A DNA stretch of 64,000 bases from an uncultured Chloroflexia bacterium (GTDB lineage: Bacteria; Chloroflexota; Limnocylindria; Limnocylindrales; CSP1-4): the NCBI GenBank assembly GCA_963735785.1, contig CAVTMH010000002.1, positions 107,132 to 171,131 of the forward strand, read 5' to 3'. The translations under genes and the position numbers were made by a program. Shown piece after piece: positions 1 to 64,000 of this stretch. How positions within the stretch are numbered: position 1 is the stretch's first letter; each line of letters begins with the position of its first letter. The notes beneath the pieces are model-generated. The model saw only the letters and a program-made list of their open reading frames with translations, had not been told where the DNA came from and searched no databases.

Positions 1-1
1 C

Positions 2-115
2 CTGCTCGCTACGCGGCCCGCGAAGCCGATGAGCCTGCGCCTGGCGGCGATCGTGACGATCCTGGCGGTGGCTGCCGGTCTGACCGGCGGCGTCTCGAAC
101 GTGGCGGCGCTCTAG
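2..115 (+). CDS. 3' end of a truncated plus-strand gene; C-terminal hydrophobic helix (..MSLRLAAIVTILAVAAGLTGGVSNVAAL*)
   Basis: Open frame running off the window start with very high GC3 (~90%). Ends at TAG 113-115, 9 nt from the convergent Fe-S protein stop. Antisense track ORFs 9..353 and 112..417 look like junk. Confidence 0.3.
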   Translation: MLATRPAKPMSLRLAAIVTILAVAAGLTGGVSNVAAL

Positions 116-124
116 GTCCGCCCC

Positions 125-2257
125 CTATACGACCGGCAGCCGGCGGTCTTCGGGGATCGCGGCGAGCCTGGCCGCCAGCACCTCGCTGACGTCGAGGGCC
201 GCGACGCCGGCGCCCCCCTCCGCCGCCGCGAGGCCGTCGGACAGCATGACCATGCAGAACGGACAGGCCGTGGCGACCGTGGACGCACCCGTCTCGAGCA
301 CCTGGCGTGTCCGCTCGGCGTTGATCCGCGTGCCGCGCGTCTCCTCCATCCACATCCGTCCGCCGCCCGCCCCGCAGCAGAAGGTGTTCTCGAGCGACTT
401 CTCCATCTCGACGACATCAGCGCCGGCTGCGCCCAGCACGTCGCGCGGGGCCATCGTCACGCCGTTGTAGCGGGCGAGGTAGCACGAGTCGTGGACGGTC
501 ACCGAACCTGGCCGATGATCGCCGGTCGATGCGGCCGCGTCCTCGGGCGAGGTGGCGAGCCGGCCGGACGCCACGAGCTCCGCCAGGAGCTGGGAGTGAT
601 GGATGATCCGGAACGAGCCACCCAGCTGGCCGTACTCGTTGCCGATCGTGTTGAAGCAATGGGGGCAGGCGGTCACGATCGTCCGCTCGCCCATCGCGTA
701 GCGGTTCAGTGTCTCGACCGCCGCCGTGGCGAGCATCTGGAAGACGTAGTCGTTGCCCATCCGCCGCGCCGGGTCGCCGGTGCACGATTCCTCCTGGCCG
801 AGCACCGCGAAGGACACGCCCGCGGCGTGGAGACAGGTCGCGACCGCCCGGGCCACCTGCTGGTTGCGCGGGTCGAAGGCGGCGGCGCAGCCGACCCAGT
901 ACAGCACCTCGAGCGCATCGAGCTCACCGGCCGACGACACGTCCGCGACCGTGCGCACCTCGAACGGCAGCGGCCTGGTCCAGTCCATGCGCGCCGACGC
1001 CGGCTGACCCCACGGATTGCCCTGCCCCTCCATCGCCCGGAAGGCCGCCGTCAACTCGCCCGGGAACCGGGATTCCTCGAGGACCAGGTTGCGTCGCAGC
1101 CCGACGATCTTGTCGACGTGCTCGATGAGGACGGGGCAGGCCTCGACGCACGCACCGCAGGTGACGCAGTCCCACACGGCGTCGTACGGGATCGCCGTAT
1201 CGACGATCGGCTCGGTCAGGGCCGTTGCCGCGGGCCGCGAGTCATCGAGCCCGTACGTCTCACGCACGATCGGCGAGTTCGGGATGAGGTTGAGCCCCGC
1301 CTCGGCATCGACCGACATCTCGCGGATGCCCATGATGAAGGTCTTGGGGTTGAGCGGTTTCCCGGTCGCGTGGGCGGGACACGCCTCCTGGCAGCGACCG
1401 CACTCGGTGCAGGTGAAGCCGTCGAGCAGGTCCTTCCACCCCAGATCCTGCAGGGTCTTGAGACCGAACGTGGCGGTCTCGTCCTCGAGGTCCATCTCCG
1501 GCAGTTCGCCGCGTGGCGCGAGCTTGCGGAACCAGATGTTCGGAAAGCTCGTGGCGATGTGCAGGTGCTTGGAGAACGGCAGGTACACGAGGAACGCTGC
1601 CACGAGCGCGATATGGACCCACCACATGACGGCGAAGGCGTTCTGGAGGGCCTCGGGTGAGAAGGGGGCGCGGAGCGGACCGGCCAGGGCCGCGGACACG
1701 AACGCACCGGGCTCGTCGCCGTGGGCCGCGAACTCGAGCGCTTCTGCCAGGACCTCCGTGAGCACCACACCGCCGATCATGGACAGGATCACGAGCGCAT
1801 CGCGGTTGAACGTCAGGCGCCGCGGTCGGGTGATGAGCCGGCGCACGAACGCCCAGCCGATCGACACCAGGACGATGACCGCGACCAGGTTCTGCATCGC
1901 GCTGATGAGGGCCCACAGCAGGCCATCGAACGGGATCGACAGGAGCTGCTCGATGATGCCGCCCGTAGCGATGTTGGCGGTCCCGATCGTGAGCAGCACG
2001 AAACCCCAGAAGATACCCGCGTGCATCAGGCCGGCCCGGGCGTCCTTGAACATCTTGGTCTGGATGAACGCGTACTGGATCAGCCCGGCGAACCGGCGCG
2101 GGATGTCGGAGAACGGGCTGGGGCCTTGGGCACGGACAGCGGCGAACACCCGCAGATGGCGGGCCATGGCCAGGCTGAAGATGACGACCGCACCCCAGAA
2201 CAGCGGGAACACGAGGGGGTAGAACGGGACGTCGGCGAACGGCTCGAAGAGCGTCAC
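125..2257 (-). CDS. Membrane-anchored (Fe-S)-binding oxidoreductase, HdrD/GlpC-like: N-terminal multi-TM region plus two Cys-rich CCG-type domains
   Basis: 710 aa. N-terminal hydrophobic helices. Two ferredoxin-like CxxCxxCxxxCP motifs (CTECGRCQEACP, CVTCGACVEACP). Downstream Cys clusters are typical of heterodisulfide-reductase D / glycolate oxidase Fe-S subunits. ATG 2257 overlaps the mogA stop (ATGA). Confidence 0.8.
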   Translation of the reverse strand: MTLFEPFADVPFYPLVFPLFWGAVVIFSLAMARHLRVFAAVRAQGPSPFSDIPRRFAGLIQYAFIQTKMFKDARAGLMHAGIFWGFVLLTIGTANIATGGIIEQLLSIPFDGLLWALISAMQNLVAVIVLVSIGWAFVRRLITRPRRLTFNRDALVILSMIGGVVLTEVLAEALEFAAHGDEPGAFVSAALAGPLRAPFSPEALQNAFAVMWWVHIALVAAFLVYLPFSKHLHIATSFPNIWFRKLAPRGELPEMDLEDETATFGLKTLQDLGWKDLLDGFTCTECGRCQEACPAHATGKPLNPKTFIMGIREMSVDAEAGLNLIPNSPIVRETYGLDDSRPAATALTEPIVDTAIPYDAVWDCVTCGACVEACPVLIEHVDKIVGLRRNLVLEESRFPGELTAAFRAMEGQGNPWGQPASARMDWTRPLPFEVRTVADVSSAGELDALEVLYWVGCAAAFDPRNQQVARAVATCLHAAGVSFAVLGQEESCTGDPARRMGNDYVFQMLATAAVETLNRYAMGERTIVTACPHCFNTIGNEYGQLGGSFRIIHHSQLLAELVASGRLATSPEDAAASTGDHRPGSVTVHDSCYLARYNGVTMAPRDVLGAAGADVVEMEKSLENTFCCGAGGGRMWMEETRGTRINAERTRQVLETGASTVATACPFCMVMLSDGLAAAEGGAGVAALDVSEVLAARLAAIPEDRRLPVV

Positions 2258-2757
2258 GCGCTCGTGCCCGGGTCGTCGGCGGCCGCGTCATGGTCGTGTG
2301 GCCCGGCCAGCGTCTCGAGCGCGTGGTCGAGCACCGCCTCGATCGCCGTCAGCGATTCCATGGCCCCGCGCGGGCTGCCCGGCAGGTTGACCACGAGCGC
2401 GCGGCCGATGACCCCGACCACGCCGCGCGACAGGTCTGCGTACGGCGTGCTGGCACGGCCCACCGCCCGCATCGCCTCCGCGAGCCCGGGGACCTCGTAG
2501 TCGATCGCGTCCTTCGTCGCCTGCGGCGTCACGTCCCGTGGCGTCAGGCCGGTGCCGCCGGTGGTGACGATGAGGTCGTGCTCCTCGGCCGTGGAGCGCA
2601 GGACGTCCGTCAGCAACTCGCGTTCGTCGGGCAGGACGGCCCGTTCCACCGTGAAGCCGAGGGCCTCGAGACGCGCTCCGACCCCGATCCCCGAAGTATC
2701 CTCGCGGACACCCTCGTTGACGCGGTCACTGGCGGTGATCACCACGGCCCGCCTCAT
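2254..2757 (-). CDS. mogA: Molybdopterin adenylyltransferase MogA/MoaB family
   Basis: 167 aa. GGTGLTPRD motif; MogA/MoaB-like fold throughout. ATGA overlap with the moaC stop. Confidence 0.85.
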
Positions 2758-3389
2758 CCCGGCCGTTTGCCTCCGCTCCGCCCTCCAGCCCGCGACGGCT
2801 TCGCGATGCGACCCGCGCCGCGTGCACCGGGCTGGTAGCCGGCTAGTCCGGGCCCGTCGCGAGCGGGCGGGTCATGGCGAACCCAGTCGCCGCTCTTGCC
2901 GCCGCTCTTGGCGATGAGCCGGACACCACCGATCGTCACGCCGCGCTCGACGCCCTTGACCATGTCGTAGACCGTCAACGCGGCGACCGAGGCCGCGGTC
3001 ATCGCTTCCATCTCCACACCCGTCTGCCCGGTCGTGGCTGCCTCGGCGCGGATCCGGAGGAGACCACCCACACGGTCGGGGGTGATCGAGACCTGCAGGT
3101 CGGTCAGCGGGAGCGGATGACAGAGCGGGATGAGCTCGCTCGTCCGCTTGCCGCCCATGACGCCTGCAAGCTCCGCCACCCCGAGGACGTCGCCCTTGGG
3201 ACCGCCCCCGTCGATGACCAGGCTGAGCGTCTCGGCCGACATCGAGACCGTCGCCTCGGCGACCGCCCGTCGGGCGGTGACCGGCTTCGCGGAAACGTCG
3301 ACCATGCGTGGCCGCCCGCCACGATCGACATGGGTGAGCCGACGTCGCTCCGAGCGCGGGGCGAGCGACCGTCCGGCCTTGGGGTCCAT
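2754..3389 (-). CDS. moaC: Cyclic pyranopterin monophosphate synthase MoaC
   Basis: The stretch [22 protein letters not shown]...[11 protein letters not shown]...[20 protein letters not shown] aligns with MoaC. The track ORF has a long Arg-rich N-terminal extension; the ATG at 3389 (MDPKAGR) was chosen. Confidence 0.85.
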
Positions 3390-3432
3390 CACGCCCCGAG
3401 GATAGCGGGCATGACCAGTGGTCGGAAGCGCT

Positions 3433-4851
3433 TCAGGTGCGGTCCAGCCACCAGAGCTCCACCTCGGCTCCCGCCGCGAGGCTGCCGACCGACTCGGGGA
3501 TGACAGCCAGCGCGTCGGCCGTCGCGAGCGCCGACAGGACGTGGCTGCCCTGTCCGCCCTGGCCCCCGGCGAGGCTCGCCATGACGCGGCCATGCTCGTC
3601 CCGCCGCGGCGTGCCGTCCCCGTCGCGCTCGACGCCGACCCGGACGAAGGCCCGGCGGCCGCCGCTCTTCGTCACGGGGCCGGTCAGCACGGCCCGATCC
3701 CGCCGCCGGAACAGGTCGTCCTCGCGGTGGCCGGCGAGGCGGCGGATGGCGGGACGGACGAACAGCTCGAAGGTCACGAACGTCGAGACGGGGTTGCCGG
3801 GGAGTCCGAAGAGCAGGGTCGCGGGCCGATCGTCCGAGTCGCCCGGATCGTCGTCTCGCGGAGCGCGGCCCGTCCCGAAGGCGAACGGCTTGCCCGGCTG
3901 GACGGCCACCCGCCAGAGATCCACCGTCCCGTACGCCTCGAAGGCCGCCCTGACGACGTCGTACGGGCCGACCGACACGCCGCCGGACACGATCAGGGCG
4001 TCGGCCTCGAACAGACCGGCGCAGATCCTGGACCGCACGTCGTCCAGGCGGTCGCTGGCGATGCCGAGCACGCGCGGATCGCCGCCGGCCGCCTCGACCA
4101 TCGCGACGAGCGCTGGACCGTTGGCGTCGGGGATGCCGGCTGGTCCGAGATCGCGGCCGGGCTGGCGCACCTCGTCGCCGGTCGCGAGGATCCCGACGAT
4201 CGGCCGCCGATGGACGCGGACGTGGTCGAGCCCGACCCCGGCGACGAGCCCGATCGTCGCAGGCGTGAGGACGTCACCAGGCGCCAGGATCCGCGTGCCG
4301 GCGGCCAGGTCACTGCCGGCGCGGCGGATCGAGCCACCGAGCGGCGTGGCCGTGTGGACCCCGATCGCCGCGGGCAGCGGTCCGGTCGCATCGCGCCCCC
4401 GCGAGCCGGCCGCCACACCGCTGGCGTCGAAAGGCGTCGTCCCCTCGACGGGGACCACGGCGTCCGCCCCGGGTGGAACGGGGGCGCCGGTCGCGATGCG
4501 GACCGCGCTGCCTCGCCGGACCGTGAGATCCGGCGCCTGGCCGGCCCGAACCTCGCCGGTGACCTCCAGCCGGACCGGTGCGTCCTCCGTCGCGGCCGCG
4601 ACGTCCTCCGAGCGGATCGCGTAGCCGTCCATCGCGGAGTTGTCCCATGGCGGGAGCGCCATCGGGCTGGTGACGGGCTCTGCGACGACGCGGCCGCGCG
4701 CCTCCAGGAGCCAGGCGACCTCCACCTGGGTGGGTCCGGCGATCGCCCCGAAAACGGCCTGTCGCGCGTCCTCGACGCTCAGCAGGGGTTCGGAACGCTC
4801 GTGGCCCCGATCGTGCGCGCGCTCGTGGCCGGAGCGCCGACCCAGGCTCAC
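3433..4851 (-). CDS. moeA: Molybdopterin molybdenumtransferase MoeA
   Basis: MoeA motifs ([36 protein letters not shown]). The track ORF start at 5082 would overlap the upstream gene. GTG at 4851 overlaps the M50 stop (GTGA) and gives a sensible N-terminus (..[11 protein letters not shown]). Confidence 0.8.
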
Positions 4852-5996
4852 GCGGCCGGAGCGCCGCCGGGTCGCCGGCGGTCGCGTGCGGCCTCGGCAA
4901 TGGCGGTCGCGACCGCGCCGCGGGTCACGATGCCGGCGAGTGCACCGGCCTCGAGCACCGGCAACCCGTCCAACCCGCTCCGGTGGAATCGATCGAGGGC
5001 GTCGCGCAGTGACGTCTCGGGAGCGACGCTCGGCATCGCATCGCCGCTGACCATCAGGTCCTCGGCGCGCGTCTCCGGCCATCGGTCGCGTCGGATCCGC
5101 CGGACCTGCTTCGCCCCGACCATACCGACCAAATCAGGTCCACGCAGGACCGCCACGGATGACGGGACCGCGCCGTCGAGGATCTGTGCCGCGAACGTAT
5201 CGAGCGTCAGGCCTGGCGGCACGCCCGAGACATCGTGCTCCATGACGTCCGCAACCCTGATGCCCTCGAGCACGAGATCGACGTCCGCGCTGCGTTCGAC
5301 GGCGCCCGCGCTCGAGACGATGAACCAACCGCACACGGCGAGCATGAGCCCATCGACGGAGTCGACGACGAGGATCCCGACGATGCCCGCCGTGGCGAAC
5401 AGGATCCCGAGATAGCGCCCGGACGAAGCGGCGATCCGGAGGGCCCTGCCAGCATCGCCGGTCCGGGACCAGGCGAGGCCGCGCACGATGCGCCCGCCAT
5501 CGAGCGGGAAGGCCGGCAGCAGGTTGACGCCGCCGAGCAGGAGGTTCATCACGCCGATCACGAGCGCGACCCGGCCGATCGCCTGCATCGCGCCGGCTCC
5601 GGTCAGGTCGCCGGCAAGGGCGACGACCATGAACGCGCCGCCGACGACCAGGCTCACGAGCGGTCCGGCGATCGCGACGAGGATCTCGTCGCGGGGGCGC
5701 GTCGTTTCGAGGCGTGACGTCGCGGCCCCGCCGAAGAAGTAGACGATGATCGGGCCGCCGGGCAGGCCGACGTGCCGCGCGGCGAGCGCGTGCCCGAGTT
5801 CGTGGGCGAGGGCGGACAGCAGGAACGCCGTCGCCACGATGGCCCCGATCGCCCATCCGCCGGTGGTCCCGATCCCTGGCGCGATCCGTCCGACCTGGGT
5901 CGCCGTCGTCACCGCGATCACGGCGAGGATGATCGACCACGACACGTGGATGCGGATCTCGAAGCCGAACAGCCGCGCGATCGGGAGGGCGTTCAT
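4848..5996 (-). CDS. Site-2 protease family (M50) metallopeptidase with C-terminal CBS pair
   Basis: HELGH zinc motif within TM helices and a later LLPAFPLDGG motif. C-terminal CBS-like pair. ATG 5996 (MNALPIARLFGFEI) overlaps the upstream stop (ATGA). Confidence 0.8.
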   Translation of the reverse strand: MNALPIARLFGFEIRIHVSWSIILAVIAVTTATQVGRIAPGIGTTGGWAIGAIVATAFLLSALAHELGHALAARHVGLPGGPIIVYFFGGAATSRLETTRPRDEILVAIAGPLVSLVVGGAFMVVALAGDLTGAGAMQAIGRVALVIGVMNLLLGGVNLLPAFPLDGGRIVRGLAWSRTGDAGRALRIAASSGRYLGILFATAGIVGILVVDSVDGLMLAVCGWFIVSSAGAVERSADVDLVLEGIRVADVMEHDVSGVPPGLTLDTFAAQILDGAVPSSVAVLRGPDLVGMVGAKQVRRIRRDRWPETRAEDLMVSGDAMPSVAPETSLRDALDRFHRSGLDGLPVLEAGALAGIVTRGAVATAIAEAARDRRRPGGAPAA

Positions 5997-6712
5997 CCGG
6001 TGGAGCCCGTGGCCGGCAGTGAGGGCGCAGCGAGCGTGTCGCCCGCCGCGTGACGCGCCGTCGTGGCTGCAGCGCGCCGGCTCGCCACGACGGCCAGGAG
6101 CCCGGCGAGCACGATGCACACCGCTCCGACCGCCAGCGCGGTCTCCTGCCAGAACGCGAACGGGAAGAGCTGGACGAGCCGTTCCCTGCTCGGGTCGAAG
6201 GTGTACGAGCCGCCCGCGAAGAAGATGCGATGAAAGACCTCGAACAGAGCGTCGAAGGCGACCAGGGCGACGACGCCGCCGACGACGAGGACCGCGATCA
6301 GCGTGAGCGCCCCGGCGCGCACCGCACGCCAGCTCGCTGCGCGTGTCGCGCCTCGACGCCGGGCGTGGACCACGATGGCGACGGCCGCGAACAGCAGCGC
6401 GGCGGCGAAGAAGCCGATGAACACGCCCCGCACGTCGCGCATGTGGCCACGTTCCCGCTCATTGAGGACCGCCGAACCACCGACGGCCACGTCGAACGTG
6501 GGTGGCCCGATGACCAGGTCCGCCAGGATGGCGTCCGTCGCGGCGCGCAACTCGACTTCGGTGAACCCTGTCCACGCGGTCGCCCCGGAGCGGTCCTGCT
6601 CGAACGCGACCCACCACGGGTTGAGGAACAGCGGCAGCGTCACAGCGACGATGGCGAGCGCAGCCGCGAGACCGACGAGGGTGTTCGCGGCCTGGCCGCG
6701 GAGCGTGTCCAC
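5993..6712 (-). CDS. Integral membrane protein, DUF1461/TIGR01906-like
   Basis: 239 aa with four or more predicted TM helices. Resembles the TIGR01906 family; the family assignment is from memory and not verified. Confidence 0.55.
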   Translation of the reverse strand: MDTLRGQAANTLVGLAAALAIVAVTLPLFLNPWWVAFEQDRSGATAWTGFTEVELRAATDAILADLVIGPPTFDVAVGGSAVLNERERGHMRDVRGVFIGFFAAALLFAAVAIVVHARRRGATRAASWRAVRAGALTLIAVLVVGGVVALVAFDALFEVFHRIFFAGGSYTFDPSRERLVQLFPFAFWQETALAVGAVCIVLAGLLAVVASRRAAATTARHAAGDTLAAPSLPATGSTG

Positions 6713-6760
6713 CGACGCATCGTAGTCCGTCCCGGCGCGAAGGCCACGGGTCGTGACCGG

Positions 6761-7198
6761 CTACTCGTCCTCGAGGGTCCTGGCCTGCTCCCACCAGCCG
6801 GCGATCGTGAGGTCGCTCGGGGGGTCCTCGTTGAGCTCCATCGCCGCCTGCAGGATGCGAGCGCGGAAGTCGTCCGCGGACAGGTCCAGGATGTCGCGCA
6901 GGCCCGCGATACCGGCCTGGATCAGCAGCTGGTGGTCAACCGGTCCGAAACTGGCGAGATTGAGCATGAGCGCCTCATCGCGCCACATGAGGACGTCGTT
7001 CGGCGTCGCGTCCACCTGGTCGGCGAGGTACTGGCGGCGGGTCGGCGTCTCGGAACGCTCGAGCAGGAGCCCGGTCGTGAACGTGCCCTGGCGTTCGAGG
7101 CGTTCGAGCTGGACCGGCTCGATGCGGGTCAGCTCGGTGATCGGCGGCATGAACGCATTATCGGCACGCGCCCCCCGCCGTGTTCGGCGGGTCGACAT
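6761..7198 (-). CDS. Hypothetical protein, DUF4332-like helix-hairpin-helix domain
   Basis: 146 aa from ATG 7198 (alternative GTG at 7216). C-terminal ..FGPVDHQLLIQAGIAGLRDIL is an HhH-like motif. No catalytic motifs. Confidence 0.45.
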   Translation of the reverse strand: MSTRRTRRGARADNAFMPPITELTRIEPVQLERLERQGTFTTGLLLERSETPTRRQYLADQVDATPNDVLMWRDEALMLNLASFGPVDHQLLIQAGIAGLRDILDLSADDFRARILQAAMELNEDPPSDLTIAGWWEQARTLEDE

Positions 7199-7531
7199 GG
7201 AAGTGCCCCGGCACACCCAGTGTCATGGGGGACAACCTGGGCGCCGGGGCCATCCGGCCCGCCATTGGGGGGACGCTGACAGACCGGACGCGGACCTTAG
7301 GCGGAGGTACGGTCCGGTGGCATTAGGTGGGGTTACCTATTCCGGCACGACTTGCTGTCCTCCCGAACGCCGCTCCGCCGTCGTCGGTGTGAAAACACGT
7401 CGTGAAATACGTCGTTCAGCGTACGCGAACGTAAGAACTTCTGGCCCACACTGCCGGCAAGTCCCTCGGGTGGGGGGCCCGTCGCTGGGGGCGACGGACC
7501 AGGCCCGAGGGCCTTCCCTTTTGCGCAGCGG

Positions 7532-7675
7532 CTACTCCGCGCGCTTGTCGCCGAAGACCGTGTAGTGCCAGCCCTTCTCGGGCTCCCCGGTCAGCTCGAG
7601 CATGACGTGCTTGGCCTGCGTGGTCGGTCGGTAGAAGGCACCATCGGGGAACGCCGGGACTGGGGAGCGATCCAC
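7532..7675 (-). CDS. Possible small protein (47 aa from GTG) ending ..HVMLELTGEPEKGWHYTVFGDKRAE
   Basis: C-terminal 40 codons have ~95% GC3, far more coding-like than the overlapping plus-strand frame. No family recognised; start uncertain. Confidence 0.2.
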   Translation of the reverse strand: MDRSPVPAFPDGAFYRPTTQAKHVMLELTGEPEKGWHYTVFGDKRAE

Positions 7676-7762
7676 CGGCTGCCGGCTCGCGAGAACCGAG
7701 GTCGCGCGACGGCGCGCCGGGAGTACTCTGACCCGACCGAGGACCGACCAGACGAGGAGGGC

Positions 7763-8629
7763 ATGATGGAACGAGGCGACCGCGACGATATCCAGGTGAT
7801 CCGGGATGAGTTGGAGCGTTTGCGCGCGGACGTCCACGCCGTCCGTTCAGCGGGAGAACGACGTTGGTGGAGTGCCGGGCGGCGCCCCCGACTCGCGAAG
7901 GCACTGGGTCGAGTGGGCCTCGTCGCGCTCATGCTGGCGCTGCCGGTCATCGTCAGCGCCAGCCACACGCCGTTCACCGACGTCCCCACGTCGCACAGCT
8001 TCCACACGGTCATCGGACGGGTCTACGGCGCGCGCCTGACGACCGGCTGTACGGCAACCAGGTTCTGCCCCTCCGCGAACGTCACCCGCGGGCAGATGGC
8101 CGCCTTCCTGGCCCGCGGCCTTGGTCGCGGCAGCGCCTCGTTCGGGGCGACGGGCGTCGACGATGAATGGGCGATCTTCGACGACGGCTTCCTCGACACC
8201 ATCGACCTCGCACACGGCGGCACGGCCGGTGGCACCGGGCACGTCCTCGTGACGGCCAGCGTGTCGGCGTACACCGACGAAGCGGACGTCTGCCCCTGCG
8301 AGCTTGGCGTCGCGCTCGTCAATGCCGACACGGGCGAAGAGTCGCCGCTCATGTTCCAGGTCATCCAGAACACGCCTGCTCCCGCGCATGGCACGGAGCC
8401 AGCGTGGTACGAGACGTCGGCGAACGTCTCCTATCTCTTCACGGTCCCGACGGGCGTGACGCACACGTACGTGCTCGCTGCCTCGATGTTCACGACCGCG
8501 GCGCCGACGACCGGGAACCAGGCCGCCGCTGAGTGGACGATCTCCGCCGCGTATCTCCCCTTCGGGGCGACCGGTGGCAATCCGACCACCACCACGACCC
8601 AGGGAGGCGAGTCCCGGCGCGGCCGCTGA
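7763..8629 (+). CDS. S-layer homology (SLH) domain protein with N-terminal membrane anchor or signal
   Basis: SLH motif FTDVPTSHSFHTVIGRVYGARLTTGCTATRFCPSANVTRGQMAAFLARGL. Hydrophobic segment LVALMLALPVIVSAS. GAGGAGGG Shine-Dalgarno at 7754-7761 directly upstream of tandem ATGs at 7763/7766. The track ORF start at 7565 was rejected. Confidence 0.6.
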   Translation: MMERGDRDDIQVIRDELERLRADVHAVRSAGERRWWSAGRRPRLAKALGRVGLVALMLALPVIVSASHTPFTDVPTSHSFHTVIGRVYGARLTTGCTATRFCPSANVTRGQMAAFLARGLGRGSASFGATGVDDEWAIFDDGFLDTIDLAHGGTAGGTGHVLVTASVSAYTDEADVCPCELGVALVNADTGEESPLMFQVIQNTPAPAHGTEPAWYETSANVSYLFTVPTGVTHTYVLAASMFTTAAPTTGNQAAAEWTISAAYLPFGATGGNPTTTTTQGGESRRGR

Positions 8630-8637
8630 CACCGTCG

Positions 8638-8670
8638 GGCCGGACCTCGGCGAGGGGCCGAGGTCCGGCC
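8638..8670. terminator. Perfect 14-bp GC-rich hairpin (ggccggacctcggc-gaggg-gccgaggtccggcc) between convergent genes
   Basis: Seen directly in the sequence. Fills the 42-nt gap between the SLH gene stop (8629) and the YdeI stop (8672). No U-tract, as is common in high-GC genomes. Confidence 0.4.
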
Positions 8671-8671
8671 T

Positions 8672-9274
8672 TCATCGATCGCGGGCCCGGCGCATCGGCC
8701 CGACCGGGTGCCCGGCCGCGGCGTCGGCGATCAACGCCTCGAGTCGCCGTGCCCTCGTCGCCGGCCGTTTCGCGCTCGTGACCCAGTGGGTGACGGCCCG
8801 GCGATACGAGGGGGGACGCGTCTGCCAGTCCGCCCACGCCGCGGCATCGGCCTGAATCTGCCGCTCCTCCTTGGGCGTGAATGCCGCGATCTCGCGCTCG
8901 TAGGCGTAGATGGCGGTCTTCTCCGCGGAGCGGGCATCGAACGCCGAGATGCCGGCTCGCCGCATGCGTCCCTGCTCGGTGAGCGCCGCGACCTTCGCAA
9001 CGTTCACGACACTCCAGGTGCTCCCCTTCCGGCGCGGGGTGAACCGCTGGACGAAGGACGTCTCGTCGACGCTGCGGCGCACGCCGTCGATCCAGCCGAC
9101 GCACAACGCCTCGTCGACGGCCTGCGACCAGTCCACACTCGGGCGACCCGTGGCTTTCCGGTAGTAGCCGAGCCACAGTTCGTCGGCCGTCTCGTGGTTC
9201 CGATCGAACCAGTCGCGGAGGTCCTCCGGCCTCGCGAAGAACCGGACGTCGTGCGGCTGCATACCCGGACTCAC
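8672..9274 (-). CDS. YdeI/OmpD-associated (OmdA, bacteriocin-protection) family protein
   Basis: 200 aa. The N-terminal FFARPEDLRDWFDRNHETADELWLGYYRK and the rest match the YdeI/OmdA pattern. Confidence 0.65.
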   Translation of the reverse strand: MSPGMQPHDVRFFARPEDLRDWFDRNHETADELWLGYYRKATGRPSVDWSQAVDEALCVGWIDGVRRSVDETSFVQRFTPRRKGSTWSVVNVAKVAALTEQGRMRRAGISAFDARSAEKTAIYAYEREIAAFTPKEERQIQADAAAWADWQTRPPSYRRAVTHWVTSAKRPATRARRLEALIADAAAGHPVGPMRRARDR

Positions 9275-9290
9275 CCGCCGCAGACCTCGC

Positions 9291-10379
9291 TCAGATGGTG
9301 TTCTCCATCTCGCGGATGAGCTCTTCGAGCTCCGGACCGAGCGCCACGAGCGCCGTCGCAGACAGGATGATCGCGAACCCGACGGCGAGCACGATCAGCA
9401 GGAGGCATCCGGCGAGCGTGGCGCCGTCACCGCTCGTGGTCGAACGGATCACGAGCGAGTTCGCCCACTTGTCGTGGAGGCCCTGGCGACGGTCGTTGGT
9501 GATCGCGGTGAAGAACAGGAAGAGCTGCAACGCGAACTGCGCGATCCCCGCCGCGGACTGCAGGGCCGGGATGAGGATCAACAGGGAGAGCGGGAAGCCA
9601 AGTGCGATGAACCGCTTGGTCGCGGCGGACAGTGAGAGCGTCCCGCCCGTAGGGGCGTCGACGAGCTGCATCTTCAGCCCACGCATCCCGGGCGTGGCGC
9701 GCGCGCCGCTCGTCCAGAAGCCCACGAAATACAGGAACTGGACCGCGACCCCGATGAGCGTGACGAGGATCAGCTGCGGCGTGACCGCGAAGACGAAGGA
9801 TGTCGGGGTGGCCGGATTCGTCGACGCTTCGATCGCCTGCCTGAACATGCCCGCGTAGTCGACCACGAGAAAGGTCAGGATCGTCGGGATGATCGAGACC
9901 AGCACGCTGTCGATGAAGTAGGCGACGAGACGGGCACCCATGCCGGCGACGACGTATCCCTCGCGACCGGGGGCGACGGCCGCCGGGCCGGGAGTCTCCC
10001 AGCCGACCACCGGGGCGGCCGGGGTGGCAGGTCCGCCGGCGTCCGGTGGAACGGCTGGGCTGGCGCTGATGATCGGGCTCGGGGGCGGCGGGGCAGCCTC
10101 GGTGGTCGGCGGCGGGCCGCCGTCAGGCGGCGTCGGTGTCGGGACGTCGAGGGGCGCCGGCTGGGTCGGGGTCCGATCGGTCATGGGCGTCTCGCCCGGG
10201 GGCACGTCGCCTGTCGGCGCGGTCGGCGGCACGTCGCCCGATGGCGCGGCCGGTACGGGCTCCGCGGCCTCCGGTGGCGTCCAGGCGACGGTCGGCTGCT
10301 CCTCGAGCGGGGCGTCGTCGGAGGCGCCGGGGTCGGAGCCGTCCGGCCTCCGCTCCAGGTCGTCGGGTGGCTGGGTCAT
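9291..10379 (-). CDS. RDD family membrane protein with ~185-aa Pro-rich disordered N-terminus
   Basis: The RDD-type TM core (GARLVAYFIDSVLVS...RRQGLHDKWANSLVI) is preceded by a long P/T/A-rich region. ATG at 10379 (MTQPPDD) was chosen over the upstream track start. Confidence 0.65.
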   Translation of the reverse strand: MTQPPDDLERRPDGSDPGASDDAPLEEQPTVAWTPPEAAEPVPAAPSGDVPPTAPTGDVPPGETPMTDRTPTQPAPLDVPTPTPPDGGPPPTTEAAPPPPSPIISASPAVPPDAGGPATPAAPVVGWETPGPAAVAPGREGYVVAGMGARLVAYFIDSVLVSIIPTILTFLVVDYAGMFRQAIEASTNPATPTSFVFAVTPQLILVTLIGVAVQFLYFVGFWTSGARATPGMRGLKMQLVDAPTGGTLSLSAATKRFIALGFPLSLLILIPALQSAAGIAQFALQLFLFFTAITNDRRQGLHDKWANSLVIRSTTSGDGATLAGCLLLIVLAVGFAIILSATALVALGPELEELIREMENTI

Positions 10380-10533
10380 CGTCCTCCCCTTGCATGCGTC
10401 GGCACCGGTGCCATCATAGGGGTCCGATTCGACGCTGGAGGAGCGGGATGGGAACGGAGCCCCAGGATCCCCGCAGGGATTCGCCGATGTGCGGCTCCCT
10501 CCGGCGCGACGCGGGTGCAATGGGAGCCGGTGC

Positions 10534-10559
10534 GCAGCTGCCGCGGTCGCAGCTGCCGC
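10534..10559. promoter_or_regulatory. Direct repeat of an 11-mer containing the palindrome CAGCTG (gcagctgccgc-ggtc-gcagctgccgc)
   Basis: Seen in sequence. Lies in the divergent intergenic region between the RDD gene (minus, start 10379) and the small plus-strand gene at 10720. A candidate operator. Confidence 0.2.
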
Positions 10560-10719
10560 CGCGCTAGCTTCCTACGATCCGTACCGAAAGGAACCCCGAC
10601 GTGGCGAAGCTCGATGCGACGCAGCGCGCCAAGCTCCAGGGACTTCAGTCATCCATGACCAGGTCGCCATTGGCCGCTCGCTCGCCCTCGACCGACGATC
10701 GCAGTACGAAGGGCTAGCC

Positions 10720-10986
10720 ATGCCGACCCGAACCGCCAAGCAGATCCTTGCCGAATGGCACGAGCTCGCGATGCAGCGATCAGAAGTGACCGACAGCGAT
10801 CTGGCCGACGGCCTCGCGGCCCGGATCGAGCAACTTCGTCGCGAGTACATCGAGGGAACGCCGCCCGAGGCGCAAGGTCCTGCCCGAGCGATCGCGGATG
10901 ACGACGAGCCGAAGATCCAGATGCGATTCGACTGGTCGAAGTCGCCGGCCGGCACCGCGCGGGACGACTCGGGGCCCGAGCGCTGA
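10720..10986 (+). CDS. Small hypothetical protein (88 aa), helical and acidic, slightly lower GC than neighbours
   Basis: ATG 10720 preceded by a gaaggg RBS. Product MPTRTAKQILAEWHELAMQRSEVTDSDLADGLAARIEQLRREYIEG.. has no recognised family. One of few plus-strand genes; it ends 43 nt from the tRNA-Pro 3' end. Confidence 0.4.
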   Translation: MPTRTAKQILAEWHELAMQRSEVTDSDLADGLAARIEQLRREYIEGTPPEAQGPARAIADDDEPKIQMRFDWSKSPAGTARDDSGPER

Positions 10987-11028
10987 CCCTGCGCTCGTCC
11001 GCCGCCACAGCACGACCTGTGCGGGGAT

Positions 11029-11105
11029 TGGTCGGGGCGGCCGGATTTGAACCGACGACCACCAGTCCCCCAGACTGGTGCGCTACCAGACTGCGCCACG
11101 CCCCG
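11029..11105 (-). tRNA. tRNA-Pro (anticodon GGG)
   Basis: Reverse complement folds as a canonical cloverleaf: CGGGGCG-TG-GCGC-AGTCTGGTA-GCGC-A-CCAGT-CTGGGGG-ACTGG-TGGTC-GTCGG-TTCAAAT-CCGGC-CGCCCCG-A-CCA. Seven-bp acceptor stem, TPsiC-like GTTCAAAT, encoded CCA. Confidence 0.9.
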
Positions 11106-11156
11106 ACGAAGGTCGAAGTCTAGCATGGGGTCCATCGGCGACCACCCTGGACCTTC

Positions 11157-12170
11157 CTATCCCAGCTCGCCCAGCTCGTCCTTCGATTCGCGGGCGAGCA
11201 GGTCGATGAGGCAGCGCTGGACGCTCTTGCCTTCGAACAGCGCGCTGTGGACCTCCTGCGCGATCGGCATCTCGACGTCCAGCCGTTCGGCCAGCGCGAG
11301 TGCCGCCTCGACGGTGTAGGCGCCCTCGGCCGTGCCGGGCAGGGTCGCTTCGATCTCGAACCATGGCCGGCCACGTGCCAGCTCCTCGCCGAGCCGGTGA
11401 TTGCGCGACAGCGTGGACCCGCACGTGGCGATGACATCGCCGATCCCGGCCAGCCCCGCGAAGGTCAGCGGGTTGGCCCCGGCCGCCGCCCCGAGACGCA
11501 TCATCTCGGCCAGACCCCGGGTCATCAGCCCGGCCTTGCCGTTGTCGCCGAACCCCAGGCCGTCCGCCGCACCCGCCGCGATCGCGACGATGTTCTTGAG
11601 GGCGCCGCAGAGCTCCACGCCGAGCACGTCGCGGTTCACGTACAAGCGGAACTCACGCCGGCCCAGGCGCTCCGCGATGCGCGCCGCGAGCGCCGGGTCG
11701 TTGGCCGCCACCACAGCCGACGCCGGCAGTCCGCGGGCGATCTCGCCGGCGAGGTTCGGCCCCGACAGGGCGGCGACCCGTGCGGGCTCGATGTCGGCGG
11801 CCTCGGCGATGACCTCGGTCATGCGCAGCAGCGTGCCGGCCTCGAGCCCTTTCACGACCGACAGCACGTCCGCCCCGGCCGGAACATGAGGCCCGACGCG
11901 CGTGGCGATCGCGCGCAGGTGGGGCGACGGCGTGGCGAAGATCACGAGCTCCAGCGCGTCCGCCACATCGGCGGGGTCGGACGAGGCCACCAGCTCGTCC
12001 GGCAGGTCGATCCCCGCCAGCCGTCGCTCGTTGCGATGCGTCCGGTTGATCTCGTCGGCCGGCTCCGCCCGGTGGCAGAGCAGGAGCACCGGCTCGCGCT
12101 TGGCGACGATGGCGGCCAGCGTCGTGCCCCACGCACCGGCCCCGACGACCGCGACGCGCGGGCCTGCCAT
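11157..12170 (-). CDS. gpsA: NAD(P)H-dependent glycerol-3-phosphate dehydrogenase
   Basis: N-terminal GAGAWGTTLA Rossmann motif, GxKNxxAIAAG catalytic region, and overall GpsA length of 337 aa. Confidence 0.9.
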   Translation of the reverse strand: MAGPRVAVVGAGAWGTTLAAIVAKREPVLLLCHRAEPADEINRTHRNERRLAGIDLPDELVASSDPADVADALELVIFATPSPHLRAIATRVGPHVPAGADVLSVVKGLEAGTLLRMTEVIAEAADIEPARVAALSGPNLAGEIARGLPASAVVAANDPALAARIAERLGRREFRLYVNRDVLGVELCGALKNIVAIAAGAADGLGFGDNGKAGLMTRGLAEMMRLGAAAGANPLTFAGLAGIGDVIATCGSTLSRNHRLGEELARGRPWFEIEATLPGTAEGAYTVEAALALAERLDVEMPIAQEVHSALFEGKSVQRCLIDLLARESKDELGELG

Positions 12171-12189
12171 CAGTGCGCCGGGGCGGACA

Positions 12190-13830
12190 TCAGCGCGAGC
12201 GTCGGGTGCGCGCGGCGCTCGGCCGTCTAGCGGCCTTGACCGGTGCCGAGCGGCTCGTCTTGCGGCGGGGCAGCTTCACGGACGCGCGGTCCCGGAACAC
12301 CAAGCGGATCGGCGTGCCATCGAAGCCGAATGTCTCGCGCAGCCGGTTCTCGAGATAGCGCCGGTACGAGAAGTGGATGAGCGAGTCGTCCGACGCGAAG
12401 AAGACGAACGTCGGTGGGGCGATGGCCGCCTGTGTGGCGTAGAAGATCCTGGGACGCCGCCCACGGACCGGCGGTGGCGGCGTCCGTTCGAGCGCGGTCA
12501 TCAGGACCCGGTTCAGCTCGCCGGTCGGGATGCGGCGGCGCCGCTCGGCCCAGATGTCGACCGCGGCCTCGAGGACGCGCCCGACACGCTGGCCGGTCTT
12601 GGCGCTGATCGAGACGATCGGCGCGAAGTCGAGGAACGGGACCTCGTTGCGGATCCATTCCGTGTACTGGTCGAAGGTCCGATCGGTCTTGTCGGCGACG
12701 AGATCCCACTTGTTGACGGCGACGACGAGGCCCTTGCCCTCCTCGACCGCGTAGCCCGCGACGTGGGCGTCCTGCGCGGTCAGGCCCTCGACGGCATCGA
12801 TGACCAGCACGGCGACATCGGCACGTGATAGCGCGCTCAGGGCGCGCAGGGTCGAGTACCGCTCCGCCGCCGGCCCCGAGGCGACCTTGCCGCGGCGCTT
12901 GATGCCGGCGGTGTCGATGAGGACGATCTCGCTGCGGCCCCAGGCGAGCCGCGTATCGATCGCGTCGCGGGTGGTCCCCGGTGTCTCCGAGACGATCGCG
13001 CGCTCCTCGCCGAGCAGGGCGTTGAGCAGGCTCGACTTGCCGACGTTCGGCCGACCGACGAACGCGATCGAGGCCGGGCCGCTCTCCGCCTCGGCAGCGA
13101 TCGCCGCATCCCAGCGCGCCGCCTCGCTCGCCGCCGGATCGTCCGTCTCGGCGCCGTCATCCCCATCGGCCCGATCGCCTTCCTCGGGCTGGTCCACGAC
13201 GAACGGCTCCAGCCGGCCGGCCGCCACCTCGTCGGCCCATTCCTCGGCCTGGGCCTCGCGTTCCTTGCGCGCCGTCTCCTCCGGGCTCTCCGGCGGCAGC
13301 GCCCAGACGATCGCATCGAGCAGGTCGCCGGTTCCGCGCCCGTGCGAGGCCGAGATCGGGTAGGTCTCCTCCCAGCCAAGCGCGTAGAACTCCATCCCTT
13401 CGAGCTCCCGCTTCTCGTTGTCGGCCTTGTTGACCGCGACGAGGACCGGTGCCGTCGCGCGGCGCAGGAGCTCCGCTGCCTCGGCGTCGGCTGGCGTCAG
13501 CCCGGTCACGGCATCGACGACGAACACGATCACGTCCGCCTCGGCGATGGCGAGGCGGGCCTGCTCCTGGACACGCGTCTCGATCGGGTCGTTCGGGTCG
13601 AGCTCGAGGCCGCCCGTATCGACGAGCACGAAGCGCCGTCCGTTCCACTCGGTATCGCCGTACAGCCGGTCGCGCGTCGTTCGGGCGCGGTCCTCGACGA
13701 TGGCCGTGCGCGACCCGATGACGCGGTTGAACAGCGTGCTCTTGCCGACATTGGGCCGCCCGACGATGGCGACGACCGGGAGCGCCCCGCCGAGCCTCGT
13801 AGTGGCACGGGCCGTGGACTTGGCCACCAC
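12190..13830 (-). CDS. der: Ribosome-biogenesis GTPase Der (EngA): two G domains plus KH domain, with basic C-terminal tail
   Basis: Two P-loops ([24 protein letters not shown]) each followed by DTxG motifs, then a KH-like domain. Lys/Arg-rich tail. Confidence 0.9.
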
Positions 13831-13832
13831 CG

Positions 13833-14807
13833 TCAGGCTACGCCGGAGGTCGGTCGCGCGGTGCCCGGGAGAGAGGTGGTCCGACCCGCCGGTGTCGCGG
13901 CAACGGCCAGGGCTGTCCCGGCGAGCTCATTGGCCCGTGCTGCGACATCGGGCGTGCCGGCCATTTCGAGGATGTGCTGGGCGACGTCGCGCAGGTCCTC
14001 GATCGGGGTCGAGGTCCCACCGGTCACCCCGACGACGCGCGCCGTGCCGAAGACGGCGGAGTCGGTCAGGTCACGGACCCCTTCGACCTGGACGGCCGGG
14101 GTCCCGGCGATCTCGCACAACCGGGTCAGCTCCTTGGTGTTGGCGCTCGACCGGCCTCCGACCACGACCATGAGATCGACGTCCTTCGCCGCCTCCATCG
14201 TGTCCTGCTGGCGGCGGATCGTGACGGGGCAGACCGTGTTGACGATCTTGAGCTCGTGGGCGCGCCCGACCATGAACGCGGCGAGCTTCTCGAACTTCCA
14301 CGGCGGCTGGGTCGACTGGCTGATCAGTGCCATCCGCTTCTTGCGCGGGATGGCGGCCTCCCATTCCTCTTCCTCGTCGACGACGATGGCGTCGGGGGCG
14401 AACCCCAGCATGCCGACGACCTCGGCGTGCCTGGGTGTGCCCAGGAGGACGATCGTGTAGCCCTCCTCGACGAGCTTGGTCAGCTCCCGATGCTCCTGGA
14501 TGACCCACGTGCAGGTGCCGTCGATGACCTCCAGCCCGCGCGCCTCCGCCCGATCCATGACGTCAGGGCGCACGCCGTGCGCCCTGATGACGACCGCGGC
14601 GCCGTGGTCGACGTCGTCGAGAGTCTCGACCGTCTCGATACCGAGATCCTGGAGGTCCCGCACGACGCCCTCGTTGTGGACGACCTGGCCGAGGGTATGC
14701 GTCGCCTTGCCGGCGGCCGAGGCCTCCTTGGCCTTGTCGATCGCTTCTCGAACTCCGTAGCAGAACCCGGTGCGCTTCGCGATCCGGACTTCTTCGACGA
14801 TTCCCAC
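13833..14807 (-). CDS. ispH: 4-hydroxy-3-methylbut-2-enyl diphosphate reductase IspH (LytB) with ~50-aa C-terminal extension
   Basis: IspH pattern ([10 protein letters not shown], conserved Cys/His/Glu regions). GTG at 14807 (VGIVEEV..) was chosen; the 175-codon Arg-rich upstream extension of the track ORF overlaps plsC. Confidence 0.85.
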
Positions 14808-14833
14808 GCGTCGATTATCGCACGGGGCCCTGT

Positions 14834-15544
14834 TCAAGCCCCGTAGACGCCCCGTTGCCGTTCGGGGAGCAGCGCGGCGATCCGACGCATGAGGATGTCC
14901 GTGGCGTGCCCTTTGGCGTCCCCTTTCGCGACGTCGGGCGGCAGCACCTCGGCGAGGCGAAACGGGGAACCGACTCGGACCGTGACACGGCCACCGGGAC
15001 GCGGCAACAGCCGGCCGCGTGGCCAGACACGGTCGGAACCGGCGATCCCGACCGGCACGATGGGCGCCCCGGTGCGCAGCGCGAGCGAGGCGACCCCGTC
15101 CCGGCCCTCCTGCAGCACCCCGTCGCGACTGCGCGTGCCTTCTGGGAACACGAACAGCACATGACCCTCGTCGAGGATCCGCTTCGCGAGGCGGTACGCC
15201 TCGACGTCGGCCCTCGAGCGGTCGACCGGATGCACGCCGCCGTGGCTGGCCAGGAACCCGATCACGGGCCACGCGAAGAGCTCCTTCTTGCCGAGCCACT
15301 GGAGACGCCGCCCGATCCTGGGGATGAGCCACGAGCCGAGCACGACCGCGTCGAGGTTCGAGGCGTGGTTGGCGGCGATGATGACCGGACCCTCACGCGG
15401 GATCTCGTCGAGCGCCCCCTCGACCCCGACACGCGTCATCGCGCGCCCGAAGATCCGGCCGCCGAACGTGAGCACGGCGATGAGCGGCGTGATCGAGCTG
15501 TCGATGGGCGGGCGCTCGTCGCCCGCTGATCCCGGGGCGCTCAT
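14834..15544 (-). CDS. plsC: 1-acyl-sn-glycerol-3-phosphate acyltransferase (lysophospholipid acyltransferase)
   Basis: HX4D motif (NHASNLD) and FPEGTRS motif. ATGA overlap with the cmk stop. Confidence 0.8.
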   Translation of the reverse strand: MSAPGSAGDERPPIDSSITPLIAVLTFGGRIFGRAMTRVGVEGALDEIPREGPVIIAANHASNLDAVVLGSWLIPRIGRRLQWLGKKELFAWPVIGFLASHGGVHPVDRSRADVEAYRLAKRILDEGHVLFVFPEGTRSRDGVLQEGRDGVASLALRTGAPIVPVGIAGSDRVWPRGRLLPRPGGRVTVRVGSPFRLAEVLPPDVAKGDAKGHATDILMRRIAALLPERQRGVYGA

Positions 15545-16239
15545 CGTGCGCCGGGCGTCGCGCCGGAGCGCGCCTCGGCGTCGCGGATCGCGCCGACGAC
15601 CGCGGCGACCGTCTGCTCGAACGTGTTGCCGTCCGTGGTCAGGATCCTGGCGTCAGGAGCGATCCGAAGCGGAGCCACGAGACGCGTCGCGTCAAGCCGA
15701 TCGCGCCGGCGCAGCGCGTCGAGGATCGCGGCCGCCCCCGGACCGTCCGGATCCAGGCCCCGCTCCTCGGCGCGGCGGCGGGCCCGCTCCGTCACGGATG
15801 CATCGAGGTAGAGCTTGAGGTCGGCGTCGGGCAGCACGACCGTGCCGATGTCGCGGCCCGCCATGACGATGCCGCCGTCACGCGCGAGGTCGCGCTGGCG
15901 CTGCAGCAGCGCAGAGCGCACCTCCGGCACGGCGGAGACGGCGGACACGGCCGAATCGACGGCGGGCGCGCGCACGTCCGCGGTGTGATCGACCCCGTCC
16001 ACGAGCACGCCCGCGAGGCGCCCCTCCGCGTCGCTGGCGAGTTGCACGTCGTCGACCAGGCCGACGAGTCCCTCCGCGTCGTCGACCGACACGCCACGAG
16101 CCTCCGCAAGCCACGTAACGGCGCGATAGAGGAGGCCCGTGTCACAGAACCGATATCCGGCCGCGCGGGCGGCCGCCGCGCCGACGCTGCTCTTGCCAGA
16201 CGAGCCCGGCCCGTCGAGCGCCACGATCAGTCGTCTCAT
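15541..16239 (-). CDS. cmk: Cytidylate kinase
   Basis: IALDGPGSSGKSS P-loop and cmk-like body, 233 aa. Internal ATG at 16239 was chosen over the 248-codon Arg/Pro-rich track extension. Confidence 0.9.
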   Translation of the reverse strand: MRRLIVALDGPGSSGKSSVGAAAARAAGYRFCDTGLLYRAVTWLAEARGVSVDDAEGLVGLVDDVQLASDAEGRLAGVLVDGVDHTADVRAPAVDSAVSAVSAVPEVRSALLQRQRDLARDGGIVMAGRDIGTVVLPDADLKLYLDASVTERARRRAEERGLDPDGPGAAAILDALRRRDRLDATRLVAPLRIAPDARILTTDGNTFEQTVAAVVGAIRDAEARSGATPGAR

Positions 16240-16256
16240 CGTTCCCACGATACCGG

Positions 16257-17201
16257 TCAGTCCCGGGCCGACCGGGCGAGGACATCCTCGAGTAACTCGA
16301 CGAACTCGTCCGGTGGGTGGACCGCGATCTTCCTGCCGTCCTCGCGATGCGGGACCTGGACGATCGAGCCCTCGTGCCACCAGTACGGCTGGTCGCTGAT
16401 CGAGCCCGGGCCGTCGCGGAAGAGCTGGACCGCCATTCGGTACATCGCCTGCATCGCGGCGACCGCGCTGGCGTCGACGATCGGATGGACGAGGAGCGTG
16501 TGCCGGTTCGGTACCGCGATGAGCGCGTCCGTTGCCCCGGCCGGCAGGCTCTCGGCCAGGCACAGGGCGCGCGTCGCCACGTAGAAACCGTCGCCGTACC
16601 AGACCGTCAGCCGCGCGTCGTCGGTGTCGACATCCTCGTGGACCGGCGTCGGCTCGGCCGCCATGTTGTCGAGCGCGTGCTCGAAGACGCCGTCGAGGTC
16701 GACGGGCCAGCGGGCGAGGTGCTCGAGGTGGACACCCGCCGTGGAATCGGGGAAGTCGAACACGAGCACACCGAGGATGCCGGGGGCGATCTCGCGCGTG
16801 ACCGAGCCCGGCATCTCGACCCCACCCATCGACGCGTCCGGCATCAGCCGGATCCGGAGGATCGGCTTGACCTGGTCGTAGTCGGCCGCGAGCGCGTCGA
16901 GGTCGCGCCCCTGTACGGCCAGCAGGCTCGTGAAATGGGCAGCGATGATCCGCGACCAATCCTCGCGGCGGGCGGCGTGGCACAGCTGCGAGAGGTTGGC
17001 CAGCCCCAGCTGGTGCGGTTCGTCGCTCCCGGGCTGTCGCGCCAGGACCATGCCGTCGCCCATCTCGACCGTCATGTCGCGCCGTCGCAGGTCGGCCGAC
17101 ACCGCATCGGTGAACGCGGTGTACTCCCGGCCGGTCGAGAACGGTGCCCAGTCGGGCACGGCCACCTCGTCGACGCCGAGGAGCCGCTTGAGGAAAGCCA
17201 T
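16257..17201 (-). CDS. Hypothetical protein (314 aa), no recognised domain
   Basis: High-GC3 ORF translationally coupled to the rluB stop (TGATG). Wedged between rluB and cmk, which are normally adjacent. Confidence 0.55.
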   Translation of the reverse strand: MAFLKRLLGVDEVAVPDWAPFSTGREYTAFTDAVSADLRRRDMTVEMGDGMVLARQPGSDEPHQLGLANLSQLCHAARREDWSRIIAAHFTSLLAVQGRDLDALAADYDQVKPILRIRLMPDASMGGVEMPGSVTREIAPGILGVLVFDFPDSTAGVHLEHLARWPVDLDGVFEHALDNMAAEPTPVHEDVDTDDARLTVWYGDGFYVATRALCLAESLPAGATDALIAVPNRHTLLVHPIVDASAVAAMQAMYRMAVQLFRDGPGSISDQPYWWHEGSIVQVPHREDGRKIAVHPPDEFVELLEDVLARSARD

Positions 17202-18079
17202 CAGCCCGGTCCGGCCTGGCGGGGTCCGGTCGGGCGGCGTCCGGTCGGGCGGGGTCCGGGCTGGCGCGTCAGGGCCGGGCGGGCGCCGGCGGCGGACGCG
17301 CGCGAGCGGCCGGCTCCGGCGCCGAGGCCGCGGATCTCGGGCGCCTTGAGCGGGCGGACGACCCCGCTGCGGAGCCCATCGATGCGGACCGGGCCGATCC
17401 GGACGCGAACGAGACGCCGCACCGGCGCTTCGACCGCCCCGAACATCCGGCGGAGCTGTCGTTTCCAGCCCTGGGTCAGGGTGGCTCGATACCAGGTGAG
17501 GTCCGCTGACGGCGCGGGTCGGAGGAGGTCGGTGAGCCGCTGGGTCTCGATGGACGTCATCGGGCGCAGACCGCCCAGCGTGGCCAGGCCCTCGCTCAGC
17601 GGGATGCCGGACTGCAGCGCGGTGGCCTGATCGTCGTCGAGCGGGGCCTCGAGCCCGATCGCGTACTCGCGTTCGACACCATGGCGCGGATGCATCACCC
17701 GGTCGGCCCAGTCGCCGTCATTGGTCAGGAGCAGCAGCCCCTCCGAATCCTGGTCGAGCCGGCCGACCGGATACAGCCTCGCCCCGTCGGGCACGAGTGC
17801 GGTCGGGATGAGCTGCAGCACGGTCGTGGCCGCGTGGCGGTCCTGGGTGGTGGACGTGACGCCGGCGGGCTTGTGCAGCAGCAGGTGGGCCATCGCCGCG
17901 GCGCTGCCGATGATGCGGCCGTCGACGGCGATGATCACGCGATCCGGGTCGACCTGCGACCCGATGGTGGCCCGCTTGCCGTCGACCGTGACGCGCCCGG
18001 CGGCGATCATCGATTCGGCCGACCGGCGTGAGGCGATACCGGCGGCGGCCAGCACCTTCTGGAGCCGCTCGGTCGCCAT
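17201..18079 (-). CDS. rluB: Pseudouridine synthase (RluB/RsuA family) with N-terminal S4 domain
   Basis: S4 domain (VLAAAGIASRRSAESMIAAGRVTVDG) and pseudouridine synthase catalytic motif (YPVGRLDQDSEGLLLLTNDG). Confidence 0.85.
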   Translation of the reverse strand: MATERLQKVLAAAGIASRRSAESMIAAGRVTVDGKRATIGSQVDPDRVIIAVDGRIIGSAAAMAHLLLHKPAGVTSTTQDRHAATTVLQLIPTALVPDGARLYPVGRLDQDSEGLLLLTNDGDWADRVMHPRHGVEREYAIGLEAPLDDDQATALQSGIPLSEGLATLGGLRPMTSIETQRLTDLLRPAPSADLTWYRATLTQGWKRQLRRMFGAVEAPVRRLVRVRIGPVRIDGLRSGVVRPLKAPEIRGLGAGAGRSRASAAGARPALTRQPGPRPTGRRPTGPRQAGPG

Positions 18080-18747
18080 CAGGGGTCGGCTCGATGGTCG
18101 TCGGGCTCCCTCTCACGGCGGGATTCCGGGCCGACCGCGGCCGCGTCGGCCGACGCCGAACTCTCGCCACCGTCGAACATGACGTCCGTCATCGGCTCAC
18201 CGCCCTCCTCGGCGAGGCGGGCCGCAACGTCGGCGTCGAGCGCCGGCAGGTCGTCGAGGCTGGTGATCCCGAATCGTTCCAGGAACTCGAAACCGGTGCC
18301 GTACAGGAACGGGCGGCCGGGGGCCGCCGACCGCCCGAGCTCGACGACGAGCCGGCGATGCAGGAGCGAGCGGACGGTGTAGTCCGAGTCGACGCCGCGG
18401 ATCCGTTCGATCGCGGCCCTCGTGACCGGTTGCCGGTAGGCGACGATCGCCAGTGTCTCGAGTGACGCTGGCGACAGGCGGACGGCGTCGGCACCGACAT
18501 AGCGGGCGACGAGCGCACCGGTCTCGGCGGCGGTGACCAGCTCGACCCGGTCGCCGTCGACGACCAGGCGGATGCCGCGGTCGCGGAGCGACACCTCGAG
18601 GTCCCCCAGTCGCTCGTCGACCGTGGCGCGGTCCGTCCCGGCGAGCGCGGCGATCTCGCGGCGGCTCAGCGGCCGCTCCGCGACGAACAGCAGCGCCTCG
18701 AGGGCGGTCTCGGTCAGCTCGATCGGCGGGAGTGCCTCGTCCGTCAC
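18079..18747 (-). CDS. scpB: Segregation and condensation protein B
   Basis: ScpB winged-helix pattern (ALEALLFVAERPLSRREIAALAG...). GTG at 18747 overlaps the scpA TGA (GTGA). Confidence 0.85.
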   Translation of the reverse strand: MTDEALPPIELTETALEALLFVAERPLSRREIAALAGTDRATVDERLGDLEVSLRDRGIRLVVDGDRVELVTAAETGALVARYVGADAVRLSPASLETLAIVAYRQPVTRAAIERIRGVDSDYTVRSLLHRRLVVELGRSAAPGRPFLYGTGFEFLERFGITSLDDLPALDADVAARLAEEGGEPMTDVMFDGGESSASADAAAVGPESRREREPDDHRADP

Positions 18748-19655
18748 GCGAAAGACTCCAGCGACTCGTCGAGGGGCGCGTCCGGGGCGTCGGGCGTCGG
18801 GGCGAGGCCGGCCGCGGCACGCTCCTCGGGCGTCGTCACCCGCGCGACGATGGGTCCCCAAGGCTCGGCTTGGTCCACGACGATCTCGCGCCGCTTCATC
18901 AGCTCGAGCATCGCGAGGAACGTGACAGCGATGACCACGCGGTCGCGAACACCGGCAAGCAGGTCCTGGAGCACCACGGTGGGCGCACTGCGAAGTGCCG
19001 CCCGGATGATCGCGGCCCGTTCCGTGAGCGTGATCGTGCGCTCCATGGCTTCGGGCGGTGGGATCGGGGGCACCGTGATCGCGGCCAGGTGCGAGACCGC
19101 ATCGACGAGTCGCATCGGATCGGTCGGCGGCGCATCCGCCGGGCGGGCTCCGGCGAGGCCGGCGGCGTGGGCGGCCCCCGGTTCCCGGCGGAAGAGGCCG
19201 ATGCGCACCAGGGCGGCCTCGGCAAGCCGCTGTCCCGCGTCGCGATAGGCGCGATACAGCAGCAGCCGGGCTCGCAGCTCGGCCTCGGGATCGGGGCCCT
19301 CGTCGGCCAGCGCGGTGGGGTCGGACGCTGGCTGCCGCGGGAGCATCGCCCGACTCTTGATGAGGATCAGTTGCGAGGCCACCGCGACGAACGTGCTGAC
19401 GTTGCCGAGCCGGTCCGATTCGAGCTTCGCCAACGCGTCGAGGTAGGCGTCGGCGAGGCCACCGAGCGGGACCGTCAGCACGTCGAGCTGGCGCGCCTCG
19501 ATCAGCGACAGCAGCAGGGCGAGCGGCCCATCGAACTCCCCGAGCTGGACCTGCGTCGCGTTCTCCGGCCGGCGTCCATCGCCGAAGCTGACGGCTGGCG
19601 CCGGTGGCGTCGTCGGGGCCATGACCGGGACACCGGGCGCGCCGGTCCCGGTCAT
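18744..19655 (-). CDS. scpA: Segregation and condensation protein A
   Basis: ScpA N-terminus (..FDGPLALLLSLIEARQLDVLTVPLGGLADAYL..) and typical length. Confidence 0.85.
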   Translation of the reverse strand: MTGTGAPGVPVMAPTTPPAPAVSFGDGRRPENATQVQLGEFDGPLALLLSLIEARQLDVLTVPLGGLADAYLDALAKLESDRLGNVSTFVAVASQLILIKSRAMLPRQPASDPTALADEGPDPEAELRARLLLYRAYRDAGQRLAEAALVRIGLFRREPGAAHAAGLAGARPADAPPTDPMRLVDAVSHLAAITVPPIPPPEAMERTITLTERAAIIRAALRSAPTVVLQDLLAGVRDRVVIAVTFLAMLELMKRREIVVDQAEPWGPIVARVTTPEERAAAGLAPTPDAPDAPLDESLESFA

Positions 19656-20155
19656 CAGTTGGCCTCGTCGGCGAGCTTGAGGAGCCTGCCCGCATCAGGG
19701 TCGACGGGAGCATCCTGGTGGCGGATCAGGTCGGCGGTCCGCGGCGTGCAACCGGCTGCGAGCGCGAGCGCCGCTGAGGTCTCGGCGTGATGCTCCAGCC
19801 GCTCCAGCGCCGCGCGCATCCCGGGAACGAGGCGTGCGACCCGCCAGACCCAGGTGCCGAACGCCTGCCCCAGGGCATATCCGACGCGCGGCCACACCCC
19901 GGTCTGCCCCTTGCCCGCGTCGTGCAGGAGCCCTGCCAGGAGGACCTCCGGATCCGTCATCCCGCCGGCGCGAAGGGTGGCCACGACGTCGAGCCCGTGG
20001 CGCCGGTCGGCGACGTGCATCGCGTCGAACAGCGCGAGTTGCGGTGCGCCGAGCCACGCATCCAGCCCCGAGCGCTCCGCAGGACTCACCGAAGCCCGCA
20101 GGTGCGCCCGGAACTGGCGGACCCTATATGCCCACCAGGAGGCTGAAGAACGCAT
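19655..20155 (-). CDS. HD-domain phosphohydrolase (small)
   Basis: H...HD motif (MHVADRRHG...LLHDAGK). The start overlaps the upstream M50 gene by 32 nt, so the exact start is uncertain. Confidence 0.55.
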   Translation of the reverse strand: MRSSASWWAYRVRQFRAHLRASVSPAERSGLDAWLGAPQLALFDAMHVADRRHGLDVVATLRAGGMTDPEVLLAGLLHDAGKGQTGVWPRVGYALGQAFGTWVWRVARLVPGMRAALERLEHHAETSAALALAAGCTPRTADLIRHQDAPVDPDAGRLLKLADEAN

Positions 20156-20777
20156 CGATGATCGGGATGAAGATGCGGCCGCCGATCGAATTGCCCGGCG
20201 GCAGGAAGAACAGCAGCAGGAGAAGGATGAACCCGTACTGCTCCAGGACGGGTCGCCACTGCCACGACAGCCGGGGCGGCAGGAAGGCGAACAGCACCTT
20301 CGATCCGTCGAGCGGCGGGATGGGCAGCAGATTGAAGATCATCAGGACGAGGTTGATGAACACGAACAGGTACAGGATCTGGATGATCATTGACGGCACC
20401 TGCTCGGCGAGCCCCGGGGTCGCCAGGAGGAACCGCAAGGGCAGGGCTGCGGCGGCCGCGAGCACGAGATTGGACAGCGGCCCGGCCGCCGCCACTAACG
20501 CCTCGCCTTGCCGCCCTCCCGCCAGGTTGGCCGGATTGACCGGTGTCGGCTTCGCCCAGCCAAAACCGAACCCGGCACCGATGAAGCTGACCGCGAGCAG
20601 GATCCCCCCGAGCGGGTCGAAGTGGGCGATCGGGTTGAGCGTCAACCGGCCGAACTGCTTGGCCGTGCTGTCACCCAGCCGATACGCCGCCAACGCGTGG
20701 GCGAATTCGTGGACCGGGAACCCGACGAGCAGCATGATCGCGACGACGATGACGGCGGGCAGGATGTTGTCGGACAC
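20124..20777 (-). CDS. Site-2 protease family (M50, SpoIVFB-like) membrane metallopeptidase
   Basis: HEFAHA zinc motif in TM1 and LLPIPPLDGSK motif; 217 aa, polytopic. Confidence 0.75.
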   Translation of the reverse strand: MSDNILPAVIVVAIMLLVGFPVHEFAHALAAYRLGDSTAKQFGRLTLNPIAHFDPLGGILLAVSFIGAGFGFGWAKPTPVNPANLAGGRQGEALVAAAGPLSNLVLAAAAALPLRFLLATPGLAEQVPSMIIQILYLFVFINLVLMIFNLLPIPPLDGSKVLFAFLPPRLSWQWRPVLEQYGFILLLLLFFLPPGNSIGGRIFIPIIDAFFSLLVGI

Positions 20778-20852
20778 AGGGTCCTTTCGATACGGGTGCG
20801 CCTATCGTAGCGGCGCGCGGCCGGGCGAGCGGGAGCCGGGGCCGGGGCAGGC

Positions 20853-21608
20853 TTAGAGCCGGCTGAGCAGGTCCGCCTTCTTGCGCTCGAATTCCTCGGG
20901 GCTGATCGCGCCCCGGTCGCGCAGGTCGGCCAGGCTCGACAGTGTGCGGGTCAGCTCTTCCGAGCTCAATGCCGCAGCCGGCGGGCGGCCGGGCGTGCCG
21001 GTCGTGACGGTGTCGTCGCCGACACCGCCGGACAAGGGTGGGGCGGCGATCGGTCGCGGCGCACTCGGTTCCGTGCGCAGCGGGGGGCTGGGTGCGAAGC
21101 CCGTGCCGGCGACGTCGCGCTCGTACTCGTGCTTGGCGTCGAGCATCGCCTTCTTGAAGCCGATGGGGTTCCGGATCATCTGGAACCGGTCGACCCCGGT
21201 ATCGGCAGCGGTGAGGATCTCCAGGTCGCCGAAGCCGAAGATCCGCCCGAAGACCGATTGCGACAGGCGAGCGTCGTTGATCTTCTCGAGTGAGCTGTCC
21301 ATCGATGTCTTGTTCAGCACCCCGGACACCTGGATGACCCGCCGGTTCGTCAGGACGTACTCCTGCGTGATGTACCGCAGGATGTGCCAGCCCAGGACCG
21401 CGAGTCCGCCGATGACCAGGGCCGCGACGGCGATGCCGACGATGGTGCGCTGGTCCGGGGCGACGTTCTGGCTCAAGACGAACAGGACGAGGCCGATGAT
21501 GATCGCCCCGACGGCGATCTTCGCGCCCCACACGAACACGAACCAGTGCTGCTTCTCACGATGCACGACACGCTCTCCCGTCGAGAGCAATCCGTCGGCG
21601 TAGCCCAT
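20853..21608 (-). CDS. Membrane protein with bacterial PH domain (bPH_2/YdbT-like) and C-terminal SHOCT domain
   Basis: Two TM helices followed by a PH-like region (VLTNRRVIQVSGVLNKTSMDSSLEKINDA..). C-terminal LSSLADLRDRGAISPEEFERKKADLLSRL is SHOCT-like. Confidence 0.65.
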   Translation of the reverse strand: MGYADGLLSTGERVVHREKQHWFVFVWGAKIAVGAIIIGLVLFVLSQNVAPDQRTIVGIAVAALVIGGLAVLGWHILRYITQEYVLTNRRVIQVSGVLNKTSMDSSLEKINDARLSQSVFGRIFGFGDLEILTAADTGVDRFQMIRNPIGFKKAMLDAKHEYERDVAGTGFAPSPPLRTEPSAPRPIAAPPLSGGVGDDTVTTGTPGRPPAAALSSEELTRTLSSLADLRDRGAISPEEFERKKADLLSRL

Positions 21609-21629
21609 GGATGCGTGTCCCTTCTGCGC

Positions 21630-22547
21630 TCAGGCCCGCGGATGGGCCCGACGATAGACGTCCCGGATCCGCTCCCCGGTCAGATGCGTGTACAGCTGGG
21701 TCGTGGAGATACTCGCATGACCGAGCAACTCCTGGACGACCCGCAGGTCGGCGCCACCCTCGAGCAGGTGCGTCGCGAACGAGTGCCGGAGCGTGTGCGG
21801 GCTGACCCGACCCTGCAGGCCGCTGCGGCGCGCGGCACCGGTCACGACGGCCCACGCGGTCTGACGGGCCAGACGACCACCCCGATCGCCCAGGAACAGC
21901 GGCCCACCGCGGATCGGCTCGACATGGCTACGCTCGAGGAGGCCGGCGCGAGGGCCCTCGAGCCAGTCCACGAGCCGATCGAGGGCCACCTCGCCGATCG
22001 GGACCAGTCGCTCCTTGTCGCCCTTGCCGATGACCCGGACGAACGCCCCGTCGAGCGAGAGATCCTCACGGTCGAGCCCGATCGCCTCGCTGACCCGCAA
22101 GCCGGCGGCATAGAGCAGCTCGAGCAGCGCCCGATCGCGGATCCCACGCTCCGACGCAGCCTCCAGCAGGCGTTCCACCTCGCCGACATCGAGCGTGTCC
22201 GGCAGGCGCCGACTCTGGCGGGGTAGGTCGAGGTGCGCCGCGACGTCGACATCGATGAAACCCTCACCGAAGGCGAATTGGTAGAAGCCCTTGAGTGCGG
22301 CCGCGCGCCGGCGCAGGCTCGTCGGGGCCAGGCCGGTCTCGCCGCGACGACCACGCTGCGTCCGGTCGGCGAGATAGCGCACGGCCGGGTCGGGGGACCG
22401 GGCCCACGCGCCGTCATCGCCGAGGGACCTCGCGAAGTCCCGCAGATCGCCGCGGTACGCCCGAAGGGTCGCCGGTGCCAACCCGCGTTCCACGTTCAGG
22501 TGGGCCAGGTAGTCCTCGACGGTCCGTTCGAGTGAAACGGCGGTCAC
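21630..22547 (-). CDS. xerD: Tyrosine site-specific recombinase XerD (or XerC)
   Basis: Catalytic R..HxxR..Y residues (RVSEAIGL, HTLRHSFATHLL, LLGHASISTTQLYTHL). GTG 22547 overlaps the recN TGA (GTGA). Confidence 0.85.
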   Translation of the reverse strand: MTAVSLERTVEDYLAHLNVERGLAPATLRAYRGDLRDFARSLGDDGAWARSPDPAVRYLADRTQRGRRGETGLAPTSLRRRAAALKGFYQFAFGEGFIDVDVAAHLDLPRQSRRLPDTLDVGEVERLLEAASERGIRDRALLELLYAAGLRVSEAIGLDREDLSLDGAFVRVIGKGDKERLVPIGEVALDRLVDWLEGPRAGLLERSHVEPIRGGPLFLGDRGGRLARQTAWAVVTGAARRSGLQGRVSPHTLRHSFATHLLEGGADLRVVQELLGHASISTTQLYTHLTGERIRDVYRRAHPRA

Positions 22548-24283
22548 GCGGACTGGTCGGCCCCGGCCGAGCCGACGGCCGCTCCCCCGTCCCGCCAGGA
22601 CTCGGCCCGATCCAGCAGTTCCCGTGCGGAGGCGAGCGAGGCCGGATCGCCCGGGCCGCCGCCGAGCATGGCCGCGAGCTCGACGATGCGGCCCTCGCGG
22701 TCGAGGCGTTCGACCTCGGTGACCGTGCGACCGTCGCGCTCTCGCTTCGCGATGCGGTAATGCGCGTCGGCGTGCGCCGCGATCTGGGGCAGGTGCGTGA
22801 CGCACAGGACCTGGTGCCGGCGAGCCAGGCCCCAGAGGCTCCGGCCGACCGGGTCGGCACTCCGGCCGCCGATCCCGCTGTCGACCTCATCGAACACCAG
22901 CGTGGGCGTCTCGTCCGCCTCGGCGAGGACCCGCTTGATGGCAAGCGCGACCCGGGACAGCTCGCCGCCGGATGCGATCCTCGCCAGCGGCCGTGCCGGC
23001 TCCCCGGGGTTGGGCGCGAGCCGGTAGACGACCTGGTCGATCCCGGCCGCATCGAACGCGACGGCGTCGCCGTCGATCTCGACTGCCGCCTCGCCTGCCC
23101 CGGCCGCCCGGGCACCGACCGCCACCTCGAAGACGCCCACCGGGAAGCCGAGCTCTTCCAGGATGGAGCCGACGGCCGTCGCCAGGGCCATCCCAGCGGA
23201 ACGGCGAGCGGTGGACAGGGCGGCTGCCGCGGTCGCGACCTCGGCCAGCCGCTCGGCATCCTCGCGCTGGCGCCTGGCACGCTCCTCGTCCAGGCCGCGG
23301 AGGCGCTCCGCTTCGACCGATGCCCGCTCGCCATGGGCGATGACCGCGGCCTCGTCGTCGCCATACCGGCGGATGAGCCCGTGGATGACCCCGAGCCGGG
23401 CATCGAGCTCGGCGACCGCGCGTGGGTCGTGGTCCACGCTCTCCGACAGGCGACGAGTCTCATCGGCGACGTCGGCCAGCTCCGCCTCCAGCCCGGCCAG
23501 CCGATCGGCCAGTGGCTCGAAGCGTGGGTCGAGCCGCGCCAGCCCGCGCGCCTCCTGGAGCGCGACGGCGACCGTGTCCCGGGCACCGGCACCCTCCTGG
23601 GTCAGCGCCTCGCGCAACGACGCCGCTCCCCGGGCGATCGCCTCGCCATGCTGGGCCGCGGTCAGTCGAGCGCGGATCTCGTCGGCCTCGCCGGCGCGCA
23701 GCCGGGCCGCGGCGATCTCTGACGCTTCGTGCTCGAGCAGGTCGAGCCGACGGGCGACGTCGCGCGGATCCAGCGCGGCGGCGTCGAGCGCCGCCCGGTT
23801 CTCACGCCAGCGTTCGACCGCACCGGTCATCGCCGCCCGGAGCGGGCCGTGGCCACCGTAGCCGTCGAGCAGGTCGCGCTGCCAACGCTCGTCAAGGAGC
23901 CGCCCCTGGTCGTTCTGCCCGTGGACCTCGACCAGGGCGCCGACCTCCTGGGTGAGGCGTGCCGCGGTCACGGTCGCGTCGTCGAGCCGGGCCGTCGAGC
24001 GTCCACTGCCCGCGACCTCGCGGACCGCGATCAACGGCTCCGGGATCCGATCGAACAGCGCTTCCACGCGCGCAGCCTCGGCGCCGTGCCGCACCAGACC
24101 CGTGTCCGCGCGGGCCCCCAGCGCTAGCCCGAGCGCATCGATCAGCAGGCTCTTGCCCGCTCCCGTCTCGCCCGTGATCACGTTGAGCCCGGCATCGAAC
24201 CCGAGGCGCAGACGATCGATGAGCGCGAGGTCGGTGACCGTCAGCTCGAGGAGGCGGCCGGGCGCTGCCGCGGTCTCGCTCAC
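22544..24283 (-). CDS. recN: DNA repair protein RecN
   Basis: N-terminal Walker A (GETGAGKSL), long coiled-coil, C-terminal ABC signature/Walker B (LVFDEVDSGIGG). Confidence 0.9.
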   Translation of the reverse strand: MSETAAAPGRLLELTVTDLALIDRLRLGFDAGLNVITGETGAGKSLLIDALGLALGARADTGLVRHGAEAARVEALFDRIPEPLIAVREVAGSGRSTARLDDATVTAARLTQEVGALVEVHGQNDQGRLLDERWQRDLLDGYGGHGPLRAAMTGAVERWRENRAALDAAALDPRDVARRLDLLEHEASEIAAARLRAGEADEIRARLTAAQHGEAIARGAASLREALTQEGAGARDTVAVALQEARGLARLDPRFEPLADRLAGLEAELADVADETRRLSESVDHDPRAVAELDARLGVIHGLIRRYGDDEAAVIAHGERASVEAERLRGLDEERARRQREDAERLAEVATAAAALSTARRSAGMALATAVGSILEELGFPVGVFEVAVGARAAGAGEAAVEIDGDAVAFDAAGIDQVVYRLAPNPGEPARPLARIASGGELSRVALAIKRVLAEADETPTLVFDEVDSGIGGRSADPVGRSLWGLARRHQVLCVTHLPQIAAHADAHYRIAKRERDGRTVTEVERLDREGRIVELAAMLGGGPGDPASLASARELLDRAESWRDGGAAVGSAGADQSA

Positions 24284-25134
24284 GACGGCAGCAGCTCGAC
24301 CTTGTGGCGCAGGAGGTCCCAGAACGACAGGGCGCCGCGTGGGTGGAGCAGGCGGATGGGCCGTTCCATGGCGCGCACCTCGACGACATCGCCGACGGCG
24401 ATCGGCAGGTCCTCACGACCATCGACCGAGACGAGGGCCTCGTGGGCGTCCACCACCCGGCAGCGGACGACCTGCTCGGGGCTGACCACGACGGAGCGGA
24501 AGGCCGACAGGTACGCGGCGATCGGGGTCACGATCAGGTTGCGACCGACGGGATCGAGGATGGGGCCACCGGCCGAGAAGGAGTAGCCCGTGGAGCCCGT
24601 CGGGCTCGCGACGATGAGACCGTCGGCGATGAATGTCGCGAGGTGCGTGTCGTCGATCGAGACGTCGAGCCGGCAGACCCGCGCAAGGGCGCCGCGGGCG
24701 ACGACGATGTCATTCAGCGCCACGTGGTGGTCCGCCTCGCCTCCCCCACCGCCGCCGGCAGCGCGGAGGATGCGGCCCTCGATGACCATGCGCTCGTCGA
24801 ACGTGAACTCACCCGCTACGATCCGCTCGAGCACCGTCTCGAGATCGCTGGCCTCCGCCTTCGAGAGGAAGCCGACCTTGCCGAGGTTGATCCCGAGGAT
24901 CGGGACGTCGACCTCGGCGACGACGCGGGCAGCGCGGAGGAAGGTCCCGTCGCCACCGAGCACGATCAGGGCGTCGGTCGTGGGCAGCTCGTTGCGCAAC
25001 CGGTCCATGTCCCCGGCCGCCGATCGCCATTCGCCGATGCCGCGCATCTGGCACCAGCCCGTGGCGCGCGCCGCGAGCTCCACGGTGGCCTCCTGCGTCG
25101 GGTTGTAGGCGAACCCGATGCGACGAATGGTCAT
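24280..25134 (-). CDS. nadK: NAD kinase
   Basis: GGDGT motif and NE/D and DGxxxTxxGSTAYSxSAGG motifs. ATGA overlaps at both ends. Confidence 0.9.
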
Positions 25135-25910
25135 ACGGCCGTGACCTCGGCGATCCGCTCGCCGATCTCCGCGCAGCCCGGGCCGGGTGCGAGATGAAGG
25201 AGGAACTCGCGGTTGCCCTCGGGTCCGATGATGGGCGACGCGACGACCGTACGCGTGCCGAGACCCCGTTCCGCGGCAACGGCGACGACGCGCTCGAGGA
25301 CCTCGCGGTGGATCGCCGGGTCACGCACGACCCCGCGGTCGGTCCGGCCCTTGCCTGCCTCGAATTGCGGCTTCACGAGGGCGATGATCGGAGCGCCCGG
25401 CGCCAGCGTGCTCGCGACCGGCCCGAGCACCTTGTCGAGCGAGATGAACGACACGTCGATGACCGCGAGGTCGATCGGATCCGGCAGGCTCGTGGCCGTC
25501 AGAGTGCGCGCGTTCGTCCGCTCCATCGATGTCACCCGCTCGTCGCGGCGGAGCGCGTCGGCGAGCTGGCCCCGCCCGACATCGAGCGCGTAGACGTGTC
25601 GAGCACCGCGCTGCAGCAGCACGTCCGTGAAGCCACCCGTCGATGCGCCGACGTCGAGGGCGGTCAACCCGGTCGGATCGACACCGAACGCATCGAGGGC
25701 GGCCGCGAGCTTGTGGCCGCCGCGGCTGACGAACGGATCGGGGCGGGCCAAGCGGATCGCGGTCGCCGGGTCGAGGGCGTCGCCCGGCTTGTGATCCAGG
25801 CGCGCACCGTCACCCTCCCCGACCCGGACCTTGCCCGCGAGCACGAGCGCCTGCGCCCGGCTGCGCGTCTCCGCAAGACCGCGCTCCACGAGGAGCTGGT
25901 CGAGGCGCAC
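25131..25910 (-). CDS. tlyA: TlyA family rRNA (cytidine-2'-O)-methyltransferase (hemolysin A-like)
   Basis: S4 domain ([30 protein letters not shown]) plus FtsJ-like SAM-binding motif ([15 protein letters not shown]). GTG 25910 was chosen over the ATG at 25976. Confidence 0.8.
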
Positions 25911-26018
25911 GCGCCGCAGCCGGGACGTGGCGCTGGCGGTCGGATCCGGGGTCACGCCCGTATCGTGGCACAGCACGCTCTCCCGCGACTCACCGTGAGG
26001 CCCGGCGGACGGGAACGG

Positions 26019-28071
26019 TCAGCTCGTGGCGACCTCGGAGCCGGAACGGCCGGGCGTTGCCTGCGTGGCCGCGATCGCCTCGCGGACCTGTTCGGCGAGG
26101 CCCGGCGCATCCAGGCGGAGGACACGCCGGAGGTCCGCCACGGACCCGTGATCCACGAACCGGTCCCCGGGGATGCCGACCAGCCGCAACCGGACGTCGC
26201 GGTACGACGGATCCGTCATTCGGGCCTCCTCGAACAGCTCGAGCACCGCGCTCCCGAACCCACCGGTCACGACGCTCTCCTCGAACGTCACGACGAGGCG
26301 TTTCCCACGGGCCGCATCCAGGATGAGCTGACGGTCGAGGGGCTTCGCGAACCTGGCGTTGATGACGCCGACCGACCAGCCCTCGGACTCGAGCGCGGAC
26401 GCCGCCTCGAGAGCCCGGGCCACGATCGGGCCGAACCCGACGAACAGGAGGTCGCGCCCCTCGCGCAGCGTCTCGGCCTGCCCGACCCCGAGCACCGCCG
26501 GTTCGACCGGGGCCAGGCCGAACCCCGCGTCCCGCGGGTAATGGAGCGCGAACGGCCGATCCTGGGCCAGCGCCGTTCGCAGCAGCGACCGCAGCTCCTG
26601 CTCGTCCTTCGGCGACGCGATCACGAGGTTCGGAAGCTGGCGCTGGGCCGGGAGCATGAACATGCCCTGGTGGCTGGTGCCGTCCTCACCCACGAGCCCG
26701 GACCGGTCGACGGCGATGAGCACTGGCTGGTCGTTCTGGCAGACGTCATGGACGGTCTGGTCGAATGCGCGCTGGAGGAACGTGGAGTAGAGCGCGACGA
26801 CCGGGCGCATGCCGCCCATCGCGAGGCCCGTGGCCAGGGTGACCGCGTGCTGCTCCGCGATCCCGACGTCGAATACCCGGTCCGGGAAGACCTCGGCGAA
26901 CTTCGACATCCCGGTCCCAGTCGGCATCCCCGCCGTGATCCCGACGATGCGCCGGTCGTCCCTGGCCGCTTCGATGAGCTCCGCCGCGAAGACCGCCGTG
27001 TAGTTCGGGTGCTTCCTGGGTGCAGCGGGCTCGCGCGTCGGCGCGGCCGCGTCGTCGGCCATGGTCTCGGTCGGCATGGCGACGGGCGCAGCCAGCCCGG
27101 CCGCATCAGCGGCCCGCCCAGCTTTCTTGCCGTCGTACGCGTCGGTCTTCGGCGTGAGCGAGATCGGCGGCAGCGCCGCCCCGTGGAAGCCGACCTGATC
27201 TTCGATCGCCGGCCGGAAGCCGCGGCCTTTCTGGGTCCGGACATGGACGATGGTCGGTCCAGGCAGCGCGAGCGCGGCGCCGAGTGTCTCGATGAGGGCG
27301 CGGAGGTCGTGCCCGGGCACGACGCCGATATATGTGATGCCGAGGTCCTCGAACAGCTGACCGGGCTGGGCGAAGCGAACGACCGAGGCACGGAGCCGCT
27401 TCGACAATTCGAGGATGTGGGGACCGAGGACCGGCACACGCTCGACGGTCCGGTCGTAGGCGCTCTTGCTCTGCCGCCAGGCGCTCGAGAGCTTGATCTG
27501 CGAGAGGTACTTCGAGAAGGCGCCGACGGTCGGGCTGATCGACATCTCGTTGTCGTTGACGACGATGAGCATCTGGGTCTTGCGCTGGCCGATGTCGTTC
27601 AGGGCCTCGAGCGACAGCCCGCTCATCAACGCGGCGTCGCCCACGACGACCGCCACCCGCTCCATCCCGTGGCGCAGGTCACGGGCCTCCGCCAGGCCTT
27701 CGGCGATCGACAGGCCGGTCCCGGCGTGACCGCCATCGAACACATCGTGCGGCGACTCGCTGCGTCGCGGGAAGCCGCCGACACCGTCGAGTGAACGCAG
27801 CGTGCCGAACCGGTCCAGGCGGCCCGTGAGGAGCTTGTGCGGGTAGGCCTGGTGGCCCGTATCCCACACGATGTTATCGCGTGGCGACTCCAGCAAGCGA
27901 TGCAGCGCGATGGTCAGCTCGACGACGCCGAGCGACGAACCGAGGTGGCCGCCCGTCTCGGCGACCGTTCGGATGATCGTGTCGCGGATGTCGGCCGCAA
28001 GCTGCGTCGAGCTGCGCCTCGGACAGGCCCCGCAGATCGGCGGGCCCCTGGAGATCGGAGAGGATGGACAA
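26019..28071 (-). pseudogene. dxs: 1-deoxy-D-xylulose-5-phosphate synthase (dxs) with an apparent +1 frameshift near 28005
   Basis: N-terminal 22 codons (TTG 28071; ..SILSDLQGPADLRGLSEAQLDA) are in one frame. The remainder (QLAADIRDTIIRTVAETGGHLGSSLGVVELTIALH... to the stop at 26019) is in the +1 frame. Both halves are Dxs-like. A single extra G at ~28005 explains the shift. Confidence 0.8.
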
Positions 28072-28217
28072 GGCGGGGGATGCTCCTGTGCACTAACCGC
28101 GGGAGTCTACCGCGGGGCCCGCGGATCGACCGACGGCGGGCGACTCGGATGATAGTTGATACCTCGGCGGAGCAGGTTTCGCCCGCCGCGCCGTGGACGC
28201 GTTGGATCTACGACGGT

Positions 28218-28511
28218 TCAGCCTTCGTCGACGGTGCGCTCCGCGTCGACCTCGACCGTCTCGAGCCCGCCGCCGCTCGCCGTTGGTCGGGCCACGAGCT
28301 GGCGCATCCGCAGCTCCGCGCTGCGCAGGAGCGTCTCGCAGCGCTCGAGGAGGGCCGCGCCACGCTCGTGGAGCGCGAGCGTGCGTTCGAGCGGGAGGCC
28401 CCCGGTCTCGAGCTCCGCGATCGTGCGCTGGAGCTCGGCCAGGGCGTCATCGAACGTCAGGTCCGCGATCGGGGCGGCGGATTCAGTCGGTTCCGTCACC
28501 GGCGTCCTCAT
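28218..28511 (-). CDS. xseB: Exodeoxyribonuclease VII small subunit
   Basis: 97 aa. XseB coiled-coil pattern (FDDALAELQRTIAELETGGLPLERTLALHERGAALLERCETLL). AAGGA RBS before the ATG. Confidence 0.85.
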   Translation of the reverse strand: MRTPVTEPTESAAPIADLTFDDALAELQRTIAELETGGLPLERTLALHERGAALLERCETLLRSAELRMRQLVARPTASGGGLETVEVDAERTVDEG

Positions 28512-28635
28512 CCTTGGGCTCGGCGACCCGGTCGCTCAGGCGTCCGAGTCGCGGCGCGACCAGCATACCGACCACGATCCCGACGATGGCCACGACCGTC
28601 ACCATCCCGACGAACACGAGCAGGTCGCCGATCAA
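28483..28635 (-). CDS. Possible 50-aa single-TM peptide encoded in the xseA-xseB spacer
   Basis: TTG at 28635 overlaps the xseA TGA (TTGA). Product LIGDLLVFVGMVTVVAIVGIVVGMLVAPRLGRLSDRVAEPKDEDAGDGTD. GC3 ~82%. The 3' end overlaps the xseB start by 29 nt in another frame. Confidence 0.25.
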   Translation of the reverse strand: MIGDLLVFVGMVTVVAIVGIVVGMLVAPRLGRLSDRVAEPKDEDAGDGTD

Positions 28636-30143
28636 CCGGCCGTCCTGTCATCGACCGTCGCCGCGATATCGCCTCGAGCGACACGGATGCGCAGCCCGGT
28701 CCCCGCCGGCGCCTCCGCCGGATCGCGGACGATCGAATCATCCGGTGCGCGCCGCACGATCGCGTAGCCGCGCTCCAGCGTCGCCGACGGGCCAAGGACC
28801 GCCAGCGCGGCGGCGGACGCGTCGAGCGATGCCCGAGCCGATGCGATCCGACCGGCGGACTGGCGTGGCAGCGCGTCCGCCGCGGCCTCGACGGCGGCGC
28901 GCGCCGCCCCGACCCGGACGGCCGACAGGCGTGGCAGGGCGAGTGCCGCAGCGTCCAGGCGGAACCGCTCGCGGGCCAGCCGCGCGTCGACGGCGCGCGT
29001 CGCACGGTCGAAGAGCAGGCCGACCTGTTCGCGCGCCGCCGCGAGCCGCGCGGCCGGGCTGACCCTGTCCAACGCTCGCCGCTCGACGACGAGGTCGCGC
29101 GCGGCCGTGGCAAGACGTCGTTCCGTGGCCGCCCCGAGCCGATCGGCGGCTCGCCGCAGCGCGCCGGCCATCTCGAGCCGGTCGGGCACGACGATCTCGG
29201 CGGCCGCCGACGGGGTGGGCGCGCGGACGTCGGCCGCGAAGTCGGCCAGGGTGACGTCGACCTCGTGCCCCACACCGCAGACGACCGGGATGGGGTGGGC
29301 CACGACGGCGCGAACGACCCGCTCGTCGTTGAACGCCCACAGGTCCTCGAGCGATCCGCCACCGCGGGCGAGGATCGTGACGGCGGGTGCATCGTGCGCA
29401 CGGCCCTCGTCGCGGCACACCGCGGCGTAGCGCTCCACGCGCCGGAACGCGGTCACCAGGCTCGCTGGAGCGCCCTCTCCCTGGACGCGCGCCGCGACGA
29501 GCACGACCTGCACGAGTGGCCAACGGCGAGCCAGGACATGGCTGATGTCCCGCCAGACCGCGCCCGACGGGCTCGTGATGACCGCGATCGTCGATGGCCG
29601 CACCGGGAGCGGCCGCTTGCGGCCGGTGTCGAACAGGCCCTCGGCGGCCAGCCGAGCCTTGAGCGCCTCGAACTTGATGGCGAGGTCACCGAAGCCCGCT
29701 GGCTGGATCGTGTCCACGTACAGCTGCATCGCACCGGTCGGCTCGTACAGGTCGATCCGACCATGGACGACGACCCGCAGCCCCGCTTGTGCCTCGAAGG
29801 CGCTGCGGACACGGTCGTCGCGGAACCACACGCACTGGAGCTGGTTGCGCTCGTCCTTGAGGGCGAAGTAGGCGTGGCCGGCGGACGACACGGTCACGCG
29901 TCCGATCTCGCCCTCGACCCAGAGGTCGACCAGACGCTGGTCCTGGCGGATGGCGCCGCGGACCGCCCGCGTGACCTCGCTGACGCCAAGGATCCGGAGC
30001 CCGAACGCTCCGGGCGCGGTGGCGGCGGGTCGCGATCCGTTACCCGGGCGGGGTGTCGGACGGGGCGCCTCCTCGGGATCCGGGCCCACGGCATCCCAGC
30101 TCGGCAGCGCCCACTCGGGCGGGTCGGGATCGCGCGCGCCCAC
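28632..30143 (-). CDS. xseA: Exodeoxyribonuclease VII large subunit
   Basis: N-terminal OB fold (VSEVTRAVRGAIRQDQRLVDLWVEGEIGRVTVSSAGHAYFALKDERNQLQCVWF) and catalytic core. The ATG at 30143 abuts the upstream stop; the true start may be ~45 codons downstream. Confidence 0.85.
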   Translation of the reverse strand: MGARDPDPPEWALPSWDAVGPDPEEAPRPTPRPGNGSRPAATAPGAFGLRILGVSEVTRAVRGAIRQDQRLVDLWVEGEIGRVTVSSAGHAYFALKDERNQLQCVWFRDDRVRSAFEAQAGLRVVVHGRIDLYEPTGAMQLYVDTIQPAGFGDLAIKFEALKARLAAEGLFDTGRKRPLPVRPSTIAVITSPSGAVWRDISHVLARRWPLVQVVLVAARVQGEGAPASLVTAFRRVERYAAVCRDEGRAHDAPAVTILARGGGSLEDLWAFNDERVVRAVVAHPIPVVCGVGHEVDVTLADFAADVRAPTPSAAAEIVVPDRLEMAGALRRAADRLGAATERRLATAARDLVVERRALDRVSPAARLAAAREQVGLLFDRATRAVDARLARERFRLDAAALALPRLSAVRVGAARAAVEAAADALPRQSAGRIASARASLDASAAALAVLGPSATLERGYAIVRRAPDDSIVRDPAEAPAGTGLRIRVARGDIAATVDDRTAG

Positions 30144-30575
30144 CTAGAGGCCCAACTGCACGTGGCGCCAGCGATCTTCGCCCCAGTTCGCCGGCCGGAG
30201 TCGCCTGAGCTCGGTGTCGTCCGGCAACGCGGCAACGTGCTCGACGAGCCTCGTGTGGGCCCGCTCCAGCCACGGAATGACCTCGTCCCGCGGCGCTTGC
30301 CCCTCCGGCCAGGGCTCGACCTCGGGCGTGCCCCACTGCAGGGTCCCGGTCCCGAACGCGTAGTCGTCGCACATGATCTTGCATGCGCCCACGTGGACGA
30401 CGATCGCCTCGATCGACCTCGCCCCCCCGTCTGGCAGCACCCGCCAGGCCTCTTGCGGCACCGTCGCAAGATTCGGCAGCAACGCCTGGCTCTCGTCCGT
30501 TTCCGCGATGCCGCGGCCTCGAAACGCCTCGTCGACGAGGTACAGCAGCGCCTCGATGCCACCGCGGCTCGCCAT
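30144..30575 (-). CDS. Hypothetical protein (143 aa), possibly a DinB/YfiT-like helical bundle
   Basis: ATG 30575 shares one nucleotide with the efp TGA. High-GC3 ORF. The family is a guess from general composition; no metal-binding triad was confirmed. Confidence 0.45.
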   Translation of the reverse strand: MASRGGIEALLYLVDEAFRGRGIAETDESQALLPNLATVPQEAWRVLPDGGARSIEAIVVHVGACKIMCDDYAFGTGTLQWGTPEVEPWPEGQAPRDEVIPWLERAHTRLVEHVAALPDDTELRRLRPANWGEDRWRHVQLGL

Positions 30576-31132
30576 CAGAGCCGCGTCTGGTACTCCCCGG
30601 TCCGTGTGTCGACGCGGATGGTGTCGCCGGGTTCGACGAAGATCGGGACCTGGACGATCAGCCCGGTCTCGGTCGTCGCGGGCTTGCGGGCGCCGGACTG
30701 AGTGTCGCCCGCGAACCCGGGCTCGGTCTCGACCACCGCGAGGTCGACGGTGACCGGCAGCTCGACGCCGATCGTCTCGCCCTGGTAGCTCGTGCGGTCG
30801 AGGGTCATGCCGTCCTTGAGGTACTGCGCGGTGTCGCCAAGCTGGTCGGCGGTGAGGACGAACTGGTCGTAGGTGTCGTTGTCCATGAAGTGGAAGTCGC
30901 GGTCGTCGCGATAGAGGAACTGGACCGGCCGCTTCTCCATCGAGGCGCGCGGCCACTTCGTCCCGGCCTGGAACGAGCGCTCCACGGTCTGGCCACGCTT
31001 GATGTTGCGGAGGGTGATCCGTACCTGGGCCGACCCTCGGCCCATCTTGATGTGGTGGTAATCGAGGATCTGCCAGAGCTCGCCGTCGAGCTCGATGGCC
31101 ACGCCCTTCTTGAGTTCGCCGGTGCTGATCAT
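30575..31132 (-). CDS. efp: Translation elongation factor P
   Basis: 185 aa. EF-P signature (..KKGVAIELDGELWQILDYHHIKMGRGSAQVRITLRNIKRGQ..) with three OB-like domains. Confidence 0.9.
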   Translation of the reverse strand: MISTGELKKGVAIELDGELWQILDYHHIKMGRGSAQVRITLRNIKRGQTVERSFQAGTKWPRASMEKRPVQFLYRDDRDFHFMDNDTYDQFVLTADQLGDTAQYLKDGMTLDRTSYQGETIGVELPVTVDLAVVETEPGFAGDTQSGARKPATTETGLIVQVPIFVEPGDTIRVDTRTGEYQTRL

Positions 31133-31239
31133 GTCGAGGTGGGCTCCTGCGTCGGACCGCCGGGCACGCGCCGACGGGACGGGGATGGTCGGGGTCGAGC
31201 GGCCATTCTAGCCGACGGCTGCCCCGCCCTCGGCGGGTG

Positions 31240-31836
31240 TCAGTCCCCGTTCTCGTAGATCCAGTCGTGCGTGATCGGTGCTCGCCCGTCGACGAACTCG
31301 TACGTCGTCTGGCCCTGCCCCGCGAGCGGCGTGCAGACGGCCGAGCAGCGGACGGTGATGGCTCGAACGGTGTCGTCAACCCCGTCGCCCCCCGGTCCGC
31401 CGCTTGCCATCTGGGTGCACATCTCGGCCGGCACGCCGACGCACGTCGGCTGGATGGGGAGCGGCGATGCGTCCTCCGGCCCGACCCGGGGTGGCTCGGG
31501 CGGCGCCTGGGGCTGCGGATGCGGAGCAGACGCCCATCCGTAGCCGGACGTCTCCGTGCGCCCATCGGCGAAGCGGATCGTGACTTCCGCTTCACCGGTG
31601 GCGTTCGTGCACACAGGCACGGTGCATCGCACCACGACCTGGACGACCGACCCTGGGGCTGCGCCGCTCACGTCGAACGCCTGTTGGCAGGCCGCTCGCG
31701 GCACGCCCTGGCAGACGACCTGGGGATCTCCGACGGGCCCGACCGGGACCGCCGGCAGGGCGTCACAGGCGACACCCAGCGCCGCGATGACACTGACGGC
31801 GAGGAGACGTCGACCGCGCATCACCGATGGTGGCAT
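31240..31836 (-). CDS. Putative secreted lipoprotein built from two tandem ~65-aa Cys-containing repeats
   Basis: Signal peptide plus PROSITE-style lipobox (MPPSVMRGRRLLAVSVIAALGVAC). Two homologous halves, each with a C-x7-C pair and a C-x3/4-C pair, ending in a conserved W (..GYGW / ..THDW). ATG 31836 overlaps the pepQ TGA. Confidence 0.5.
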   Translation of the reverse strand: MPPSVMRGRRLLAVSVIAALGVACDALPAVPVGPVGDPQVVCQGVPRAACQQAFDVSGAAPGSVVQVVVRCTVPVCTNATGEAEVTIRFADGRTETSGYGWASAPHPQPQAPPEPPRVGPEDASPLPIQPTCVGVPAEMCTQMASGGPGGDGVDDTVRAITVRCSAVCTPLAGQGQTTYEFVDGRAPITHDWIYENGD

Positions 31837-33067
31837 CAGCCGACGACTAGCACCTCGCGCGGAAAGCGCGTCACGCGCTCGACGCGGCCGGTGGCGGCAT
31901 CGAGCGTCGATGAGGTCCTCGATGCGCACGCCCATCTCCCCGTCGAGGTAGACGCCGGGCTCGACCGAGAAGACGGTCGGGCTCGGCAGCGGCGTCTCGG
32001 CTGCGCGTCTTGCCGAGCGACGGAGCTTCGTGGGTGGCGAGGCCGATCCCGTGGCCGGTGCCGTGACCGAAATGCTCGCCGTGGCCGCCCGCCTCGATGA
32101 TCGATCGCGCGACGGCGTCCACGGCCCGGCCGCTCGGCAGCTCCCCTCTGGCGGTCGCCGCGGCCTCGACGACCGCGATGGCGGCGGCCTGCGCCGCGGC
32201 CACGAGCTCGTAGACCGCCCAGGTCGCGCGGCGAGGGCTCGCCCACGAACAGGGTCCGGGTCATGTCGCTCCGATAGCCGGCCACCTGCGCCCCGAAGTC
32301 GAAGAGCAGCACCGCATCCGCGAGGATCGGTCGGTCGCCGGGCGCGCCGTGCGGCAGGGCGGCCTCCGGCCCGGACAGGCAGGCGACGTCGAACGCGAGC
32401 GCCTCGGCGCCGCCCGTCCGCATCAGCCACTCCAGCCGGAGCGCGAGCTCCGCCTCGGTCGCCCCGGGCCGGATCTCCGACAGGAGCGTCGCGAGGGCGC
32501 GGTCGGCGACGGCGCACGCGGCGGCGACGCGTTCCAGCTCGGCCGGCTCCTTGATCGCCCGGTCGGCCTCGACCCAGCCCTCGACCGGCACGAGCTCGAC
32601 GTCCGGGGCGGCTGCGGCCAGCCGCTGCCACGTCGCGTGCGAGACGAAGCCGGCCTCGACCCCGACGCGTCGCGCACCGACGGACCGGACCAGGTCCGGC
32701 CAGCGATCGGGCAGGTTGCCGTAGGCCTCGAACAGTCGCGCCTCGGGCGCCTCGCGACGGGCCTGGATCGTGTACCGCGAATCGGCCAGGACCACCGACC
32801 TCGTCGCCACCGACAAGGAACTGCCCGGAGTTGCCGGCCGACCTTCTCCTCACCCTCGGCGAGGGTGAACCCGGTCAGGTAGCGCATGTGCTCGCGGCGC
32901 ACGCCGAAGTAGGCATCGATGCCTTCGTCGGCGAACCGCGTGCGCAGGCGCCCGAGGCGCGCCGGACGCGCGGCTCGGTCGGCCTCCGCCCAGGCCCGCT
33001 GCTGCGCGGCGTCGGGGGGCGGGGCGAAGTCCTCGGGGTCGGGCCAGCCGTCCCGGGACGCGCTCAC
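31836..33067 (-). pseudogene. pepQ: Xaa-Pro aminopeptidase (M24B, PepP/PepQ-like) interrupted by five +1 frameshifts
   Basis: Creatinase-N and M24 catalytic segments are all present but spread over three frames. The segments are RLGRLRTRFADEGIDAYF..YLTGF; SAGNSGQFLVGGDEV; SVVLADSRYTIQA...MTRTLFVGEPSPRD; AVYELVAAAQAAAIAVV...HGTGHGIGLATHEAPSLG; PTVFSVEPGVYLDGEMGVRIEDLI; and LDAATGRVERVTRFPREVLVVG*. Shifts lie near 32845, 32796, 32218, ~31985 and 31905. ATG 33067 overlaps the mltG stop. Confidence 0.75.
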
Positions 33068-34467
33068 GGGATATAGCCGTACTTGCGCCGGTTCTCGTCG
33101 TGCTCGGCCTTGTTCTTGGCGAAGGCGTGCGAGCCGCCTCCCTCGGGGATCGCCAGGAAGTAGATGTACTTGTCCTCGGTATCGGGATGCAGCGCTGCGT
33201 CGATGGAGGCGAGCGTCGGCGTCACGATCGGTGCCGGGATGAGGCCCGGCTGCGTGTAGGTCTGGAAGCCAAGCAACGCATCCGGCAGGACGATGTCCTT
33301 GAGGCCGATGTCCTCGGGCACGGTCCAGAACACGTAGTCCTTCCAGGTCCCGAAGTCCCGCTCCTCGAGCTGCACGGTGTCGAACGCGTAGATGACCGTC
33401 GGGTCGGCGTTGAGGATCTTGTTCTTGATGCCGGGGATCCCGTCGATCCGGTTCTGGTAGACACCGGCGATCAGCGGGCGCTCCTCATTGACCACCGCCT
33501 CACGCTCCACGATCGAGGCGAGCGACAACACCTGGTAGAAGGTCAGGCCGCGCTCCTGCGGCACGGTCAGCTTTGCCTCCCCGACGGCGGCGATGAAGCC
33601 ATCGAGCATCCGGCGGATGAGCTCCTCCGGCGTGGTGTCCGGCAAGACGTTGTAGGTGCCCGGCCACAGGAACCCTTCCAGGGAGGGCGCAGTGCCCTCC
33701 GGCACGTCGCGGAGGACGCGTTCGAGCCACGGGTAGTCCGCGAGCAACGCCGCGGGCGGTTCCTTCGCGATCTCATAGAACTCGCGGGGGTCCATCTCGA
33801 GGGTGGGCAGCGTCTGGAGCTTGGCCGTGATCTGCTCGAGCCGAAGCTGCGTCCGCAGCGCGATCTGCACGAACGGGACCTCCGGCGGCGCGAGGAGCGC
33901 CACGACGAGTTGTTCCGGTGTCATGTTCCTCCGCAGGACGAAGGTCCCCTGCTGCAGATCGCCCGTGAGCTCCCGGTCGCTTGCGATGAACACGAACGCG
34001 CGGGCATCGCGGATGAGGTCCTGGTCAGCCAGGCGCGCCGCGATCGTCGTCGCGGTGTCGCCCTCCTCCACGAGGAACTCGACCTGCTCCGGGTCGTTCG
34101 AGACCGGCTCGGTCAGTGCGTCGCCGAGATCCTCGCGGACGAGATCCGCGACGAACGGCAGGTTGAGGGCGGCCGGGCTGTCGGCTGCCCAGCTGAGGAT
34201 CGCGGAGTTGACCAGCGGACGCAGCGCGGTCAGGGCGATGACCAGGACGAGCGCTGCGAGCATCAGCGCGAACACGAGGAACCTGGCGACCCCGCCCAGG
34301 CCGCCGCCACCGCCGCCACCGCGCCTGCCCCCGCCGCTGCCGTGGCCCGACCGTCGCGACGGCTCGTACGCCTCGGGCACGTAGTCGGTCGCGTAGGCGT
34401 CCGATTCGAACCTGCGGGCGTGGGGCTGGCGCCGGTCGCGCGGGCGTCCGCCGGAGCGGATCGTCAT
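33064..34467 (-). CDS. mltG: Endolytic murein transglycosylase MltG (YceG family)
   Basis: N-terminal TM helix plus YceG-like domain (..GTYNVLPDTTPEELIRRM..; ..IVEREAVVNEERPLIAGVYQNRI..). Confidence 0.85.
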   Translation of the reverse strand: MTIRSGGRPRDRRQPHARRFESDAYATDYVPEAYEPSRRSGHGSGGGRRGGGGGGGLGGVARFLVFALMLAALVLVIALTALRPLVNSAILSWAADSPAALNLPFVADLVREDLGDALTEPVSNDPEQVEFLVEEGDTATTIAARLADQDLIRDARAFVFIASDRELTGDLQQGTFVLRRNMTPEQLVVALLAPPEVPFVQIALRTQLRLEQITAKLQTLPTLEMDPREFYEIAKEPPAALLADYPWLERVLRDVPEGTAPSLEGFLWPGTYNVLPDTTPEELIRRMLDGFIAAVGEAKLTVPQERGLTFYQVLSLASIVEREAVVNEERPLIAGVYQNRIDGIPGIKNKILNADPTVIYAFDTVQLEERDFGTWKDYVFWTVPEDIGLKDIVLPDALLGFQTYTQPGLIPAPIVTPTLASIDAALHPDTEDKYIYFLAIPEGGGSHAFAKNKAEHDENRRKYGYIP

Positions 34468-34961
34468 CTGAGGATCTCCGGTGTGTGGGGCTCGGTAGGG
34501 GCGGACCCGGAGCGCCGGGTGTCGAGGGCATCTTGCAGGATGACGGCGGCCGCCTCGCGGTCGACCCGTGCCCGGTACTCGTTGCGCTGGTGGCGGGACG
34601 GCGGGCCGCCCGAGCGGCCACGCTTCATGGGGCCCAATCGCGTCTCGGCGACGTGGCTGCTCAGGCGCTCATCGTGCAGGGTGATCGCGACACGGTCGCC
34701 CAAACGGGCGCCGATGTTCCCCGCCCACGCTCTCGTGATGGCCGCCTGGGGACCTTCGTGCCCAGCGGCATCGATCGGCAGACCGATGACGAGCTCCTCG
34801 ATGTCGTGCGCCGTGATGAGTGCAAGCAGCGATGCGGCATCGAGGCCCGCGTGACGCCCGCGTCGGATGGTCGTCAGTGGCCGCGCCCCAGCGCCCGGGC
34901 CGTCCGCGATGGCGACGCCGATGCGCCGCTCCCCGAGGTCGATGCCCAGGGCCCGCGTCAT
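34464..34961 (-). CDS. ruvX: Holliday-junction resolvase-like nuclease RuvX (YqgF)
   Basis: MTRALGIDLGERRIGVAIAD.. RNase-H-like YqgF signature. ATGA overlaps at both ends. Confidence 0.85.
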   Translation of the reverse strand: MTRALGIDLGERRIGVAIADGPGAGARPLTTIRRGRHAGLDAASLLALITAHDIEELVIGLPIDAAGHEGPQAAITRAWAGNIGARLGDRVAITLHDERLSSHVAETRLGPMKRGRSGGPPSRHQRNEYRARVDREAAAVILQDALDTRRSGSAPTEPHTPEILR

Positions 34962-36967
34962 CGCGATCCCTCCGGCTCGGAGGCGGGCGACTCGGATACG
35001 ACGGGGGCCGCGGACGCCCGCCCAGGTCCATCGGACGCGGCAGGACCGACCGTCTCGACCTCGACCCGCGATTCGATCGTCGGGATCGTGCCCACCCAGT
35101 CGGGCCAGACGGTCAGTTCGGCCTCGCCGTAGGTCGCAAGGATCTCGCGTGCCTGGGCCAGGGGCTTGCCCATGATGTCGGCCTCGATGGCCGCCGGATC
35201 GAGAACGAGGACCTGGCGGGCGGTCACGACGACCGGGAAGGTGATGACCCCGTTCGAGATCTCGGCCGGGGCCGGGACCACCTGGCCCGAGCGCTCGACG
35301 AGGACGAAGCCCGGCTCCACGCTGGAGGCGATCCGCGCCTCGGCGACGGTCTGCACGGGGGCGGTATCGACCGCCACGACCGTCCCTGTCGCGGTCGCCG
35401 CGAGCTCGAAGGTCTCCACCTCCTCGCCGACCCGGGTGGCCGGATCGACCGCGAACGTCGGGTCTCCGAGGGCCTTCGTCTCGGGGAACACCGTCGCGGA
35501 ATCCCCAGGCAGGTCGGGGTCGTCGAGTCGCTCGTCGAACGCCGCGCTCAACCGATCTCGCAGGGCAATGATCGCCGCGTCGATGTCCTCCTGCCGCACG
35601 CGCGGGAATTCGGTGCGCGAGCCACCCGTGGTCGCCTCCGGATTCGTCACATTCAGAAACGCACCGGTCTCCCCGCGAGGGGTCTCGGTGATCCTTCGTG
35701 CCTCGACGTTCCCGTCGGGTCCCGCATCCACTGCGGTCACGCCGACCGATCTGTTGGACGGGATGACCTCGAATCCGTCATCTGACGCTACGAGGTCAGC
35801 CGGTGGCAGGGTGACGTTCTCGTCTGTCCGGAACTGGATGCCGGACTCAGTGCTCACGACGGAACCGCTCCTTATCGTATTTGAGCTGGTCGGGTCGAGG
35901 TTGTCGAAACGGACCGTGCCTTTCGCCTTCTCCTCCTCGATCCGTTGCCCGGTCGCCGGGAAGCTGTCGCTCGCTTCGACGTCGACCGTCAGCGACTGCG
36001 CCGGCACGACACCGCCGGCGGGATCGGGCTCGGTCGCGCTGGTGCTCGCCACGATCCGCATGGACACGGGACCGATGCTGGCCTCGCGCGGCGTGATGAC
36101 GGCCGTCGCCGTCGGGAGGTAGAGGTACGCACCGACACCGCCGACGACGAGCGCGAGGGCGGCCACGGCGAGGCCGATGACCAGCGGCGTTCGACCGATC
36201 GTTGGGCGGAAGGCCCGTCCGAATGGGTCCAGGCGTCGCGGTCCGGGCCGGTCGAGATCCATGGCGGGGGTGTCGGCCACGACCCTTGCCGCCGGGATCG
36301 CCGCCGGAGCACGCGCGCCGCCCCTCGGTCCTCGCGTCGACCTGGGTGACGATCGCGTCGCTTCGCCCGGCGTCGCCGCATCGCCCCACAGCCCGGCGGT
36401 CGCGGCGACGGCACCCGCGGCGCCGGTCCCCGCGGCAGCGGCGCCCGCCGCGCCCGCGTCGGCGGCTCGACCCGGCGTCGCGACCGTCTCGCTGATGAGC
36501 ATCGGCTCCAGGTCGACATCCGGACCGGCGCCGGGCTCGGCAGCCGTGGCGGCCGCCCCCGTCGCCGCCGCCCCGGTCGCCACCGCCCCCGGCGCGTCAT
36601 CCGTCGCCGCGGCATCCTCTGGGCCGACCGCCACCGCGGCGGCAGCAGGACCAGCATCGACCGCCGGCGCACCCTTCGCCGGACGGCCTGCCTCGCCGGA
36701 CGTCTCGTACTCCGCGACCGTCGCGAAGATGGGCAGGCCGGCCGATGCCGCGAGCGCCCGCGTCGCGGGGTCGCCCGCGATGATCGACAGCTGCTTGCCG
36801 TTCGTCATGGCGTCACGGGCGAGCAACCGGAAGTTGATGCGCGAGGTCGCGACGCGCGAGCCGTACGGGAGCACGACGGCCACGCGGCTCCCATCCCAGC
36901 CCCGGATCCGCGCGGCCGCCGACGTGATCTCGTCGTCGACATCGAGGTAGATGACGCCGGCTGCCAC
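34958..36967 (-). CDS. Large single-pass membrane protein, function unknown
   Basis: Domain order: ~95-aa cytoplasmic N-domain; ~170-aa Ala/Gly/Pro-rich low-complexity linker; one TM helix (LVIGLAVAALALVVGGVGAYLYL); ~370-aa extracytoplasmic beta-rich domain. GTG at 36967 lies 2 nt after the upstream FtsA-like stop; the track start at 37234 would overlap that gene by 265 nt. Confidence 0.6.
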   Translation of the reverse strand: MAAGVIYLDVDDEITSAAARIRGWDGSRVAVVLPYGSRVATSRINFRLLARDAMTNGKQLSIIAGDPATRALAASAGLPIFATVAEYETSGEAGRPAKGAPAVDAGPAAAAVAVGPEDAAATDDAPGAVATGAAATGAAATAAEPGAGPDVDLEPMLISETVATPGRAADAGAAGAAAAGTGAAGAVAATAGLWGDAATPGEATRSSPRSTRGPRGGARAPAAIPAARVVADTPAMDLDRPGPRRLDPFGRAFRPTIGRTPLVIGLAVAALALVVGGVGAYLYLPTATAVITPREASIGPVSMRIVASTSATEPDPAGGVVPAQSLTVDVEASDSFPATGQRIEEEKAKGTVRFDNLDPTSSNTIRSGSVVSTESGIQFRTDENVTLPPADLVASDDGFEVIPSNRSVGVTAVDAGPDGNVEARRITETPRGETGAFLNVTNPEATTGGSRTEFPRVRQEDIDAAIIALRDRLSAAFDERLDDPDLPGDSATVFPETKALGDPTFAVDPATRVGEEVETFELAATATGTVVAVDTAPVQTVAEARIASSVEPGFVLVERSGQVVPAPAEISNGVITFPVVVTARQVLVLDPAAIEADIMGKPLAQAREILATYGEAELTVWPDWVGTIPTIESRVEVETVGPAASDGPGRASAAPVVSESPASEPEGSR

Positions 36968-36969
36968 GA

Positions 36970-38232
36970 TCAGACCCGCATCGCGCGCAGGACCCGGCGC
37001 AGGGCCACGTCGAGCGCGTCCTCGGTAGTCTGCAGCTCGATGGCCTGGTAGGCGAGCCCGAGCGGGGTCACGTCCTGCTGGTCGACCAGCAGCGCGGTGG
37101 CATCGACGACCGTTTCGATCTGGTCTGGCGCCATCACGATGACCTCGGGCGGTCGGGCGAACGGCATGGGCTTCCAGAAGGACTCGGCGGCCAGAGCGGC
37201 CTCGATCTCGGGCAGCCGCGAGCCGCCACCGCACAGGTAGATCCGCGACGGAAGCAGGTCGCCGCCCGACAGCTCCTCCATGACGAGCTCGACGCCTGCC
37301 GCCCAGACGCGGACATCGTCCGCGACGATCCCGGCCACGTCGTCACGCGCGTCGACCGGCAGCCCGCGGGCGTAGTCGACCTTGAGCGCCTCGGCGCGCG
37401 GGAACGGCAGGTCGAGGCGGTCGGCGAGCGACTTCGTGAACGCGCGGCCGCCCAGCGCGAACATGCGAGTCCCCTCGATCCCGCCCTGGCGCACGAGCGC
37501 GACGTCGGTCGTTCCGCCGCCAACGTCGACGAACAGTGCCCCGGCCTGGCGGACCTGCTCGGTGCCGAGCACGCGCGCGACCGCATACGGCTCCGCCACG
37601 ATCTCGAGCAGTTCCAGGTCCAGCTGTGAGGCGACGCTCTGGAGCGCGCCGAGGTGGACGAGCGGCGCGAACGCGTTGAAGATCCCGATCTTGACGTGGC
37701 GACCCTGGAAGCCGACCGGATTGGTGAGCGCATAGCCGTCGATGGCGGCACCCGTGACCGCGGCATGCACGAGCCGCACGTCCACGTGCGGCAGCCCGGT
37801 CTCCCACGTGATGGCCCGCTCCGCCTCGCGGAGCGCCTCGCGCTGGACCGAATCGATGAGCTTCTGGAGCTCGTTCTCGGTGATCGGCTGATCGGGCTTC
37901 TTGCGCTCCTGGCTGTGGGTCGTGGTGAAGCCCTTGACGAGCTCGCCGGCGATGCCGATCACGACCTGGGTCGGCCGGAAGCCGGCCATCTCCTCTGCTT
38001 CCTGGAGGGCGACGGCGCAGTTGTCGACGACAGCCGCGATGTCCGCGACCGTGCCCGACTGCATATGGGCGAGGCCCTGGCGCTTGCGGCCGACGCCGCG
38101 CACCGTCCCGAGACCGGCGTCGTCGATCTCGAAGACGAGGGCCTTGGCGAACTCGGTGCCGATGTCGAGCGCCGTGCAGATGGCGAGGCTCTCGGCCTCG
38201 TCACGTTGCCAGATGCGACGCCAGAAGGCCAT
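36970..38232 (-). CDS. FtsA/PilM-like actin-fold ATPase (420 aa), located outside any dcw cluster
   Basis: N-terminal phosphate-1 motif (LDIGTEFAKALVFE). Region TVADIAAVVDNCAVALQEAEEMAGFRPTQVVIGIAG aligns with FtsA. Second-lobe motif FVDVGGGTTDVALV. The start shares one nucleotide with the alaS stop. Confidence 0.7.
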   Translation of the reverse strand: MAFWRRIWQRDEAESLAICTALDIGTEFAKALVFEIDDAGLGTVRGVGRKRQGLAHMQSGTVADIAAVVDNCAVALQEAEEMAGFRPTQVVIGIAGELVKGFTTTHSQERKKPDQPITENELQKLIDSVQREALREAERAITWETGLPHVDVRLVHAAVTGAAIDGYALTNPVGFQGRHVKIGIFNAFAPLVHLGALQSVASQLDLELLEIVAEPYAVARVLGTEQVRQAGALFVDVGGGTTDVALVRQGGIEGTRMFALGGRAFTKSLADRLDLPFPRAEALKVDYARGLPVDARDDVAGIVADDVRVWAAGVELVMEELSGGDLLPSRIYLCGGGSRLPEIEAALAAESFWKPMPFARPPEVIVMAPDQIETVVDATALLVDQQDVTPLGLAYQAIELQTTEDALDVALRRVLRAMRV

Positions 38233-41006
38233 CAGCCCTCCGCGTCGATGCGGCCGAGGAGCGCGTCCCGGAGGGCGTTCCGCGCGTCCGTGAGGCCGCC
38301 GCGATCGGTGCCCATGCCCTGTGCCATCTGCGGTCGACCACCGCCCTTCGCCCCGATCGGCCCAGCGGCGGCCCTGACGAGGTCGCCGGCCCCGATCCCG
38401 CGCTCGACCAGGTCATCGGACACCGTTACGAAGACCTGCGGCGCCTCGGCGTCGAGGAACAGCGCGATGACCCCCGACGGCAGCGCGTGGCGGATCGCCT
38501 TCGCGGCGGCCTTGAGCGCGTCCATGGACTCGTACGGGATCGCGGCCGCGACGAGCCGCACGCCCGGGGCCACCTCCTCCGCCTTCGCCGCCAACTCGGT
38601 CGGCTGCGGCACCCCGGTCGCAGCCCCCGCCCTGAGTCGGCGCTTCGTGTCGCGCAACTCCTCCTGCAACGCGGCGATGCGATCTTCGACAGCCTCGATG
38701 GTCTGGGCCCCGACCGCCCCGGCGACACGGTCCAGGACTTCGCCGCGTTCACGTGCCAGCCGGTCCGCCCCGACGCCGGTGAGGGCTTCGATCCGGCGCT
38801 GGCCCGAGCCGATGCTGCGCTCGCCGGTGATGACGAAGCCGCCGACCTGGCCCGTGGCCCGGCAATGCGTCCCCCCGCACAGCTCGAAGCTGTAGTCCTC
38901 GACCCGGATGGTGCGCACGGTCTCGCCGTACTTCTCGTCGAAGAAGGCGTCCGCCCCCTGCTCGATCGCATCGGCCATCGGCATGAACGCGACCGTGACC
39001 TGGCGGTCGTCGCGGACGATGCGTCGGACCTCGTCCTCGATCGCGCGCGTCTCGTCGTCGGTCAGGGCGCGATCGAACGGGTAGTCGAAGCGGAGCGAGT
39101 CGGGCGTCACGAGCGACCCCGCCTGGCGGGCACGATCGCCGACCACGTTGCGGAGCGCCCGGTGCAGCAGGTGGGTCCCGGTGTGATTGCGCATCGTGTG
39201 CGCACGCCGCTCGGCGTCCACCACGGCCTGGACCGTCTCCCCGACGCGCACGCGACCGTGCAACGTGCCGCGCTGGACGATCAGCCCTCCGACCGGCCGC
39301 TGCGTGTCGGTCACGGTGAACAGCTCGCTGCCGCCGCCCGGTTCTCGGATCGTGCCCTGGTCCCCGACCTGGCCGCCGCCCTCCGCGTAGAACGGCGTGC
39401 GATCGAGCACGACCTCCGCCTCGCCATGGCCGGTGAGCTCGTCGAACTCCAGGCCGTCGCGCACGATGGCCACGACCCGCCCCTCGGCGGTCGTCGCCTC
39501 GTAGCCCAGGAACTCGGTGTCGCCGTGGCGCCCCTGGATCGCGCTGTACAGCGACGTCAGTTCGGCGTGACGGCTGAGCTCGGCCTTCTTGCCAGAGCGG
39601 CTGCGCTCTCGCTGTTCCGCGAGGGCATCGTGGAACCCGGCGAGATCGACGGCGCAACCGTATTCGGCGGCGAGCTCCACGGTCAGATCGACCGGAAACC
39701 CGTAGGTATCGTGGAGCCGGAACGCGACATCGCCATCGAGGACCGGCGCAGCCGCGGGCAGGTCCTCCGGCCGGCGGCCGATGACCCGGTCGGGTAAGGT
39801 CCCGCCCGCGGTCTCGCGGATCGCCTCGTCGAGGAGCCGGGACCCAGCGTCGAGGGTCCGCGCGAACTGGGCCTCCTCGCGCGCGATGGTCGAGAGGATC
39901 ACGTCGCGTTTCTCGGCCAGGTGCGGATGTGCCTCGGCCATCGTGTCGATGACGACGATCGCCGCCTCCGCCATGAACGGATCGCGCCGGCCGAGGAGCC
40001 GACCGTGACGCACGGCTCGGCGCAGGATCCGACGCAGGACGTAGCCCCTCCCTTCATTGCCAGGAAGGACGTCATCGGCGATGAGGAACGTGACGGCACG
40101 TGCGTGGTCTGCGATGACCTGGTAGCTGAAACGCTCCCCCTCGAACGTGTCCGGGTCGTGCCCGAGCAGCTCCTGCATCCGGGCGTGGATCGGCGTGAAC
40201 AGGTCGGTGTCGTAGTTGGTGGGGACCTGCTGGATGACGCTCGCAAGACGCTCGAGGCCCATGCCGGTGTCGACGCCAGGGGCGGGCAGCGGCTTCAGCG
40301 AGCCGTCCGGCTGGAGGTCGAACTCCATGAAGACCAGGTTCCAGATCTCGAGCCAGCGCGGGCACTGCTCGCTGTGGTCCGGGACGCAGTGGGGGCCCTC
40401 CGACAGGTGGGCACCGCGATCGAAGTGGATCTCGCTGCACGGCCCACACGGCCCGACGTCGGCCATGCGCCACCAGTTCTTCTCGTCACCCTTGGGGAAG
40501 TCGCCCCAGCGGGCGAGCCGGTCCGGCGGGAGGCCGATCTCGTCGCGCCAAACCTCGAAGGCGAGGTCGTCGGTGGTGTACGTCGTGGCGGCGAGCCGCT
40601 CGCCCGGTATGCCAAGGTCGCGCGTGAGGAAATCCCAGGCCCAGTGGATCGCCTCACGCTTGAAGTAGTCCCCGAAGGACCAATTGCCGAGCATCTCGAA
40701 GAATGTGTGGTGTCGGGGCGTCCGGCCGACCTCCTCGAAGTCGTTGTGCTTGCCTGCCACGCGGAGGACGCGCTGGTAATCGACTGCTCGCGTGTAGCTG
40801 CGCTTCTCAGTGCCGGTCAGGACGTCCTTGAACTGGACCATCCCCGAGTTCGTGAACAGCAGCGTCTGGTCACCAGCAGGGACGAGGCTGGCGCCGGGAA
40901 CGACCGTATGGTCACGCTCGGCGAAGAACTCGAGGAACCGCCGTCGGATCTCCGCGGACGGCAACGAACGGATCCGGGGATCCCGGGTGACGGATGGGGT
41001 CGACAT
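38232..41006 (-). CDS. alaS: Alanine--tRNA ligase
   Basis: Class II aaRS motifs, editing-domain HxxxH/CxxxH and C-terminal DHHA1. ATG 41006 (MSTPSVTRDPRIRSLPSAEIRRRFLEFF..) was chosen over the upstream Arg-rich track start. Confidence 0.9.
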   Translation of the reverse strand: MSTPSVTRDPRIRSLPSAEIRRRFLEFFAERDHTVVPGASLVPAGDQTLLFTNSGMVQFKDVLTGTEKRSYTRAVDYQRVLRVAGKHNDFEEVGRTPRHHTFFEMLGNWSFGDYFKREAIHWAWDFLTRDLGIPGERLAATTYTTDDLAFEVWRDEIGLPPDRLARWGDFPKGDEKNWWRMADVGPCGPCSEIHFDRGAHLSEGPHCVPDHSEQCPRWLEIWNLVFMEFDLQPDGSLKPLPAPGVDTGMGLERLASVIQQVPTNYDTDLFTPIHARMQELLGHDPDTFEGERFSYQVIADHARAVTFLIADDVLPGNEGRGYVLRRILRRAVRHGRLLGRRDPFMAEAAIVVIDTMAEAHPHLAEKRDVILSTIAREEAQFARTLDAGSRLLDEAIRETAGGTLPDRVIGRRPEDLPAAAPVLDGDVAFRLHDTYGFPVDLTVELAAEYGCAVDLAGFHDALAEQRERSRSGKKAELSRHAELTSLYSAIQGRHGDTEFLGYEATTAEGRVVAIVRDGLEFDELTGHGEAEVVLDRTPFYAEGGGQVGDQGTIREPGGGSELFTVTDTQRPVGGLIVQRGTLHGRVRVGETVQAVVDAERRAHTMRNHTGTHLLHRALRNVVGDRARQAGSLVTPDSLRFDYPFDRALTDDETRAIEDEVRRIVRDDRQVTVAFMPMADAIEQGADAFFDEKYGETVRTIRVEDYSFELCGGTHCRATGQVGGFVITGERSIGSGQRRIEALTGVGADRLARERGEVLDRVAGAVGAQTIEAVEDRIAALQEELRDTKRRLRAGAATGVPQPTELAAKAEEVAPGVRLVAAAIPYESMDALKAAAKAIRHALPSGVIALFLDAEAPQVFVTVSDDLVERGIGAGDLVRAAAGPIGAKGGGRPQMAQGMGTDRGGLTDARNALRDALLGRIDAEG

Positions 41007-41572
41007 CGGCCGCAATGGTACCGAACCGAGCCGGGCGGGCTCTGTCATGCATCCGTGATCCGGGCAACACCGGCGACGGTGCGGCGGCCGAAGGGGCCCC
41101 GCTCGAGCTCGCATGGCTGGTCTCGCAGGTCGACGGGGCCAGCTGTCTGCCCCTCGAGGGCGCGATCGTCGATGTCTGGCATTGCGACGCCCTCGGCGTC
41201 TATTCCGGTGTGCAGGGCAGCCCGGGGACCGACTTCCTGCGCGGATTCCAGCGCACCGACGCGAACGGGGCGGCCTCGTTCACGACCATCTACCCGGGCT
41301 GGTACACGGGCCGCGCCGTGCACATCCATTTCAAGATCCGCACGGACCCCGACGCCGAAGCCGGGTTCGAGTTCACCTCGCAGCTGTTCTTCGACGACGC
41401 GCTCAGTCAGCAGGTCTACACGTCGGGCGTCTACGCGTCGAAGGGCCCGCAGGACCAGACGAACCAGAGCGATGGCATCTTCAACCAGAGCGGCGGGGCA
41501 ACGCTCCTGGACGTGACCAAGGTCGGCGACAGCTATAAGACGACATTCGAGATCGCGGTCCAGCTCGCCTGA
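40994..41572 (+). CDS. Intradiol ring-cleavage dioxygenase-like core, apparently N-terminally truncated (possible gene remnant)
   Basis: PLELAWLVSQVDGASCLPLEGAIVDVWHCDALGVYSG...TDANGAASFTTIYPGWYTGRAVHIHFKI matches the intradiol dioxygenase beta-sandwich. The expected ~80-aa N-terminal region and signal are missing. The only in-frame ATGs (40994, 41015) overlap or abut the alaS start on the other strand. Confidence 0.4.
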   Translation: MGSTSAAMVPNRAGRALSCIRDPGNTGDGAAAEGAPLELAWLVSQVDGASCLPLEGAIVDVWHCDALGVYSGVQGSPGTDFLRGFQRTDANGAASFTTIYPGWYTGRAVHIHFKIRTDPDAEAGFEFTSQLFFDDALSQQVYTSGVYASKGPQDQTNQSDGIFNQSGGATLLDVTKVGDSYKTTFEIAVQLA

Positions 41573-41604
41573 CCCGCGCGGGGCGATCGGGGCGCGAGCT
41601 AGCG

Positions 41605-41625
41605 CTGCGCGCCGCCGCGGCGCAG
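41605..41625. terminator. GC-rich imperfect hairpin between convergent genes
   Basis: ctgcgc-gccgccgcg-gcgcag is a 6-bp stem. It sits between the dioxygenase-like stop (41572) and the GlsB stop (41724). Confidence 0.2.
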
Positions 41626-41723
41626 GCCGCGCCAGATGCGGGACCCGGCGATCACGGCGCCGATGATCGCGCCGATGGTCAGGCCACGCAGGAACGTGCT
41701 GCTCGTCCGCTCGTCCCGCCGGT

Positions 41724-42005
41724 TCACGCGCGACGTCCCGCGGTGGGGCCCAGGACCGCCACGATCGAGACGAGCCCGATGCCGACCCACGCGACGACCG
41801 ACGCGCCGAGCAGGTGGTAATCGCCGATCGTCAGGACATCGAACCCGAGACGGCCGGAGATGGCGTCACCGGCCCATGCGCCGAGGATGGCGGCCGCCAC
41901 GAGCAGCGGCAGGCGACCGCCGGCGCTCCCGCGGATCGCCACCGACAGCGCGGCGTGGAAGATGCCGAGCAGGACGGACATGACCAGCGACGGCTCCAGG
42001 CTCAC
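41724..42005 (-). CDS. GlsB/YeaQ/YmgE family small membrane protein (transglycosylase-associated protein)
   Basis: 93 aa with three predicted TM helices and a Gly-rich pattern typical of the family. GTG 42005 overlaps the mnmA TGA (GTGA). Confidence 0.5.
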
Positions 42006-43138
42006 GCCGGAGCGAGCAACCCGGTGCGCTCAGGCGTGGCCGTGGCCGGCGGCGAGATCCGTTCCGGAGCCTCGATCCGACCGCCGCCGAGGACTTCGTC
42101 GCCCTCGTACAGGACCGCCGCCTGGCCCGGTGCGGCCGCCCATACCGGCGTGTCCGTCTCGATGGACCAGCGCCGGTCACCGAGCGGCCGGACGGTCGCG
42201 GGCACGAGCGCCGCGCGGTGCCGGATCCGGATGGCGGCACGGAACGGGGACGTGGGAACGGCCGGGGCCATGAACGAGGCCCGCTCCAGGGTGAATGCCC
42301 GGGTCTCGAGGTCCTCGCGTCGCCCGAGCTGGATGGTGTTCGAGCGCGGATCGATGCGCGACACGTAGCGCGGCTCCCCCAGGGCGACGCCCACTCCCTT
42401 GCGCTGACCGACCGTGTAACCGGCGGACCCACCGTGCTCCCCGACCCGGGAACCGTCCGCATCGAGCAGCGGTCCGGGCTTCGGCTGCCAGCCGGCCCGC
42501 TCACGCAGGGCGGCGCGGTAATCCCCACCCGGGACGAAGCAGATCTCCTGGCTCTCGGGCTTGTCGGCCGTCGCGAGCCCGTGAGCCCGCGCGACCGCGC
42601 GCACCTCGGGCTTCGTCAGCTCGCCGAGCGGGAAGCGCGCGTGCTCGAGCTGGTCGGCGCGCAGGCCATACAGGAAGTAGGTCTGGTCCTTGTCCTCATC
42701 TCGAGCCCGGAGCAGTCGGGGTCGGCCGTCATCGTCCACGACCCGGCGGGCGTAGTGACCCGTCGCGACCGCGTCGCAGTCGTACAGGTGGCGGGCCCGT
42801 CCGAGCAGCGCGCCGAACTTCACGTACGTGTTGCAGTCGACACACGGGCTCGGGGTGCGTCCGTCCAGGTAGGCGTCCAGGAACGGCGCGAGCACGCCCG
42901 CGTCGAATTCGCGTTCGAGGTTCATGACGTAGAACGGGATGTCGAGCTGCGCGGCCACGCGGCGGGCATCGTCTGCGGCGTCGAGCGAGCAACAGCTCTT
43001 CTTGAACTCGGAGTACGTGTCGGCCACGTCGTGCAGGCGCATCCAGACGCCCACGATCTCGTGGCCCTGCGCGTGGAGCAACGCCGCGGCGACGGACGAG
43101 TCGACCCCGCCCGACATCGCCACGAGGATCCGGCTCAT
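42002..43138 (-). CDS. mnmA: tRNA-specific 2-thiouridylase MnmA
   Basis: PP-loop SGGVDSS, catalytic Cys residues and typical length. ATG 43138 overlaps the iscS stop (ATGA). The track start at 43351 was rejected. Confidence 0.9.
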
Positions 43139-44319
43139 ACGCCGATCGCCTGGCCGAGCGGGTCGTTCGCGACCGTCGCCGATCCCATGCGCATCGACCC
43201 GATCACGCGCGGGACGACCTCCGACGCCGTGGCGATCTCGTCGTCGGTCGTCGTCCGTCCGAGCGACAGGCGCAGCGCCCCGCGCGCCTCCTCGTCCGGA
43301 TAGCCCATCGCGGTCAGCACGTGGCTCACCTCGGTCGAACCCGTGGTACAAGCCGACCCGACCGAGCAGGCGATGCCCTCGAGATCGAGCGACATCGAGA
43401 CCGATGCCCCGTCCGTGTCGCGCGCGATGATCGAGAGGAGGCCGGGCAGCCGCTGCTTGGGGTGACCCGTCGTCTCCGTCCCGGGCGTCGCCAGGATCGC
43501 CTTGGCCAGCCGGTCACGCTGGCGGCGGAGCCGGGCAACGGTCTCGGCGCGTTCCGTGCAGCACAGGTCGTACGCCGCGGCCAGGCCGACGGCGCCGGCC
43601 ACGTTCTCCGTGCCCGCACGGCGGTGACGCTCCTGGGTGCCTCCCTGCTGCTGCGCGAGGATGTGGGTGCCGTGGCGGACGAACAGGACGCCGACACCCT
43701 TGGGTCCCTCGAACTTGTGCGCGCCGAGCGAGACGAGGTCGGCCTCGAGACCGGCGAGGTCCAGGTCGACGTAGGGGGCCGCCTGGACGGCATCGACGTG
43801 CAGCAGGACGCCCTTGCGCGAACGGACGACCTTCGCGATCTCGGCGATCGGCTGGATCGTGCCGACCTCGTTGTTGGCGAGCATGACCGAGACCAGGATC
43901 GTGCGATCCGTCAGCGCCGTCTCCAGGTCGTCCGGATCGACCCGCCCGTAGCGGTCGACCGGCAGCTCGACGATCTCGAACCCGAACTTCTCGAGGTGAC
44001 GCAGCGTATGGCCGACCGCGTGATGCTCGACGGCGGAGGTCACGATCCGGTGGCCGTGCGCCTTGCCGGCCCAGGCCGCGCCCTTGAGCGCCAGATTGTT
44101 GGCCTCGGTGCCGCCCGAGGTGAAGACGATCTCACGTGGTTCCGCCCGGAGGCGCGCCGCGACCCGCTCGTGGGCCTCGTCCAGCGCCGCTCGCGCCGTC
44201 CGGCCGAAGGCATGCGCCGACGACGGATTGCCGAAGGCCTCCGTCAAATACGGGAGCATCGCGTCGAGGACCTCGCGGCGAAGCGGGGTCGTGGCCGCAT
44301 GATCGAGGTAGATCGCCAT
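43135..44319 (-). CDS. iscS: Cysteine desulfurase (IscS/NifS family, class V aminotransferase)
   Basis: PLP-lysine region ([18 protein letters not shown]) and active-site Cys loop ([17 protein letters not shown]). Confidence 0.9.
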
Positions 44320-44378
44320 CTGGCGGATTGTACGTCCGGGCGTCCGGGCGTCCGGCCCGGAACGCCCCGACCGGCGCG

Positions 44379-46121
44379 TCAGTCGAGGGCGCGCCGCAGG
44401 AATGCCGCCATCTGGCCGCGGGTGACGCTGGCCGTCGGGCAGTACTTGCGCGTGCCGCAGCCGCCGGTCTGCCCGGCGTGGGCCAGCGCGTTGATCGAGC
44501 TCTCGCCGCTCCGGCCATCGTCGTCATCGAAGTAGTCGGTGCCGGCGGGGGCCAACGGGAGGTTCTGTTCCTTCACGAGGAAGATCGCCATCTCCTCGCG
44601 GCTCACGGAGCGCTTGGGGCAGTACAGCGTGGGGCTGCCGCAGCCGCTCGTGATGTTGGCCTCACGCAAGGCGTTGATGGCGCTCTCGCCCGACAGGCCC
44701 TCATCGTCCGTGAAGTAGTCCGTGCTGGTCGATGGATGGTTGAAGCCCCGGACGAGGAAGATCGCCATCTGCTCTCGCGTCACCGGGGACGATGGGCAGT
44801 ACCGGCCGTTGCCGCAACCGACCGTGATGCCCTCGTAGTAGATCCAATGGATCGCATCGAGGAAGCTCGAGCTGGCGATGTCCGTGAATTCCGGGGCGAT
44901 GACCCGATAGAGGGCGCCGCTGAGATCGGTCACGAACAGCTCGCCCGACTCGCTTTCCCCGAACGAGCTGATCATCAGGCCCGTGTCGCGGCGAAGCGTT
45001 TCGCCCGAGCCGTTGGCGTTCATCGTCCACAGCCGGCCGCTGCAGAAGTCGCCGTACACGTACAGCCCGCGCAGGTCCCGGTGCGAGCCGCGGTAGACGT
45101 AGCCGCCGGTGATCGAGCAGCCCAGGTTGTGCGAGTACTGCGCGACGGGGAGCGTGTCCCCGGCCAGGCTGCAGCCGCTCGACGGCTCGAAGCAGAGCGA
45201 GCCCTCCATGACGTCCCAGCCATAGTTGTTGCCGCCCGGATCGGCGGCGTCCTCGAGGTTGACCTCCTCGCGTCGCCCCTGGCCGACGTCGGCGATGTAC
45301 AGGTCGCCGGTCGCCCGGTCGAACGTGATGCGCCACGGGTTGCGGAGACCGTAGTCCCAGATCTCGTCGCGGCCCGCCGTCGCCCCCGCGAACGGGTTGT
45401 CGGCCGGGATGCTGTAGTGGTTGTGCGGCCCGGCGCCGGTGCCGTCAGGGTTGATGCGGAGGATCTTGCCGAGCAACGTGGACTTGTCCTGGCCGTTCTC
45501 GTCCGGGTCACCCGCGCCGCCACCGTCGCCCGTCGCGATATAGAGATGGTTGTCCGACCCGAACGCCAGGGCGCCACCGTTGTGGTTCGATCGGGGGTGG
45601 TCGATGGTGAGGAGGACGTACTCGGTCGTGAGGCTCGCATGCGTTCGGGCGGTGTTGGCCGTGAGCCGGGAGATCCGGAGGTCGCCGCCCGGGCGGGTGT
45701 AATAGACGTAGAGGTATCCGTTCGTCTCGAATTCCGGATGGAACGCAAGCCCGAGGAGGCCCCGCTCGCCGCCGGCCGCGATGCGCGAGCTGATATCGAG
45801 GAACGGCGAGGACTGGAGCCTCCCGCTCTTGACCACGCGCACCCGCCCACCACGCTGGACGACGAACAGGCGGTCGGACCCATCACCCGCGTGGGTGACC
45901 CCGAGCGGGCTGCTCAACCCGCCGGTGACGCGTACGACCGTCAGCTGCCCGGATCGCAGGGCGGCGGTTTCGATCGCCTCGGCGGCGGGCTTGAGGGGCG
46001 CCGCCGGTGGCGGCGGGTCGCCCGCGGCGACCGGGGCCGCGGCCGGCAGGACGGCCAACAACCCCAGCATGACCGCGACCATGGTCGCGAACGCGGATCG
46101 ACGGCGTGGACGTGAAGACAT
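44379..46121 (-). CDS. PQQ-dependent sugar (glucose/sorbosone) dehydrogenase with signal peptide and three C-terminal SLH domains
   Basis: GSDH beta-propeller motifs (RLFVVQRGGRVRVV.., GLLGLAFHPEF.., HNGGALAFGSDNHLYIATGDGG). Followed by three tandem SLH repeats (..CGNGRYCPSSPVTREQMAIFLVRGF, ..CPKRSVSREEMAIFLVKE, ..CPTASVTRGQMAAFLRRAL). Confidence 0.8.
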   Translation of the reverse strand: MSSRPRRRSAFATMVAVMLGLLAVLPAAAPVAAGDPPPPAAPLKPAAEAIETAALRSGQLTVVRVTGGLSSPLGVTHAGDGSDRLFVVQRGGRVRVVKSGRLQSSPFLDISSRIAAGGERGLLGLAFHPEFETNGYLYVYYTRPGGDLRISRLTANTARTHASLTTEYVLLTIDHPRSNHNGGALAFGSDNHLYIATGDGGGAGDPDENGQDKSTLLGKILRINPDGTGAGPHNHYSIPADNPFAGATAGRDEIWDYGLRNPWRITFDRATGDLYIADVGQGRREEVNLEDAADPGGNNYGWDVMEGSLCFEPSSGCSLAGDTLPVAQYSHNLGCSITGGYVYRGSHRDLRGLYVYGDFCSGRLWTMNANGSGETLRRDTGLMISSFGESESGELFVTDLSGALYRVIAPEFTDIASSSFLDAIHWIYYEGITVGCGNGRYCPSSPVTREQMAIFLVRGFNHPSTSTDYFTDDEGLSGESAINALREANITSGCGSPTLYCPKRSVSREEMAIFLVKEQNLPLAPAGTDYFDDDDGRSGESSINALAHAGQTGGCGTRKYCPTASVTRGQMAAFLRRALD

Positions 46122-46136
46122 GGCTGTCCCTCCGGG

Positions 46137-47426
46137 TTATGGCTCGGCGAACGCTCGGAAGAGGAAAGCGGTCATCTGACCGCGTGTGACGCTGGACGAC
46201 GGGCAGTATCGGTCGGGGCCGCAGCCCGTCGTGATCCCCGCCTCGAAGAGGCTGTCGATGGCGGCTTCGAACATGGATCCGTCGTCATCCACGAAGTGAT
46301 CAGGCTCGACCGGTGGCGGGAGTGCGAGCGCTCGCACGAGGAACGCCGCCATCTCACCACGTGTCACCGTCCGGCTCGGGCAGTACCGCCGTTCGCCACA
46401 GCCGCCGGTGATGCCGGCCTTGGCCATGCGGTTGATGCTCGCCTCGCCGGTCACACCGTTGTCGTCATCGAAGAAGTTCTGGTTCGTCGGACCCAGGTGC
46501 ATCGCGCGGTCGATGAACAGCGCCATCTGGGCGCGCGTCACCGGATTCCCCGGGCAGAACATGTCCAGGTTGCAGCCGACGGTGATGCCGTTCTCGTAGG
46601 CCCATTCGATGTGGGGCTCGAACGTGTTGCCGGAGTAGTCGGTGATGCAGCCCCGACCCGTGTTGACGACCGTGATCGAGGAGCCGCTGGAGTTGAACCG
46701 GACCCGCGTCCAGCCGCAGTCGCCGGTCTCGTCTGACTCCAGGAACCAGTCATGCGGATCGGGCATCGCGCGGACCGTGTACGTGCCGCCCGGGAGACCG
46801 GTGATGTCGATGAACTGGAACGGGAGGTTCCAGCGATACGTGTCCGCCCACCCCACGGAGATGCCCGTGCGCGAGGTCAACGCCGTCCGCCCACCGCAGC
46901 CGGACTCGCGATACACCGGACCGTTGGGAGATCGCGGGAGGCTCGGGGACCACAGGGTGGTGTCGAAGAAGCAGAACCCGATCTTGCGATCGGCCCGGGT
47001 GGCCCGGCTGGACCACAGGTGATAGACCATCATCTGCTCGACGTGCCAGTGGTTGTGGCCGTCACCCGCGAACCGCAGCGTGGCGTCCGTCGCGACACGG
47101 CGCTCCCCGCCGGCGTCGTCGTCGATGACCTGGCGGACCGTCCACGGTGACGATGCGCTGGGTCGGCGTGCGAGCACCTCGATGGGACCGGCGCCGACAT
47201 TGACCAGGATGCTCGTGAAGCGCAGTAGCCGGCGGCCGCCGGAGTTGACGATCCTGAACTGGGACGGATTGGCGGCGCGCAGGTTCGGCAGCCGATCGTC
47301 GGCAGCCACCGCCGTCGGCGCGACCCACGCCGGGGCCAGGGCGATGAGGGCGAGGGATGCGGCGAACAGGAGGCGTCGAACGGACCCGCGGCCCGTATGG
47401 CGCTTCGTCACCCCGTCACGGTACAC
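46137..47426 (-). CDS. Lysyl oxidase-like (LOX catalytic domain) copper amine oxidase with signal peptide and three C-terminal SLH domains
   Basis: Aligns block by block with the animal LOX catalytic domain. His-rich copper site GDGHNHWHVEQMMVYHL matches WEWHSCHQHYH. KIGFCFFDTT matches KASFCLEDTS. GISVGWADTYRWNLPFQFIDITGLPGGTYTV matches [31 protein letters not shown]. Three SLH repeats follow. Confidence 0.7.
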   Translation of the reverse strand: MYRDGVTKRHTGRGSVRRLLFAASLALIALAPAWVAPTAVAADDRLPNLRAANPSQFRIVNSGGRRLLRFTSILVNVGAGPIEVLARRPSASSPWTVRQVIDDDAGGERRVATDATLRFAGDGHNHWHVEQMMVYHLWSSRATRADRKIGFCFFDTTLWSPSLPRSPNGPVYRESGCGGRTALTSRTGISVGWADTYRWNLPFQFIDITGLPGGTYTVRAMPDPHDWFLESDETGDCGWTRVRFNSSGSSITVVNTGRGCITDYSGNTFEPHIEWAYENGITVGCNLDMFCPGNPVTRAQMALFIDRAMHLGPTNQNFFDDDNGVTGEASINRMAKAGITGGCGERRYCPSRTVTRGEMAAFLVRALALPPPVEPDHFVDDDGSMFEAAIDSLFEAGITTGCGPDRYCPSSSVTRGQMTAFLFRAFAEP

Positions 47427-47483
47427 GGTCGCACAACCCCGGACGCGGCCATTGCAAAGTCCGGCCCGGGTGCGACGTGAACG

Positions 47484-49421
47484 TCAGCCGGTCGGCGCTC
47501 CCTCGCGTTCCACCGCACGCCGAAGGTCTTCCGCGCGGCCGACCTCGCGCCGCCGGTCGTGCTGGGACAACGCGCGCTTGCGCAGCCGGATCGACTGCGG
47601 GGTGACCTCGACCAGCTCGTCGCCGGAGATGAATTCCAGGGCGCTCTCGAGGGTGATGGGTCGGGGCGGGGTCAGCCGCAGCGACTCGTCGTGCGAGTGG
47701 GTCCGGATGTTGGTGAGCTTCTTCTCCTTGGTCGGGTTGACGTCCATGTCACCCGAGCGACTGTTCTCGCCGACGATCATCCCCTCGTAGACCTCGACGC
47801 CGGCGCCGATGAACAGCTCGGCCCGCTGCTCGAGGTTGAACAGGCCGTAAGAATTGCTCGTGCCCGCCCGGTCGCTCACGAGGACCCCGTTCGTGCGGTG
47901 GGTGACGTCACCCGCCCACGGGCCATAGCCCTCGCCGATCTGGTGCAGGAGTGCCGTGCCACGCGTATCGGTCAGGAGCTGCCCGCGATAGCCGATGAGT
48001 CCGCGCACGGGCAGCACGTATTCCATCCGGACACGGCCATCCGTGTCGGTGCTCATCTGCTCGAGGCGACCCTTGCGGCCGGCCATCGCACCCTGGATCT
48101 CGCCGATGTAGTCGGGCGGGATGTCGATCGTGACGCGCTCGTAGGGCTCCTGGACGTTGCCTTCGACGGTCCGCAGGAGGACCTCTGGGCGCGACGCCGT
48201 GAGCTCGAACCCCTCGCGACGCATCTGCTCGATGAGGACCGCGAGCTGGAGCTCCCCGCGCCCGCGCACCTCGAACGCCTCCGCGGTCTCGGCCGGGCGG
48301 ACCTCGATCGAGACGTTGCCGAGGACCTCCTTCTCGAGACGCGCCTTGATCTGGCGGCTCGTGACGTACTTGCCCTCGCGCCCGGCGAGCGGTGAGGTGT
48401 TGACCCCGAACGTCATCCGGAGCGTCGGCGCATCGACGTCCAGGCGCGGCAAGGGTCGTGGGTCGGCCGGATCGGTGAGCGTGTCCCCGATCGTCACTTC
48501 GGGCAGCCCGGCCACGCTCACGATGTCGCCGGGGCCCGCCTCGGTGATGTCGACCCGGTCGATGCCGTGCGCCGTCTGCAGGCTCGTGACGACCCCGCTG
48601 AGCGTGACCGTGCGGCCGGGCTCCACGGTGCCAGCCGTATCGTCGGCCTCCTCGCGGACGACCGTGATCCGCTGGCCCACCCGGATGCGGCCGTTCCAGA
48701 TCCGCCCGACGGCCATCCGCCCCACGTAGTCGTTGGCGCTCAGGTTCGTCACGAGCAGCTGGAGGGGGTGGTCGGGCGTGTAGGTCGGCGCCGGCGTGAC
48801 CTCGACGAGGGTGTCGAACAGCGGCCGCAGGTCCTCGCCGGGCTCGTCGAGCGAGGCCGTCGCCGTGCCCGCCTTCGCGTTCGTGAACAGGACCGGGAAG
48901 TCGATCTGGTCCTCGTCGGCGCCGAGGTCCATGAACAGTTCGTAGACCGCGTCGAGGATCTCGGCGGGACGCGCGTCGGAGCGGTCGATCTTGTTGAGGG
49001 CCACGATCACCGGCAGGCGCCGGGCCATCGCCTTCTGCAGCACGTAGCGGGTCTGCGGCAGCGGCCCCTCGGCCGCGTCGACCAGGAGCAGCACCGAATC
49101 GACCATCAGCAGCGATCGCTCGACCTCGCCGCCGAAATCGGCGTGCCCGGGCGTGTCGACGATGTTGAGGCGGATGTCCGCGTAGTCGATCGTGGTCTGC
49201 TTGGCCAGGATCGTGATGCCCTTCTCGCGCTCGAGGTCGCCCGAATCCATGACCCGGTCGACGACCGCCTGGTTCGATCGGAACGCCCCGGTCTGGCGAA
49301 GCATCGCGTCGACGAGCGTCGTCTTGCCGTGGTCGACGTGCGCGACGATGGCCACGTTGCGGAGGTCGTGGCGACTCGCGAGGGGTTCGGCGGTGGCGGT
49401 CCGGGGGCGGCTGTCGGGCAC
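47484..49421 (-). CDS. typA: Translational GTPase TypA/BipA
   Basis: EF-G-like G domain ([24 protein letters not shown]) plus the BipA-specific C-terminal domain. Confidence 0.9.
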
Positions 49422-49459
49422 GGTCGGGCGGGACTCCGGGGCGTGGTGGGGACGGCCGA

Positions 49460-49485
49460 TTGTCCCACGGAACGCCTGCTAGCAT
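49460..49485 (+). promoter_or_regulatory. Candidate promoter (TTGTCC -35-like, N14, TAGCAT -10-like) for a leaderless or short-leader transcript of the downstream plus-strand gene
   Basis: Seen in sequence. The 14-nt spacer is shorter than canonical, so confidence is low. Confidence 0.15.
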
Positions 49486-49495
49486 CGAGGTCGCC

Positions 49496-50206
49496 ATGAC
49501 CGTCGCCGCCGTGATCCTGTCTGCGACCAGCGATGGCGCGCTTGCCGACACCCTGGGCCAGCCCCGCGTCCGGCGCCTCGTGGACATCGCCTGGTCCGGC
49601 GGGGCGCTGCCGGTCGTCGTCGTCGCCCCTGACGAGAGCGGGGCCGTCCGCGCTGCGCTCGTCGGGAGCGAAGCCGTGTATGGCTCGCCCGCGCCGGTCG
49701 AGGGAGGGGCAGCCGGCCAGATGCTCCGTGGCGCGGAGCTGGCGGTCGACGAGGTCCGGGAGACGAGCGCGATCCTGATCTGGCCCGCCCGGATGACCTG
49801 GGTGGGTCCGGAGACCGTGACCTCTTTGATCGAGGCCCATGGCACGGACGTGGCCACGATGCTCCGACCGGCCTGGGACGGGAGGCCCGGTTGGCCGGTC
49901 CTCATCCCGATCGCGGCGCTCGACGCGCTCCGCAGCGTGCCGGCGGACAGCATGCCGGATGGCGTGGTGGAGGCGGTGACGGCCGTGATCGCGTCGCGTC
50001 TCGTCGAGGTCGGCGATCCCGGTGTCGTGCATGACGCCGAGACCGCTGTCGCCGACCTGCCACCGTACGAGGGCCCGCCGGACCCGCCCGCGGGTCACAC
50101 CCACGAGTGGGGCGACGGGCTCGAGGCGGAAGGGGCCGACGAGGGCGTGCCGGGCGAGGGCCGCGGGCTCGCACCATTCCCGCAGGCCGCGTCGGACGAG
50201 GGCTGA
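49496..50206 (+). CDS. MobA/MocA-like nucleotidyltransferase (NTP_transf_3) domain protein
   Basis: N-terminus MTVAAVILSATSDGALADTLG.. resembles the AVILAAGxSxRMG motif of molybdopterin-guanine/cytosine dinucleotide transferases. GAGG RBS. Its function is consistent with the Moco genes elsewhere in the window. Confidence 0.6.
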   Translation: MTVAAVILSATSDGALADTLGQPRVRRLVDIAWSGGALPVVVVAPDESGAVRAALVGSEAVYGSPAPVEGGAAGQMLRGAELAVDEVRETSAILIWPARMTWVGPETVTSLIEAHGTDVATMLRPAWDGRPGWPVLIPIAALDALRSVPADSMPDGVVEAVTAVIASRLVEVGDPGVVHDAETAVADLPPYEGPPDPPAGHTHEWGDGLEAEGADEGVPGEGRGLAPFPQAASDEG

Positions 50207-50221
50207 CAGCCGGACGGTCAG

Positions 50222-51190
50222 CTACTCGACGGCGGTGGCGACGTCGTCCCGGGCGTTCCGGATGCCATCCCGGATCCTCGCGAGCGGCACCGTGGCGAGC
50301 GCGATCCCGCCGATGACGAGCGCGACGCCGGCGAGCTGCGCGACCGAGGGCCGCTCCCCGAGCAGCACCACGCTCAATCCCACCGTCAGGACCGGCTGGA
50401 CGAGCAGGATGATCGAGGTGACGACCGCTGGGAGCCGCGGCAGTGCGAGCGAGATGCACAGGTAGCCGATCGACTGCGACGTCACCCCCAACAACGCCAG
50501 CCAGCCAAGGCTCGCGAGCGGCGGGGCGAGATCGAGATCGCCGATGACGAGCCCGGCCATCCCCGACACGACAGCCGTGCCGATGGTCGCGATGGCGACC
50601 GGTCCGGCGGGTCGTCGCGAATCGCGGCCACCGATGCGGATCAGCAGGAGGTACGCCGAGTAGCACAACGCCGTCGCGACGCCCAGCGCCACCCCGAGGG
50701 CCGGGTTCGCTCCGTAGGCACCCGATCCGACCACGCCCGAGATCAGCACGACGCCGACCAGCACCACCGGGACGGCGATGAGCGTGGCCCGCGACGGCCG
50801 CTCCCCGAAGACCAGCCACGCGACGACGCCGACGACGAGGACCTGCAGGTTGCCGAGGACCGTCGCGAGCCCGGCGCCCACGTACTCGATGGCGTGGTGC
50901 CAGAACATGAGGTCGCCCGCGAAGAAGATGCCGGCGATGACGGCGAGCCGGCGCGCGCGTCCCGGCAGCGGCCCGTACCGCCGCCGCTCGGCCCAGGCCA
51001 CCAGCACGAGCAGGGGCAGGCCGAACACGGCCCGGAAGAGCGTCCCGGTCGATGGCGAGACGTCGGCGTAGCGGTACAGGATGCCCGAGAAGGCGATGCA
51101 CAGGGCCCCGATCAGGGCGGCCAGACGGGGCCGTCGCGCGATCGCATCGAGCGCCGGGATCCCGAGATCGGCCGCCGCGCCGGCCGTCAG
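50222..51190 (-). CDS. DMT-superfamily (EamA-type) transporter, 10 TM; start codon unresolved
   Basis: Two EamA-like halves. There is no ATG/GTG/TTG in frame near the expected N-terminus. An ATG at 51252 that overlaps the aspS stop (ATGA) opens a 21-codon ORF in the -1 frame ending at 51187. Confidence 0.6.
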   Translation of the reverse strand: MTAGAAADLGIPALDAIARRPRLAALIGALCIAFSGILYRYADVSPSTGTLFRAVFGLPLLVLVAWAERRRYGPLPGRARRLAVIAGIFFAGDLMFWHHAIEYVGAGLATVLGNLQVLVVGVVAWLVFGERPSRATLIAVPVVLVGVVLISGVVGSGAYGANPALGVALGVATALCYSAYLLLIRIGGRDSRRPAGPVAIATIGTAVVSGMAGLVIGDLDLAPPLASLGWLALLGVTSQSIGYLCISLALPRLPAVVTSIILLVQPVLTVGLSVVLLGERPSVAQLAGVALVIGGIALATVPLARIRDGIRNARDDVATAVE

Positions 51191-51248
51191 GCGTCGACCC
51201 TCCCGCGCCCCAGCGACCGCCCGGGGACTCCGCGCTGGAGCACCGGCG

Positions 51249-53111
51249 TCATCCTTCGATCGGCCTCGACGGCAGGCCGACGAAGCGCAGGCCGAGTTCC
51301 TCGAACTGCTCCGGCTCGGGCGCGGACGGCGCCTCCAGCATCGGGTCGCTCCCGGACTGCGTCTTGGGGAACGCCATGACCTCGCGGATGTTGGTCTGGC
51401 CCGAGAGCAGCGCCGCCCAGCGGTCGATGCCGAGCGCGATCCCGCCGTGCGGTGGTGCGCCGTACTCGAACGCGTCGAGCACCGCCCCGAATTTCTCGCG
51501 CATCCCGTCGAGCGTCTGGCCCTGGAGCAGGAAGCTCCGTTCGAGGAGGTCGCGCCGATGGATCCGGACGGACCCGCCGCCGAGCTCCCAGCCGTTGAGG
51601 GCGAGGTCGTACTGGAGGGCCCGCGCACGCCCTGCCGGATCCTCCTGTGAGGGCCGCGCGGGGTCGCCGGACGCGGTGACGAGCAGCTCCTCGTCTTCCG
51701 GGACCACGCCACTGAACGGGTTGTGGGTCGCGTCCCAGCGGCCGAGCTCCTCGTCCCACTTGTACATCGGGAAGCGGTTGACCCAGACATAGGCCAGGAC
51801 ATTCGGGTCGGCGAGCCCCAGGCGTTCGCCCAGCTCGACGCGCAGGCGACCCAGCACATCCGCGGCGACCGCCGACGTGTCGGCGACGATCAGGACGAGG
51901 TCGCCCTCCCCTGCCCCGGTCAGCTCGATGATCGAGCGCTGGCTCTCATCGGAGAGGAATTTCGCGATCGGGCTCTTGATCTCGCCCCCGGGCTCCAGGC
52001 TGAGGTAGGCGAGGCCCTTCGCGCCGAACCGTCGAGCGCGGTCGGTCAGCTCGTCGATCTCGCGGCGGGTCACCCCCGCCATCCCCGGCGCGACGATCGC
52101 CTTGACCCGGCCGCCGCCAGCCAGCGCGTCGTCGAAGACCTTGAAGCCCGAGGGGGGCGTCAGGGCGGGCGCGAGGTCGATGAGCTCCATCCCGAACCGC
52201 AGGTCTGGCTTGTCACTGCCGTATCGCTCGAGCACCTCGTCGTACGTGAAGCGCGGGAACGGGACCTGCTGCAAGGGGCGGTCCGGCGTCGTGGCGCGCG
52301 ACACCTCGATGGCCATCCGCTCGATGAACACCATCACGGACTCCTCGTCGACGAAGCTCATCTCGAGGTCGAGCTGGGTGAACTCCGGCTGGCGGTCGCC
52401 GCGCAGGTCCTCGTCGCGGTAGCACCGCGCGATCTGGAAGTAGCGATCCATGCCCGCGACCATCAGCAGCTGCTTGAGCTGCTGCGGGCTCTGCGGCAGG
52501 GCGTAGACGCTGCCCGGCTGGAGCCGCGACGGGACGATGAAGTCGCGCGCCCCCTCCGGCGTGCTCTTGATGAGCGTCGGGGTCTCCACCTCGACGAATC
52601 CGTTGGCGTGGTGGACCTCGCGGATCGCCTGGACCATCCGGCTGCGCAGCAGCAGGCGCTCGGCCATGGGCTGGCGACGGATGTCGAGGTAGCGATATCT
52701 CAGTCGCAGCCCTTCGTCGACGGGTGCGTCGGGCTCGTTGATGTAGAAGGGCGGGGTCTTCGCCTCCGACAGGATCTCGAACTCGGTCGACTGGAGCTCG
52801 ATCTCACCGGTCGGCAGTCGCGGGTTCTCGGTGCCGGGTTGCCGCTTCGCGACGGTCCCGTGGACGGCGACGACGAACTCGCCGCGGACGCGGCTCGCGA
52901 CGGCATGCGCCTCGGGGGCGTCGGCCTTGTCGACGACCACTTGCGTGATCCCGTGTCGATCACGGAGGTCGAGGAAGATCAACTGCCCGTGGTCGCGCCG
53001 GCGATGGACCCAACCGGCGAGCCGGACCGCGGATCCGGCGTCGTCGGCGCGCAACTGGCCCGCAGTGTGGGTTCGGTAGGGCGTGGCGAGGCTCGGGGTC
53101 GGGTCGGTCAT
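51249..53111 (-). CDS. aspS: Aspartate--tRNA ligase
   Basis: OB-fold anticodon-binding N-domain, class II motifs (FRNE, GGGSIRIH, GLDR). ATG 53111 (MTDPTPSLATPYRTHTAGQLR..). Confidence 0.9.
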   Translation of the reverse strand: MTDPTPSLATPYRTHTAGQLRADDAGSAVRLAGWVHRRRDHGQLIFLDLRDRHGITQVVVDKADAPEAHAVASRVRGEFVVAVHGTVAKRQPGTENPRLPTGEIELQSTEFEILSEAKTPPFYINEPDAPVDEGLRLRYRYLDIRRQPMAERLLLRSRMVQAIREVHHANGFVEVETPTLIKSTPEGARDFIVPSRLQPGSVYALPQSPQQLKQLLMVAGMDRYFQIARCYRDEDLRGDRQPEFTQLDLEMSFVDEESVMVFIERMAIEVSRATTPDRPLQQVPFPRFTYDEVLERYGSDKPDLRFGMELIDLAPALTPPSGFKVFDDALAGGGRVKAIVAPGMAGVTRREIDELTDRARRFGAKGLAYLSLEPGGEIKSPIAKFLSDESQRSIIELTGAGEGDLVLIVADTSAVAADVLGRLRVELGERLGLADPNVLAYVWVNRFPMYKWDEELGRWDATHNPFSGVVPEDEELLVTASGDPARPSQEDPAGRARALQYDLALNGWELGGGSVRIHRRDLLERSFLLQGQTLDGMREKFGAVLDAFEYGAPPHGGIALGIDRWAALLSGQTNIREVMAFPKTQSGSDPMLEAPSAPEPEQFEELGLRFVGLPSRPIEG

Positions 53112-53260
53112 GGCCGCGTCATGGTATGCGTTCCCGTGCTCCGCGCTCTGGCGACGTCCGTGGCGCTTTGCAATGCCGTCGTCAGTGGTGCAACTGTCGG
53201 TAAATCGGCGCTGCAGCCATCGACCCGCCACGATCGGGGTCACCACTCGAGGAGGTACCC

Positions 53261-53344
53261 GTGGGCAAGTTCGTGTTGGGCTTCGTCGTCGCGATCGTCC
53301 TGGTCCTGTTCATCGTCGCACGCTGCGTGGGCGCCATCGTCTGA
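53261..53344 (+). CDS. 27-aa hydrophobic peptide (VGKFVLGFVVAIVLVLFIVARCVGAIV*)
   Basis: GTG preceded by GAGGAGG (53249-53255) at ideal 5-nt spacing. Single TM-like helix. Sits 41 nt upstream of the hydrolase start. Confidence 0.35.
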   Translation: MGKFVLGFVVAIVLVLFIVARCVGAIV

Positions 53345-53385
53345 CCATCCCCGGGTATCGTGGCGGAAACAGATCGGAGGGCCGA

Positions 53386-54213
53386 TTGCCGACGTTCGAC
53401 GGGTCGCAGACCTCCATTCCGTTCCAGCAGACGGGTGCTGGGCCCGACATCGTGTGGGTCGCGGGCGGAGGCGACGCCGGCGATTCCTGGGACGGTTACC
53501 AGATCCCGCACTTTCGGCGGATGTTCCGGAATACGACCTTCACGAACCGGGGTATCTGGCCCGCCGTGTGTACCCAGGCACTGCCATGGACGATCGCCGA
53601 CATGGCACGCGATACCGCCGAGCTGATCGAGGGCGTCTGCAAGCCGCCAGTCGTGGTGGTTGGGCTGTCCATGGGGGCCCTGATCACCCAGCAGTTGGCC
53701 GTCGACTTCCCCGAGCTCGTGCGAGTCGGCATTTCGATGGGGGGCGGAGCCCGTTCGCACGGCTGGATCCGCTACTACATGCAGGCGGAGATCGACTACC
53801 GCGTGTCCGGGGGCGAACTCGATGGCGAGATGGCCGTCGCCCACTACGCCGCGAGCCTGTACCCGGCCCGCGTCCTCGGTGACCCGGTCCTGTGGCCGAG
53901 GATCCGCGATGAGCTCATGGCCTGGATCGTCTCGGGCGTCAACGAGGAATCACTGATCGGCCAATGGGATGCGTGCCAGACCTTCGACCTGACCGAGCGA
54001 CTTCCGACCTGCACGGTCCCGCTGCATGTCTTTGCCTTCTCAGAAGACGTGCAGGCGCCGCCGCAATTCGGCCAGGAGGTCGCCGACCTCTGCCCGACCT
54101 CGACGTTTCACTTGTTCGAAGGCATGGGGCACTGCTCGATCTACGGGCATGAGCACGACCGCTTGAACGAGGAGATCGAAGCCATCGCGCGTCGGTACGC
54201 GGATCCGTCCTGA
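53386..54213 (+). CDS. Alpha/beta-hydrolase fold protein
   Basis: GLSMG nucleophile-elbow (GxSxG) with a later Asp/His. TTG 53386 with GGAGGG RBS; 275 aa. The track start at 53083 was rejected. Confidence 0.65.
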   Translation: MPTFDGSQTSIPFQQTGAGPDIVWVAGGGDAGDSWDGYQIPHFRRMFRNTTFTNRGIWPAVCTQALPWTIADMARDTAELIEGVCKPPVVVVGLSMGALITQQLAVDFPELVRVGISMGGGARSHGWIRYYMQAEIDYRVSGGELDGEMAVAHYAASLYPARVLGDPVLWPRIRDELMAWIVSGVNEESLIGQWDACQTFDLTERLPTCTVPLHVFAFSEDVQAPPQFGQEVADLCPTSTFHLFEGMGHCSIYGHEHDRLNEEIEAIARRYADPS

Positions 54214-54224
54214 CTCGGGCAGGC

Positions 54225-55514
54225 TCACGTGCCGTGACGGTGCGCGGCGTGGGCCCGCGCGATCTCGCGCCCGACATCGACCATCGGAACGACCTTCTGG
54301 GTCCCGGCCGGCAGGTCACGGAGCTGGACATCCCCATCGACGAGCTCGTCGCCGACGATGACCGCGAAGTGGGCGTGCTCCTTGGCCGCCGATTCGAGCT
54401 GCTTGCCGAGCTTTCGTCGTCCGAGCTCCGCCCGCGCCGTCAGTCCGGCACCGCGGAGTTCCGTGGCGACCCGCAGCCGGCTCACGGTGTCGTCAGGATC
54501 CGCACCGACCACGACCACGGTCGGCGGGGCCTCCGCCGCGACGTCGCCGCCCTGCTCATCGAGCGCCAGGAACAGGCGGTCGAGCCCGACCCCGAACCCG
54601 ATGCCCGGCGTCGGGCGTCCACCCAGCAGCTCGACGAGCCCGTCGTATCGGCCGCCCCCACCGAGCGCCTGCTGCTGGCCCTCACGGCCGGAGATGTAGA
54701 ACTCGAACGCGGTGCGGGTGTAGTAGTCGAGGCCTCGAACGAGGCCGGGCTCCGGCCGGTACGGCACCCCGAGGCCATCCAGATGGGCGCGCACGCTCGC
54801 GAAGTGGTCCGCACAGGCATCGCACAGTCGGTCCGTGATATGCGGCGCACCTGCATTGATGGCCGTCATCGCCGGGTCCCTCGAGTCGAGCAGGCGCAGG
54901 ACGTTGCGTTCGAGCCGGTCACGCTCGAGGGACGGCAGCTCGGACGCCTGCCCTCGGTAGTAGTCGGTCAGCGCGTCCACGTAGGCCGGGCGGCACGACG
55001 CGTCGCCGATGGAGTTGACGAGGACCTCGACGCCGGTCAGGCCGGCATCCGCGTAGAACCTCGTCCCGAGCTCGATGATCTCGGCATCCACGGCCGGTCC
55101 AGGGTCGCCGATCGCCTCGACGTCGAACTGCCAGAACTGCCGGTAGCGGCCCGCCTGCGGACGGTCGTAGCGGAACATCGGCCCGATCTCGTACAGCTTC
55201 ACGGGCTGTGGCCACGTCTGGAGCCCGTGCTGGACGTAGGCGCGGACGATCCCGGCGGTCGGCTCGGGGCGGAGCGACCACGATTCCGCCTCGTCGGACC
55301 GGGGCACGATCCGGAACAGCTCCTTCTCGACGATGTCCGTGACCTCACCGACGCCTCGCTCGAAGACCGCCGTCTGCTCGAACATCGGCGTCTCGATGCG
55401 GCCATAGCCGTATCGTGCGGCCAGGTCCGCGGCGAGCCGCTCCAGGCGTGTCCACGCGGCCGTGTCCGGTGGAAGTAGGTCGCGCGTGCCCCGTGGGGCC
55501 TTGAAGCTGGGCAT
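54225..55514 (-). CDS. hisS: Histidine--tRNA ligase
   Basis: N-terminus MPSFKAPRGTRDLLP.., class II motifs and C-terminal anticodon-binding domain. Confidence 0.9.
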   Translation of the reverse strand: MPSFKAPRGTRDLLPPDTAAWTRLERLAADLAARYGYGRIETPMFEQTAVFERGVGEVTDIVEKELFRIVPRSDEAESWSLRPEPTAGIVRAYVQHGLQTWPQPVKLYEIGPMFRYDRPQAGRYRQFWQFDVEAIGDPGPAVDAEIIELGTRFYADAGLTGVEVLVNSIGDASCRPAYVDALTDYYRGQASELPSLERDRLERNVLRLLDSRDPAMTAINAGAPHITDRLCDACADHFASVRAHLDGLGVPYRPEPGLVRGLDYYTRTAFEFYISGREGQQQALGGGGRYDGLVELLGGRPTPGIGFGVGLDRLFLALDEQGGDVAAEAPPTVVVVGADPDDTVSRLRVATELRGAGLTARAELGRRKLGKQLESAAKEHAHFAVIVGDELVDGDVQLRDLPAGTQKVVPMVDVGREIARAHAAHRHGT

Positions 55515-55583
55515 CGATGCGAGTCTAGGGTGTCACGCGGCGATGACGGGGACCGGGTAGCGCGAGCGCGTGGCGCGTCTGGC

Positions 55584-56042
55584 TCAAGGCTCGATCGGTC
55601 TGTCGATGCTCTCCTCGAAGTCACGCTCGATCTCGGCGTCGAGGTCGTGAAAGCCCGAAACCATCCGAACCCGCCCCTTCAGCCGACCGAACTCACGCTT
55701 CGGCGCATCCGTGACGTCATCGACAGCCCCGAGCCAATACATCACGTCGTCGGAGGGGACCCATGTTGCCCAATCGCGGAGTAGGGCCGTCGCCTCGGCG
55801 CCGACGATATCTTGCTGGCTGGGCCCGCTGCTGCCGCCACGGTAGAGGCGAAGCCGACCCTCGCTGAGCAGATCCACCACGATCCGTTCCGCAATCGCTA
55901 GGCGCTCGCTCAGTGCCGCCGACGGGTAGCGGCTGTTGGCGGAATACCAGACTTCGTGGATTCCCAACCAGTCGTCGTGAGCGTCATCGTGGATCGAAGC
56001 CTTGAACTCTTGGTAGTCCGGCGGCAAGGAATCATTGCTCAT
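55584..56042 (-). CDS. Orphan hypothetical protein (152 aa) with atypical, lower-GC composition
   Basis: About 62% GC and A/T-ending codons (AAT, GAT, TTG, CAA) versus ~72% GC and near-exclusive G/C-ending codons in neighbours. No recognisable domain. Confidence 0.55.
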   Translation of the reverse strand: MSNDSLPPDYQEFKASIHDDAHDDWLGIHEVWYSANSRYPSAALSERLAIAERIVVDLLSEGRLRLYRGGSSGPSQQDIVGAEATALLRDWATWVPSDDVMYWLGAVDDVTDAPKREFGRLKGRVRMVSGFHDLDAEIERDFEESIDRPIEP

Positions 56043-56090
56043 CGTGCACGAACCATCTCACACAGAAAGGCGCGGGCGGCATTATTGCGA

Positions 56091-56104
56091 GGCCGGATCC
56101 GGCC
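56091..56104. terminator. Self-complementary 14-mer ggccggatccggcc, 8 nt downstream of the relA stop
   Basis: Seen in sequence. Hairpin followed, in minus-strand orientation, by the A/T-richer tcgcaataat. Confidence 0.25.
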
Positions 56105-56111
56105 GGCCGCC

Positions 56112-58433
56112 TCAGCCGAGATCGCGCTGGACGTTGATGACGTCCTTGAGGTTCTCGATCCGGCCCATGACCCGGGCCAGCTGCGACACCGAGTGGACCT
56201 GCAGGGTCGCGGTCACGACGGCGGTGTGGTCCGGCGTCACGCCGACGGCCGCGGCGACGATGTTGACCTTGTTCTCGGCGACGACCTGGGTGATGTCGCT
56301 CAACAGCCCGGTCCGGTCGTAGGCCTCGACGCGGATCGCGATCGGGTAGGTCTGGGTCGCCTCGGCCTCCCACTCCACGTCGATGAGCCGGCTCACCTCC
56401 CGTTCGTTGACGACCGTCGGACAGGACTGGAGGTGGACGGTCACGCCCTTGCCGCGGGTGATGAATCCGACGATCGGGTCGCCAGGGATCGGCGAACAAC
56501 ACTTCGCGAAGCGGACGAGCAGGTCGCCCACGCCCTTGACCCGGACGCCCCCGGTCCGCGCGACCTGCTGCGGCGGCGCGACCGTCGGCAGCTGGCTCTG
56601 GCCGTCGTCGACCACGCCGAGGCGCATGACCACGGTCTGAGGGCCGACCGCCCCGTAGCCGATCGCGGCGTAGAAGTCGTCGGGCGTGTCGTAGTTGAGG
56701 TTCTTCGCCACCTCGGCGATCTTGTCGTGCCCTACGGCCGCGATCGTCGTGCGTGCCAGGCGGCGCAGCTCACGCTCGAGCGATTCCTTGCCGTGGACGA
56801 TGTTCTCGTCGCGGTCCTTGCGCTTGAACCACTGGCGGATCTTTTCGCGGGCATGGCTGGTGCGGACGACGTTGAGCCAGTCGCGGGACGGGCCGTGCTC
56901 GCCCTTCGTCGTCACGATCTCGACGATGTCGCCGTTCTTGAGGCGGTAGTCGAGCGGCACGAGCCGGTTGTTCACCTTCGCACCGATCGTCCGATGGCCG
57001 ACGTCGGTGTGGATGCGATAGGCGAAGTCGAGCGGCGTGGCGCCGGCGGGGAGGTCCTTGATGTCGCCCTTCGGCGTGAACACGAAGACCTGGTCCTGGA
57101 AGATGTCGAGCTTGATGCCCTCGACGAACTCGGTCGCGTCCGACTCGGAGACGTCGCGCTGCCAGTCCATGAGTTGGCGCAGCCAGGCGAGCTTGGCGTC
57201 GTACTCGCGATCGGACTTCGTGCCTTCCTTGTAGCGCCAGTGGGCCGCGATGCCGACTTCGGACACCTGGTGCATCTGGTGGGTCCGGATCTGGATCTCG
57301 AGCGGCTTGCCGTCGATGGCGATGACCGCCGTGTGGAGCGACTGGTAGAGGTTGTTCTTGGGGACCGCGATGTAGTCGTCGAACTGCCCAGGGATCGGCC
57401 GCCAGATGCTGTGGACGATGCCGAGCGCCGCGTAGCAGTCGCGCACGTCCTCGACGAGCAGGCGGATGGCGTAGACGTCGTAGATCTCGCCGAACTCCGC
57501 GCTCTTGCGCTGCATCTTCTTCCAGATGCTGTAGATGTGCTTGGGTCGTCCCTGCAGGTCGGCCTCGATGCCGGCCGCCTCGAGGCGCGGCTTGAGCTCC
57601 GCGATGGCGCGGTCGATGTACGACTCGCGGCCCTTGCGCCGGGTGTCGAGGAGCTTGGCCAGCTCGCGGAACCGCTCGGGCTCGAGTGCCTTGAACGCGA
57701 GGTCCTCGAGCTCCCACTTCATCTGCCAGATCCCGAGCCGCTCCGCGAGCGGCGCGTAGATCTCCATCGTCTGGCGGGCGATGCGCTGCTGCTTGTCGGA
57801 CGGCAGCCCGTAGAGGGTGCGCATGTTGTGGAGCCGGTCGGCGAGCTTGATCAGGACGACCCGGATGTCCTGGGCCATCGCCAGCAGCATCTTGCGGATG
57901 TTCTCGGCCTGCTGCTGCTCGTGGCTGTGGGTGCTGAACCGGGACAGCTTCGTCACGCCATCGACGAGCTGGGCGACCTCGGCGCCGAAGCGCTCCTCGA
58001 TGTCGGTCAGGCTGTACTCGGTGTCCTCGGGGACGTCGTGCAGGAGCGCGGCCTGGACGGCGACCGGATCGATGCCGAGCTCGGCCAGGATCTGGGCCGA
58101 CGCGATGGGGTGCGTGACGTACGTCTCCCCGGTCGCCCGGCGCTGGCCGGCATGGGCTTCGACCGCCAGATCGAACGCCCCGTCGACGACCGCCAGGTCA
58201 GTGGTCTGGTGATGCTCCGCGATCGAGGCCTTGAGCGCGTTGCGCAGGACCTCGAGATCGACCTTGCCACCTGGCGACGCGCTCGACAGGGACTGGCTCC
58301 GGCGCGGGCCACGGCGCGTCGTCGACGTCGCTCGCGCGGGCTTCTCCGCGACGACAGCGGGCGTCTCAACGGCGGCCGGCTTCTCGACGACAGCCGGCTT
58401 CCGGGTCTTGGAACGTGGCGAGGTGGCGGCCAT
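56112..58433 (-). CDS. relA: Bifunctional (p)ppGpp synthetase/hydrolase RelA/SpoT
   Basis: HD hydrolase domain (HD..), synthetase domain, and TGS and ACT domains. ATG 58433 (MAATSPRSKTRKPAV..) was chosen over the upstream track start. Confidence 0.9.
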   Translation of the reverse strand: MAATSPRSKTRKPAVVEKPAAVETPAVVAEKPARATSTTRRGPRRSQSLSSASPGGKVDLEVLRNALKASIAEHHQTTDLAVVDGAFDLAVEAHAGQRRATGETYVTHPIASAQILAELGIDPVAVQAALLHDVPEDTEYSLTDIEERFGAEVAQLVDGVTKLSRFSTHSHEQQQAENIRKMLLAMAQDIRVVLIKLADRLHNMRTLYGLPSDKQQRIARQTMEIYAPLAERLGIWQMKWELEDLAFKALEPERFRELAKLLDTRRKGRESYIDRAIAELKPRLEAAGIEADLQGRPKHIYSIWKKMQRKSAEFGEIYDVYAIRLLVEDVRDCYAALGIVHSIWRPIPGQFDDYIAVPKNNLYQSLHTAVIAIDGKPLEIQIRTHQMHQVSEVGIAAHWRYKEGTKSDREYDAKLAWLRQLMDWQRDVSESDATEFVEGIKLDIFQDQVFVFTPKGDIKDLPAGATPLDFAYRIHTDVGHRTIGAKVNNRLVPLDYRLKNGDIVEIVTTKGEHGPSRDWLNVVRTSHAREKIRQWFKRKDRDENIVHGKESLERELRRLARTTIAAVGHDKIAEVAKNLNYDTPDDFYAAIGYGAVGPQTVVMRLGVVDDGQSQLPTVAPPQQVARTGGVRVKGVGDLLVRFAKCCSPIPGDPIVGFITRGKGVTVHLQSCPTVVNEREVSRLIDVEWEAEATQTYPIAIRVEAYDRTGLLSDITQVVAENKVNIVAAAVGVTPDHTAVVTATLQVHSVSQLARVMGRIENLKDVINVQRDLG

Positions 58434-58488
58434 GGCCCGAAAGGATAGCAGCGGGTCCCGCCCGATCAGGGTCGCCGGACGTCCCGGG

Positions 58489-60108
58489 TCAGCCCCCGTA
58501 CCCGAGTTCGGCGAGCAATTCCAGCGCCGTCGCCCGTTCATCCCACGCTCGTTCGCCGTCCGGTCCGATGATCGAGCGCTCGTGGCCCTTGCCGGCCAGC
58601 AGGACGATGTCACCGGGTCGAGCGGCCTCGAACGCGGCCGCGATGGCCGCCCGGCGATCCGCGATGAGCTGCAGGTCCCCCCCACGCCGCCGACCGGCCG
58701 CCTCGGCGCCCCGCGCGATCTCGTCGAGGATGGCGTCGCGATCCTCGCCGCGCGGATCCTCGTCGGTGACGACCACGAGGCGGGCCCGCTCGCCGGCGAT
58801 CCGGCCCATCTGGGGGCGCTTGGCGGTGTCGCGTTCCCCGGCCGATCCGAAGACGGCGATCAACCCGCCGCCCCGCGCCGCGGCTGCGGGTGCCAGCAGG
58901 TCGAGGACCATCTGGAGCGAGGCCGGGCTGTGGGCGAAGTCGACGATCACGCCGAACGGCTGGCCGGCATCGACCCGCTCCATCCGGCCGGGAACGCCCT
59001 CGACGGAGGCAAGGCCCTCGCGCACGGCGGCCGGATCCAGGGCCAGGACCTCACCGAGGGCGACGACCGCCAGGGCGTTGTGCACGTTGAACCGCCCGGC
59101 CAGTCGGAGCCCGAGCGTCCCCGCGCCGCCGGGCGCCTCGATGTCCGCTCGGAGACCGCCCGCGTCCTCCGTGATGCGTGTCGCGCGGACATCGGCCGCG
59201 GTCTCGGTGCCATAGGTCACGACCGTCGCGCCGGCGTCGCGGGCCGTGCCGATGAACACTCCGGCGGATGGGTCGTCGACGTTGACGATGGCCGCCGGAG
59301 CGATCGGCCGCGGCTTGCTGACGTCCCGCGCGGCGCGCAGGCGCTCGAACAGCGACAGCTTGGCGTCGCGGTAGGCCTCCCACGTCCCGTGCAGCTCCAG
59401 GTGCTCATGGGTGAGGTTGGTCAGGATCGCGACGTCGTAGGCCACGCTCGACACGCGGTCGAGGGCGAGCCCGTGCGAGGTCGTCTCGACGATCGCGACG
59501 TCGTCGCCGGCGTCGACCATCGCGCGCAGCGTCGCCTGCAGCTCGGGTGCCTCGGGCGTGGTCGCATGCGCTTCGTGGGCCTCGGTCCGCCCGCCGACCC
59601 GGGTCGCGATCGTGCCGATCATCCCGGCGCGCAGGCCCGCGGCCTCGAGGGCTGCGACCGCGAGATACGCCGTGGTGGTCTTGCCGTCCGTGCCGGTGAT
59701 CCCGACGACCGTGAGCTCGTTCGAGGGATCGCCGAACCACCAGGCCGCCGCGCTGGCGAGGGCCGGGCGGGTGGCATCGACGACGAGTTGCGCGGCGGCC
59801 ACCTCGGGGAGTGGCCGCTCCACGATCAGGGCGGTCGCGCCCTGGGTTACGGCCGCGGCCGCGAACTCGTGACCGTCGACCCGACCACCGGGGATGGCCA
59901 CGAACAGGCTCCCCGGGACCGCGTTCCGCGAATCGTGCGTCACCCCGGTCACCTCGACGTCGGCGAGTGCGGCACTGCCGACGGCACGGCCATCGACCCG
60001 TGTACCGCGAAGCCGTCCCTCCGCACCGAGACGGCCGACGAGCTCGCCGAGGGGGCGGGGTGGGCGGGAACCGGTCGGATCGGGGAAGGCCCCCTCGGGG
60101 GCGCTCAT
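58489..60108 (-). CDS. murE: UDP-N-acetylmuramoyl-L-alanyl-D-glutamate--diamino acid ligase MurE, with DEDPR in place of the DNPR motif
   Basis: MurE N-domain (..VTGVTHDSRNAVPGSLFVAIPGGRVDGHEF..), P-loop GITGTDGKTTT, ..TNLTHEHLELHG.., and C-terminal ..VVVTDEDPRGEDRD... ATG 60108 overlaps the femAB-2 stop (ATGA). Confidence 0.85.
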   Translation of the reverse strand: MSAPEGAFPDPTGSRPPRPLGELVGRLGAEGRLRGTRVDGRAVGSAALADVEVTGVTHDSRNAVPGSLFVAIPGGRVDGHEFAAAAVTQGATALIVERPLPEVAAAQLVVDATRPALASAAAWWFGDPSNELTVVGITGTDGKTTTAYLAVAALEAAGLRAGMIGTIATRVGGRTEAHEAHATTPEAPELQATLRAMVDAGDDVAIVETTSHGLALDRVSSVAYDVAILTNLTHEHLELHGTWEAYRDAKLSLFERLRAARDVSKPRPIAPAAIVNVDDPSAGVFIGTARDAGATVVTYGTETAADVRATRITEDAGGLRADIEAPGGAGTLGLRLAGRFNVHNALAVVALGEVLALDPAAVREGLASVEGVPGRMERVDAGQPFGVIVDFAHSPASLQMVLDLLAPAAAARGGGLIAVFGSAGERDTAKRPQMGRIAGERARLVVVTDEDPRGEDRDAILDEIARGAEAAGRRRGGDLQLIADRRAAIAAAFEAARPGDIVLLAGKGHERSIIGPDGERAWDERATALELLAELGYGG

Positions 60109-61201
60109 CGGCCAACGAGCCTGGCGGCGCGTGACACGACGCGCCCCGCGGCGTAGCGCCACGGCCGGAACACGCGTTCCTGCGCGCCGGTCATCTCGAC
60201 CCAGCTCGCACCGAACGAGCGCTTGTGCTCGTACAGCCCGGCCATCGGATCGCCCGTGGCGGGTTCCGCGTGGTCCGGGGCCACGTCCACGCCCCCGAGG
60301 TCCATCTCCGTTCGACCCTCACGGATCGCGAGCTGGATGGCTCTCCAGCGCAGCAGGTGCATGACCCCCGGGTTCGTGTCGCGGACGCCCGGGGGATCGC
60401 CCGAGTGGACCGTGGACAGCCGCTCCCCGTGGCGATACAGGATCAGGCCGCCGAGCGCCCGTCCCGGATCGGAGCTGCTCGCGAGCCTCGAGGTAGACAA
60501 GGAGCCCGGCGGCATGGGCCGCGGTCCACCAGTCGAGAAACACCTGGCGTGGCCCGAAGCGGAACCCGCGCCGCTGTCCCGTCCCCTCGAGCAAGGTCGC
60601 GAACCCGCCGAGGACCGCATCGAGCGGCTGCGACGGTTGTTCGAACAGTGGCTGACCGCCTTCCCAGCCCGCGCTGTCATAACGGTGGACGACCACGCCG
60701 TCCGTCTCCGCCGCGCTGAGCCGCTGACGCGTGCTCTTCGAGAAGCCGGCTCGCACCGCGTCGTCGTCGGCATCGGGGGCAAGGGCGAGGCTGACCCGAT
60801 GGCGGGAGGGCTGGATCTCGGGGATCGGTCGGAACCCGGCGTCGTGCAGCGCCCGGCCGTAGGCGGGCCTGGTCGGCGGGCACCTCCGCATCCGTCGCGA
60901 GGACGGCCACCCCACGACCCGCCAGCCACGCCCCGAGCTCGGCGACACGACTGCCGGCAGCCGAAGGATCCTCGCCGGGCGCGACGATCGGACCGCGCGG
61001 GGAGTAGGCGCTCGCTCCACCGATCAAGGGGAAGGGACGGAGCAGGACGAGCGCACCATGCTCCGGACCGAGCACTACATGGAGCGGCCGCCAGCCGAGA
61101 CGTCGTCGCTGCTCGGCCCAGGTCCGGGACTGATAGACGTGCCCGCCGGGGGCGTGGACGGTCCGTTGATCCCAGTCGGCGAGCTCGGCGTCTGTGGCCA
61201 C
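60105..61201 (-). pseudogene. Second FemAB-family (FemX-like aminoacyl-tRNA-dependent peptidoglycan branch) gene with two +1 frameshifts
   Basis: GTG 61201 lies 12 nt after the femAB-1 stop. The N-terminal third (..LADWDQRTVHAPGGHVYQSRTWAEQRRRLGWRPLHVV..) is in one frame. The middle (..GRALHDAGFRPIPEIQPSRHRVSLALAPDADDD..) and the C-terminal third (..GGLILYRHGERLSTVHSGD...VEMTGAQERVFRPWRY..) are each in a different frame. All three align with the intact paralogue. Shifts lie near 60868 and 60471. Confidence 0.65.
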
Positions 61202-61212
61202 GCGCGGTGCGC

Positions 61213-62268
61213 TCACTCCGCGCCCTCCGCGCTGCCGAACGCCGATGCGTTCCCGCCGCCGACGCCATGTCTCCGTCGCGCCCACCAGACACGCGCCCGA
61301 CCCGCGCCCTCGTAGACGGAACGGCCGATCGGGTCCAGCACGAGGTCCCACGCCCCGATGTAGCGAACCTCGCGCCCGCCGAAGCCGGTCTTGAAATGGG
61401 CGATGCCACCGGTCGCGAGGCCCCACAGGTCGTAGCTCGTGGCGCCGCCCTCGCGTGACGACCGGATCGCCTCCCACTTGAGGAGGTAATTGGCCCGGTT
61501 CTCGGCGCCGGCCTGGGTCATGCCGCCGTACGGCTCCACGACGCGGGGCCCGCAGCGGACCAGGAACAGCGTCGCGAGCGGGTCGCCAGCGGCCGACTGC
61601 GCGAAGAGCAGCCGTGCGCGACCGGCCGGTCGATATGCTTCCCACACGTCCCGATAGGCGCCCTCCGTGCGGATCAGGAAGCCGGCGCGGTCCGCCGTGT
61701 CGCGGTAGATCCGGTAGAACTCCCCCAGCCGGTCGCCGTCGGCGTCAACGACGACCACGCCGGCCGACCTCGCCTTGTTCACGTACTGGCGCCATTTCTT
61801 GCGCAGGTCACCCCACAGGGCGTCCTCGTCGGGGCCGAGGTCGATGACCCTCGTCGAGGCCGGCTGGATCGGCGGCGCGGGGCGCCAGCCGGCTGCGCCC
61901 AGGGCGCGGCGCAGGGACCCGTCGGCGTCGTGCGGCCCGTCGAGCTCGATCTCGGGGTCGATCCGGACGTGCGAGACGCGTCCGGCGGCAGGTGGCAGGT
62001 CGGTCCGGATACGCTCGGTGACGTCACCGATCTCCTGCTCCGACCAGGCGCGCGCCACCGGACCACGGGGTGCGTACGCGAAGCCCCACGGCAAGGGGGA
62101 CGGCCGGCGCACGAGGATCTGCGCCCCGATGCCGTCACCGGTGATCCGGTGGGCGGCCCAGCCGTTGACCGCCTTGACCTTGGCCCAACCCGTCAGTTGG
62201 AGGTACGAGCCCGGGTCGCTCGACTCGACGAAGGCGTCCCAGTCACTCGCCTCGGAGGATGCGGTCAC
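61213..62268 (-). CDS. FemAB-family peptidoglycan interpeptide-bridge aminoacyltransferase (intact)
   Basis: 351 aa. FemAB-type tandem GNAT-like pattern (..YLQLTGWAKVK.., ..FLVRCGPRVVEPYGGMTQAGAENRANYLLKWEAIRSSREGGATSYDLWG..). ATGA overlap with the murJ stop. Confidence 0.8.
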   Translation of the reverse strand: MTASSEASDWDAFVESSDPGSYLQLTGWAKVKAVNGWAAHRITGDGIGAQILVRRPSPLPWGFAYAPRGPVARAWSEQEIGDVTERIRTDLPPAAGRVSHVRIDPEIELDGPHDADGSLRRALGAAGWRPAPPIQPASTRVIDLGPDEDALWGDLRKKWRQYVNKARSAGVVVVDADGDRLGEFYRIYRDTADRAGFLIRTEGAYRDVWEAYRPAGRARLLFAQSAAGDPLATLFLVRCGPRVVEPYGGMTQAGAENRANYLLKWEAIRSSREGGATSYDLWGLATGGIAHFKTGFGGREVRYIGAWDLVLDPIGRSVYEGAGRARVWWARRRHGVGGGNASAFGSAEGAE

Positions 62269-63854
62269 GATCGGCGCGGGCGGCGGAGCGCGTCGACCAT
62301 GATCTCGACGATAGAGCGCAATTCCTCGATCCGCAAGGCGAGCGCGGTCACGACGAAGACACCGCCGTAGGCTGCAGCGACGATCAGGATGACGCCGATG
62401 AGACCGGGGACCTGGTCGAACCCACCAACGCTCGGGTCGGGCGCAAGAACGGGACCGACCACCCCATGGACGAGGACGGCCGCGAGCCCGGCGAGGGCGG
62501 TCGCGAGCACCGTGCGCAGCCCCAGCCAGGCCACGGCCGCGAATCCCAGTCGGCCGACCCGCCGGCGCAGCAGGACCAGCAGGATCGTGGCCTCGATCCA
62601 GGCGGCCAGCGCGATGGCCAGCGCGAGCCCGGGCAGGCCGAGGCGACCGACCAGCGCCAGCGCGATCGTCGTGTTGATGACGACGGCCAGGACCGCGGCG
62701 GCGACTGGTGTCCGCGTGTCATGGAGCGCGTAGAACCCACGCGCCAGCACGGCGATCAGGGCATGCGCGACCAGGCCGACCAGGAAGGCGAGGAGCGTGT
62801 CGGCCGTGAGCTCGATCGTCGCGCGGTCGAAGCGGCCGAACAGCACGGCGATGGTCTCGACCCGCAGGATCGCGCCCAGGACCGCGATCGGCAGCATCAC
62901 GAAGGACAGGAAGCGCAGGGCCCGGGTCAGCAGGGCGACGAACTCGCGATGGTTGCCACTCGCGACCTCCCGCGACAGCGACGGCAGCAGCACGACGGCA
63001 AGCGGGACGCCGATGACCCCGACCGGGATCTGCAGGAGCGTGAAGGCGATGGTGAACGCCGTCACGGCCCCGACCCCGACACCGGTCGCGAGGGCGGTCA
63101 TCACGAGGAACGTGATCTGTGTCGCGCCCAGCCCGACCGCCCGCGGGATCATCAGTCCGATCGCCCGGCGCGCGGCGCTGTCGGCCAGGTCGATGATCGG
63201 TTCGTAGCGGAAGCCGATGGCCCGCAGCGGCGCCAGCTGGACGAGGACGTGCCCCAGCGACCCGAGGACGACCCCGATCGCCAGCCCGACGGCCCCCATC
63301 GTGGGGGCCAGGGTGAACGCTGCAGCGATGATCGCGAGGTTGTAGACGCTCGGGGCGACCGCTGCGGCGGCGAACCGGCCGCGTGCGTTCAACACGCTCG
63401 TCCCGACCGACCCGAGCGCCAGCAGGATCGGGCTCAGGACCATGATCCGTGTGAGCTCGATCGTGCGACTCATGGTCGGCGCGTCGAACCCGCCAGTGAA
63501 GGCGGGCACGATGACGTCCGCTCCGACGAGCACGATCAGCCCCAGGATGGCCAGCCCGATGAGCATGAGGTTCGTGACCGTCGAGACGATGCGCCACGCG
63601 CGCCGCTCGCCGTCGGTCTCGAAGACGCTTGCAAGGACCGGGATGAGCGCCGACGACAGGGCGCCTGCCGCCACCAGCTGGAACATCAGGTCCGGGATCC
63701 GGAACGCGGCGAAGAAGGCGTCGAGCTCGGCGGTGGCGCTGGCGTCGAACGTGTTCGCGATGACCACCAGGCGCAGCCAACCCAGCACCCGCGACACGAG
63801 GAACGCGCCCGAGACGATCAGCCCGGCCCGGGCCAGGGTCCGTGCCGCGGTCAC
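62265..63854 (-). CDS. murJ: Lipid II flippase MurJ (MviN)
   Basis: 529 aa, ~14 TM, MurJ N-terminal pattern (..[43 protein letters not shown]..). GTG 63854 overlaps the upstream xerC TGA. Confidence 0.85.
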
Positions 63855-64000
63855 GCGCCGACTCCCCGGCGAGCGCGCGGGTGGGCCGCACGGTAGGCCG
63901 CGGCCAGGCGCCCCGGTGAGACGTGCGTGTAGACCTGGGTCGTCGCGAGGTTCTCGTGGCCAAGCAACTCCTGGACGACACGCAGGTCGGCGCCGCCGTC
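63851..64000 (-). CDS. xerC: Tyrosine recombinase XerC/XerD-type, C-terminal ~49 codons only (gene continues beyond window end)
   Basis: ..[41 protein letters not shown] is the catalytic Tyr region. It is nearly identical at nucleotide level to the corresponding part of xerD at 21630-21710. Confidence 0.6.

Follow-up and report, generated by a model that had tools for sequence, protein, structure and literature searches.

Results

The window analyzed here is a stretch of 64,000 nt in which a gene for an M24B Xaa-Pro aminopeptidase, pepQ (31836..33067, minus strand), lies within the gene order ruvX, mltG, pepQ, a lipoprotein-like ORF and efp. The genome is of the Limnocylindria type of Chloroflexota, and this ruvX-mltG-pepQ-(lipoprotein)-efp cluster is a conserved one. 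Its upstream neighbor, mltG (YceG; 33064..34467, minus strand), is intact, and the TGA stop of mltG overlaps the GTG start of pepQ in a GTGA junction, which an earlier note on this DNA had given as ATGA. Downstream are the lipoprotein-like ORF (31240..31836, minus strand), which is intact and has no Pfam match, and an intact efp gene for elongation factor P (30575..31132, minus strand). The lipoprotein gene had been described as coupled to pepQ at a TGATG overlap, but homology with the closest relative suggests a start at GTGATG about 12-15 nt further on, and the conserved start codon is probably the GTG or ATG at ~31824/31821.

The closest relative of the window is a nanopore-only metagenome-assembled genome (MAG), "uncultured Chloroflexia bacterium MFD09206.bin.1.36", from the Microflora Danica (MFD) collection. 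Positions 22952-42362 of the window are collinear with its pepQ locus (L001) at 93-96% DNA identity, and positions 44351-64000 with a second segment of the same contig (L082) at ~90-96% identity. In L001 an AHSA1/SRPBCC-like gene (11232-12255), encoded on the opposite strand, separates pepQ from the lipoprotein gene. Of the genomes compared, this insertion is found only in MFD09206.bin.1.36; neither the window nor any other relative with the downstream lipoprotein gene has it. The resulting 1-kb difference past pepQ was considered as a rearrangement of the window and rejected, as the AHSA1-like gene is unique to L001 and the arrangement in the window is the common one. Since the other relatives share that arrangement, no rearrangement has taken place at the 3' end of pepQ in the window.

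As deposited, pepQ is 1232 nt long, while its orthologs are 1227 nt. Alignment with the closest ortholog (L001:10001-11227, 1227 nt, ~94% DNA identity) accounts for the whole excess by five single-nucleotide insertions, at 32843, 32797, 32221, 32006 and 31907, and no deletion. Along the minus strand the reading frame therefore runs 0, 1, 2, 0, 1, 2, so that the recognizable M24B pieces are spread across three frames and no single uninterrupted ORF covers both domains. This bears out the earlier proposal of five +1 shifts; four of the positions given for them were within 3 nt of those found here, while the one placed at ~31985 is actually at 32006.

The first insertion (32843) is an extra G in GAGAAG(G)TCGGCC, where G becomes GG, and it shifts the frame by +1 past codon 75; the former frame stays open for a further 137 codons. 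The second (32797) is an extra C in GAGGT(C)GGTGG or, alternatively, given two synonymous differences nearby, a duplicated G. The third (32218..32221) is seen in GACCTGGGCGG compared with GACC-GGGCGG in L001, and can be placed at the T at 32221 relative to L001 or equally well at one G of the GGG at 32220-32218 relative to CTG GCG. We think it is probably an expansion of GG to GGG, as the leucine present in most homologs implies CTG GCG. The fourth (32006) is an extra base in AAGAC(G)CGCAGCC (a G or C within ACGCGC) and the fifth (31907) an extra A in ATCG(A)CGCTCGA. In both of these the added base is unlike either neighbor, and the fourth is for that reason not a slippage-type event. The five insertions fall within 940 nt, and most of the sites lie outside long homopolymers.

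Removal of the five bases restores an ORF of 408 aa with no in-frame stop. The stitched protein matches both domain models over practically their full length, PF01321 Creatinase_N with an E value of 9e-22 (model positions 1-128 of 128) and PF00557 Peptidase_M24 with an E value of 2e-53 (2-204 of 208). Its closest homolog, P0001 (408 aa), is encoded on a 1.57-Mb contig of MFD09206.bin.1.36; identity to it was 93% for a first version stitched by hand and 94% for the version corrected by the five bases. The corrected protein also aligns end to end with the Thermotoga maritima aminopeptidase P (PDB 2zsg; E value 4e-61), from which it differs by an N-terminal extension of ~35 aa. The motifs DFGA, RSDMTR (D.TR), HGIGL, VEPG (EPG) and RIED (RIE) align with identical motifs in 2zsg, and we take these to carry the five M24B metal ligands (Asp, Asp, His, Glu, Glu). 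Judged by domain architecture and ligand motifs, the predicted product is a standard M24B Xaa-Pro aminopeptidase. It shares the Creatinase_N plus Peptidase_M24 organization, with both models covered in full, with the PepP/PepQ family, including 2zsg and the proline dipeptidase 3q6d, and the deposited gene departs from that family in being divided over three frames by five extra bases. All 120 homologs among the protein matches listed are full length (404-422 aa).

The corrected gene bears no mark of decay. Its dN/dS relative to L001 is 0.236, from 27 nonsynonymous and 40 synonymous differences, and lies among the values of its 15 neighbors (0.01-0.46); neither a stop nor an excess of nonsynonymous changes points to relaxed selection. 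When the amino acid differences were polarized with 39 further homologs as outgroups, seven derived changes, all conservative, fell in the window and ten in P0001, with seven ambiguous. The window lineage has no more derived changes than its relative, and therefore no relaxation of constraint is apparent in it. Mutation-accumulation studies give indel-to-substitution ratios of 0.1-0.3. At such ratios, neutral drift lasting long enough for four further indels predicts ~10-29 extra nonsynonymous changes in pepQ, and none of these was seen.

Two other genes in the window are disrupted in the same manner. dxs (26019..28071, minus strand), a gene that is normally indispensable, has one +1 insertion, a C at 28009, 62 nt into the gene, so that codons 1-21 are read in one frame and the remainder of the protein in the next. 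That second frame offers no start codon before a TTG at 27896 (~codon 59), and the conserved GGH region is therefore untranslatable as deposited. The second of two tandem FemAB-like genes (60105..61216, minus strand) has two +1 insertions, at 60865 (CC to CCC) and at 60480 (a G unlike both neighbors). The L082 ortholog (4174-5283, 369 aa) has no such disruption, and the first FemAB-like paralog in the window (~61213-62270) is intact as well; after correction the second gene has a dN/dS of 0.168 and no stop. The premise that most of the other ~60 kb is free of indels is therefore wrong, as dxs and this FemAB-like gene show. The window has eight frameshifts in coding sequence, every one a +1 insertion and none a deletion, and at least four of the eight (32006, 31907, 28009 and 60480) add a base that differs from both neighbors, which is atypical of natural replication slippage. 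Scanned from end to end for coding potential, the window showed no split gene beyond pepQ, dxs and the second FemAB-like gene, and Pfam searches with 24 further ORFs from the parts outside the coverage of L001 and L082 found no additional one. A second M24B copy was not found within the 64-kb window.

The insertions are strongly clustered, as had been noticed before. Five of the eight events fall in one 1.23-kb gene out of ~58 kb of coding sequence, for which uniform placement gives P ~1e-5 across all genes, and in this respect the density in pepQ is out of line with the rest of the assembly. A search for a common sequence context at the insertion sites gave GGTCGG at two sites and TCGACGC at two, neither significant (P 0.04-0.09). 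We also considered the insertions as pairs of strain-specific SNP alleles placed in tandem, and set this aside. It fits site 3 (a T/G polymorphism that separates L001 from other homologs) but is otherwise indistinguishable from chance, with four of six sites adjoining third codon positions against an expectation of 2/3.

For a baseline, 15 proteins of L001 served as tblastn queries against the pepQ loci of 80 GTDB species representatives. Of the 81 loci fetched, L001 was left out as a duplicate of L002. Across the 26 loci from MFD MAGs there were 52 frameshifts in 393 kb compared, located in 15 of the loci, and across the 54 loci from other MAGs there was a single frameshift in 574 kb. The frameshifts in the MFD loci affect conserved genes including alaS, dxs, efp and mltG, and among events in which the two parts abut cleanly 25 are +1 and five are -1. 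On average the MFD loci carry one frameshift, mostly +1, in about every 7.5 kb of housekeeping genes. One locus (L066) alone has 12 in ~14 kb compared. Frameshifts in the MFD loci are not clustered, with four gaps shorter than 300 nt against 4.8 expected.

pepQ itself is one uninterrupted frame in 78 of the 81 related loci. The two split orthologs, with +1 shifts once in L049 and twice in L080, are both from nanopore MFD MAGs, and the one remaining locus has only a second, unrelated match elsewhere. The MFD long-read catalogue was assembled from nanopore data only, by Flye (--meta, --nano-hq) followed by one round of Medaka, and its authors report nanopore-associated errors in low-coverage MAGs (PMC12313526). 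Two scans of metagenome contigs in which the inserted base was made optional, for sites 1 and 2 and for site 4, gave no match and thus no independent assembly with the pepQ insertions.

Discussion

Based on the data presented above, we propose that the organism itself has an undamaged pepQ and that the five extra bases stem from erroneous insertions in the consensus of a long-read MAG, a reading to which we assign a probability of about 0.7. We favor it because the gene has been preserved under purifying selection while carrying a spectrum of insertions only, in part not of the slippage type, and because a defect of the identical type occurs in dxs and throughout related nanopore MAGs but is nearly absent elsewhere. 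The same kind of frameshift is thus found in an indispensable gene of the same assembly (dxs, 28009), and the signature is present in the related long-read MAGs and practically missing from the other MAGs of the clade (52 in 393 kb compared with 1 in 574 kb). Since the closest relative is nanopore-only and has the same frameshift signature, we infer that the window also comes from a long-read assembly. The spurious insertions would have arisen during consensus calling or polishing of a nanopore-type metagenome assembly, probably where local read support was poor. Low coverage or a mixture of strains in a local patch would account for the cluster in pepQ, and locally reduced read quality or coverage may be why the events are not spread evenly.

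The pattern resembles the indel errors of nanopore assemblies as seen in the MFD genomes (PMC12313526), which are single-base, mainly +1, and located in conserved genes including essential ones, in 15 of the 26 MFD loci as in the window. It departs from them in having five events in 940 nt, while those in the MFD loci are roughly uniform. For that reason the clustering inside error-rich MFD loci, which we tried as a model for the cluster in pepQ, was rejected. The clustering (P ~1e-5), for which the MFD loci provide no comparable case, counts against an artefact, and so does the location of seven of the eight events in two genes that look dispensable, as real pseudogenes would also show.

It is because of this clustering that we retain, as the main, though less likely, alternative, the possibility that pepQ is a real and very recent pseudogene (possibly together with the FemAB-like paralog), formed by successive single-base insertions, with the remnant kept in the operon. 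M24B peptidases are often dispensable or redundant. The distribution of events, with five in pepQ, two in the second FemAB-like gene and one elsewhere in ~58 kb of coding sequence, is what such decay would give, related nanopore MAGs do not show comparable clustering of errors, and the dN/dS of pepQ (0.236) is among the higher values of its neighborhood. Pseudogenes broken by several frameshifts are known in bacteria, for example in Mycobacterium leprae, and pepQ is like them in having several frame disruptions in a recognizable gene within an operon. It is unlike them in showing no relaxed constraint, no stop and no deletion, and in having insertions only, some of which are not of the slippage type. 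The window lineage has no excess of amino acid changes (seven versus ten) and there is no stop in the original frame, although four indels after the first would imply 10-29 extra nonsynonymous changes. At least half of the insertions do not duplicate a neighboring base, dxs is disrupted by the same type of event, and the 64-kb window contains no second M24B copy.

The earlier note had left the choice between a recently inactivated gene and a locally bad assembly. The absence of decay, the insertions in dxs and the FemAB-like gene, and the signature in the MFD genomes now make the latter much the better supported of the two, and the disruption fits a long-read indel artefact better than it fits natural pseudogene decay.

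If the insertions are nevertheless real, they would be the trace of a localized mutagenic burst of +1 insertions, some of them non-templated, that struck pepQ five times and the FemAB-like paralog twice in this Limnocylindria lineage. We regard this as very improbable. Such a burst must then have happened so recently that the gene has had no time for further decay, and it would point to a mutational process of an unusual kind, gene-targeted or patch-wise, in place of the ordinary decay of a pseudogene.

Expression of pepQ by recoding, that is by programmed +1 ribosomal frameshifting or by correction of the transcript at five sites, is effectively excluded on sequence grounds: although every one of the five shifts is +1 and conservation of the corrected product is perfect, no slippery or hungry-codon motif is common to the sites, none of them adjoins an in-frame stop, no A or T run would permit transcriptional slippage, and the sites are not conserved, as 78 of 81 related loci are uninterrupted and the 120 listed homologs are full length. 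The known prfB-type system of programmed frameshifting has the same +1 direction as the shifts in pepQ, but pepQ differs in that its five sites are unrelated, lack a stop or slippery codon where the frame changes, and are not conserved in orthologs.

With consensus error as the preferred explanation, the disruption of pepQ is of little biological interest and is probably not a biological feature; nothing in it represents new biology. Were the insertions real, the loss of the pepQ that adjoins efp would amount to a minor example of gene decay. The observation does matter for the use of such genomes. Even essential genes are commonly hit by +1 frameshifts in the nanopore-only MAGs of this high-GC clade, and calls of pseudogenes, inferences of gene loss and estimates of completeness from them therefore need confirmation at the level of the reads.

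Other differences between the window and its closest relative

Within the collinear segments the window and MFD09206.bin.1.36 differ at several further places. At the 3' end of ruvX (window 34519) the window and L001 differ by a 2-nt indel, as a result of which the C-terminal ~17 aa of RuvX are not the same in the two. Between the mreB-like gene and ruvX lies a Baseplate_J-like gene, in which in-frame indels of 12 and 18 nt and a divergent patch are found relative to L001 (35660-35789 and 36580). Its dN/dS relative to L001 is 0.39, and a Baseplate_J domain protein is unusual in a housekeeping cluster of this type.

Upstream of alaS the window has no counterpart of L001 1308-2001, and so loses the first ~115 codons of a Dioxygenase_C gene together with an ORF of 62 aa. 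In L001 that Dioxygenase_C gene (543-1652, minus strand) is itself frameshifted by an extra A at ~960, while the corresponding ORF of the window (40994..41572) reads through. Relative to L082, the window has an additional stretch at 53353-54224, where an extra alpha/beta-hydrolase gene (53083-54213, plus strand) separates hisS from aspS, and at 55565-56098 it has a different ORF where L082 carries a PhdYeFM-PIN toxin-antitoxin pair (L082 9357-9982).

Follow-up and report, generated by a model that had tools for sequence, protein, structure and literature searches.

A conserved gene pair for an FtsA-class actin-like ATPase and a baseplate J-like membrane protein between alaS and ruvX in Limnocylindria-type Chloroflexota

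Gene order and synteny at the alaS-ruvX locus

In the 64,000-nucleotide stretch of Chloroflexota DNA analysed here (the window), two minus-strand genes lie between alaS and ruvX, followed by mltG and a pepQ-type peptidase gene (Table 1). This placement, proposed in a preliminary description of the sequence, is borne out, and Pfam confirms the identities of ruvX and mltG. The first gene encodes an FtsA-like actin-fold ATPase (database names "cell division protein FtsA" and "FtsA domain-containing protein") and the second a membrane protein, hereafter the partner ("baseplate J/gp47 family protein"). The pair is as tightly coupled as originally described: the ATG of the ATPase gene overlaps the alaS stop codon by 1 nt (TGATG), 2 nt separate its own stop from the GTG of the partner gene (TGA-TC-GTG), and the ruvX start overlaps the partner stop (ATGA). 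Similar overlaps join ruvX to mltG (ATGA) and mltG to pepQ (GTGA). The GTG at 36967 is the most likely start of the partner gene; a 758-aa maximal ORF was rejected as an artefact of high GC content. The real start of alaS is probably downstream of the maximal-ORF start, at about 41006-41048, and its orthologues in two related loci (L001 and L002) are 917-931 aa long with the Pfam domains tRNA-synt_2c, tRNA_SAD, and DHHA1. A plus-strand Dioxygenase_C ORF (40994-41572) overlaps the extended 5' end of alaS, and genes for SLH-domain proteins, syntenic in relatives, are located 6-9 kb upstream.

Table 1 Coordinates in the window of the genes and protein features at the locus
Feature	Residues	Position	Strand	Basis or remark
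alaS (alanyl-tRNA synthetase)		38232..41114	-	maximal ORF
FtsA-family actin-like ATPase	420 aa	36970..38232	-	PF14450, TIGR01174
ATPase N-terminal aromatic/basic extension MAFWRRIWQR	1-10	38203..38232	-	conserved
ATPase phosphate-2 motif FVDVGGGTTDVA	234-245	37498..37533	-	direct reading; invariant in homologue alignment A3
ATPase C-terminal amphipathic helix ALDVALRRVLRAMRV	406-420	36973..37017	-	putative membrane-targeting sequence
Partner, bitopic membrane protein	669 aa	34958..36967	-	start-codon analysis, homologues, AlphaFold
Partner cytoplasmic N-terminal alpha/beta domain	1-94	36686..36967	-	pLDDT ~95; motifs YLDxDDEIT, GSRxATSRINFRLL
Partner disordered Ala/Gly/Pro linker	95-259 (165 aa)	36191..36685	-	AlphaFold pLDDT <50
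Partner linker motif RxPAAIPAARVVADTP	219-234	36266..36313	-	conserved in alignment A1
Partner single transmembrane helix	260-282	36122..36190	-	hydropathy up to 2.5 over 19 aa; helix in AlphaFold model
Partner extracytoplasmic ectodomain	283-640	35048..36121	-	baseplate wedge (J/gp47) fold; AlphaFold pLDDT >95 over 286-640
Partner beta-barrel sub-domain	346-453	35609..35932	-	only sequence-level Baseplate_J signal
ruvX (YqgF)		34464..34961	-	Pfam PF03652, 6.5e-28
mltG (YceG)		33064..34467	-	Pfam PF02618, 2.1e-59
pepQ-type M24 peptidase gene		31839..33067	-	four frameshifts; tblastn

Firmicutes and Actinobacteria typically carry an alaS-ruvX-mltG cluster, whereas E. coli-type Proteobacteria typically do not, and the earlier statement that these genes adjoin in most bacteria was too broad. 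The pepQ gene, previously taken for a remnant, has its full length but is interrupted by four frameshifts: in tblastn, the intact L001 and L002 orthologues aligned as five collinear segments, spread over three frames, with 72-91% identity. Co-transcription through to efp, also proposed, is unsupported, and the content of the pepQ-efp interval varies among relatives.

Among related loci from 85 different species, all Limnocylindria-type Chloroflexota, the order alaS, FtsA-like gene, partner gene, ruvX, mltG is kept in every locus that is sufficiently long. The partner family comprises 980 representatives at E<=1e-30; the gene occurs in at least 506 GTDB species and stays adjacent to the ATPase gene even where ectodomain identity falls to 32%. 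Rather than a local insertion into the operon, as first described, the pair is an old, fixed, and routine element of synteny in this clade. GC content is uniform across the locus.

An FtsA-class ATPase with two conserved terminal peptides

The first gene matches the Pfam FtsA family PF14450 above its cutoff (6.9e-14, 52.7 bits against 31.8), in agreement with its initial assignment to the FtsA/PilM class. The nucleotide-binding motifs, read directly from the translation, are intact, comprising phosphate-1 (ALDIGTEFAK), phosphate-2 (FVDVGGGTTDVA, which aligns with the DIGAGT/GGGT motif of FtsA), and adenosine (LCGGGS). The top PDB sequence match is FtsA 7q6f (3e-15, aa 18-292), and the FtsA alignment passes through the 1C region and fades near residue 292, so that the FtsZ-binding region of FtsA is not recognisably conserved. 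With the FtsA equivalog model TIGR01174 the protein reaches 109 bits (2e-31), far below the cutoff of 175.85. The leading Foldseek matches are FtsA (1e-14) and PilM (9e-14), while MreB is more distant (PDB E 1e-6) and the MreB NCBIfam models score far under their cutoffs. AlphaFold modelled the ATPase poorly (pLDDT 58.5), at a confidence too low to verify the 1C and 2B sub-domains structurally.

Both termini carry conserved peptides. As in FtsA, a C-terminal amphipathic helix (ALDVALRRVLRAMRV) follows a short variable linker; its hydrophobic moment of 0.76 is the maximum within the protein, and the C-terminal consensus LDxALRRVLRAMxV is common to 70 species. Unlike FtsA, the protein also bears an N-terminal Phe/Trp/Arg peptide with the 90% consensus MAFxRRIWxR in 70 species, in which F3, W4, R5, and R10 are invariant in alignment A3, and which may be a membrane or partner contact. 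The median identity of the ATPase among 80 relatives is 88.8%, compared with 89.7% for EF-P and 75.2% for AlaS (63-88% identity to relatives). This lies well beyond what we would expect for FtsA and is a constraint typical of cytoskeletal proteins. A further difference from FtsA is genomic context: as previously recognised, the gene is neither beside ftsZ nor in a dcw cluster, and neither ftsZ nor a second ftsA was found in the window or in the 85 related loci.

The fold similarity to PilM, nearly equal to that to FtsA, raises the alternative that the pair, like PilM and PilN, forms an inner-membrane platform, whether for a type IV pilus, a competence system, or a secretion system. PilM proteins have a bitopic partner encoded immediately downstream, an arrangement also found here, and the cytoplasmic N-terminus of PilN binds PilM. 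However, neither PilM model reaches its cutoff (PF11104, 21.7 against 27; TIGR01175, 31.5 against 133), the partner has neither a PilN nor a PilO domain, and no pilO/P/Q, pilB/C/T, or pilin genes occur within 10 kb in the window or in relatives. The ATPase moreover has its own putative C-terminal membrane helix, and such an amphipathic helix is not known as a feature of PilM. We regard such a platform as highly improbable.

A bitopic partner with a baseplate J-like ectodomain

The anatomy first read from the translation (cytoplasmic domain, low-complexity linker, one transmembrane helix, ectodomain) agrees with the AlphaFold model of the partner (m5c6eec34e76a, overall pLDDT 78). The N-terminal 94-aa domain, which has no Pfam family match, is much more strongly conserved than the ectodomain (74.7% against 49%), which would fit a contact with the extremely conserved ATPase, and its many invariant polar residues imply a conserved cytoplasmic ligand. 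The linker (A 32%, G 14%, P 12%) varies in length, with indels in alignment A1 and imperfect 15-nt tandem repeats in its DNA at 36401-36595. Its last 55 aa, next to the membrane, are strongly basic (pI 12) and include the motif RxPAAIPAARVVADTP, in which R219, P221, P225, A226, R228, V229, A231, D232, and P234 are invariant or nearly so in A1; this putative docking peptide is weaker in distant family members. With Arg-rich sequence (pI 12) on the N side of the transmembrane helix and an acidic ectodomain (pI 4.2) on the other, the positive-inside rule predicts an N-in/C-out orientation.

The conserved cytoplasmic domain also bears on the possibility that the two genes merely travel together in a housekeeping operon and are functionally independent, one encoding FtsA or a paralogue working with FtsZ, the other an unrelated envelope protein. 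The operon already mixes unrelated genes (alaS, ruvX, mltG, and pepQ), so co-transcription alone says little about function, and databases plainly call the first gene a cell division protein. Against this stand the 2-nt spacing, the invariable adjacency despite ectodomain divergence, and the striking conservation of the cytoplasmic domain with its invariant polar residues, and we consider independent function quite unlikely.

When the ectodomain is scanned alone, it passes the cutoff of Pfam Baseplate_J (PF04865; 3e-5, 23.9 bits against 21.1), over profile positions 21-113 of 255. The barrel sub-domain matches the PHROG_6 baseplate wedge subunit at 1.3e-11 and the barrel of GlxA at 4e-4. Invariant ectodomain residues are mainly Gly, Ala, Pro, Asn, or hydrophobic, and no catalytic constellation is found among them. 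As anticipated, PilN, PilO, and FtsQ domains are absent from the Pfam matches of the partner, even at E values up to 10 for the ectodomain. The preliminary description had allowed that the pair might amount to lineage-specific synteny of known division genes. The synteny is indeed routine in the clade, but the partner returns Baseplate_J and phage wedge proteins instead of a well-characterised division or pilus family.

The partner resembles the wedge protein J of phages and contractile injection systems (P2 gpJ, Mu gp47, T4 gp6, and TssF of T6SS) in its Pfam and PHROG_6 matches and in its fold, and its gene could be what is left of a prophage, tailocin, or contractile injection system after decay at this site. 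In contrast to those proteins, however, the partner has an N-terminal transmembrane anchor, carries a cytoplasmic domain and a long linker in the same chain, and is encoded among housekeeping genes, with sheath, tube, spike, and other wedge genes absent nearby. Its Pfam match covers only part of the profile. Its J-like part is predicted to face outward, and no baseplate protein of phage tails or T6SS is known to be membrane-anchored in this way. The lack of any tblastn match to the partner in 50,697 phage genomes, the absence of a PADLOC hit, the uniform GC content, and the unchanged location of the gene among housekeeping genes in 85 or more species all argue against a phage remnant, which we judge extremely improbable.

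A possible transmembrane module for division or wall growth

We propose, with a probability of roughly 0.5, that an FtsA-class filament tethered to the membrane connects through it with a structural J-like ectodomain, and that this module serves cell division or the growth of the septal wall. The first gene product would be a derived FtsA-class ATPase that binds ATP and forms polymers along the cytoplasmic side of the membrane, held there by its C-terminal amphipathic helix and perhaps aided by the N-terminal Phe/Trp/Arg peptide. The partner might dock on it through the cytoplasmic alpha/beta domain or through the short peptide in the basic juxtamembrane stretch, and the flexible linker and transmembrane helix would join this contact to the acidic ectodomain. 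The latter may be a cellular homologue of phage wedge protein J/gp47 that provides a scaffold or a unit for oligomerisation in the wall compartment; its fold and the lack of a catalytic constellation would fit such a non-enzymatic role.

The logic would be that of FtsA-FtsN, PilM-PilN, and MreB-RodZ, with a different partner. Like FtsN and FtsQ/DivIB, which work with an actin-fold ATPase of this class, the partner is a single-pass protein, its N-terminus predicted to lie in the cytoplasm and a large domain outside. Unlike them, it combines a folded 94-aa cytoplasmic domain with a baseplate-J ectodomain and lacks the SPOR domain of FtsN and the POTRA domain of FtsQ. The original suggestion that the pair is an envelope or division module outside described systems is plausible and accords with a literature search that returned no paper on the pair.

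The same two-protein transmembrane module could instead serve elongation or an outer envelope layer (S-layer or secondary wall polymer), as an analogue of MreB-RodZ. The partner layout of folded cytoplasmic domain, linker, transmembrane helix, and beta-rich ectodomain parallels that of RodZ, and the degree of conservation of the ATPase is like that of MreB. The gene for MltG, an elongation-linked glycan-strand terminase, is two genes downstream, and the upstream SLH-domain genes would also fit. However, the cluster of alaS, ruvX, and mltG is the more ancient arrangement, so that any link to MltG may be incidental and the proximity of the pair to its gene simply inherited. We consider a role in elongation or an outer layer unlikely: the ATPase is nearer to FtsA and PilM than to MreB in PDB and family-model comparisons, its C-terminal amphipathic helix is a hallmark of FtsA, and the cytoplasmic domain of the partner is an alpha/beta fold, unlike the helix-turn-helix of RodZ.

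Layout and distribution of the locus

Between alaS and ruvX, the window encodes an FtsA-like ATPase and a bitopic membrane protein (hereafter the partner); open reading frames, Pfam matches, and synteny confirm this placement, as observed in the preliminary description. Translational coupling had also been proposed, and it holds from alaS to pepQ because the genes are joined by overlaps or a 2-nt gap at all five junctions (TGATG at alaS/ftsA-like, TGA-TC-GTG at ftsA-like/partner, ATGA at both partner/ruvX and ruvX/mltG, and GTGA at mltG/pepQ). GTG at 36967 is the sole start codon in the long partner ORF ending at 34958 that fits the homologues. The GC content of the region is approximately 71%, without a compositional break. 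No consensus promoter or intrinsic terminator was found between 29.5 and 42.5 kb of the window, and a search for RNA elements (Rfam) returned nothing but a distant tRNA. A Dioxygenase_C-like ORF overlaps the first ~120 nt of the maximal alaS ORF, and in relatives the divergent dioxygenase gene at the 5' side of alaS is longer (277 to 284 aa). Thus, alaS probably starts downstream of 41114, and the dioxygenase gene may be truncated in the window.

Coordinates of the features discussed, with median protein identities across the related loci
Feature	Position in window	Strand	Remark	Median identity to window protein
314-aa ORF	16260-17201	-		
efp	30575-31132	-	ORF list	89.7%
pepQ, broken	31839-33067	-	follows mltG in transcription order	
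mltG	33064-34467	-	Pfam-confirmed YceG/MltG	59.0%
ruvX	34464-34961	-	Pfam-confirmed RuvX	61.7%
Partner (J-like), 669 aa	34958-36967	-	GTG start, 2 bases past the stop of the ftsA-like gene	
Partner N-domain				74.7%
Partner ectodomain				49.0%
Last ectodomain sub-domain	35033-35215	-	partner aa 585-645	
Linker tandem repeats	36401-36595	-		
ftsA-like, 420 aa	36970-38232	-	ORF list	88.8%
alaS	38232-41114	-	ORF list	75.2%
Dioxygenase_C-like ORF	40994-41572	+		
Two SLH-domain genes	44382-47426	-	adjoining	
Mur ligase, FemAB-family transferase, MurJ	58492-63854	-		

The pepQ-type Xaa-Pro peptidase gene, previously regarded as a remnant, is indeed broken, but it is full length, with five collinear pieces in three frames corresponding to four frameshifts. 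Its relatives carry Creatinase_N and Peptidase_M24 domains, and the surrounding alaS, ftsA-like, J-like, ruvX, and mltG genes are all intact; the breaks reflect either recent pseudogenization or an error in the local assembly. The operon, which had been drawn through to efp, probably stops short of it, since the interval between pepQ and efp varies among loci. It holds a small putative lipoprotein ORF in the window (31133-31838), several short ORFs without annotation in the related locus L001 (15034-19566), and an APH + aminotransferase gene on the opposite strand in the related locus L002 (15022-17453).

The order alaS, FtsA-like, J-like, ruvX, mltG is present in every sufficiently long locus among 85 from different species, followed by pepQ and efp wherever the flank reaches them. 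It persists even where the partner is only 32% to 45% identical, including one member labelled Dormibacteraeota, and a walk outward from the 32%-identical member reached only proteins labelled Chloroflexota or Dormibacteraeota, with the same synteny. The earlier interpretation is supported in part: the pair still fits no described system but is routine for this clade. More than 1,800 homologues of the partner were scored; the named ones appear as "baseplate J/gp47 family protein" and are attributed to Candidatus Limnocylindrales, Limnocylindria, or Chloroflexota. A profile search with the partner against 1.84 billion cluster representatives yielded 980 matches at E<=1e-30 and 7,983 at E<=1e-3, the weaker of which probably include genuine phage J proteins. 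At least 506 genomes in a GTDB scan (one genome per species) encode a relative with the N-domain motifs, and nearly all of the best 80 are labelled Chloroflexota. Scanning metagenomes for AT-rich codon versions of the N-domain motif gave only five chance matches full of stop codons, and therefore no support for the module beyond the high-GC clade. Published values for Ca. Limnocylindria (2.39 Mb, 68.9% GC; PMC10608941) are in line with the window.

Submitters assigned four loci (L033, L044, L068, and L070) to Thermomicrobiales, Anaerolineaceae, or Candidatus Eisenbacteria; their FtsA-like genes are 77% to 90% identical, and the gene order is kept in the first three, L070 being too short to show all of it. 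These assignments are probably due to imprecise or wrong MAG classification, not to a broader distribution of the module. Public gene calls for three homologous database proteins fuse the module with its neighbors (J-like with RuvX in P0031 and P0316, and the AlaS C-terminus with FtsA-like in P0124). We rejected these as natural fusions indicative of interaction: the fused parts diverge out of frame in the alignment and are frameshift or gene-calling artefacts that arise from the overlapping stop and start codons.

An FtsA-like ATPase outside the dcw cluster

The ATPase is a member of the actin superfamily, in its FtsA/PilM branch. Its Pfam match to FtsA (PF14450) scores 52.7 bits (cutoff 31.8), with weaker matches to MreB, PilM, EutA, and Hsp70. 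The FtsA equivalog model TIGR01174 (NCBIfam) aligns over positions 3-255 of 371 (E = 2e-31) with 109.4 bits, below its cutoff of 175.85, and PRK09472 scores 58 against a cutoff of 409. The closest solved structure by sequence is FtsA (7q6f, E = 3e-15, residues 18-292), followed by EutJ, MreB, and PilM. Direct reading finds the nucleotide-binding motifs intact (phosphate-1 ALDIGTEFAK, phosphate-2 FVDVGGGTTDVA, and adenosine LCGGGS); all three align to the FtsA motifs and are invariant in 25 homologues. Identity as PilM was rejected, with PF11104 at 21.7 (cutoff 27), TIGR01175 at 31.5 (cutoff 133), and no pilus genes nearby.

In FtsA, sub-domain 1C replaces sub-domain 1B of actin, and sub-domain 2B binds the C-terminal peptide of FtsZ. 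The HMM alignment with 7q6f is unbroken through residues 96-171, the stretch of sub-domain 1C, where the pLDDT of the AlphaFold model falls below 50; similarity to FtsA is lost past approximately residue 292. The model is poor as a whole (pLDDT 58.5), since no homologue below 87% identity could be retrieved, and a Foldseek search with this poor model placed FtsA (1e-14) and PilM (9e-14) at the top. A C-terminal amphipathic helix tethers FtsA to the membrane, and PilM has none. The last 15 residues of the ATPase, ALDVALRRVLRAMRV (406-420), have the highest helical hydrophobic moment of the protein (0.76), and this amphipathic helix is conserved in 70 species after a variable spacer of 6 to 7 residues. 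As judged from sequence, it is a putative membrane-targeting helix of the FtsA type behind a flexible linker. The first ten residues (MAFWRRIWQR) form a conserved aromatic and basic peptide.

Across the related loci, the gene is always located between alaS and the J-like gene, neither beside ftsZ nor in a dcw cluster, and no FtsZ-like sequence or second ftsA was found in the 64-kb window or the 85 related loci. The product thus scores below the FtsA equivalog cutoff and is encoded outside the usual ftsA context; accordingly, PGAP calls it "cell division FtsA domain-containing protein", whereas IMG names it FtsA. A paper on Chloroflexota reports dcw genes for Dehalococcoidia only.

A bitopic partner with a baseplate J-like ectodomain

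The AlphaFold model of the partner, built on an alignment of 108 homologues, comprises a confident beta-alpha-beta-alpha-beta-alpha domain without a Pfam family (residues 1-94), a disordered linker (95-259), a transmembrane helix (260-282), and a mostly beta ectodomain with pLDDT above 95 (286-640). The linker is rich in Ala (32%), Gly (14%), and Pro (12%) and variable in length. Imperfect 15-nt (five-codon) tandem repeats encode it, consistent with the length differences between species. The last 55 linker residues have a pI of 12 and the ectodomain a pI of 4.2; given this basic juxtamembrane stretch and acidic ectodomain, the positive-inside rule would put the N-terminus on the cytoplasmic side and the large domain on the other.

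The full-length partner has no match to Baseplate_J (PF04865) at E<=0.1; the ectodomain alone scores 23.9 bits against a cutoff of 21.1 (profile positions 21-113 of 255), its relatives reach 29 to 47 bits, and PHROG_6 matches at 1.3e-11. The ectodomain has the wedge-protein fold of baseplate protein J, from which the partner differs in architecture and genomic context. A phage origin of the locus was rejected: a tblastn search with the ectodomain had no match among 50,697 phage genomes. The genomic context of the partner lacks a contractile-tail gene cluster (sheath, tube, spike, gpI/gp48-type partner); in all loci its neighbors are alaS, ruvX, mltG, pepQ, efp, mnmA, and an iscS-like gene. A two-gene module that is fixed in place, neither a recent insertion nor a phage remnant, is what the evidence supports. 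Automatic annotation as "baseplate J/gp47 family protein" is misleading here and could lead to a housekeeping locus being flagged as prophage. To our knowledge, the partner would be without precedent as a housekeeping relative of the phage/T6SS baseplate wedge protein that is anchored in the membrane and faces outward.

Identity of the partner as PilN, PilO, FtsQ, or a POTRA protein was rejected for want of any Pfam match, which agrees with the original exclusion of PilN/PilO and FtsQ. FtsQ/DivIB has POTRA and FtsQ domains, whereas the partner ectodomain has the baseplate J fold and no PF08478 or PF03799 match at E<=10. Unlike RodZ, the partner lacks an N-terminal helix-turn-helix that binds MreB. 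A defence system was also rejected (PADLOC: none for the partner, a negligible match for the ATPase). Searching the literature for baseplate J in combination with FtsA, Chloroflexi, actin-like, or peptidoglycan, for FtsA-like proteins in Chloroflexi, and for alaS/ruvX/mltG yielded nothing relevant. Overall, we regard the pair as an actin-like ATPase and a bitopic adaptor whose ectodomain is an unexpected, exapted baseplate fold.

The last sub-domain of the ectodomain (helix-helix-strand-strand) contains a conserved GKxLxxAxxIL...G...VWPDWV motif. A PASTA-like reading of GKxLxxAxxIL was discarded, the sole match being to chymotrypsin inhibitor 2 and not significant (E ~0.5).

Conservation and putative role in the envelope

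The ATPase evolves at the pace of EF-P and less rapidly than AlaS, which is unusual for an FtsA-family protein. In the partner, the cytoplasmic domain is far more conserved than the external one, as expected if the N-domain contacts the ATPase. Given that the pair is fixed throughout the class and shows the conservation of a translation factor, it is very likely central to growth or division. We infer contact, polymerization, orientation, and the process served as follows. The FtsA-class ATPase would form filaments held at the membrane by its own amphipathic helix and dock on the partner, either at its cytoplasmic domain or at its juxtamembrane peptide; the partner ectodomain would act as a scaffold in the wall compartment. 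The same logic applies to FtsA-FtsN, PilM-PilN, and MreB-RodZ. The process served may be division or septal wall growth, which is favored because of the FtsA-type features; the main rival is a role in elongation or in an envelope layer. The arrangement alaS-ruvX-mltG is common in Firmicutes and Actinobacteria, and the link to MltG is thus weak evidence, since the pair may have landed inside it.

Limnocylindria are abundant, mostly uncultured Chloroflexota of soil and freshwater, and we know of no work on their cell biology. If the two proteins bind, they would represent a fourth design of actin-like filament and bitopic adaptor, beside FtsA-FtsN, PilM-PilN, and MreB-RodZ, and a concrete case in which the cell envelope has co-opted a structural fold of phages. 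A far-reaching and rather unlikely reading (probability roughly 0.15) is that Limnocylindria, and possibly Dormibacterota, possess an essential, undescribed morphogenetic or cytokinetic machine, in which membrane-bound filaments of an ultra-conserved FtsA paralogue are connected, via a flexible linker, to a wedge protein exapted from the phage baseplate that builds rings or lattices on the outer face of the membrane. If true, a component of the contractile-tail baseplate would have been domesticated for envelope construction.

Elsewhere in the window, two secreted proteins have S-layer homology (SLH) domains, one with a glucose/sorbosone dehydrogenase (GSDH) domain and the other lysyl-oxidase-like; the GSDH/SLH gene is syntenic in relatives. 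This suggests an envelope with proteins anchored via SLH domains. The genes for a Mur ligase, a FemAB-family transferase, and MurJ are directly upstream of relA/spoT and away from any dcw cluster. The 314-aa ORF, which has a strong coding GC3 bias (0.92) and no Pfam family, is located upstream of a pseudouridine-synthase-like gene, near scpA.

Follow-up and report, generated by a model that had tools for sequence, protein, structure and literature searches.

What is a small gene of foreign appearance doing between relA and hisS? The original prediction took it for an orphan gene that had been acquired horizontally. We analyzed the surrounding 64-kb stretch of DNA (the window) and, as described, found the open reading frame, here called ORF152, alone between its two neighbors at 55584-56042 on the minus strand, with an ATG start and 152 aa. 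Transcription on this strand runs from relA (bifunctional RelA/SpoT, Rel; 56112 to about 58400, minus strand, with HD_4, RelA_SpoT, TGS, and ACT domains) through ORF152 to the core gene hisS (histidyl-tRNA synthetase; 54225-55514, minus strand), with a 69-nt gap on either side of ORF152. The relA ORF as listed extends to 58685, and its true start is probably internal. Downstream of hisS, a plus-strand alpha/beta-hydrolase gene precedes aspS; beyond this neighborhood, the window has a core housekeeping content that includes murJ, a femAB-like gene, a Mur ligase gene, typA, mnmA, alaS, and ispH.

The composition of ORF152 is plainly foreign to this stretch. Its GC content is 62.5% (GC1/2/3 = 0.667/0.444/0.765), and both its GC content and its codon adaptation index (CAI) are the minimum among the 39 ORFs of the window. 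Measured against the other 38, GC is 0.625 versus 0.708 ± 0.023 (z = −3.7), GC3 is 0.765 versus 0.890 ± 0.033 (z = −3.8), and leave-one-out CAI is 0.50 versus 0.726 ± 0.058 (z = −3.9). We also compared 202 size-matched pieces taken from the other window genes, and not one is as GC poor. The predicted outlier is thus real, at a z score of about −3.8. The codons had been described as A/T ending, which captures a trend and overstates it: the A/T-ending share is about twice that of the neighbors (23% versus about 11%), but 117 of the 152 codons (77%) still end in G or C. A lower-GC spacer toward relA, also predicted, was not borne out, since this spacer has 68% GC, barely below relA itself. One further candidate for a compositional outlier in the window, the ORF at 13833-15332, was ruled out as an overextended ispH ORF.

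Searches of Pfam, NCBIfam, PADLOC, and PHROG with ORF152 returned no family match, and Pfam gave none even at an E value of ≤1; PADLOC lends no support to the suggestion of a small defense gene. Among 5.8 billion protein clusters, we found just seven relatives, and these divide the query into two parts. Six proteins of 107 to 112 aa (P0002 to P0007) cover residues 1 to about 110 of ORF152 at 46 to 56% identity and then stop. The seventh, an 85-aa Phd/YefM antitoxin of the PF02604 family (P0008), covers residues from about 116 to 152 at 76% identity. The full-length chimera is a single sequence on a single contig among the 5.8 billion clusters. The earlier statement that the protein has no recognizable domain therefore holds for the profile libraries but fails for the C-terminal 38 aa, which are the tail of a Phd/YefM antitoxin. 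The part upstream of the tail is, on its own, similar in composition to the whole ORF (GC, 62.8%; CAI, 0.50). The tail is likewise GC poor (62.6%), and intact toxin-antitoxin (TA) cassettes in related genomes have 61 to 67% GC versus 68 to 71% for the loci that carry them.

To place the two parts, we used a hisS-based scan with one genome per species, which placed the organism in the Chloroflexota, class Limnocylindria, and yielded 80 related loci, 70 of them scorable for spacer content; all of these relatives are metagenome-assembled genomes (MAGs). In 20 of the 70 scorable species, relA and hisS lie less than 100 bp apart. In 12, a phd-vapC pair sits directly upstream of hisS (the nearest relative, L006, and at least 11 others carry it), and the remaining species have other spacer cargo of 0.3 to 4 kb. 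The proposed check, whether hisS directly adjoins relA in related genomes, thus gives a mixed answer; the spacer is a cargo hotspot. The alleles of vapC do not track hisS identity (91% for hisS versus 49% for VapC in L009; 79% versus 82% in L030), which indicates exchange of the cassette. A homolog of the N-terminal part of ORF152 is absent from the relA-hisS position in all 80 loci, L006 included. As to orthologs at this exact position across the clade, then, the N-terminal part has none there, but the phd-vapC pair that left its tail behind does recur.

The sister MAG L006, whose flanking DNA is 94 to 96% identical to that of the window (relA, 95.9%; hisS, 93.7%), provides the intact arrangement: relA, 80 nt, phd (84 aa, PF02604), vapC (124 aa, PF01850), 18 nt, and hisS. 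The relA-hisS gap is 724 nt, and phd and vapC overlap by 4 nt. Coming from relA, window positions 56300 to 56099 match L006 positions 5088 to 5289 at 98% (the end of relA and 13 nt beyond it), and the match breaks off inside a palindrome at 56091-56104. Homology resumes at 55641-55562, which matches L006 positions 5554 to 5633 at 81% and comprises the last 58 nt of phd and the first ~22 nt of vapC. A third segment, 55564-55404, matches L006 positions 5951 to 6111 at 89% and spans the final ~32 nt of vapC, the 18-nt spacer, and the start of hisS. At the protein level, residues 42 to 84 of L006 Phd match window positions 55715 to 55587 in a tblastn search (60% identity; E = 3e-14), and VapC residues 115 to 124 match 55565-55536 at 90%.

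These alignments resolve the locus into its pieces. A foreign insert of ~392 bp with 62.2% GC (55707-56098, minus strand) supplies a 56-nt 5′ leader and codons 1 to 112 of ORF152, and it takes the place of the relA-phd spacer and of phd codons 1 to ~41, the PF02604 part of the gene. Indeed, L006 Phd and P0008 both match PF02604 through residues 1 to 43, the region that is replaced in the window. The Phd/YefM relic follows (55584-55706, minus strand); it consists of phd codons ~42 to 84 with the stop codon and now encodes, in frame, residues ~113 to 152 of ORF152, and its DNA is 81 to 84% identical to that of L006 and L002. The Phd-derived part of the protein starts near codon 113 (...DAPKREFGRLKG...), and the peptide that spans the junction reads ...VDDVTDAPKREFGR.... 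Directly downstream of the tail, just two fragments of the cognate toxin gene are left: a 5′ remnant of the PIN-domain gene vapC of ~22 nt (55562-55583, minus strand; vapC starts at position 5608 in L006) and a 3′ remnant of ~32 nt (55533-55564, minus strand) with the last ~10 codons and the stop. Between these two fragments, 317 bp from the middle of the gene (L006 5634-5950) are deleted in the window. The native 18-nt vapC-hisS spacer (55515-55532, minus strand), conserved in L006, L007, L009, and L011, lies directly upstream of the hisS start codon.

The locus therefore keeps the outline of a Phd/YefM-VapC type II TA module. Over its last ~40 aa, ORF152 is an ortholog of the antitoxin tail that relatives have at this very site (60 to 76% identity in protein, 81 to 84% in DNA), and the start and end of vapC remain in native order and at native spacing to hisS. 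Unlike an intact module, however, the window carries an unrelated domain in place of the promoter and the Phd N-terminal domain (the PF02604 region), and its PIN toxin gene lacks the central 317 bp. With the antitoxin head and promoter replaced and the toxin gutted, the locus is no longer a TA module. The N-terminal Phd/YefM fold domain, which serves dimerization and operator binding, is missing from ORF152, with no Pfam hit at an E value of ≤1; because this defining domain and the toxin partner are both gone, ORF152 is not a member of the Phd/YefM family. Similar losses are seen elsewhere. In L007 and L011, whose spacers are "empty," the final ~25 nt of vapC nonetheless remain. L002 to L005, the contigs that encode P0008, are syntenic with the window (the end of relA, then phd, then hisS); there phd was kept and vapC lost, the hisS 5′ end is duplicated, and a Septum_form gene is inserted. 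Judged by these sequences, the same TA cassette is decaying independently in L007/L011 and in L002 to L005. The gene is thus not one foreign unit: it is a chimera formed in situ within the remains of a phd-vapC locus, and it is that locus that the clade natively has here.

The perfect 14-nt palindrome GGCCGGATCCGGCC (56091-56104), which the original prediction had singled out, does exist, 7 nt downstream of the relA stop, and it straddles the left breakpoint of the insert. Such palindromes are no rarity: the window contains 17 of them, versus 14.9 ± 4.4 expected from Markov-1 simulations. It has neither a loop nor a T-run. With its frequency at chance, we rejected it as a terminator or recombination site, and it has no demonstrable role. 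An Rfam scan of 53000-57000 at an E value of ≤1 found no match and hence neither a T-box nor any other leader. The sole tRNA gene of the window is distant, at 11029, and the insert is therefore not a tRNA-targeted island.

We then considered what the inserted part encodes. A profile search of 1.84 billion representatives recovered a family of 255 cluster representatives (E < 1e-3), mostly stand-alone proteins of 100 to 125 aa, and the closest homolog of the ORF152 N-terminal part is merely 56% identical. The family is acidic and rich in tryptophan: its proteins have a median pI of 4.4 and about 5 Trp each, and 96% of its small members have a pI below 6; that of the ORF152 N-domain is 4.3. Running the family profile through another, word-indexed homology search added little, and a metagenome scan with a narrow N-domain alignment found just 3 short loci. 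One candidate, P0065 (1157 aa, with 15 matching "stretches"), was ruled out as an Ig-repeat false positive. AlphaFold2 (AF2) modeled the N-domain with confidence (pLDDT, 85.6; pTM, 0.79) in a winged-helix topology. Its best Foldseek match was PDB 2O5H (probability, 0.96; TM score, 0.52 to 0.60; E = 0.1). This structure is Imm-NMB0513 from Neisseria, a winged helix-turn-helix (wHTH) immunity protein of polymorphic toxin systems with conserved tryptophans (PMC3482391).

The resemblance is one of predicted fold. Like the Imm-NMB0513/DUF596 proteins of MafB-type systems, members of the family would be small (~110 to 130 aa) stand-alone winged-helix proteins with conserved tryptophans, and some are encoded next to other immunity genes. 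Unlike them, they come from different phyla, have no detectable sequence similarity to DUF596, and adjoin no toxin gene in any case examined. When 73 family members were compared with Pfam (E ≤ 0.01), there were 0 matches, DUF596 included. A profile search of PDB sequences with the family did not recover 2o5h at an E value of ≤1, and we found no sequence-level link to DUF596 or to any Imm family. By sequence, then, ORF152 is not a member of DUF596.

Of the genomic contexts of the relatives, about 12 in all, some would suit an immunity role and others are ordinary. One relative lies in the cargo of an element with an integrase, a D5 primase, and an excisionase (HTH_17). Another adjoins a gene for DUF4279, which is the FdL-Imm5 immunity family (PMC9424270). 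A 107-aa relative is part of a same-strand array that reads ComJ (a weak match), X, the 107-aa protein, DUF2625, and Imm33. Further relatives are found within an array of small same-strand ORFs, beside an integrase fragment, and next to a MazE-PIN pair in an islet that varies among strains; others are solitary among ordinary genes. In none of the ~12 homolog loci does a recognizable toxin domain adjoin the gene, and the neighbors in the window are relA and hisS. Since no member adjoins a recognizable toxin, the immunity role of the N-domain is one that we infer. The contexts would fit the pattern described by Zhang et al. in 2012 as the heterogeneous polyimmunity locus or orphan immunity (PMC3482391).

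Like orphan immunity genes, the N-domain is solitary, small, acidic, sporadic, and horizontally acquired, and some of its relatives have recombinases nearby or share same-strand arrays with genes for Imm33, a ComJ-like protein, and DUF4279 (PMC3482391). Like polyimmunity proteins, ORF152 fuses two unrelated antidote modules in one polypeptide. Unlike those proteins, ORF152 has the tail of a type II antitoxin, not another immunity domain, as its second module, and the two were joined in situ within a housekeeping operon instead of a polyimmunity locus. By analogy, ORF152 would work most like an orphan immunity gene, with an architecture reminiscent of polyimmunity fusions. Horizontal acquisition, as originally proposed, applies to residues 1 to 112, which have the atypical composition, are missing from all 80 related loci, and have homologs in an integrative element and variable islets; it does not extend to the tail, which is native to the site. 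The suggestion of an orphan immunity or antitoxin-type protein came close on both counts, given a C-terminal quarter that is the toxin-binding tail of a resident Phd/YefM antitoxin and N-terminal three-quarters from an acidic winged-helix family that resembles polymorphic-toxin immunity proteins, though on grounds that its reader could not have seen.

We probably see, then, a chimera made in situ at a decaying TA locus, with an N-domain that is most likely an orphan immunity-type factor and a tail that is a relic. The origin is well supported. In this Limnocylindria lineage, the relA-hisS spacer is a hotspot that often holds phd/yefM-vapC directly upstream of hisS. A ~392-bp foreign segment replaced the phd promoter region and the DNA-binding and dimerization domain of Phd, and a 317-bp deletion destroyed vapC. 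The segment brought a complete small gene for a protein of ~110 aa, acidic, rich in Trp, and predicted to fold as a winged helix. At the junction, this captured gene lost its stop codon, and its reading frame continues through the final ~40 codons of phd. Any product made would consist of the N-terminal winged-helix domain followed by a disordered former antitoxin tail. As in its stand-alone relatives, the N-domain is most likely the active part, a protein-binding "orphan" immunity-type factor that would neutralize a polymorphic toxin arriving from outside. As for the Phd tail, it has no partner in cis and is most likely a relic.

A promoter/terminator scan of 55300-56400 found no promoter-like or terminator-like site, and we found no obvious Shine-Dalgarno sequence for ORF152. 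Transcription of ORF152 probably comes from read-through inside the relA-hisS unit: we infer this from the shared strand, the short gaps, the absence of a terminator, and the relatives in which relA and hisS are 9 to 40 nt apart. The failure to detect a promoter or an SD-like signal is also what one would expect if ORF152 were a pseudogene-like scar, an open frame there by accident and neither translated nor selected, that illegitimate recombination and deletion had left in a dead TA locus. The gene is unique to one genome, phd and vapC are both disrupted, and the unameliorated composition points to a recent event. Several metagenomic members of the N-domain family look frameshifted, and many copies of the family may therefore be decaying themselves. 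However, the ORF152 N-domain is complete from the family start codon to the last conserved strand and has every family-invariant residue, its fold is predicted with confidence, and its place within a probably cotranscribed, essential relA-hisS unit makes transcription likely. We consider a nonfunctional scar unlikely, and an N-domain with orphan immunity-type activity remains the reading that we prefer.

The N-domain might instead be another kind of mobile-element accessory, either an acidic DNA mimic or anti-defense protein or a small winged-helix regulator. Strong acidity, such as the pI of 4.3 seen here, is typical of DNA mimics. The homolog carried as cargo by the integrase/primase element would also suit such a role. 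The same acidity speaks against direct DNA binding, however, since it runs through nearly all small members of the family, and in this the family is unlike the PadR/MarR winged-helix regulators; Pfam HTH families match neither ORF152 nor the 73 family members compared. DNA binding by the family is thus unlikely. Searches with the N-domain, by tblastn against 50,697 phage and 72,556 plasmid records and by a scan of IMG/VR, gave no matches, so nothing here supports an origin in a phage or plasmid; there was no meaningful PHROG match either. In addition, named immunity families are found among the neighbors of the relatives. We regard an accessory function of this kind as quite unlikely, and the orphan immunity-type factor still accounts best for the N-domain.

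A different possibility concerns the tail. ORF152 could be a functional, domain-swapped antitoxin, a bivalent antidote whose tail neutralizes a VapC encoded elsewhere, by a paralog or an incoming element, and whose N-domain stands in for the DNA-binding domain and adds a second specificity, much as polyimmunity proteins do. Modular exchange of N- and C-terminal domains among type II antitoxins is established. The ORF152 tail is intact, having kept all the residues that do not vary among 12 orthologous Phd tails (F, G, G, F, F, and P), and the fusion is exactly in frame where the N-domain ends. In the AF2 model of full-length ORF152, the N-domain stays folded, residues 109 to 145 have a pLDDT below 50, and a single helix forms at 132-146; such predicted disorder with one helix is the behavior expected of a toxin-binding antitoxin tail. 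Fusions of unrelated immunity domains, moreover, are a known architecture (PMC3482391). On the other side, the cognate vapC is deleted in cis, and no other phd or vapC paralog (Phd or PIN) was found in the 64-kb window. No other family member has an antitoxin-like tail; the longer members that we examined were mostly frameshift products with Arg-rich junk or carried unrelated extensions. A run of 40 GC-rich codons could easily stay in frame under neutrality, and the TA locus is decaying independently in L007/L011 and in L002 to L005. A domain-swapped antitoxin is thus quite unlikely. The fullest version of this idea, a working bivalent antidote made in situ and expressed with relA and hisS, in which a winged-helix immunity domain would guard against a polymorphic toxin and the Phd tail against a VapC acting in trans, is a long shot. 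An idle tail behind an orphan immunity-type domain is the likelier arrangement. Finally, that ORF152 is an assembly artifact, a chimeric join in a metagenome-assembled contig, is very unlikely: the relatives are all MAGs, the window itself probably comes from one, and the exact protein is on one contig only, but the sequence is colinear and syntenic on both sides of the insert within 600 bp, an uninterrupted frame across the junction joins two real protein homologies, and it is rare for an assembler to place 392 bp of foreign sequence between flanks that are homologous.

Each process seen here is familiar, be it TA decay, a cassette hotspot, or gene fusion. The new element is their specific outcome, the fusion of an immunity-like domain with an antitoxin tail inside a unit of stringent-response and tRNA-synthetase genes. 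Also new is the unnamed family to which the N-domain belongs, some 255 representatives that are small, acidic, predicted to fold as winged helices, similar to immunity proteins of polymorphic toxins, and not covered by a Pfam model. An apparent orphan foreign gene has become a dated, base-resolved snapshot of a dying TA cassette, one that lost its toxin by deletion, had its antitoxin head replaced by foreign DNA, and ended in an accidental gene fusion. If ORF152 is nonfunctional, it is a useful warning that a compositional outlier flanked by core genes may combine native relics with foreign DNA and need not be an intact import. If it is functional, antitoxin tails and immunity domains can recombine into new antidotes, and ORF152 would offer a simple construct for probing the neutralization of VapC toxins in trans. 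Should the bivalent antidote prove true, it would be a case of natural shuffling of immunity domains and antitoxin tails across two conflict systems. For Limnocylindria, the relA-hisS spacer emerges as a cargo hotspot in which TA cassettes have been gained, swapped, and lost repeatedly.

On the other side of hisS, a segment of 872 bp (53353-54224) exactly fills the interval between the stop codon of hisS and the start codon of aspS. We found that it carries an alpha/beta-hydrolase gene on the plus strand (Abhydrolase_6 match), with a GC content of about 65% and a GC3 of 0.78-0.85. Neither the sister metagenome-assembled genome (locus L006) nor any of the 80 related loci that we fetched with hisS has a counterpart of this segment. 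Thus hisS is flanked by a second small insert of foreign DNA. Downstream of aspS, about 1 kb of the sister locus (L006 10398-11422) is without a counterpart in the window, at 50220-50222, and this is another indel between two genomes that are about 95% identical. We also considered the ORF at 13833-15332 on the minus strand (GC3 0.764; CAI 0.53) as a second compositional outlier of foreign origin, and rejected it: this is an over-extended ispH/LytB frame in which the Pfam match begins only at aa 182.

Relatives of the winged-helix part of the 152-aa ORF (aa 1-112) occur elsewhere, and many of the metagenomic members end in Arg/Pro-rich nonsense C-termini typical of frameshifts (P0018, P0019, P0020, P0027, P0063, P0072, and P0078). 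Such C-termini stem either from pseudogene decay or from indel errors of long-read assembly. Another member, P0026, together with an 87-aa upstream ORF, adjoins a divergent MazE-PIN pair, and the whole islet is flanked by genes of fatty-acid and aromatic catabolism (L096 5579-7354; L097 3528-7520; L098 2837-4612). Since the L097 variant carries four additional small genes, the islet is strain-variable.

The relA-hisS locus itself takes several forms among relatives. In four contigs syntenic with the window, the 85-aa Phd antitoxin is intact and vapC, encoding the PIN toxin of the pair, is missing (L002 464-2020; also L003-L005). In these contigs, phd is followed by a duplicated 5′ fragment of hisS (…MPTVEPPRGTRDLL…), a Septum_form gene in the opposite orientation, and then the real hisS; this arrangement is a further independent rearrangement of the locus. 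Some spacers of 37-42 nt seem empty and nevertheless retain the last ~25 nt of vapC (L007 5958-6000; L011 ~1075-1112). In these two lineages, loss of the toxin-antitoxin cassette is secondary. We did not find a vapC remnant in the 12-13 nt spacers of L012 and L029.

Across the related species loci (L006-L085, locus coordinates ~5300-6000), the gap between relA and hisS is below 100 bp in 20 of 70 species, and phd-vapC is present in 12 of 70. The remaining cargo includes a membrane protein, a sulfatase, and an MFS transporter with MerR and cold-shock genes. In Limnocylindria, the relA-hisS spacer is a cargo hotspot. The vapC alleles at these loci do not mirror the hisS phylogeny, and this discordance suggests that phd-vapC cassettes have been swapped through recombination in the flanks.

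Follow-up and report, generated by a model that had tools for sequence, protein, structure and literature searches.

A conserved murJ–fem1–fem2–murE gene set with an EDPR-type MurE in Candidatus Limnocylindria (Chloroflexota)

Introduction

Dipeptide branches are built by two-enzyme Fem systems such as MurM/MurN of Streptococcus pneumoniae and BppA1/BppA2 of Enterococcus faecalis, and work on Weissella FemX has assigned a catalytic role to the C-terminal lysine of its FK motif. In both E. coli and M. tuberculosis, the murE gene sits in the dcw cluster. Within the DNPR motif of MurE, Asn2 and Arg4 form hydrogen bonds to the distal carboxylate of DAP (PMC3829189), and the wall of Thermotoga maritima is devoid of DAP (PMC9434261, PMC3829189). 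According to a review, Chloroflexi contain ornithine and not DAP (PMC1586193). The wall of Sphaerobacter thermophilus, a cultured member of the phylum, is composed of Glu:Orn:Ala:beta-Ala and typed A3-beta, with a bridge of beta-alanine (PMC3035262), an amino acid not carried by tRNA.

Here we analyse a cell-wall locus in a 64-kb stretch of DNA (the window), whose host belongs to the class Candidatus Limnocylindria (Ellin6529/RIF-CHLX) of the Chloroflexota, as judged from the taxon names on close homologues and related loci. Taken as a whole, the locus is best explained, with reasonable probability, as the standard set by which this lineage makes and exports a branched peptidoglycan precursor, combining an EDPR-type MurE with a Fem-built bridge.

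Results

Gene content and junctions

The four genes murJ, fem1, fem2 and murE recognized by the sequence-only reading are real, lie on the minus strand (Table 1) and are joined by 4-nt start/stop overlaps at every junction (GTGA, GTGA and ATGA, in gene order). They do lie downstream of a xerC-type recombinase, as that reading had it, and the xerC/murJ junction is likewise a 4-nt GTGA overlap. The last 48 residues of the recombinase are inside the window and show 98% identity to residues 302–348 of the 350-residue XerC of a close relative, L001, which carries PF00589 and PF02899 domains. MurJ matches PF03023 with 293 bits, scores 326.6 bits with the TIGR01695 equivalog (cutoff 235.55), and is 98% identical to its L001 orthologue, with a dN/dS of 0.07. 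On the other side, the relA product is 100% identical to its L001 orthologue; relA is the next gene of the same conserved array and has no part in the cell-wall function. Gene overlaps are frequent in this compact genome.

Table 1. Features of the locus, with positions in the window.
Feature	Position	Strand	Evidence or detail
xerC-type tyrosine recombinase, 3' end	63851..64000	minus	cut by window end; TGA overlaps murJ GTG
murJ, lipid II flippase, 529 aa	62265..63854	minus	PF03023, TIGR01695
fem1, FemAB/FemX-family aminoacyl transferase, 351 aa, short form	61213..62268	minus	PF02388
fem2, second divergent FemAB-family gene, with two 1-nt insertions	60105..61216	minus	tblastn, alignment to relative L001
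first extra base in fem2	60867..60867	minus	C in CAGGCCCGCC; relative has CAAA-CCGCC
second extra base in fem2	60480..60480	minus	G in CGCGAGC; relative has CGC-AGC
murE, 539 aa from ATG	58489..60108	minus	PF01225, PF08245, PF02875, TIGR01085
TDEDPR, MurE residues 448-453, DNPR-motif position binding third amino acid	58750..58767	minus	translation; alignment to 2wtz, 8g6p
relA/spoT-type (p)ppGpp synthetase/hydrolase	56112..58541	minus	HD_4, RelA_SpoT, TGS, ACT domains

No promoter-like site was found in the region. Two terminator-like sites were detected there, no excess over shuffled sequence; just one of them is on the minus strand, a weak stem of 5 bp directly after murE.

A conserved array across the class

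The complete array topA-xerC-murJ-fem1-fem2-murE-relA is present in 46 of 81 related loci, the others being truncated or having one fem gene shifted to the opposite side of murE. Wherever the flanks are present, murJ, at least two fem genes and murE are always found, down to 47% MurE identity, and these genes are adjacent across about 80 Limnocylindria genomes. On the upstream side the overlap pattern extends through xerC and topA, and on the downstream side it reaches relA, according to the annotation of the relative; the four genes probably do not form a free-standing operon. Of the operon proposed earlier, what holds is the class-wide adjacency; its four genes belong to a longer run of co-directional genes from topA to relA. 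The cluster is an ordinary, well-conserved cell-wall gene set of an uncultured soil Chloroflexota lineage.

The neighbours of murE are fem2 and relA instead of dcw genes (a PBP gene, murF, mraY, murD), and the scan of about 40 open reading frames across the 64-kb window against Pfam revealed no further Mur ligase and no MraY. This placement had been called unusual, a view that does not survive comparison within the phylum: murE lies outside the dcw cluster in all Chloroflexota checked, namely S. thermophilus and two others.

MurE and its EDPR motif

MurE is matched by all three of its Pfam models and by TIGR01085 with 467.8 bits (cutoff 257.3), and is 100% identical to a database protein (P0001). 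Its closest solved structures are a plant MurE-like protein (8w9z) and M. tuberculosis MurE (2wtz), and the P-loop (GITGTDGKTTT), the segment with the conserved lysine (YRDAK) and AGKGHE all align with the latter. TDEDPR aligns column for column, without a gap, with TDDNPR of the M. tuberculosis enzyme; the change is therefore from DNPR to EDPR, that is, Asp1 to Glu and Asn2 to Asp, with Arg4 retained. The sequence-only reading was right that the motif is altered, but its 'DEDPR instead of DNPR' was out of register. EDPR differs both from the DNPR of meso-DAP-adding enzymes (EC 6.3.2.13) and, in keeping the arginine, from the D(D/N)P(N/A) of L-Lys-adding ones (EC 6.3.2.7).

The motif was also taken for a peculiarity of this MurE, whereas EDPR is the normal Chloroflexota form. 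It occurs in 120 of 120 close MurE homologues, in some 75 of the 80 loci from Limnocylindria and in 117 of the 119 MurE proteins of a set centred on Thermomicrobiales, as well as in MAGs of Chloroflexia, Caldilineae and Anaerolineae; S. thermophilus DSM 20745 has TSEDPR (ACZ38659.1). [quoted passage not shown] The window MurE is thus not among the DNPR enzymes, a grouping that the sequence-only reading had named as part of what would count against it, and falls in the EDPR clade with the enzyme of an L-Orn A3-beta organism. Pocket-adjacent positions co-vary with the motif: EDPR proteins have GSAGERD, GKGHE-SI and W522, and DNPR proteins GCGGDRD, GKGHE-YQ and F. Two MAG entries of MurE carry the annotation L-ornithine ligase.

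The third residue of the stem peptide

Homology supports a non-DAP, bridged peptidoglycan, most likely with L-Orn, as a phylum trait. The link from EDPR to L-Orn is drawn from one cultured organism identified here, S. thermophilus, and the phylum literature. On this basis, L-ornithine is the most likely position-3 residue in Limnocylindria, and meso-DAP is in any case improbable. The earlier proposal of a residue other than meso-DAP together with a Fem-built bridge of A3 type accordingly gains support, from the EDPR clade with S. thermophilus and from the gene adjacency in about 80 genomes. Its appeal to SLH-anchored exoproteins carries less weight: proteins with SLH domains exist in the window (44379-46136 and 46137-47483) but say little on chemotype.

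It is unlikely that MurE adds a DAP isomer, meso-DAP or the LL-DAP of a Streptomyces-type A3-gamma wall, and that the Fem enzymes branch the DAP amino group. Arg4, which pairs with the DAP carboxylate, has been kept, but the other carboxylate ligand, Asn2, is now an acidic Asp. Residues that we take, by counting, to be the equivalents of Arg389 and Glu468 in E. coli MurE numbering are also conserved, in favour of DAP. All source annotations read DAP ligase, and the DAP-ligase equivalog NF001126 is passed with 418.9 (cutoff 373), while the L-Lys ligase model NF010628 reaches just 255.5 against 536; two further DAP-ligase models remain below their cutoffs (NF001124, 427 versus 476; NF001123, 311.6 versus 586), and this motif presumably played no part in the training of the NCBIfam models. 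T. maritima MurE, with DDPR, still takes meso-DAP in vitro. Against these points, the tree places the window MurE with the enzyme of S. thermophilus, an organism that has Orn but lacks DAP in its wall (PMC3035262), and apart from each of the 47 DNPR representatives.

L-lysine in place of L-ornithine, with the remaining pathway the same, is likewise improbable. T. maritima MurE combines Asp at motif position 2 with the retained Arg and serves a lysine wall (PMC9434261), and selectivity in S. aureus MurE is set by pocket charge and substrate pools, not by the motif alone (PMC3829189). The cultured Chloroflexota that have been analysed nevertheless carry Orn (PMC3035262, PMC1586193), and Glu occupies position 1 across the EDPR clade, where a side chain longer by one methylene might suit a substrate shorter by one. 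For the preferred L-ornithine, we tentatively go one step further: EDPR and the co-varying pocket positions (GSAGERD, GKGHE-SI, W522) may form an L-Orn-specific MurE signature, and Limnocylindria may make a dipeptide-bridged L-Orn wall, a possible rather than a probable combination.

Two Fem paralogues

Fem1 matches PF02388 with 101.8 bits (gathering cutoff 24), and its best PDB matches in phmmer are FemX of S. aureus (6snr, 1e-21) and of Weissella (4ii9/1ne9, 6e-12). It has no coiled-coil insert, the alignment skipping residues ~233-303 of S. aureus FemX. Fem2 is more divergent: its L001 orthologue (369 aa) scores 39.8 bits with PF02388, its best match among the Firmicute enzymes has a phmmer E of 3e-4, and the two paralogues share 25-30% identity. 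The C-terminal lysine is kept in both, within HFKTGFG in Fem1 and within EHKRSFG in Fem2, the latter aligning to AFKKVWG of S. aureus FemX.

FemAB proteins associated with exopolysaccharide or PEP-CTERM systems, and other GNAT-fold acyltransferases, raise the question of whether the Fem-like proteins act off peptidoglycan, with the adjacency to murE and murJ incidental. Fem1 does match TIGR03019 (XrtA/PEP-CTERM-associated FemAB) with 46.9 bits and reaches just 55.8 bits with the FemX equivalog NF047883 (cutoff 500), but both scores are far under the cutoffs of the models, and the nearest structural relatives by sequence are the FemX enzymes of S. aureus and Weissella. The commonness of overlapping genes in this genome would make the junctions less telling; against this, adjacency to murE and murJ is held class-wide even with shuffled gene order, and the 4-nt fem-murE overlap recurs in an unrelated Chloroflexota MAG. 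We regard an off-peptidoglycan role as highly improbable.

Frameshifts in fem2

The earlier description of one fem gene as frameshifted is right in that fem2 is broken, but it understates the damage: two +1 insertions place fem2 in three segments and three frames, not two, as traced by tblastn with fem1 and the L001 orthologue, and sequence error is a more probable source than biology. Exactly two gaps occur in the 7.9-kb alignment with L001 (95.6% identity), and both are in fem2. Deleting the two bases yields a stop-free 369-codon ORF whose product scores 35.6 bits with PF02388, above the cutoff of 24, in place of 17.3 for the unrepaired fragments, below it.

fem2 could instead be a genuine, very recent pseudogene, leaving one working Fem and a bridge one residue shorter than in the relatives, and we consider this rather unlikely. 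The insertions do not compensate each other, they are the sole indels against so close a relative, the second lies outside any homopolymer, and some 35 other genes of the window have full-length domain coverage. The dN/dS of the repaired gene is, however, 0.17, with replacements not in excess (fem1, 0.12; murE, 0.21), and removal of one base at each site is enough to restore the frame. Moreover, a housekeeping gene 28 kb away, for an M24 peptidase of Xaa-Pro peptidase type (31240-32849), is likewise broken by two frameshifts. Frameshifts abound in related loci from long-read MAGs; fem2 is intact in the clean assemblies among the related loci and is retained in all of those whose flank extends far enough. 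Because of the peptidase and the repaired dN/dS, the breaks are probably consensus errors of the assembly, and fem2 is probably functional in the organism.

Discussion

The gene identities, their tight overlaps, the synteny across the class and the distribution and clustering of the motif are direct results; which amino acid MurE adds, which residues the Fem enzymes attach and that the genes are transcribed together are inferred. In the pathway that we favour, MurE of the EDPR class, typical of Chloroflexota, would add L-Orn as the position-3 residue, and the two conserved, aminoacyl-tRNA-dependent Fem paralogues would add a short side chain, probably of two residues, to its free omega-amino group. 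MurJ would then flip the finished lipid II, and the side chain would become the interpeptide bridge of an A3-type wall. As a phylum trait, this is only modestly novel. If EDPR and its co-varying positions do mark L-Orn-specific MurE, the wall chemotype of uncultured Chloroflexota would be readable from sequence, and the Limnocylindria wall would be of a Thermus/Deinococcus-like A3-beta type, its bridge made by two Fem paralogues translationally coupled to murE and murJ.

Among MurE proteins, those of E. coli (1e8c) and M. tuberculosis (2wtz), which add meso-DAP, share with the window enzyme the three-domain Mur ligase architecture with its P-loop, the carbamylated-Lys position (YRDAK, versus YFEAK in 2wtz) and an aligned GKGHE, and differ in having DNPR where it has EDPR. 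T. maritima MurE (4bub), which adds L- and D-lysine and is matched at 7e-70, shows the same Asn2-to-Asp change with Arg4 kept, but has Asp rather than Glu at position 1, belongs to a separate clade and works without a Fem-type branch. The S. thermophilus enzyme is close in kind, with its own EDPR motif, the same side of the EDPR/DNPR split and a murE outside the dcw cluster, aspS and murJ lying within 10 kb of it. No fem gene, however, stands beside murE in S. thermophilus, whereas the Limnocylindria murE overlaps a cluster with two; because of this and of the beta-Ala bridge, the bridge chemistry of S. thermophilus cannot be transferred to the present locus.

The Fem proteins find their counterparts in Firmicutes. 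Like Weissella viridescens FemX (1ne9, 4ii9), Fem1 is of the short form (~335-350 aa) and lacks the coiled-coil arm seen in the staphylococcal Fem proteins; the weak alignment of the two covers Fem1 residues 10-313. As in MurM/MurN, BppA1/BppA2 and S. aureus FemX/A/B, two distinct conserved FemAB-family paralogues with PF02388 lie side by side, and both retain the lysine of the C-terminal (F/H)K motif, as aligned to S. aureus FemX. Similarity to the Firmicute enzymes is nonetheless low, even in the best matches of either protein, and the paralogues of the window differ from those systems in being fused by gene overlaps to murE and murJ and in an acceptor that is probably L-Orn, not L-Lys.

Organization of the cluster

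The stretch from murJ through fem1 and fem2 to murE is coding throughout on the minus strand, and its genes are joined by 4-base stop/start overlaps (GTGA, GTGA and ATGA). The stop codon of a tyrosine recombinase overlaps the murJ start likewise by 4 bases; this recombinase lies at the window end, where its last 48 residues are visible and match a relative's XerC at 98% identity. These overlaps and the XerC match, together with the domain and equivalog scores, establish that the coordinates and gene identities assigned in a sequence-only reading of this DNA are correct. A dedicated tRNA or regulatory RNA within the cluster is ruled out, a tRNA-Pro being the sole RNA gene of the window.

Table. 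Cluster genes and other features of the window
Feature	Position	Strand	Remarks
murJ	62265-63854	-	529 aa; PF03023; TIGR01695 equivalog, 326.6 bits (cutoff 235.6)
fem1	61213-62268	-	351 aa; PF02388, 101.8 bits
fem2 (second fem gene)	60105-61216	-	
murE	58489-60108	-	539 aa; three Mur-ligase domains; TIGR01085, 467.8 bits (cutoff 257.3)
ORF between relA and hisS	55584-56042	-	152 aa; no Pfam match
SLH-domain protein, secreted-type	46137-47483	-	
SLH-domain protein, secreted-type	44379-46136	-	
FtsA/MreB-like gene	36970-38412		
ORF with weak GlxA beta-barrel match	34958-37342	-	~650-790 aa
Creatinase_N/Peptidase_M24 gene	31240-32849	-	Xaa-Pro aminopeptidase-type; breaks near 32220 and 32000
Second Xer-type tyrosine recombinase	21630-22556	-	PF00589 + PF02899
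tRNA-Pro	11029-11105		
ORF with weak SLH match	7406-8629	+	

The EDPR motif of MurE

The window MurE pairs without gaps with M. tuberculosis MurE (2wtz) around the third-residue binding motif (lvvvTDEDPRgedrdai versus lvvvTDDNPRdedptai), and the motif is therefore EDPR, not DEDPR as first proposed. Relative to DNPR, Asp1 is replaced by Glu and Asn2 by Asp, with Arg4 retained. DAP enzymes bind the distal carboxylate of DAP through hydrogen bonds from Asn2 and Arg4, and the L-Lys MurE of S. aureus carries DNPA (PMC3829189). The MurE of T. maritima carries DDPR and serves a lysine wall, yet it takes DAP in vitro (PMC9434261); it thus provides a precedent, in a non-DAP organism, for an acidic position 2 with the arginine kept. 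A literature search found no motif rule for the ornithine specificity of MurE. In the PDB, the window MurE scores best against a non-bacterial protein, chain N of 8w9z (E 2.8e-87), a MurE-like protein that belongs to the plastid PEP RNA-polymerase complex of plants and has DNPK as its motif.

The distribution of the motif is demonstrated. TDEDPR is present in all 120 of 120 close homologues and in ~75 of 80 Limnocylindria loci with identities as low as 48%, the other loci reading DDSR or DDPR, and EDPR is found in 117 of the 119 members of a set centred on a Thermomicrobiales MurE. Among the best 150 representatives of 50%-identity clusters, drawn from 1.84 billion proteins, about one-third carry EDPR and ~40% DNPR; named EDPR members include Chloroflexia, Chloroflexales, Caldilineae and Anaerolineae MAGs. 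When 122 full-length proteins are placed in a neighbour-joining tree, one split groups all 51 EDPR sequences and a few DDPR/DDPY ones with the window MurE, and every DNPR sequence (47 of 47) across from it. Co-variation with the motif extends to positions beside the pocket residues (GSAGERD versus GCGGDRD, GKGHE-SI versus GKGHE-YQ, and W522 versus F). The firm clustering with meso-DAP enzymes that the sequence-only reading had named as fatal to its interpretation is not what this tree displays. EDPR is a lineage trait and no local oddity: the motif taken to be unusual is the norm for Chloroflexota.

The MurE of the type strain Sphaerobacter thermophilus DSM 20745 (ACZ38659.1/WP_012871706.1) reads TSEDPR. 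The wall hydrolysate of S. thermophilus has the composition Glu:Orn:Ala:beta-Ala and is typed A3-beta (PMC3035262), and a review describes ornithine instead of DAP in Chloroflexi (PMC1586193). 'L-ornithine ligase' is already the annotation of two Thermomicrobiales MAG entries.

Gene order and divergence among relatives

The close homologues and the 80 related loci are from metagenome-assembled genomes labelled Candidatus Limnocylindria, Limnocylindrales or, generically, Chloroflexota/Chloroflexia; the class Limnocylindria (Ellin6529, RIF-CHLX) is uncultured and of high G+C (PMC10608941; bioRxiv 10.1101/2021.08.23.457424). Synteny across these loci is demonstrated, the full order topA-xerC-murJ-fem1-fem2-murE-relA occurring in 46 of 81 loci; the rest are truncated contigs or variants with a fem gene beyond murE, and a few loci hold either a third fem gene or an additional murJ copy. 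The paralogues fem1 and fem2 share only 25-30% identity with each other, and each is conserved class-wide. Together, the conserved order and the paralogues show that murJ, the two fem genes and murE are a conserved functional neighbourhood. They do not look like the separate four-gene operon first envisaged, the neighbourhood being embedded in a longer overlap-linked array with topoisomerase I, XerC and RelA. Likewise, the placement of murE outside a dcw cluster, which had seemed unusual, is normal for the phylum: murE stands alone in S. thermophilus, with aspS and murJ within 10 kb, and in a Chloroflexia MAG, and it shares a 4-base overlap with a FemAB gene in another Chloroflexota MAG. Among the listed cluster variants (L052, L026 and L065-L075), L052 carries a tandem second murJ copy and three fem genes, in L026 murE is followed by a third fem gene, and a deep-branching group shows the order fem-murE-fem.

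The nearest genome (L001/L003, on a 1.57 Mb contig) has 95.6% DNA identity to the window across 7.9 kb. Across its relA region (window 56112-58600 versus L001 11568-14010), DNA identity is ~99% and protein identity 100%, with a dS of 0.05, whereas identity over murJ-fem-fem-murE ranges from 86 to 98% per 200-nt window, mostly 93-96%, with a dS of 0.12-0.19; either a recombination tract or strongly uneven constraint could account for this contrast. The interval between relA and hisS is a small variable islet, occupied in L001 (14078-14703) by a PhdYeFM antitoxin/PIN toxin pair and in the window by a short ORF. A 337-aa gene without Pfam domains, located in L001 (19132-20145) between an EamA transporter and an NTP_transf_3 gene, is missing at window ~50206-50222.

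Frameshifts in fem2

The window fem2 is spread over three reading frames. The 7.9-kb alignment with L001 contains exactly two gaps, each a single extra window base (60867 and 60480), so that the gene is doubly, not singly, frameshifted. Removing both bases restores a stop-free ORF of 369 codons, which scores 35.6 against Pfam FemAB (cutoff 24), compared with 39.8 for the intact orthologue. The dN/dS of the repaired gene versus L001 (0.17) lies between those of fem1 (0.12) and murE (0.21), so purifying selection has acted on it practically to the present day. Programmed frameshifting is rejected because fem2 occupies a single frame in those related loci whose assemblies are clean. Five related long-read-style MAG loci (L028, L029, L076, L078 and L081) have almost all of their genes broken (topA, xerC, murJ, fem, murE and relA), which indicates that some assemblies of the Limnocylindria lineage carry high indel error. 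Pervasive noise of the window assembly is nevertheless rejected as the cause: ~35 other window genes show full-length Pfam domain coverage and a GC3 frame scan detects one further doubly broken gene, so the errors look local. The fem2 breaks are considerably more likely to be local consensus errors than the marks of a pseudogene.

The second broken gene, of the Creatinase_N/Peptidase_M24 type, displays the same double-frameshift pattern as fem2, its M24 profile being divided 2-105, 108-175 and 172-204 among three overlapping ORFs in three frames.

Other loci of the window

The two adjacent SLH-domain proteins each carry a fused further domain, glucose/sorbosone dehydrogenase in one and lysyl oxidase in the other, the latter being uncommon in bacteria to our knowledge; the SLH match of a third ORF is weak. 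The second Xer-type recombinase lies directly downstream of recN, and the window thus contains two Xer-type genes, one complete and one represented by its 3' end. The ORF with only a weak GlxA match has a good coding signal and is flanked by a RuvX gene and the FtsA/MreB-like gene.

Proposed pathway and comparison with known systems

We infer the substrates of MurE and the Fem enzymes as follows. MurE would add the position-3 residue, most likely L-Orn and possibly L-Lys; Fem1 and Fem2 in turn would build an aminoacyl-tRNA-dependent short side chain on its omega-amino group; MurJ would flip the branched lipid II, and transpeptidases would take the branch as interpeptide bridge. The cell wall predicted for this widespread soil and freshwater class without a cultured member is non-DAP, with L-Orn as the probable residue and a short bridge built by Fem enzymes. 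Wall chemotype bears on how sensitive cells are to lysozyme and antibiotics, on innate-immune sensing and on the choice of cultivation strategy. Automatic pipelines give all of these enzymes the name 'diaminopimelate ligase' though the DAP-binding motif is not conserved, and 'DAP ligase' annotations for Chloroflexota are probably wrong. The initial proposal of a lipid II branching and export module was largely right in its observations and right in the direction of its interpretation; what it flagged as odd is ordinary for Chloroflexota, and an artefact is the probable source of the frameshift.

Fem1 is a short form, the coiled-coil region of S. aureus FemX being skipped in the alignment, and in having no such region it resembles Weissella FemX. 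The substrate of Weissella FemX is the nucleotide precursor; by analogy, the Fem branching step could, speculatively, be cytoplasmic. The enzymes are of known kinds in a known kind of pathway, and do not represent a new kind of system.
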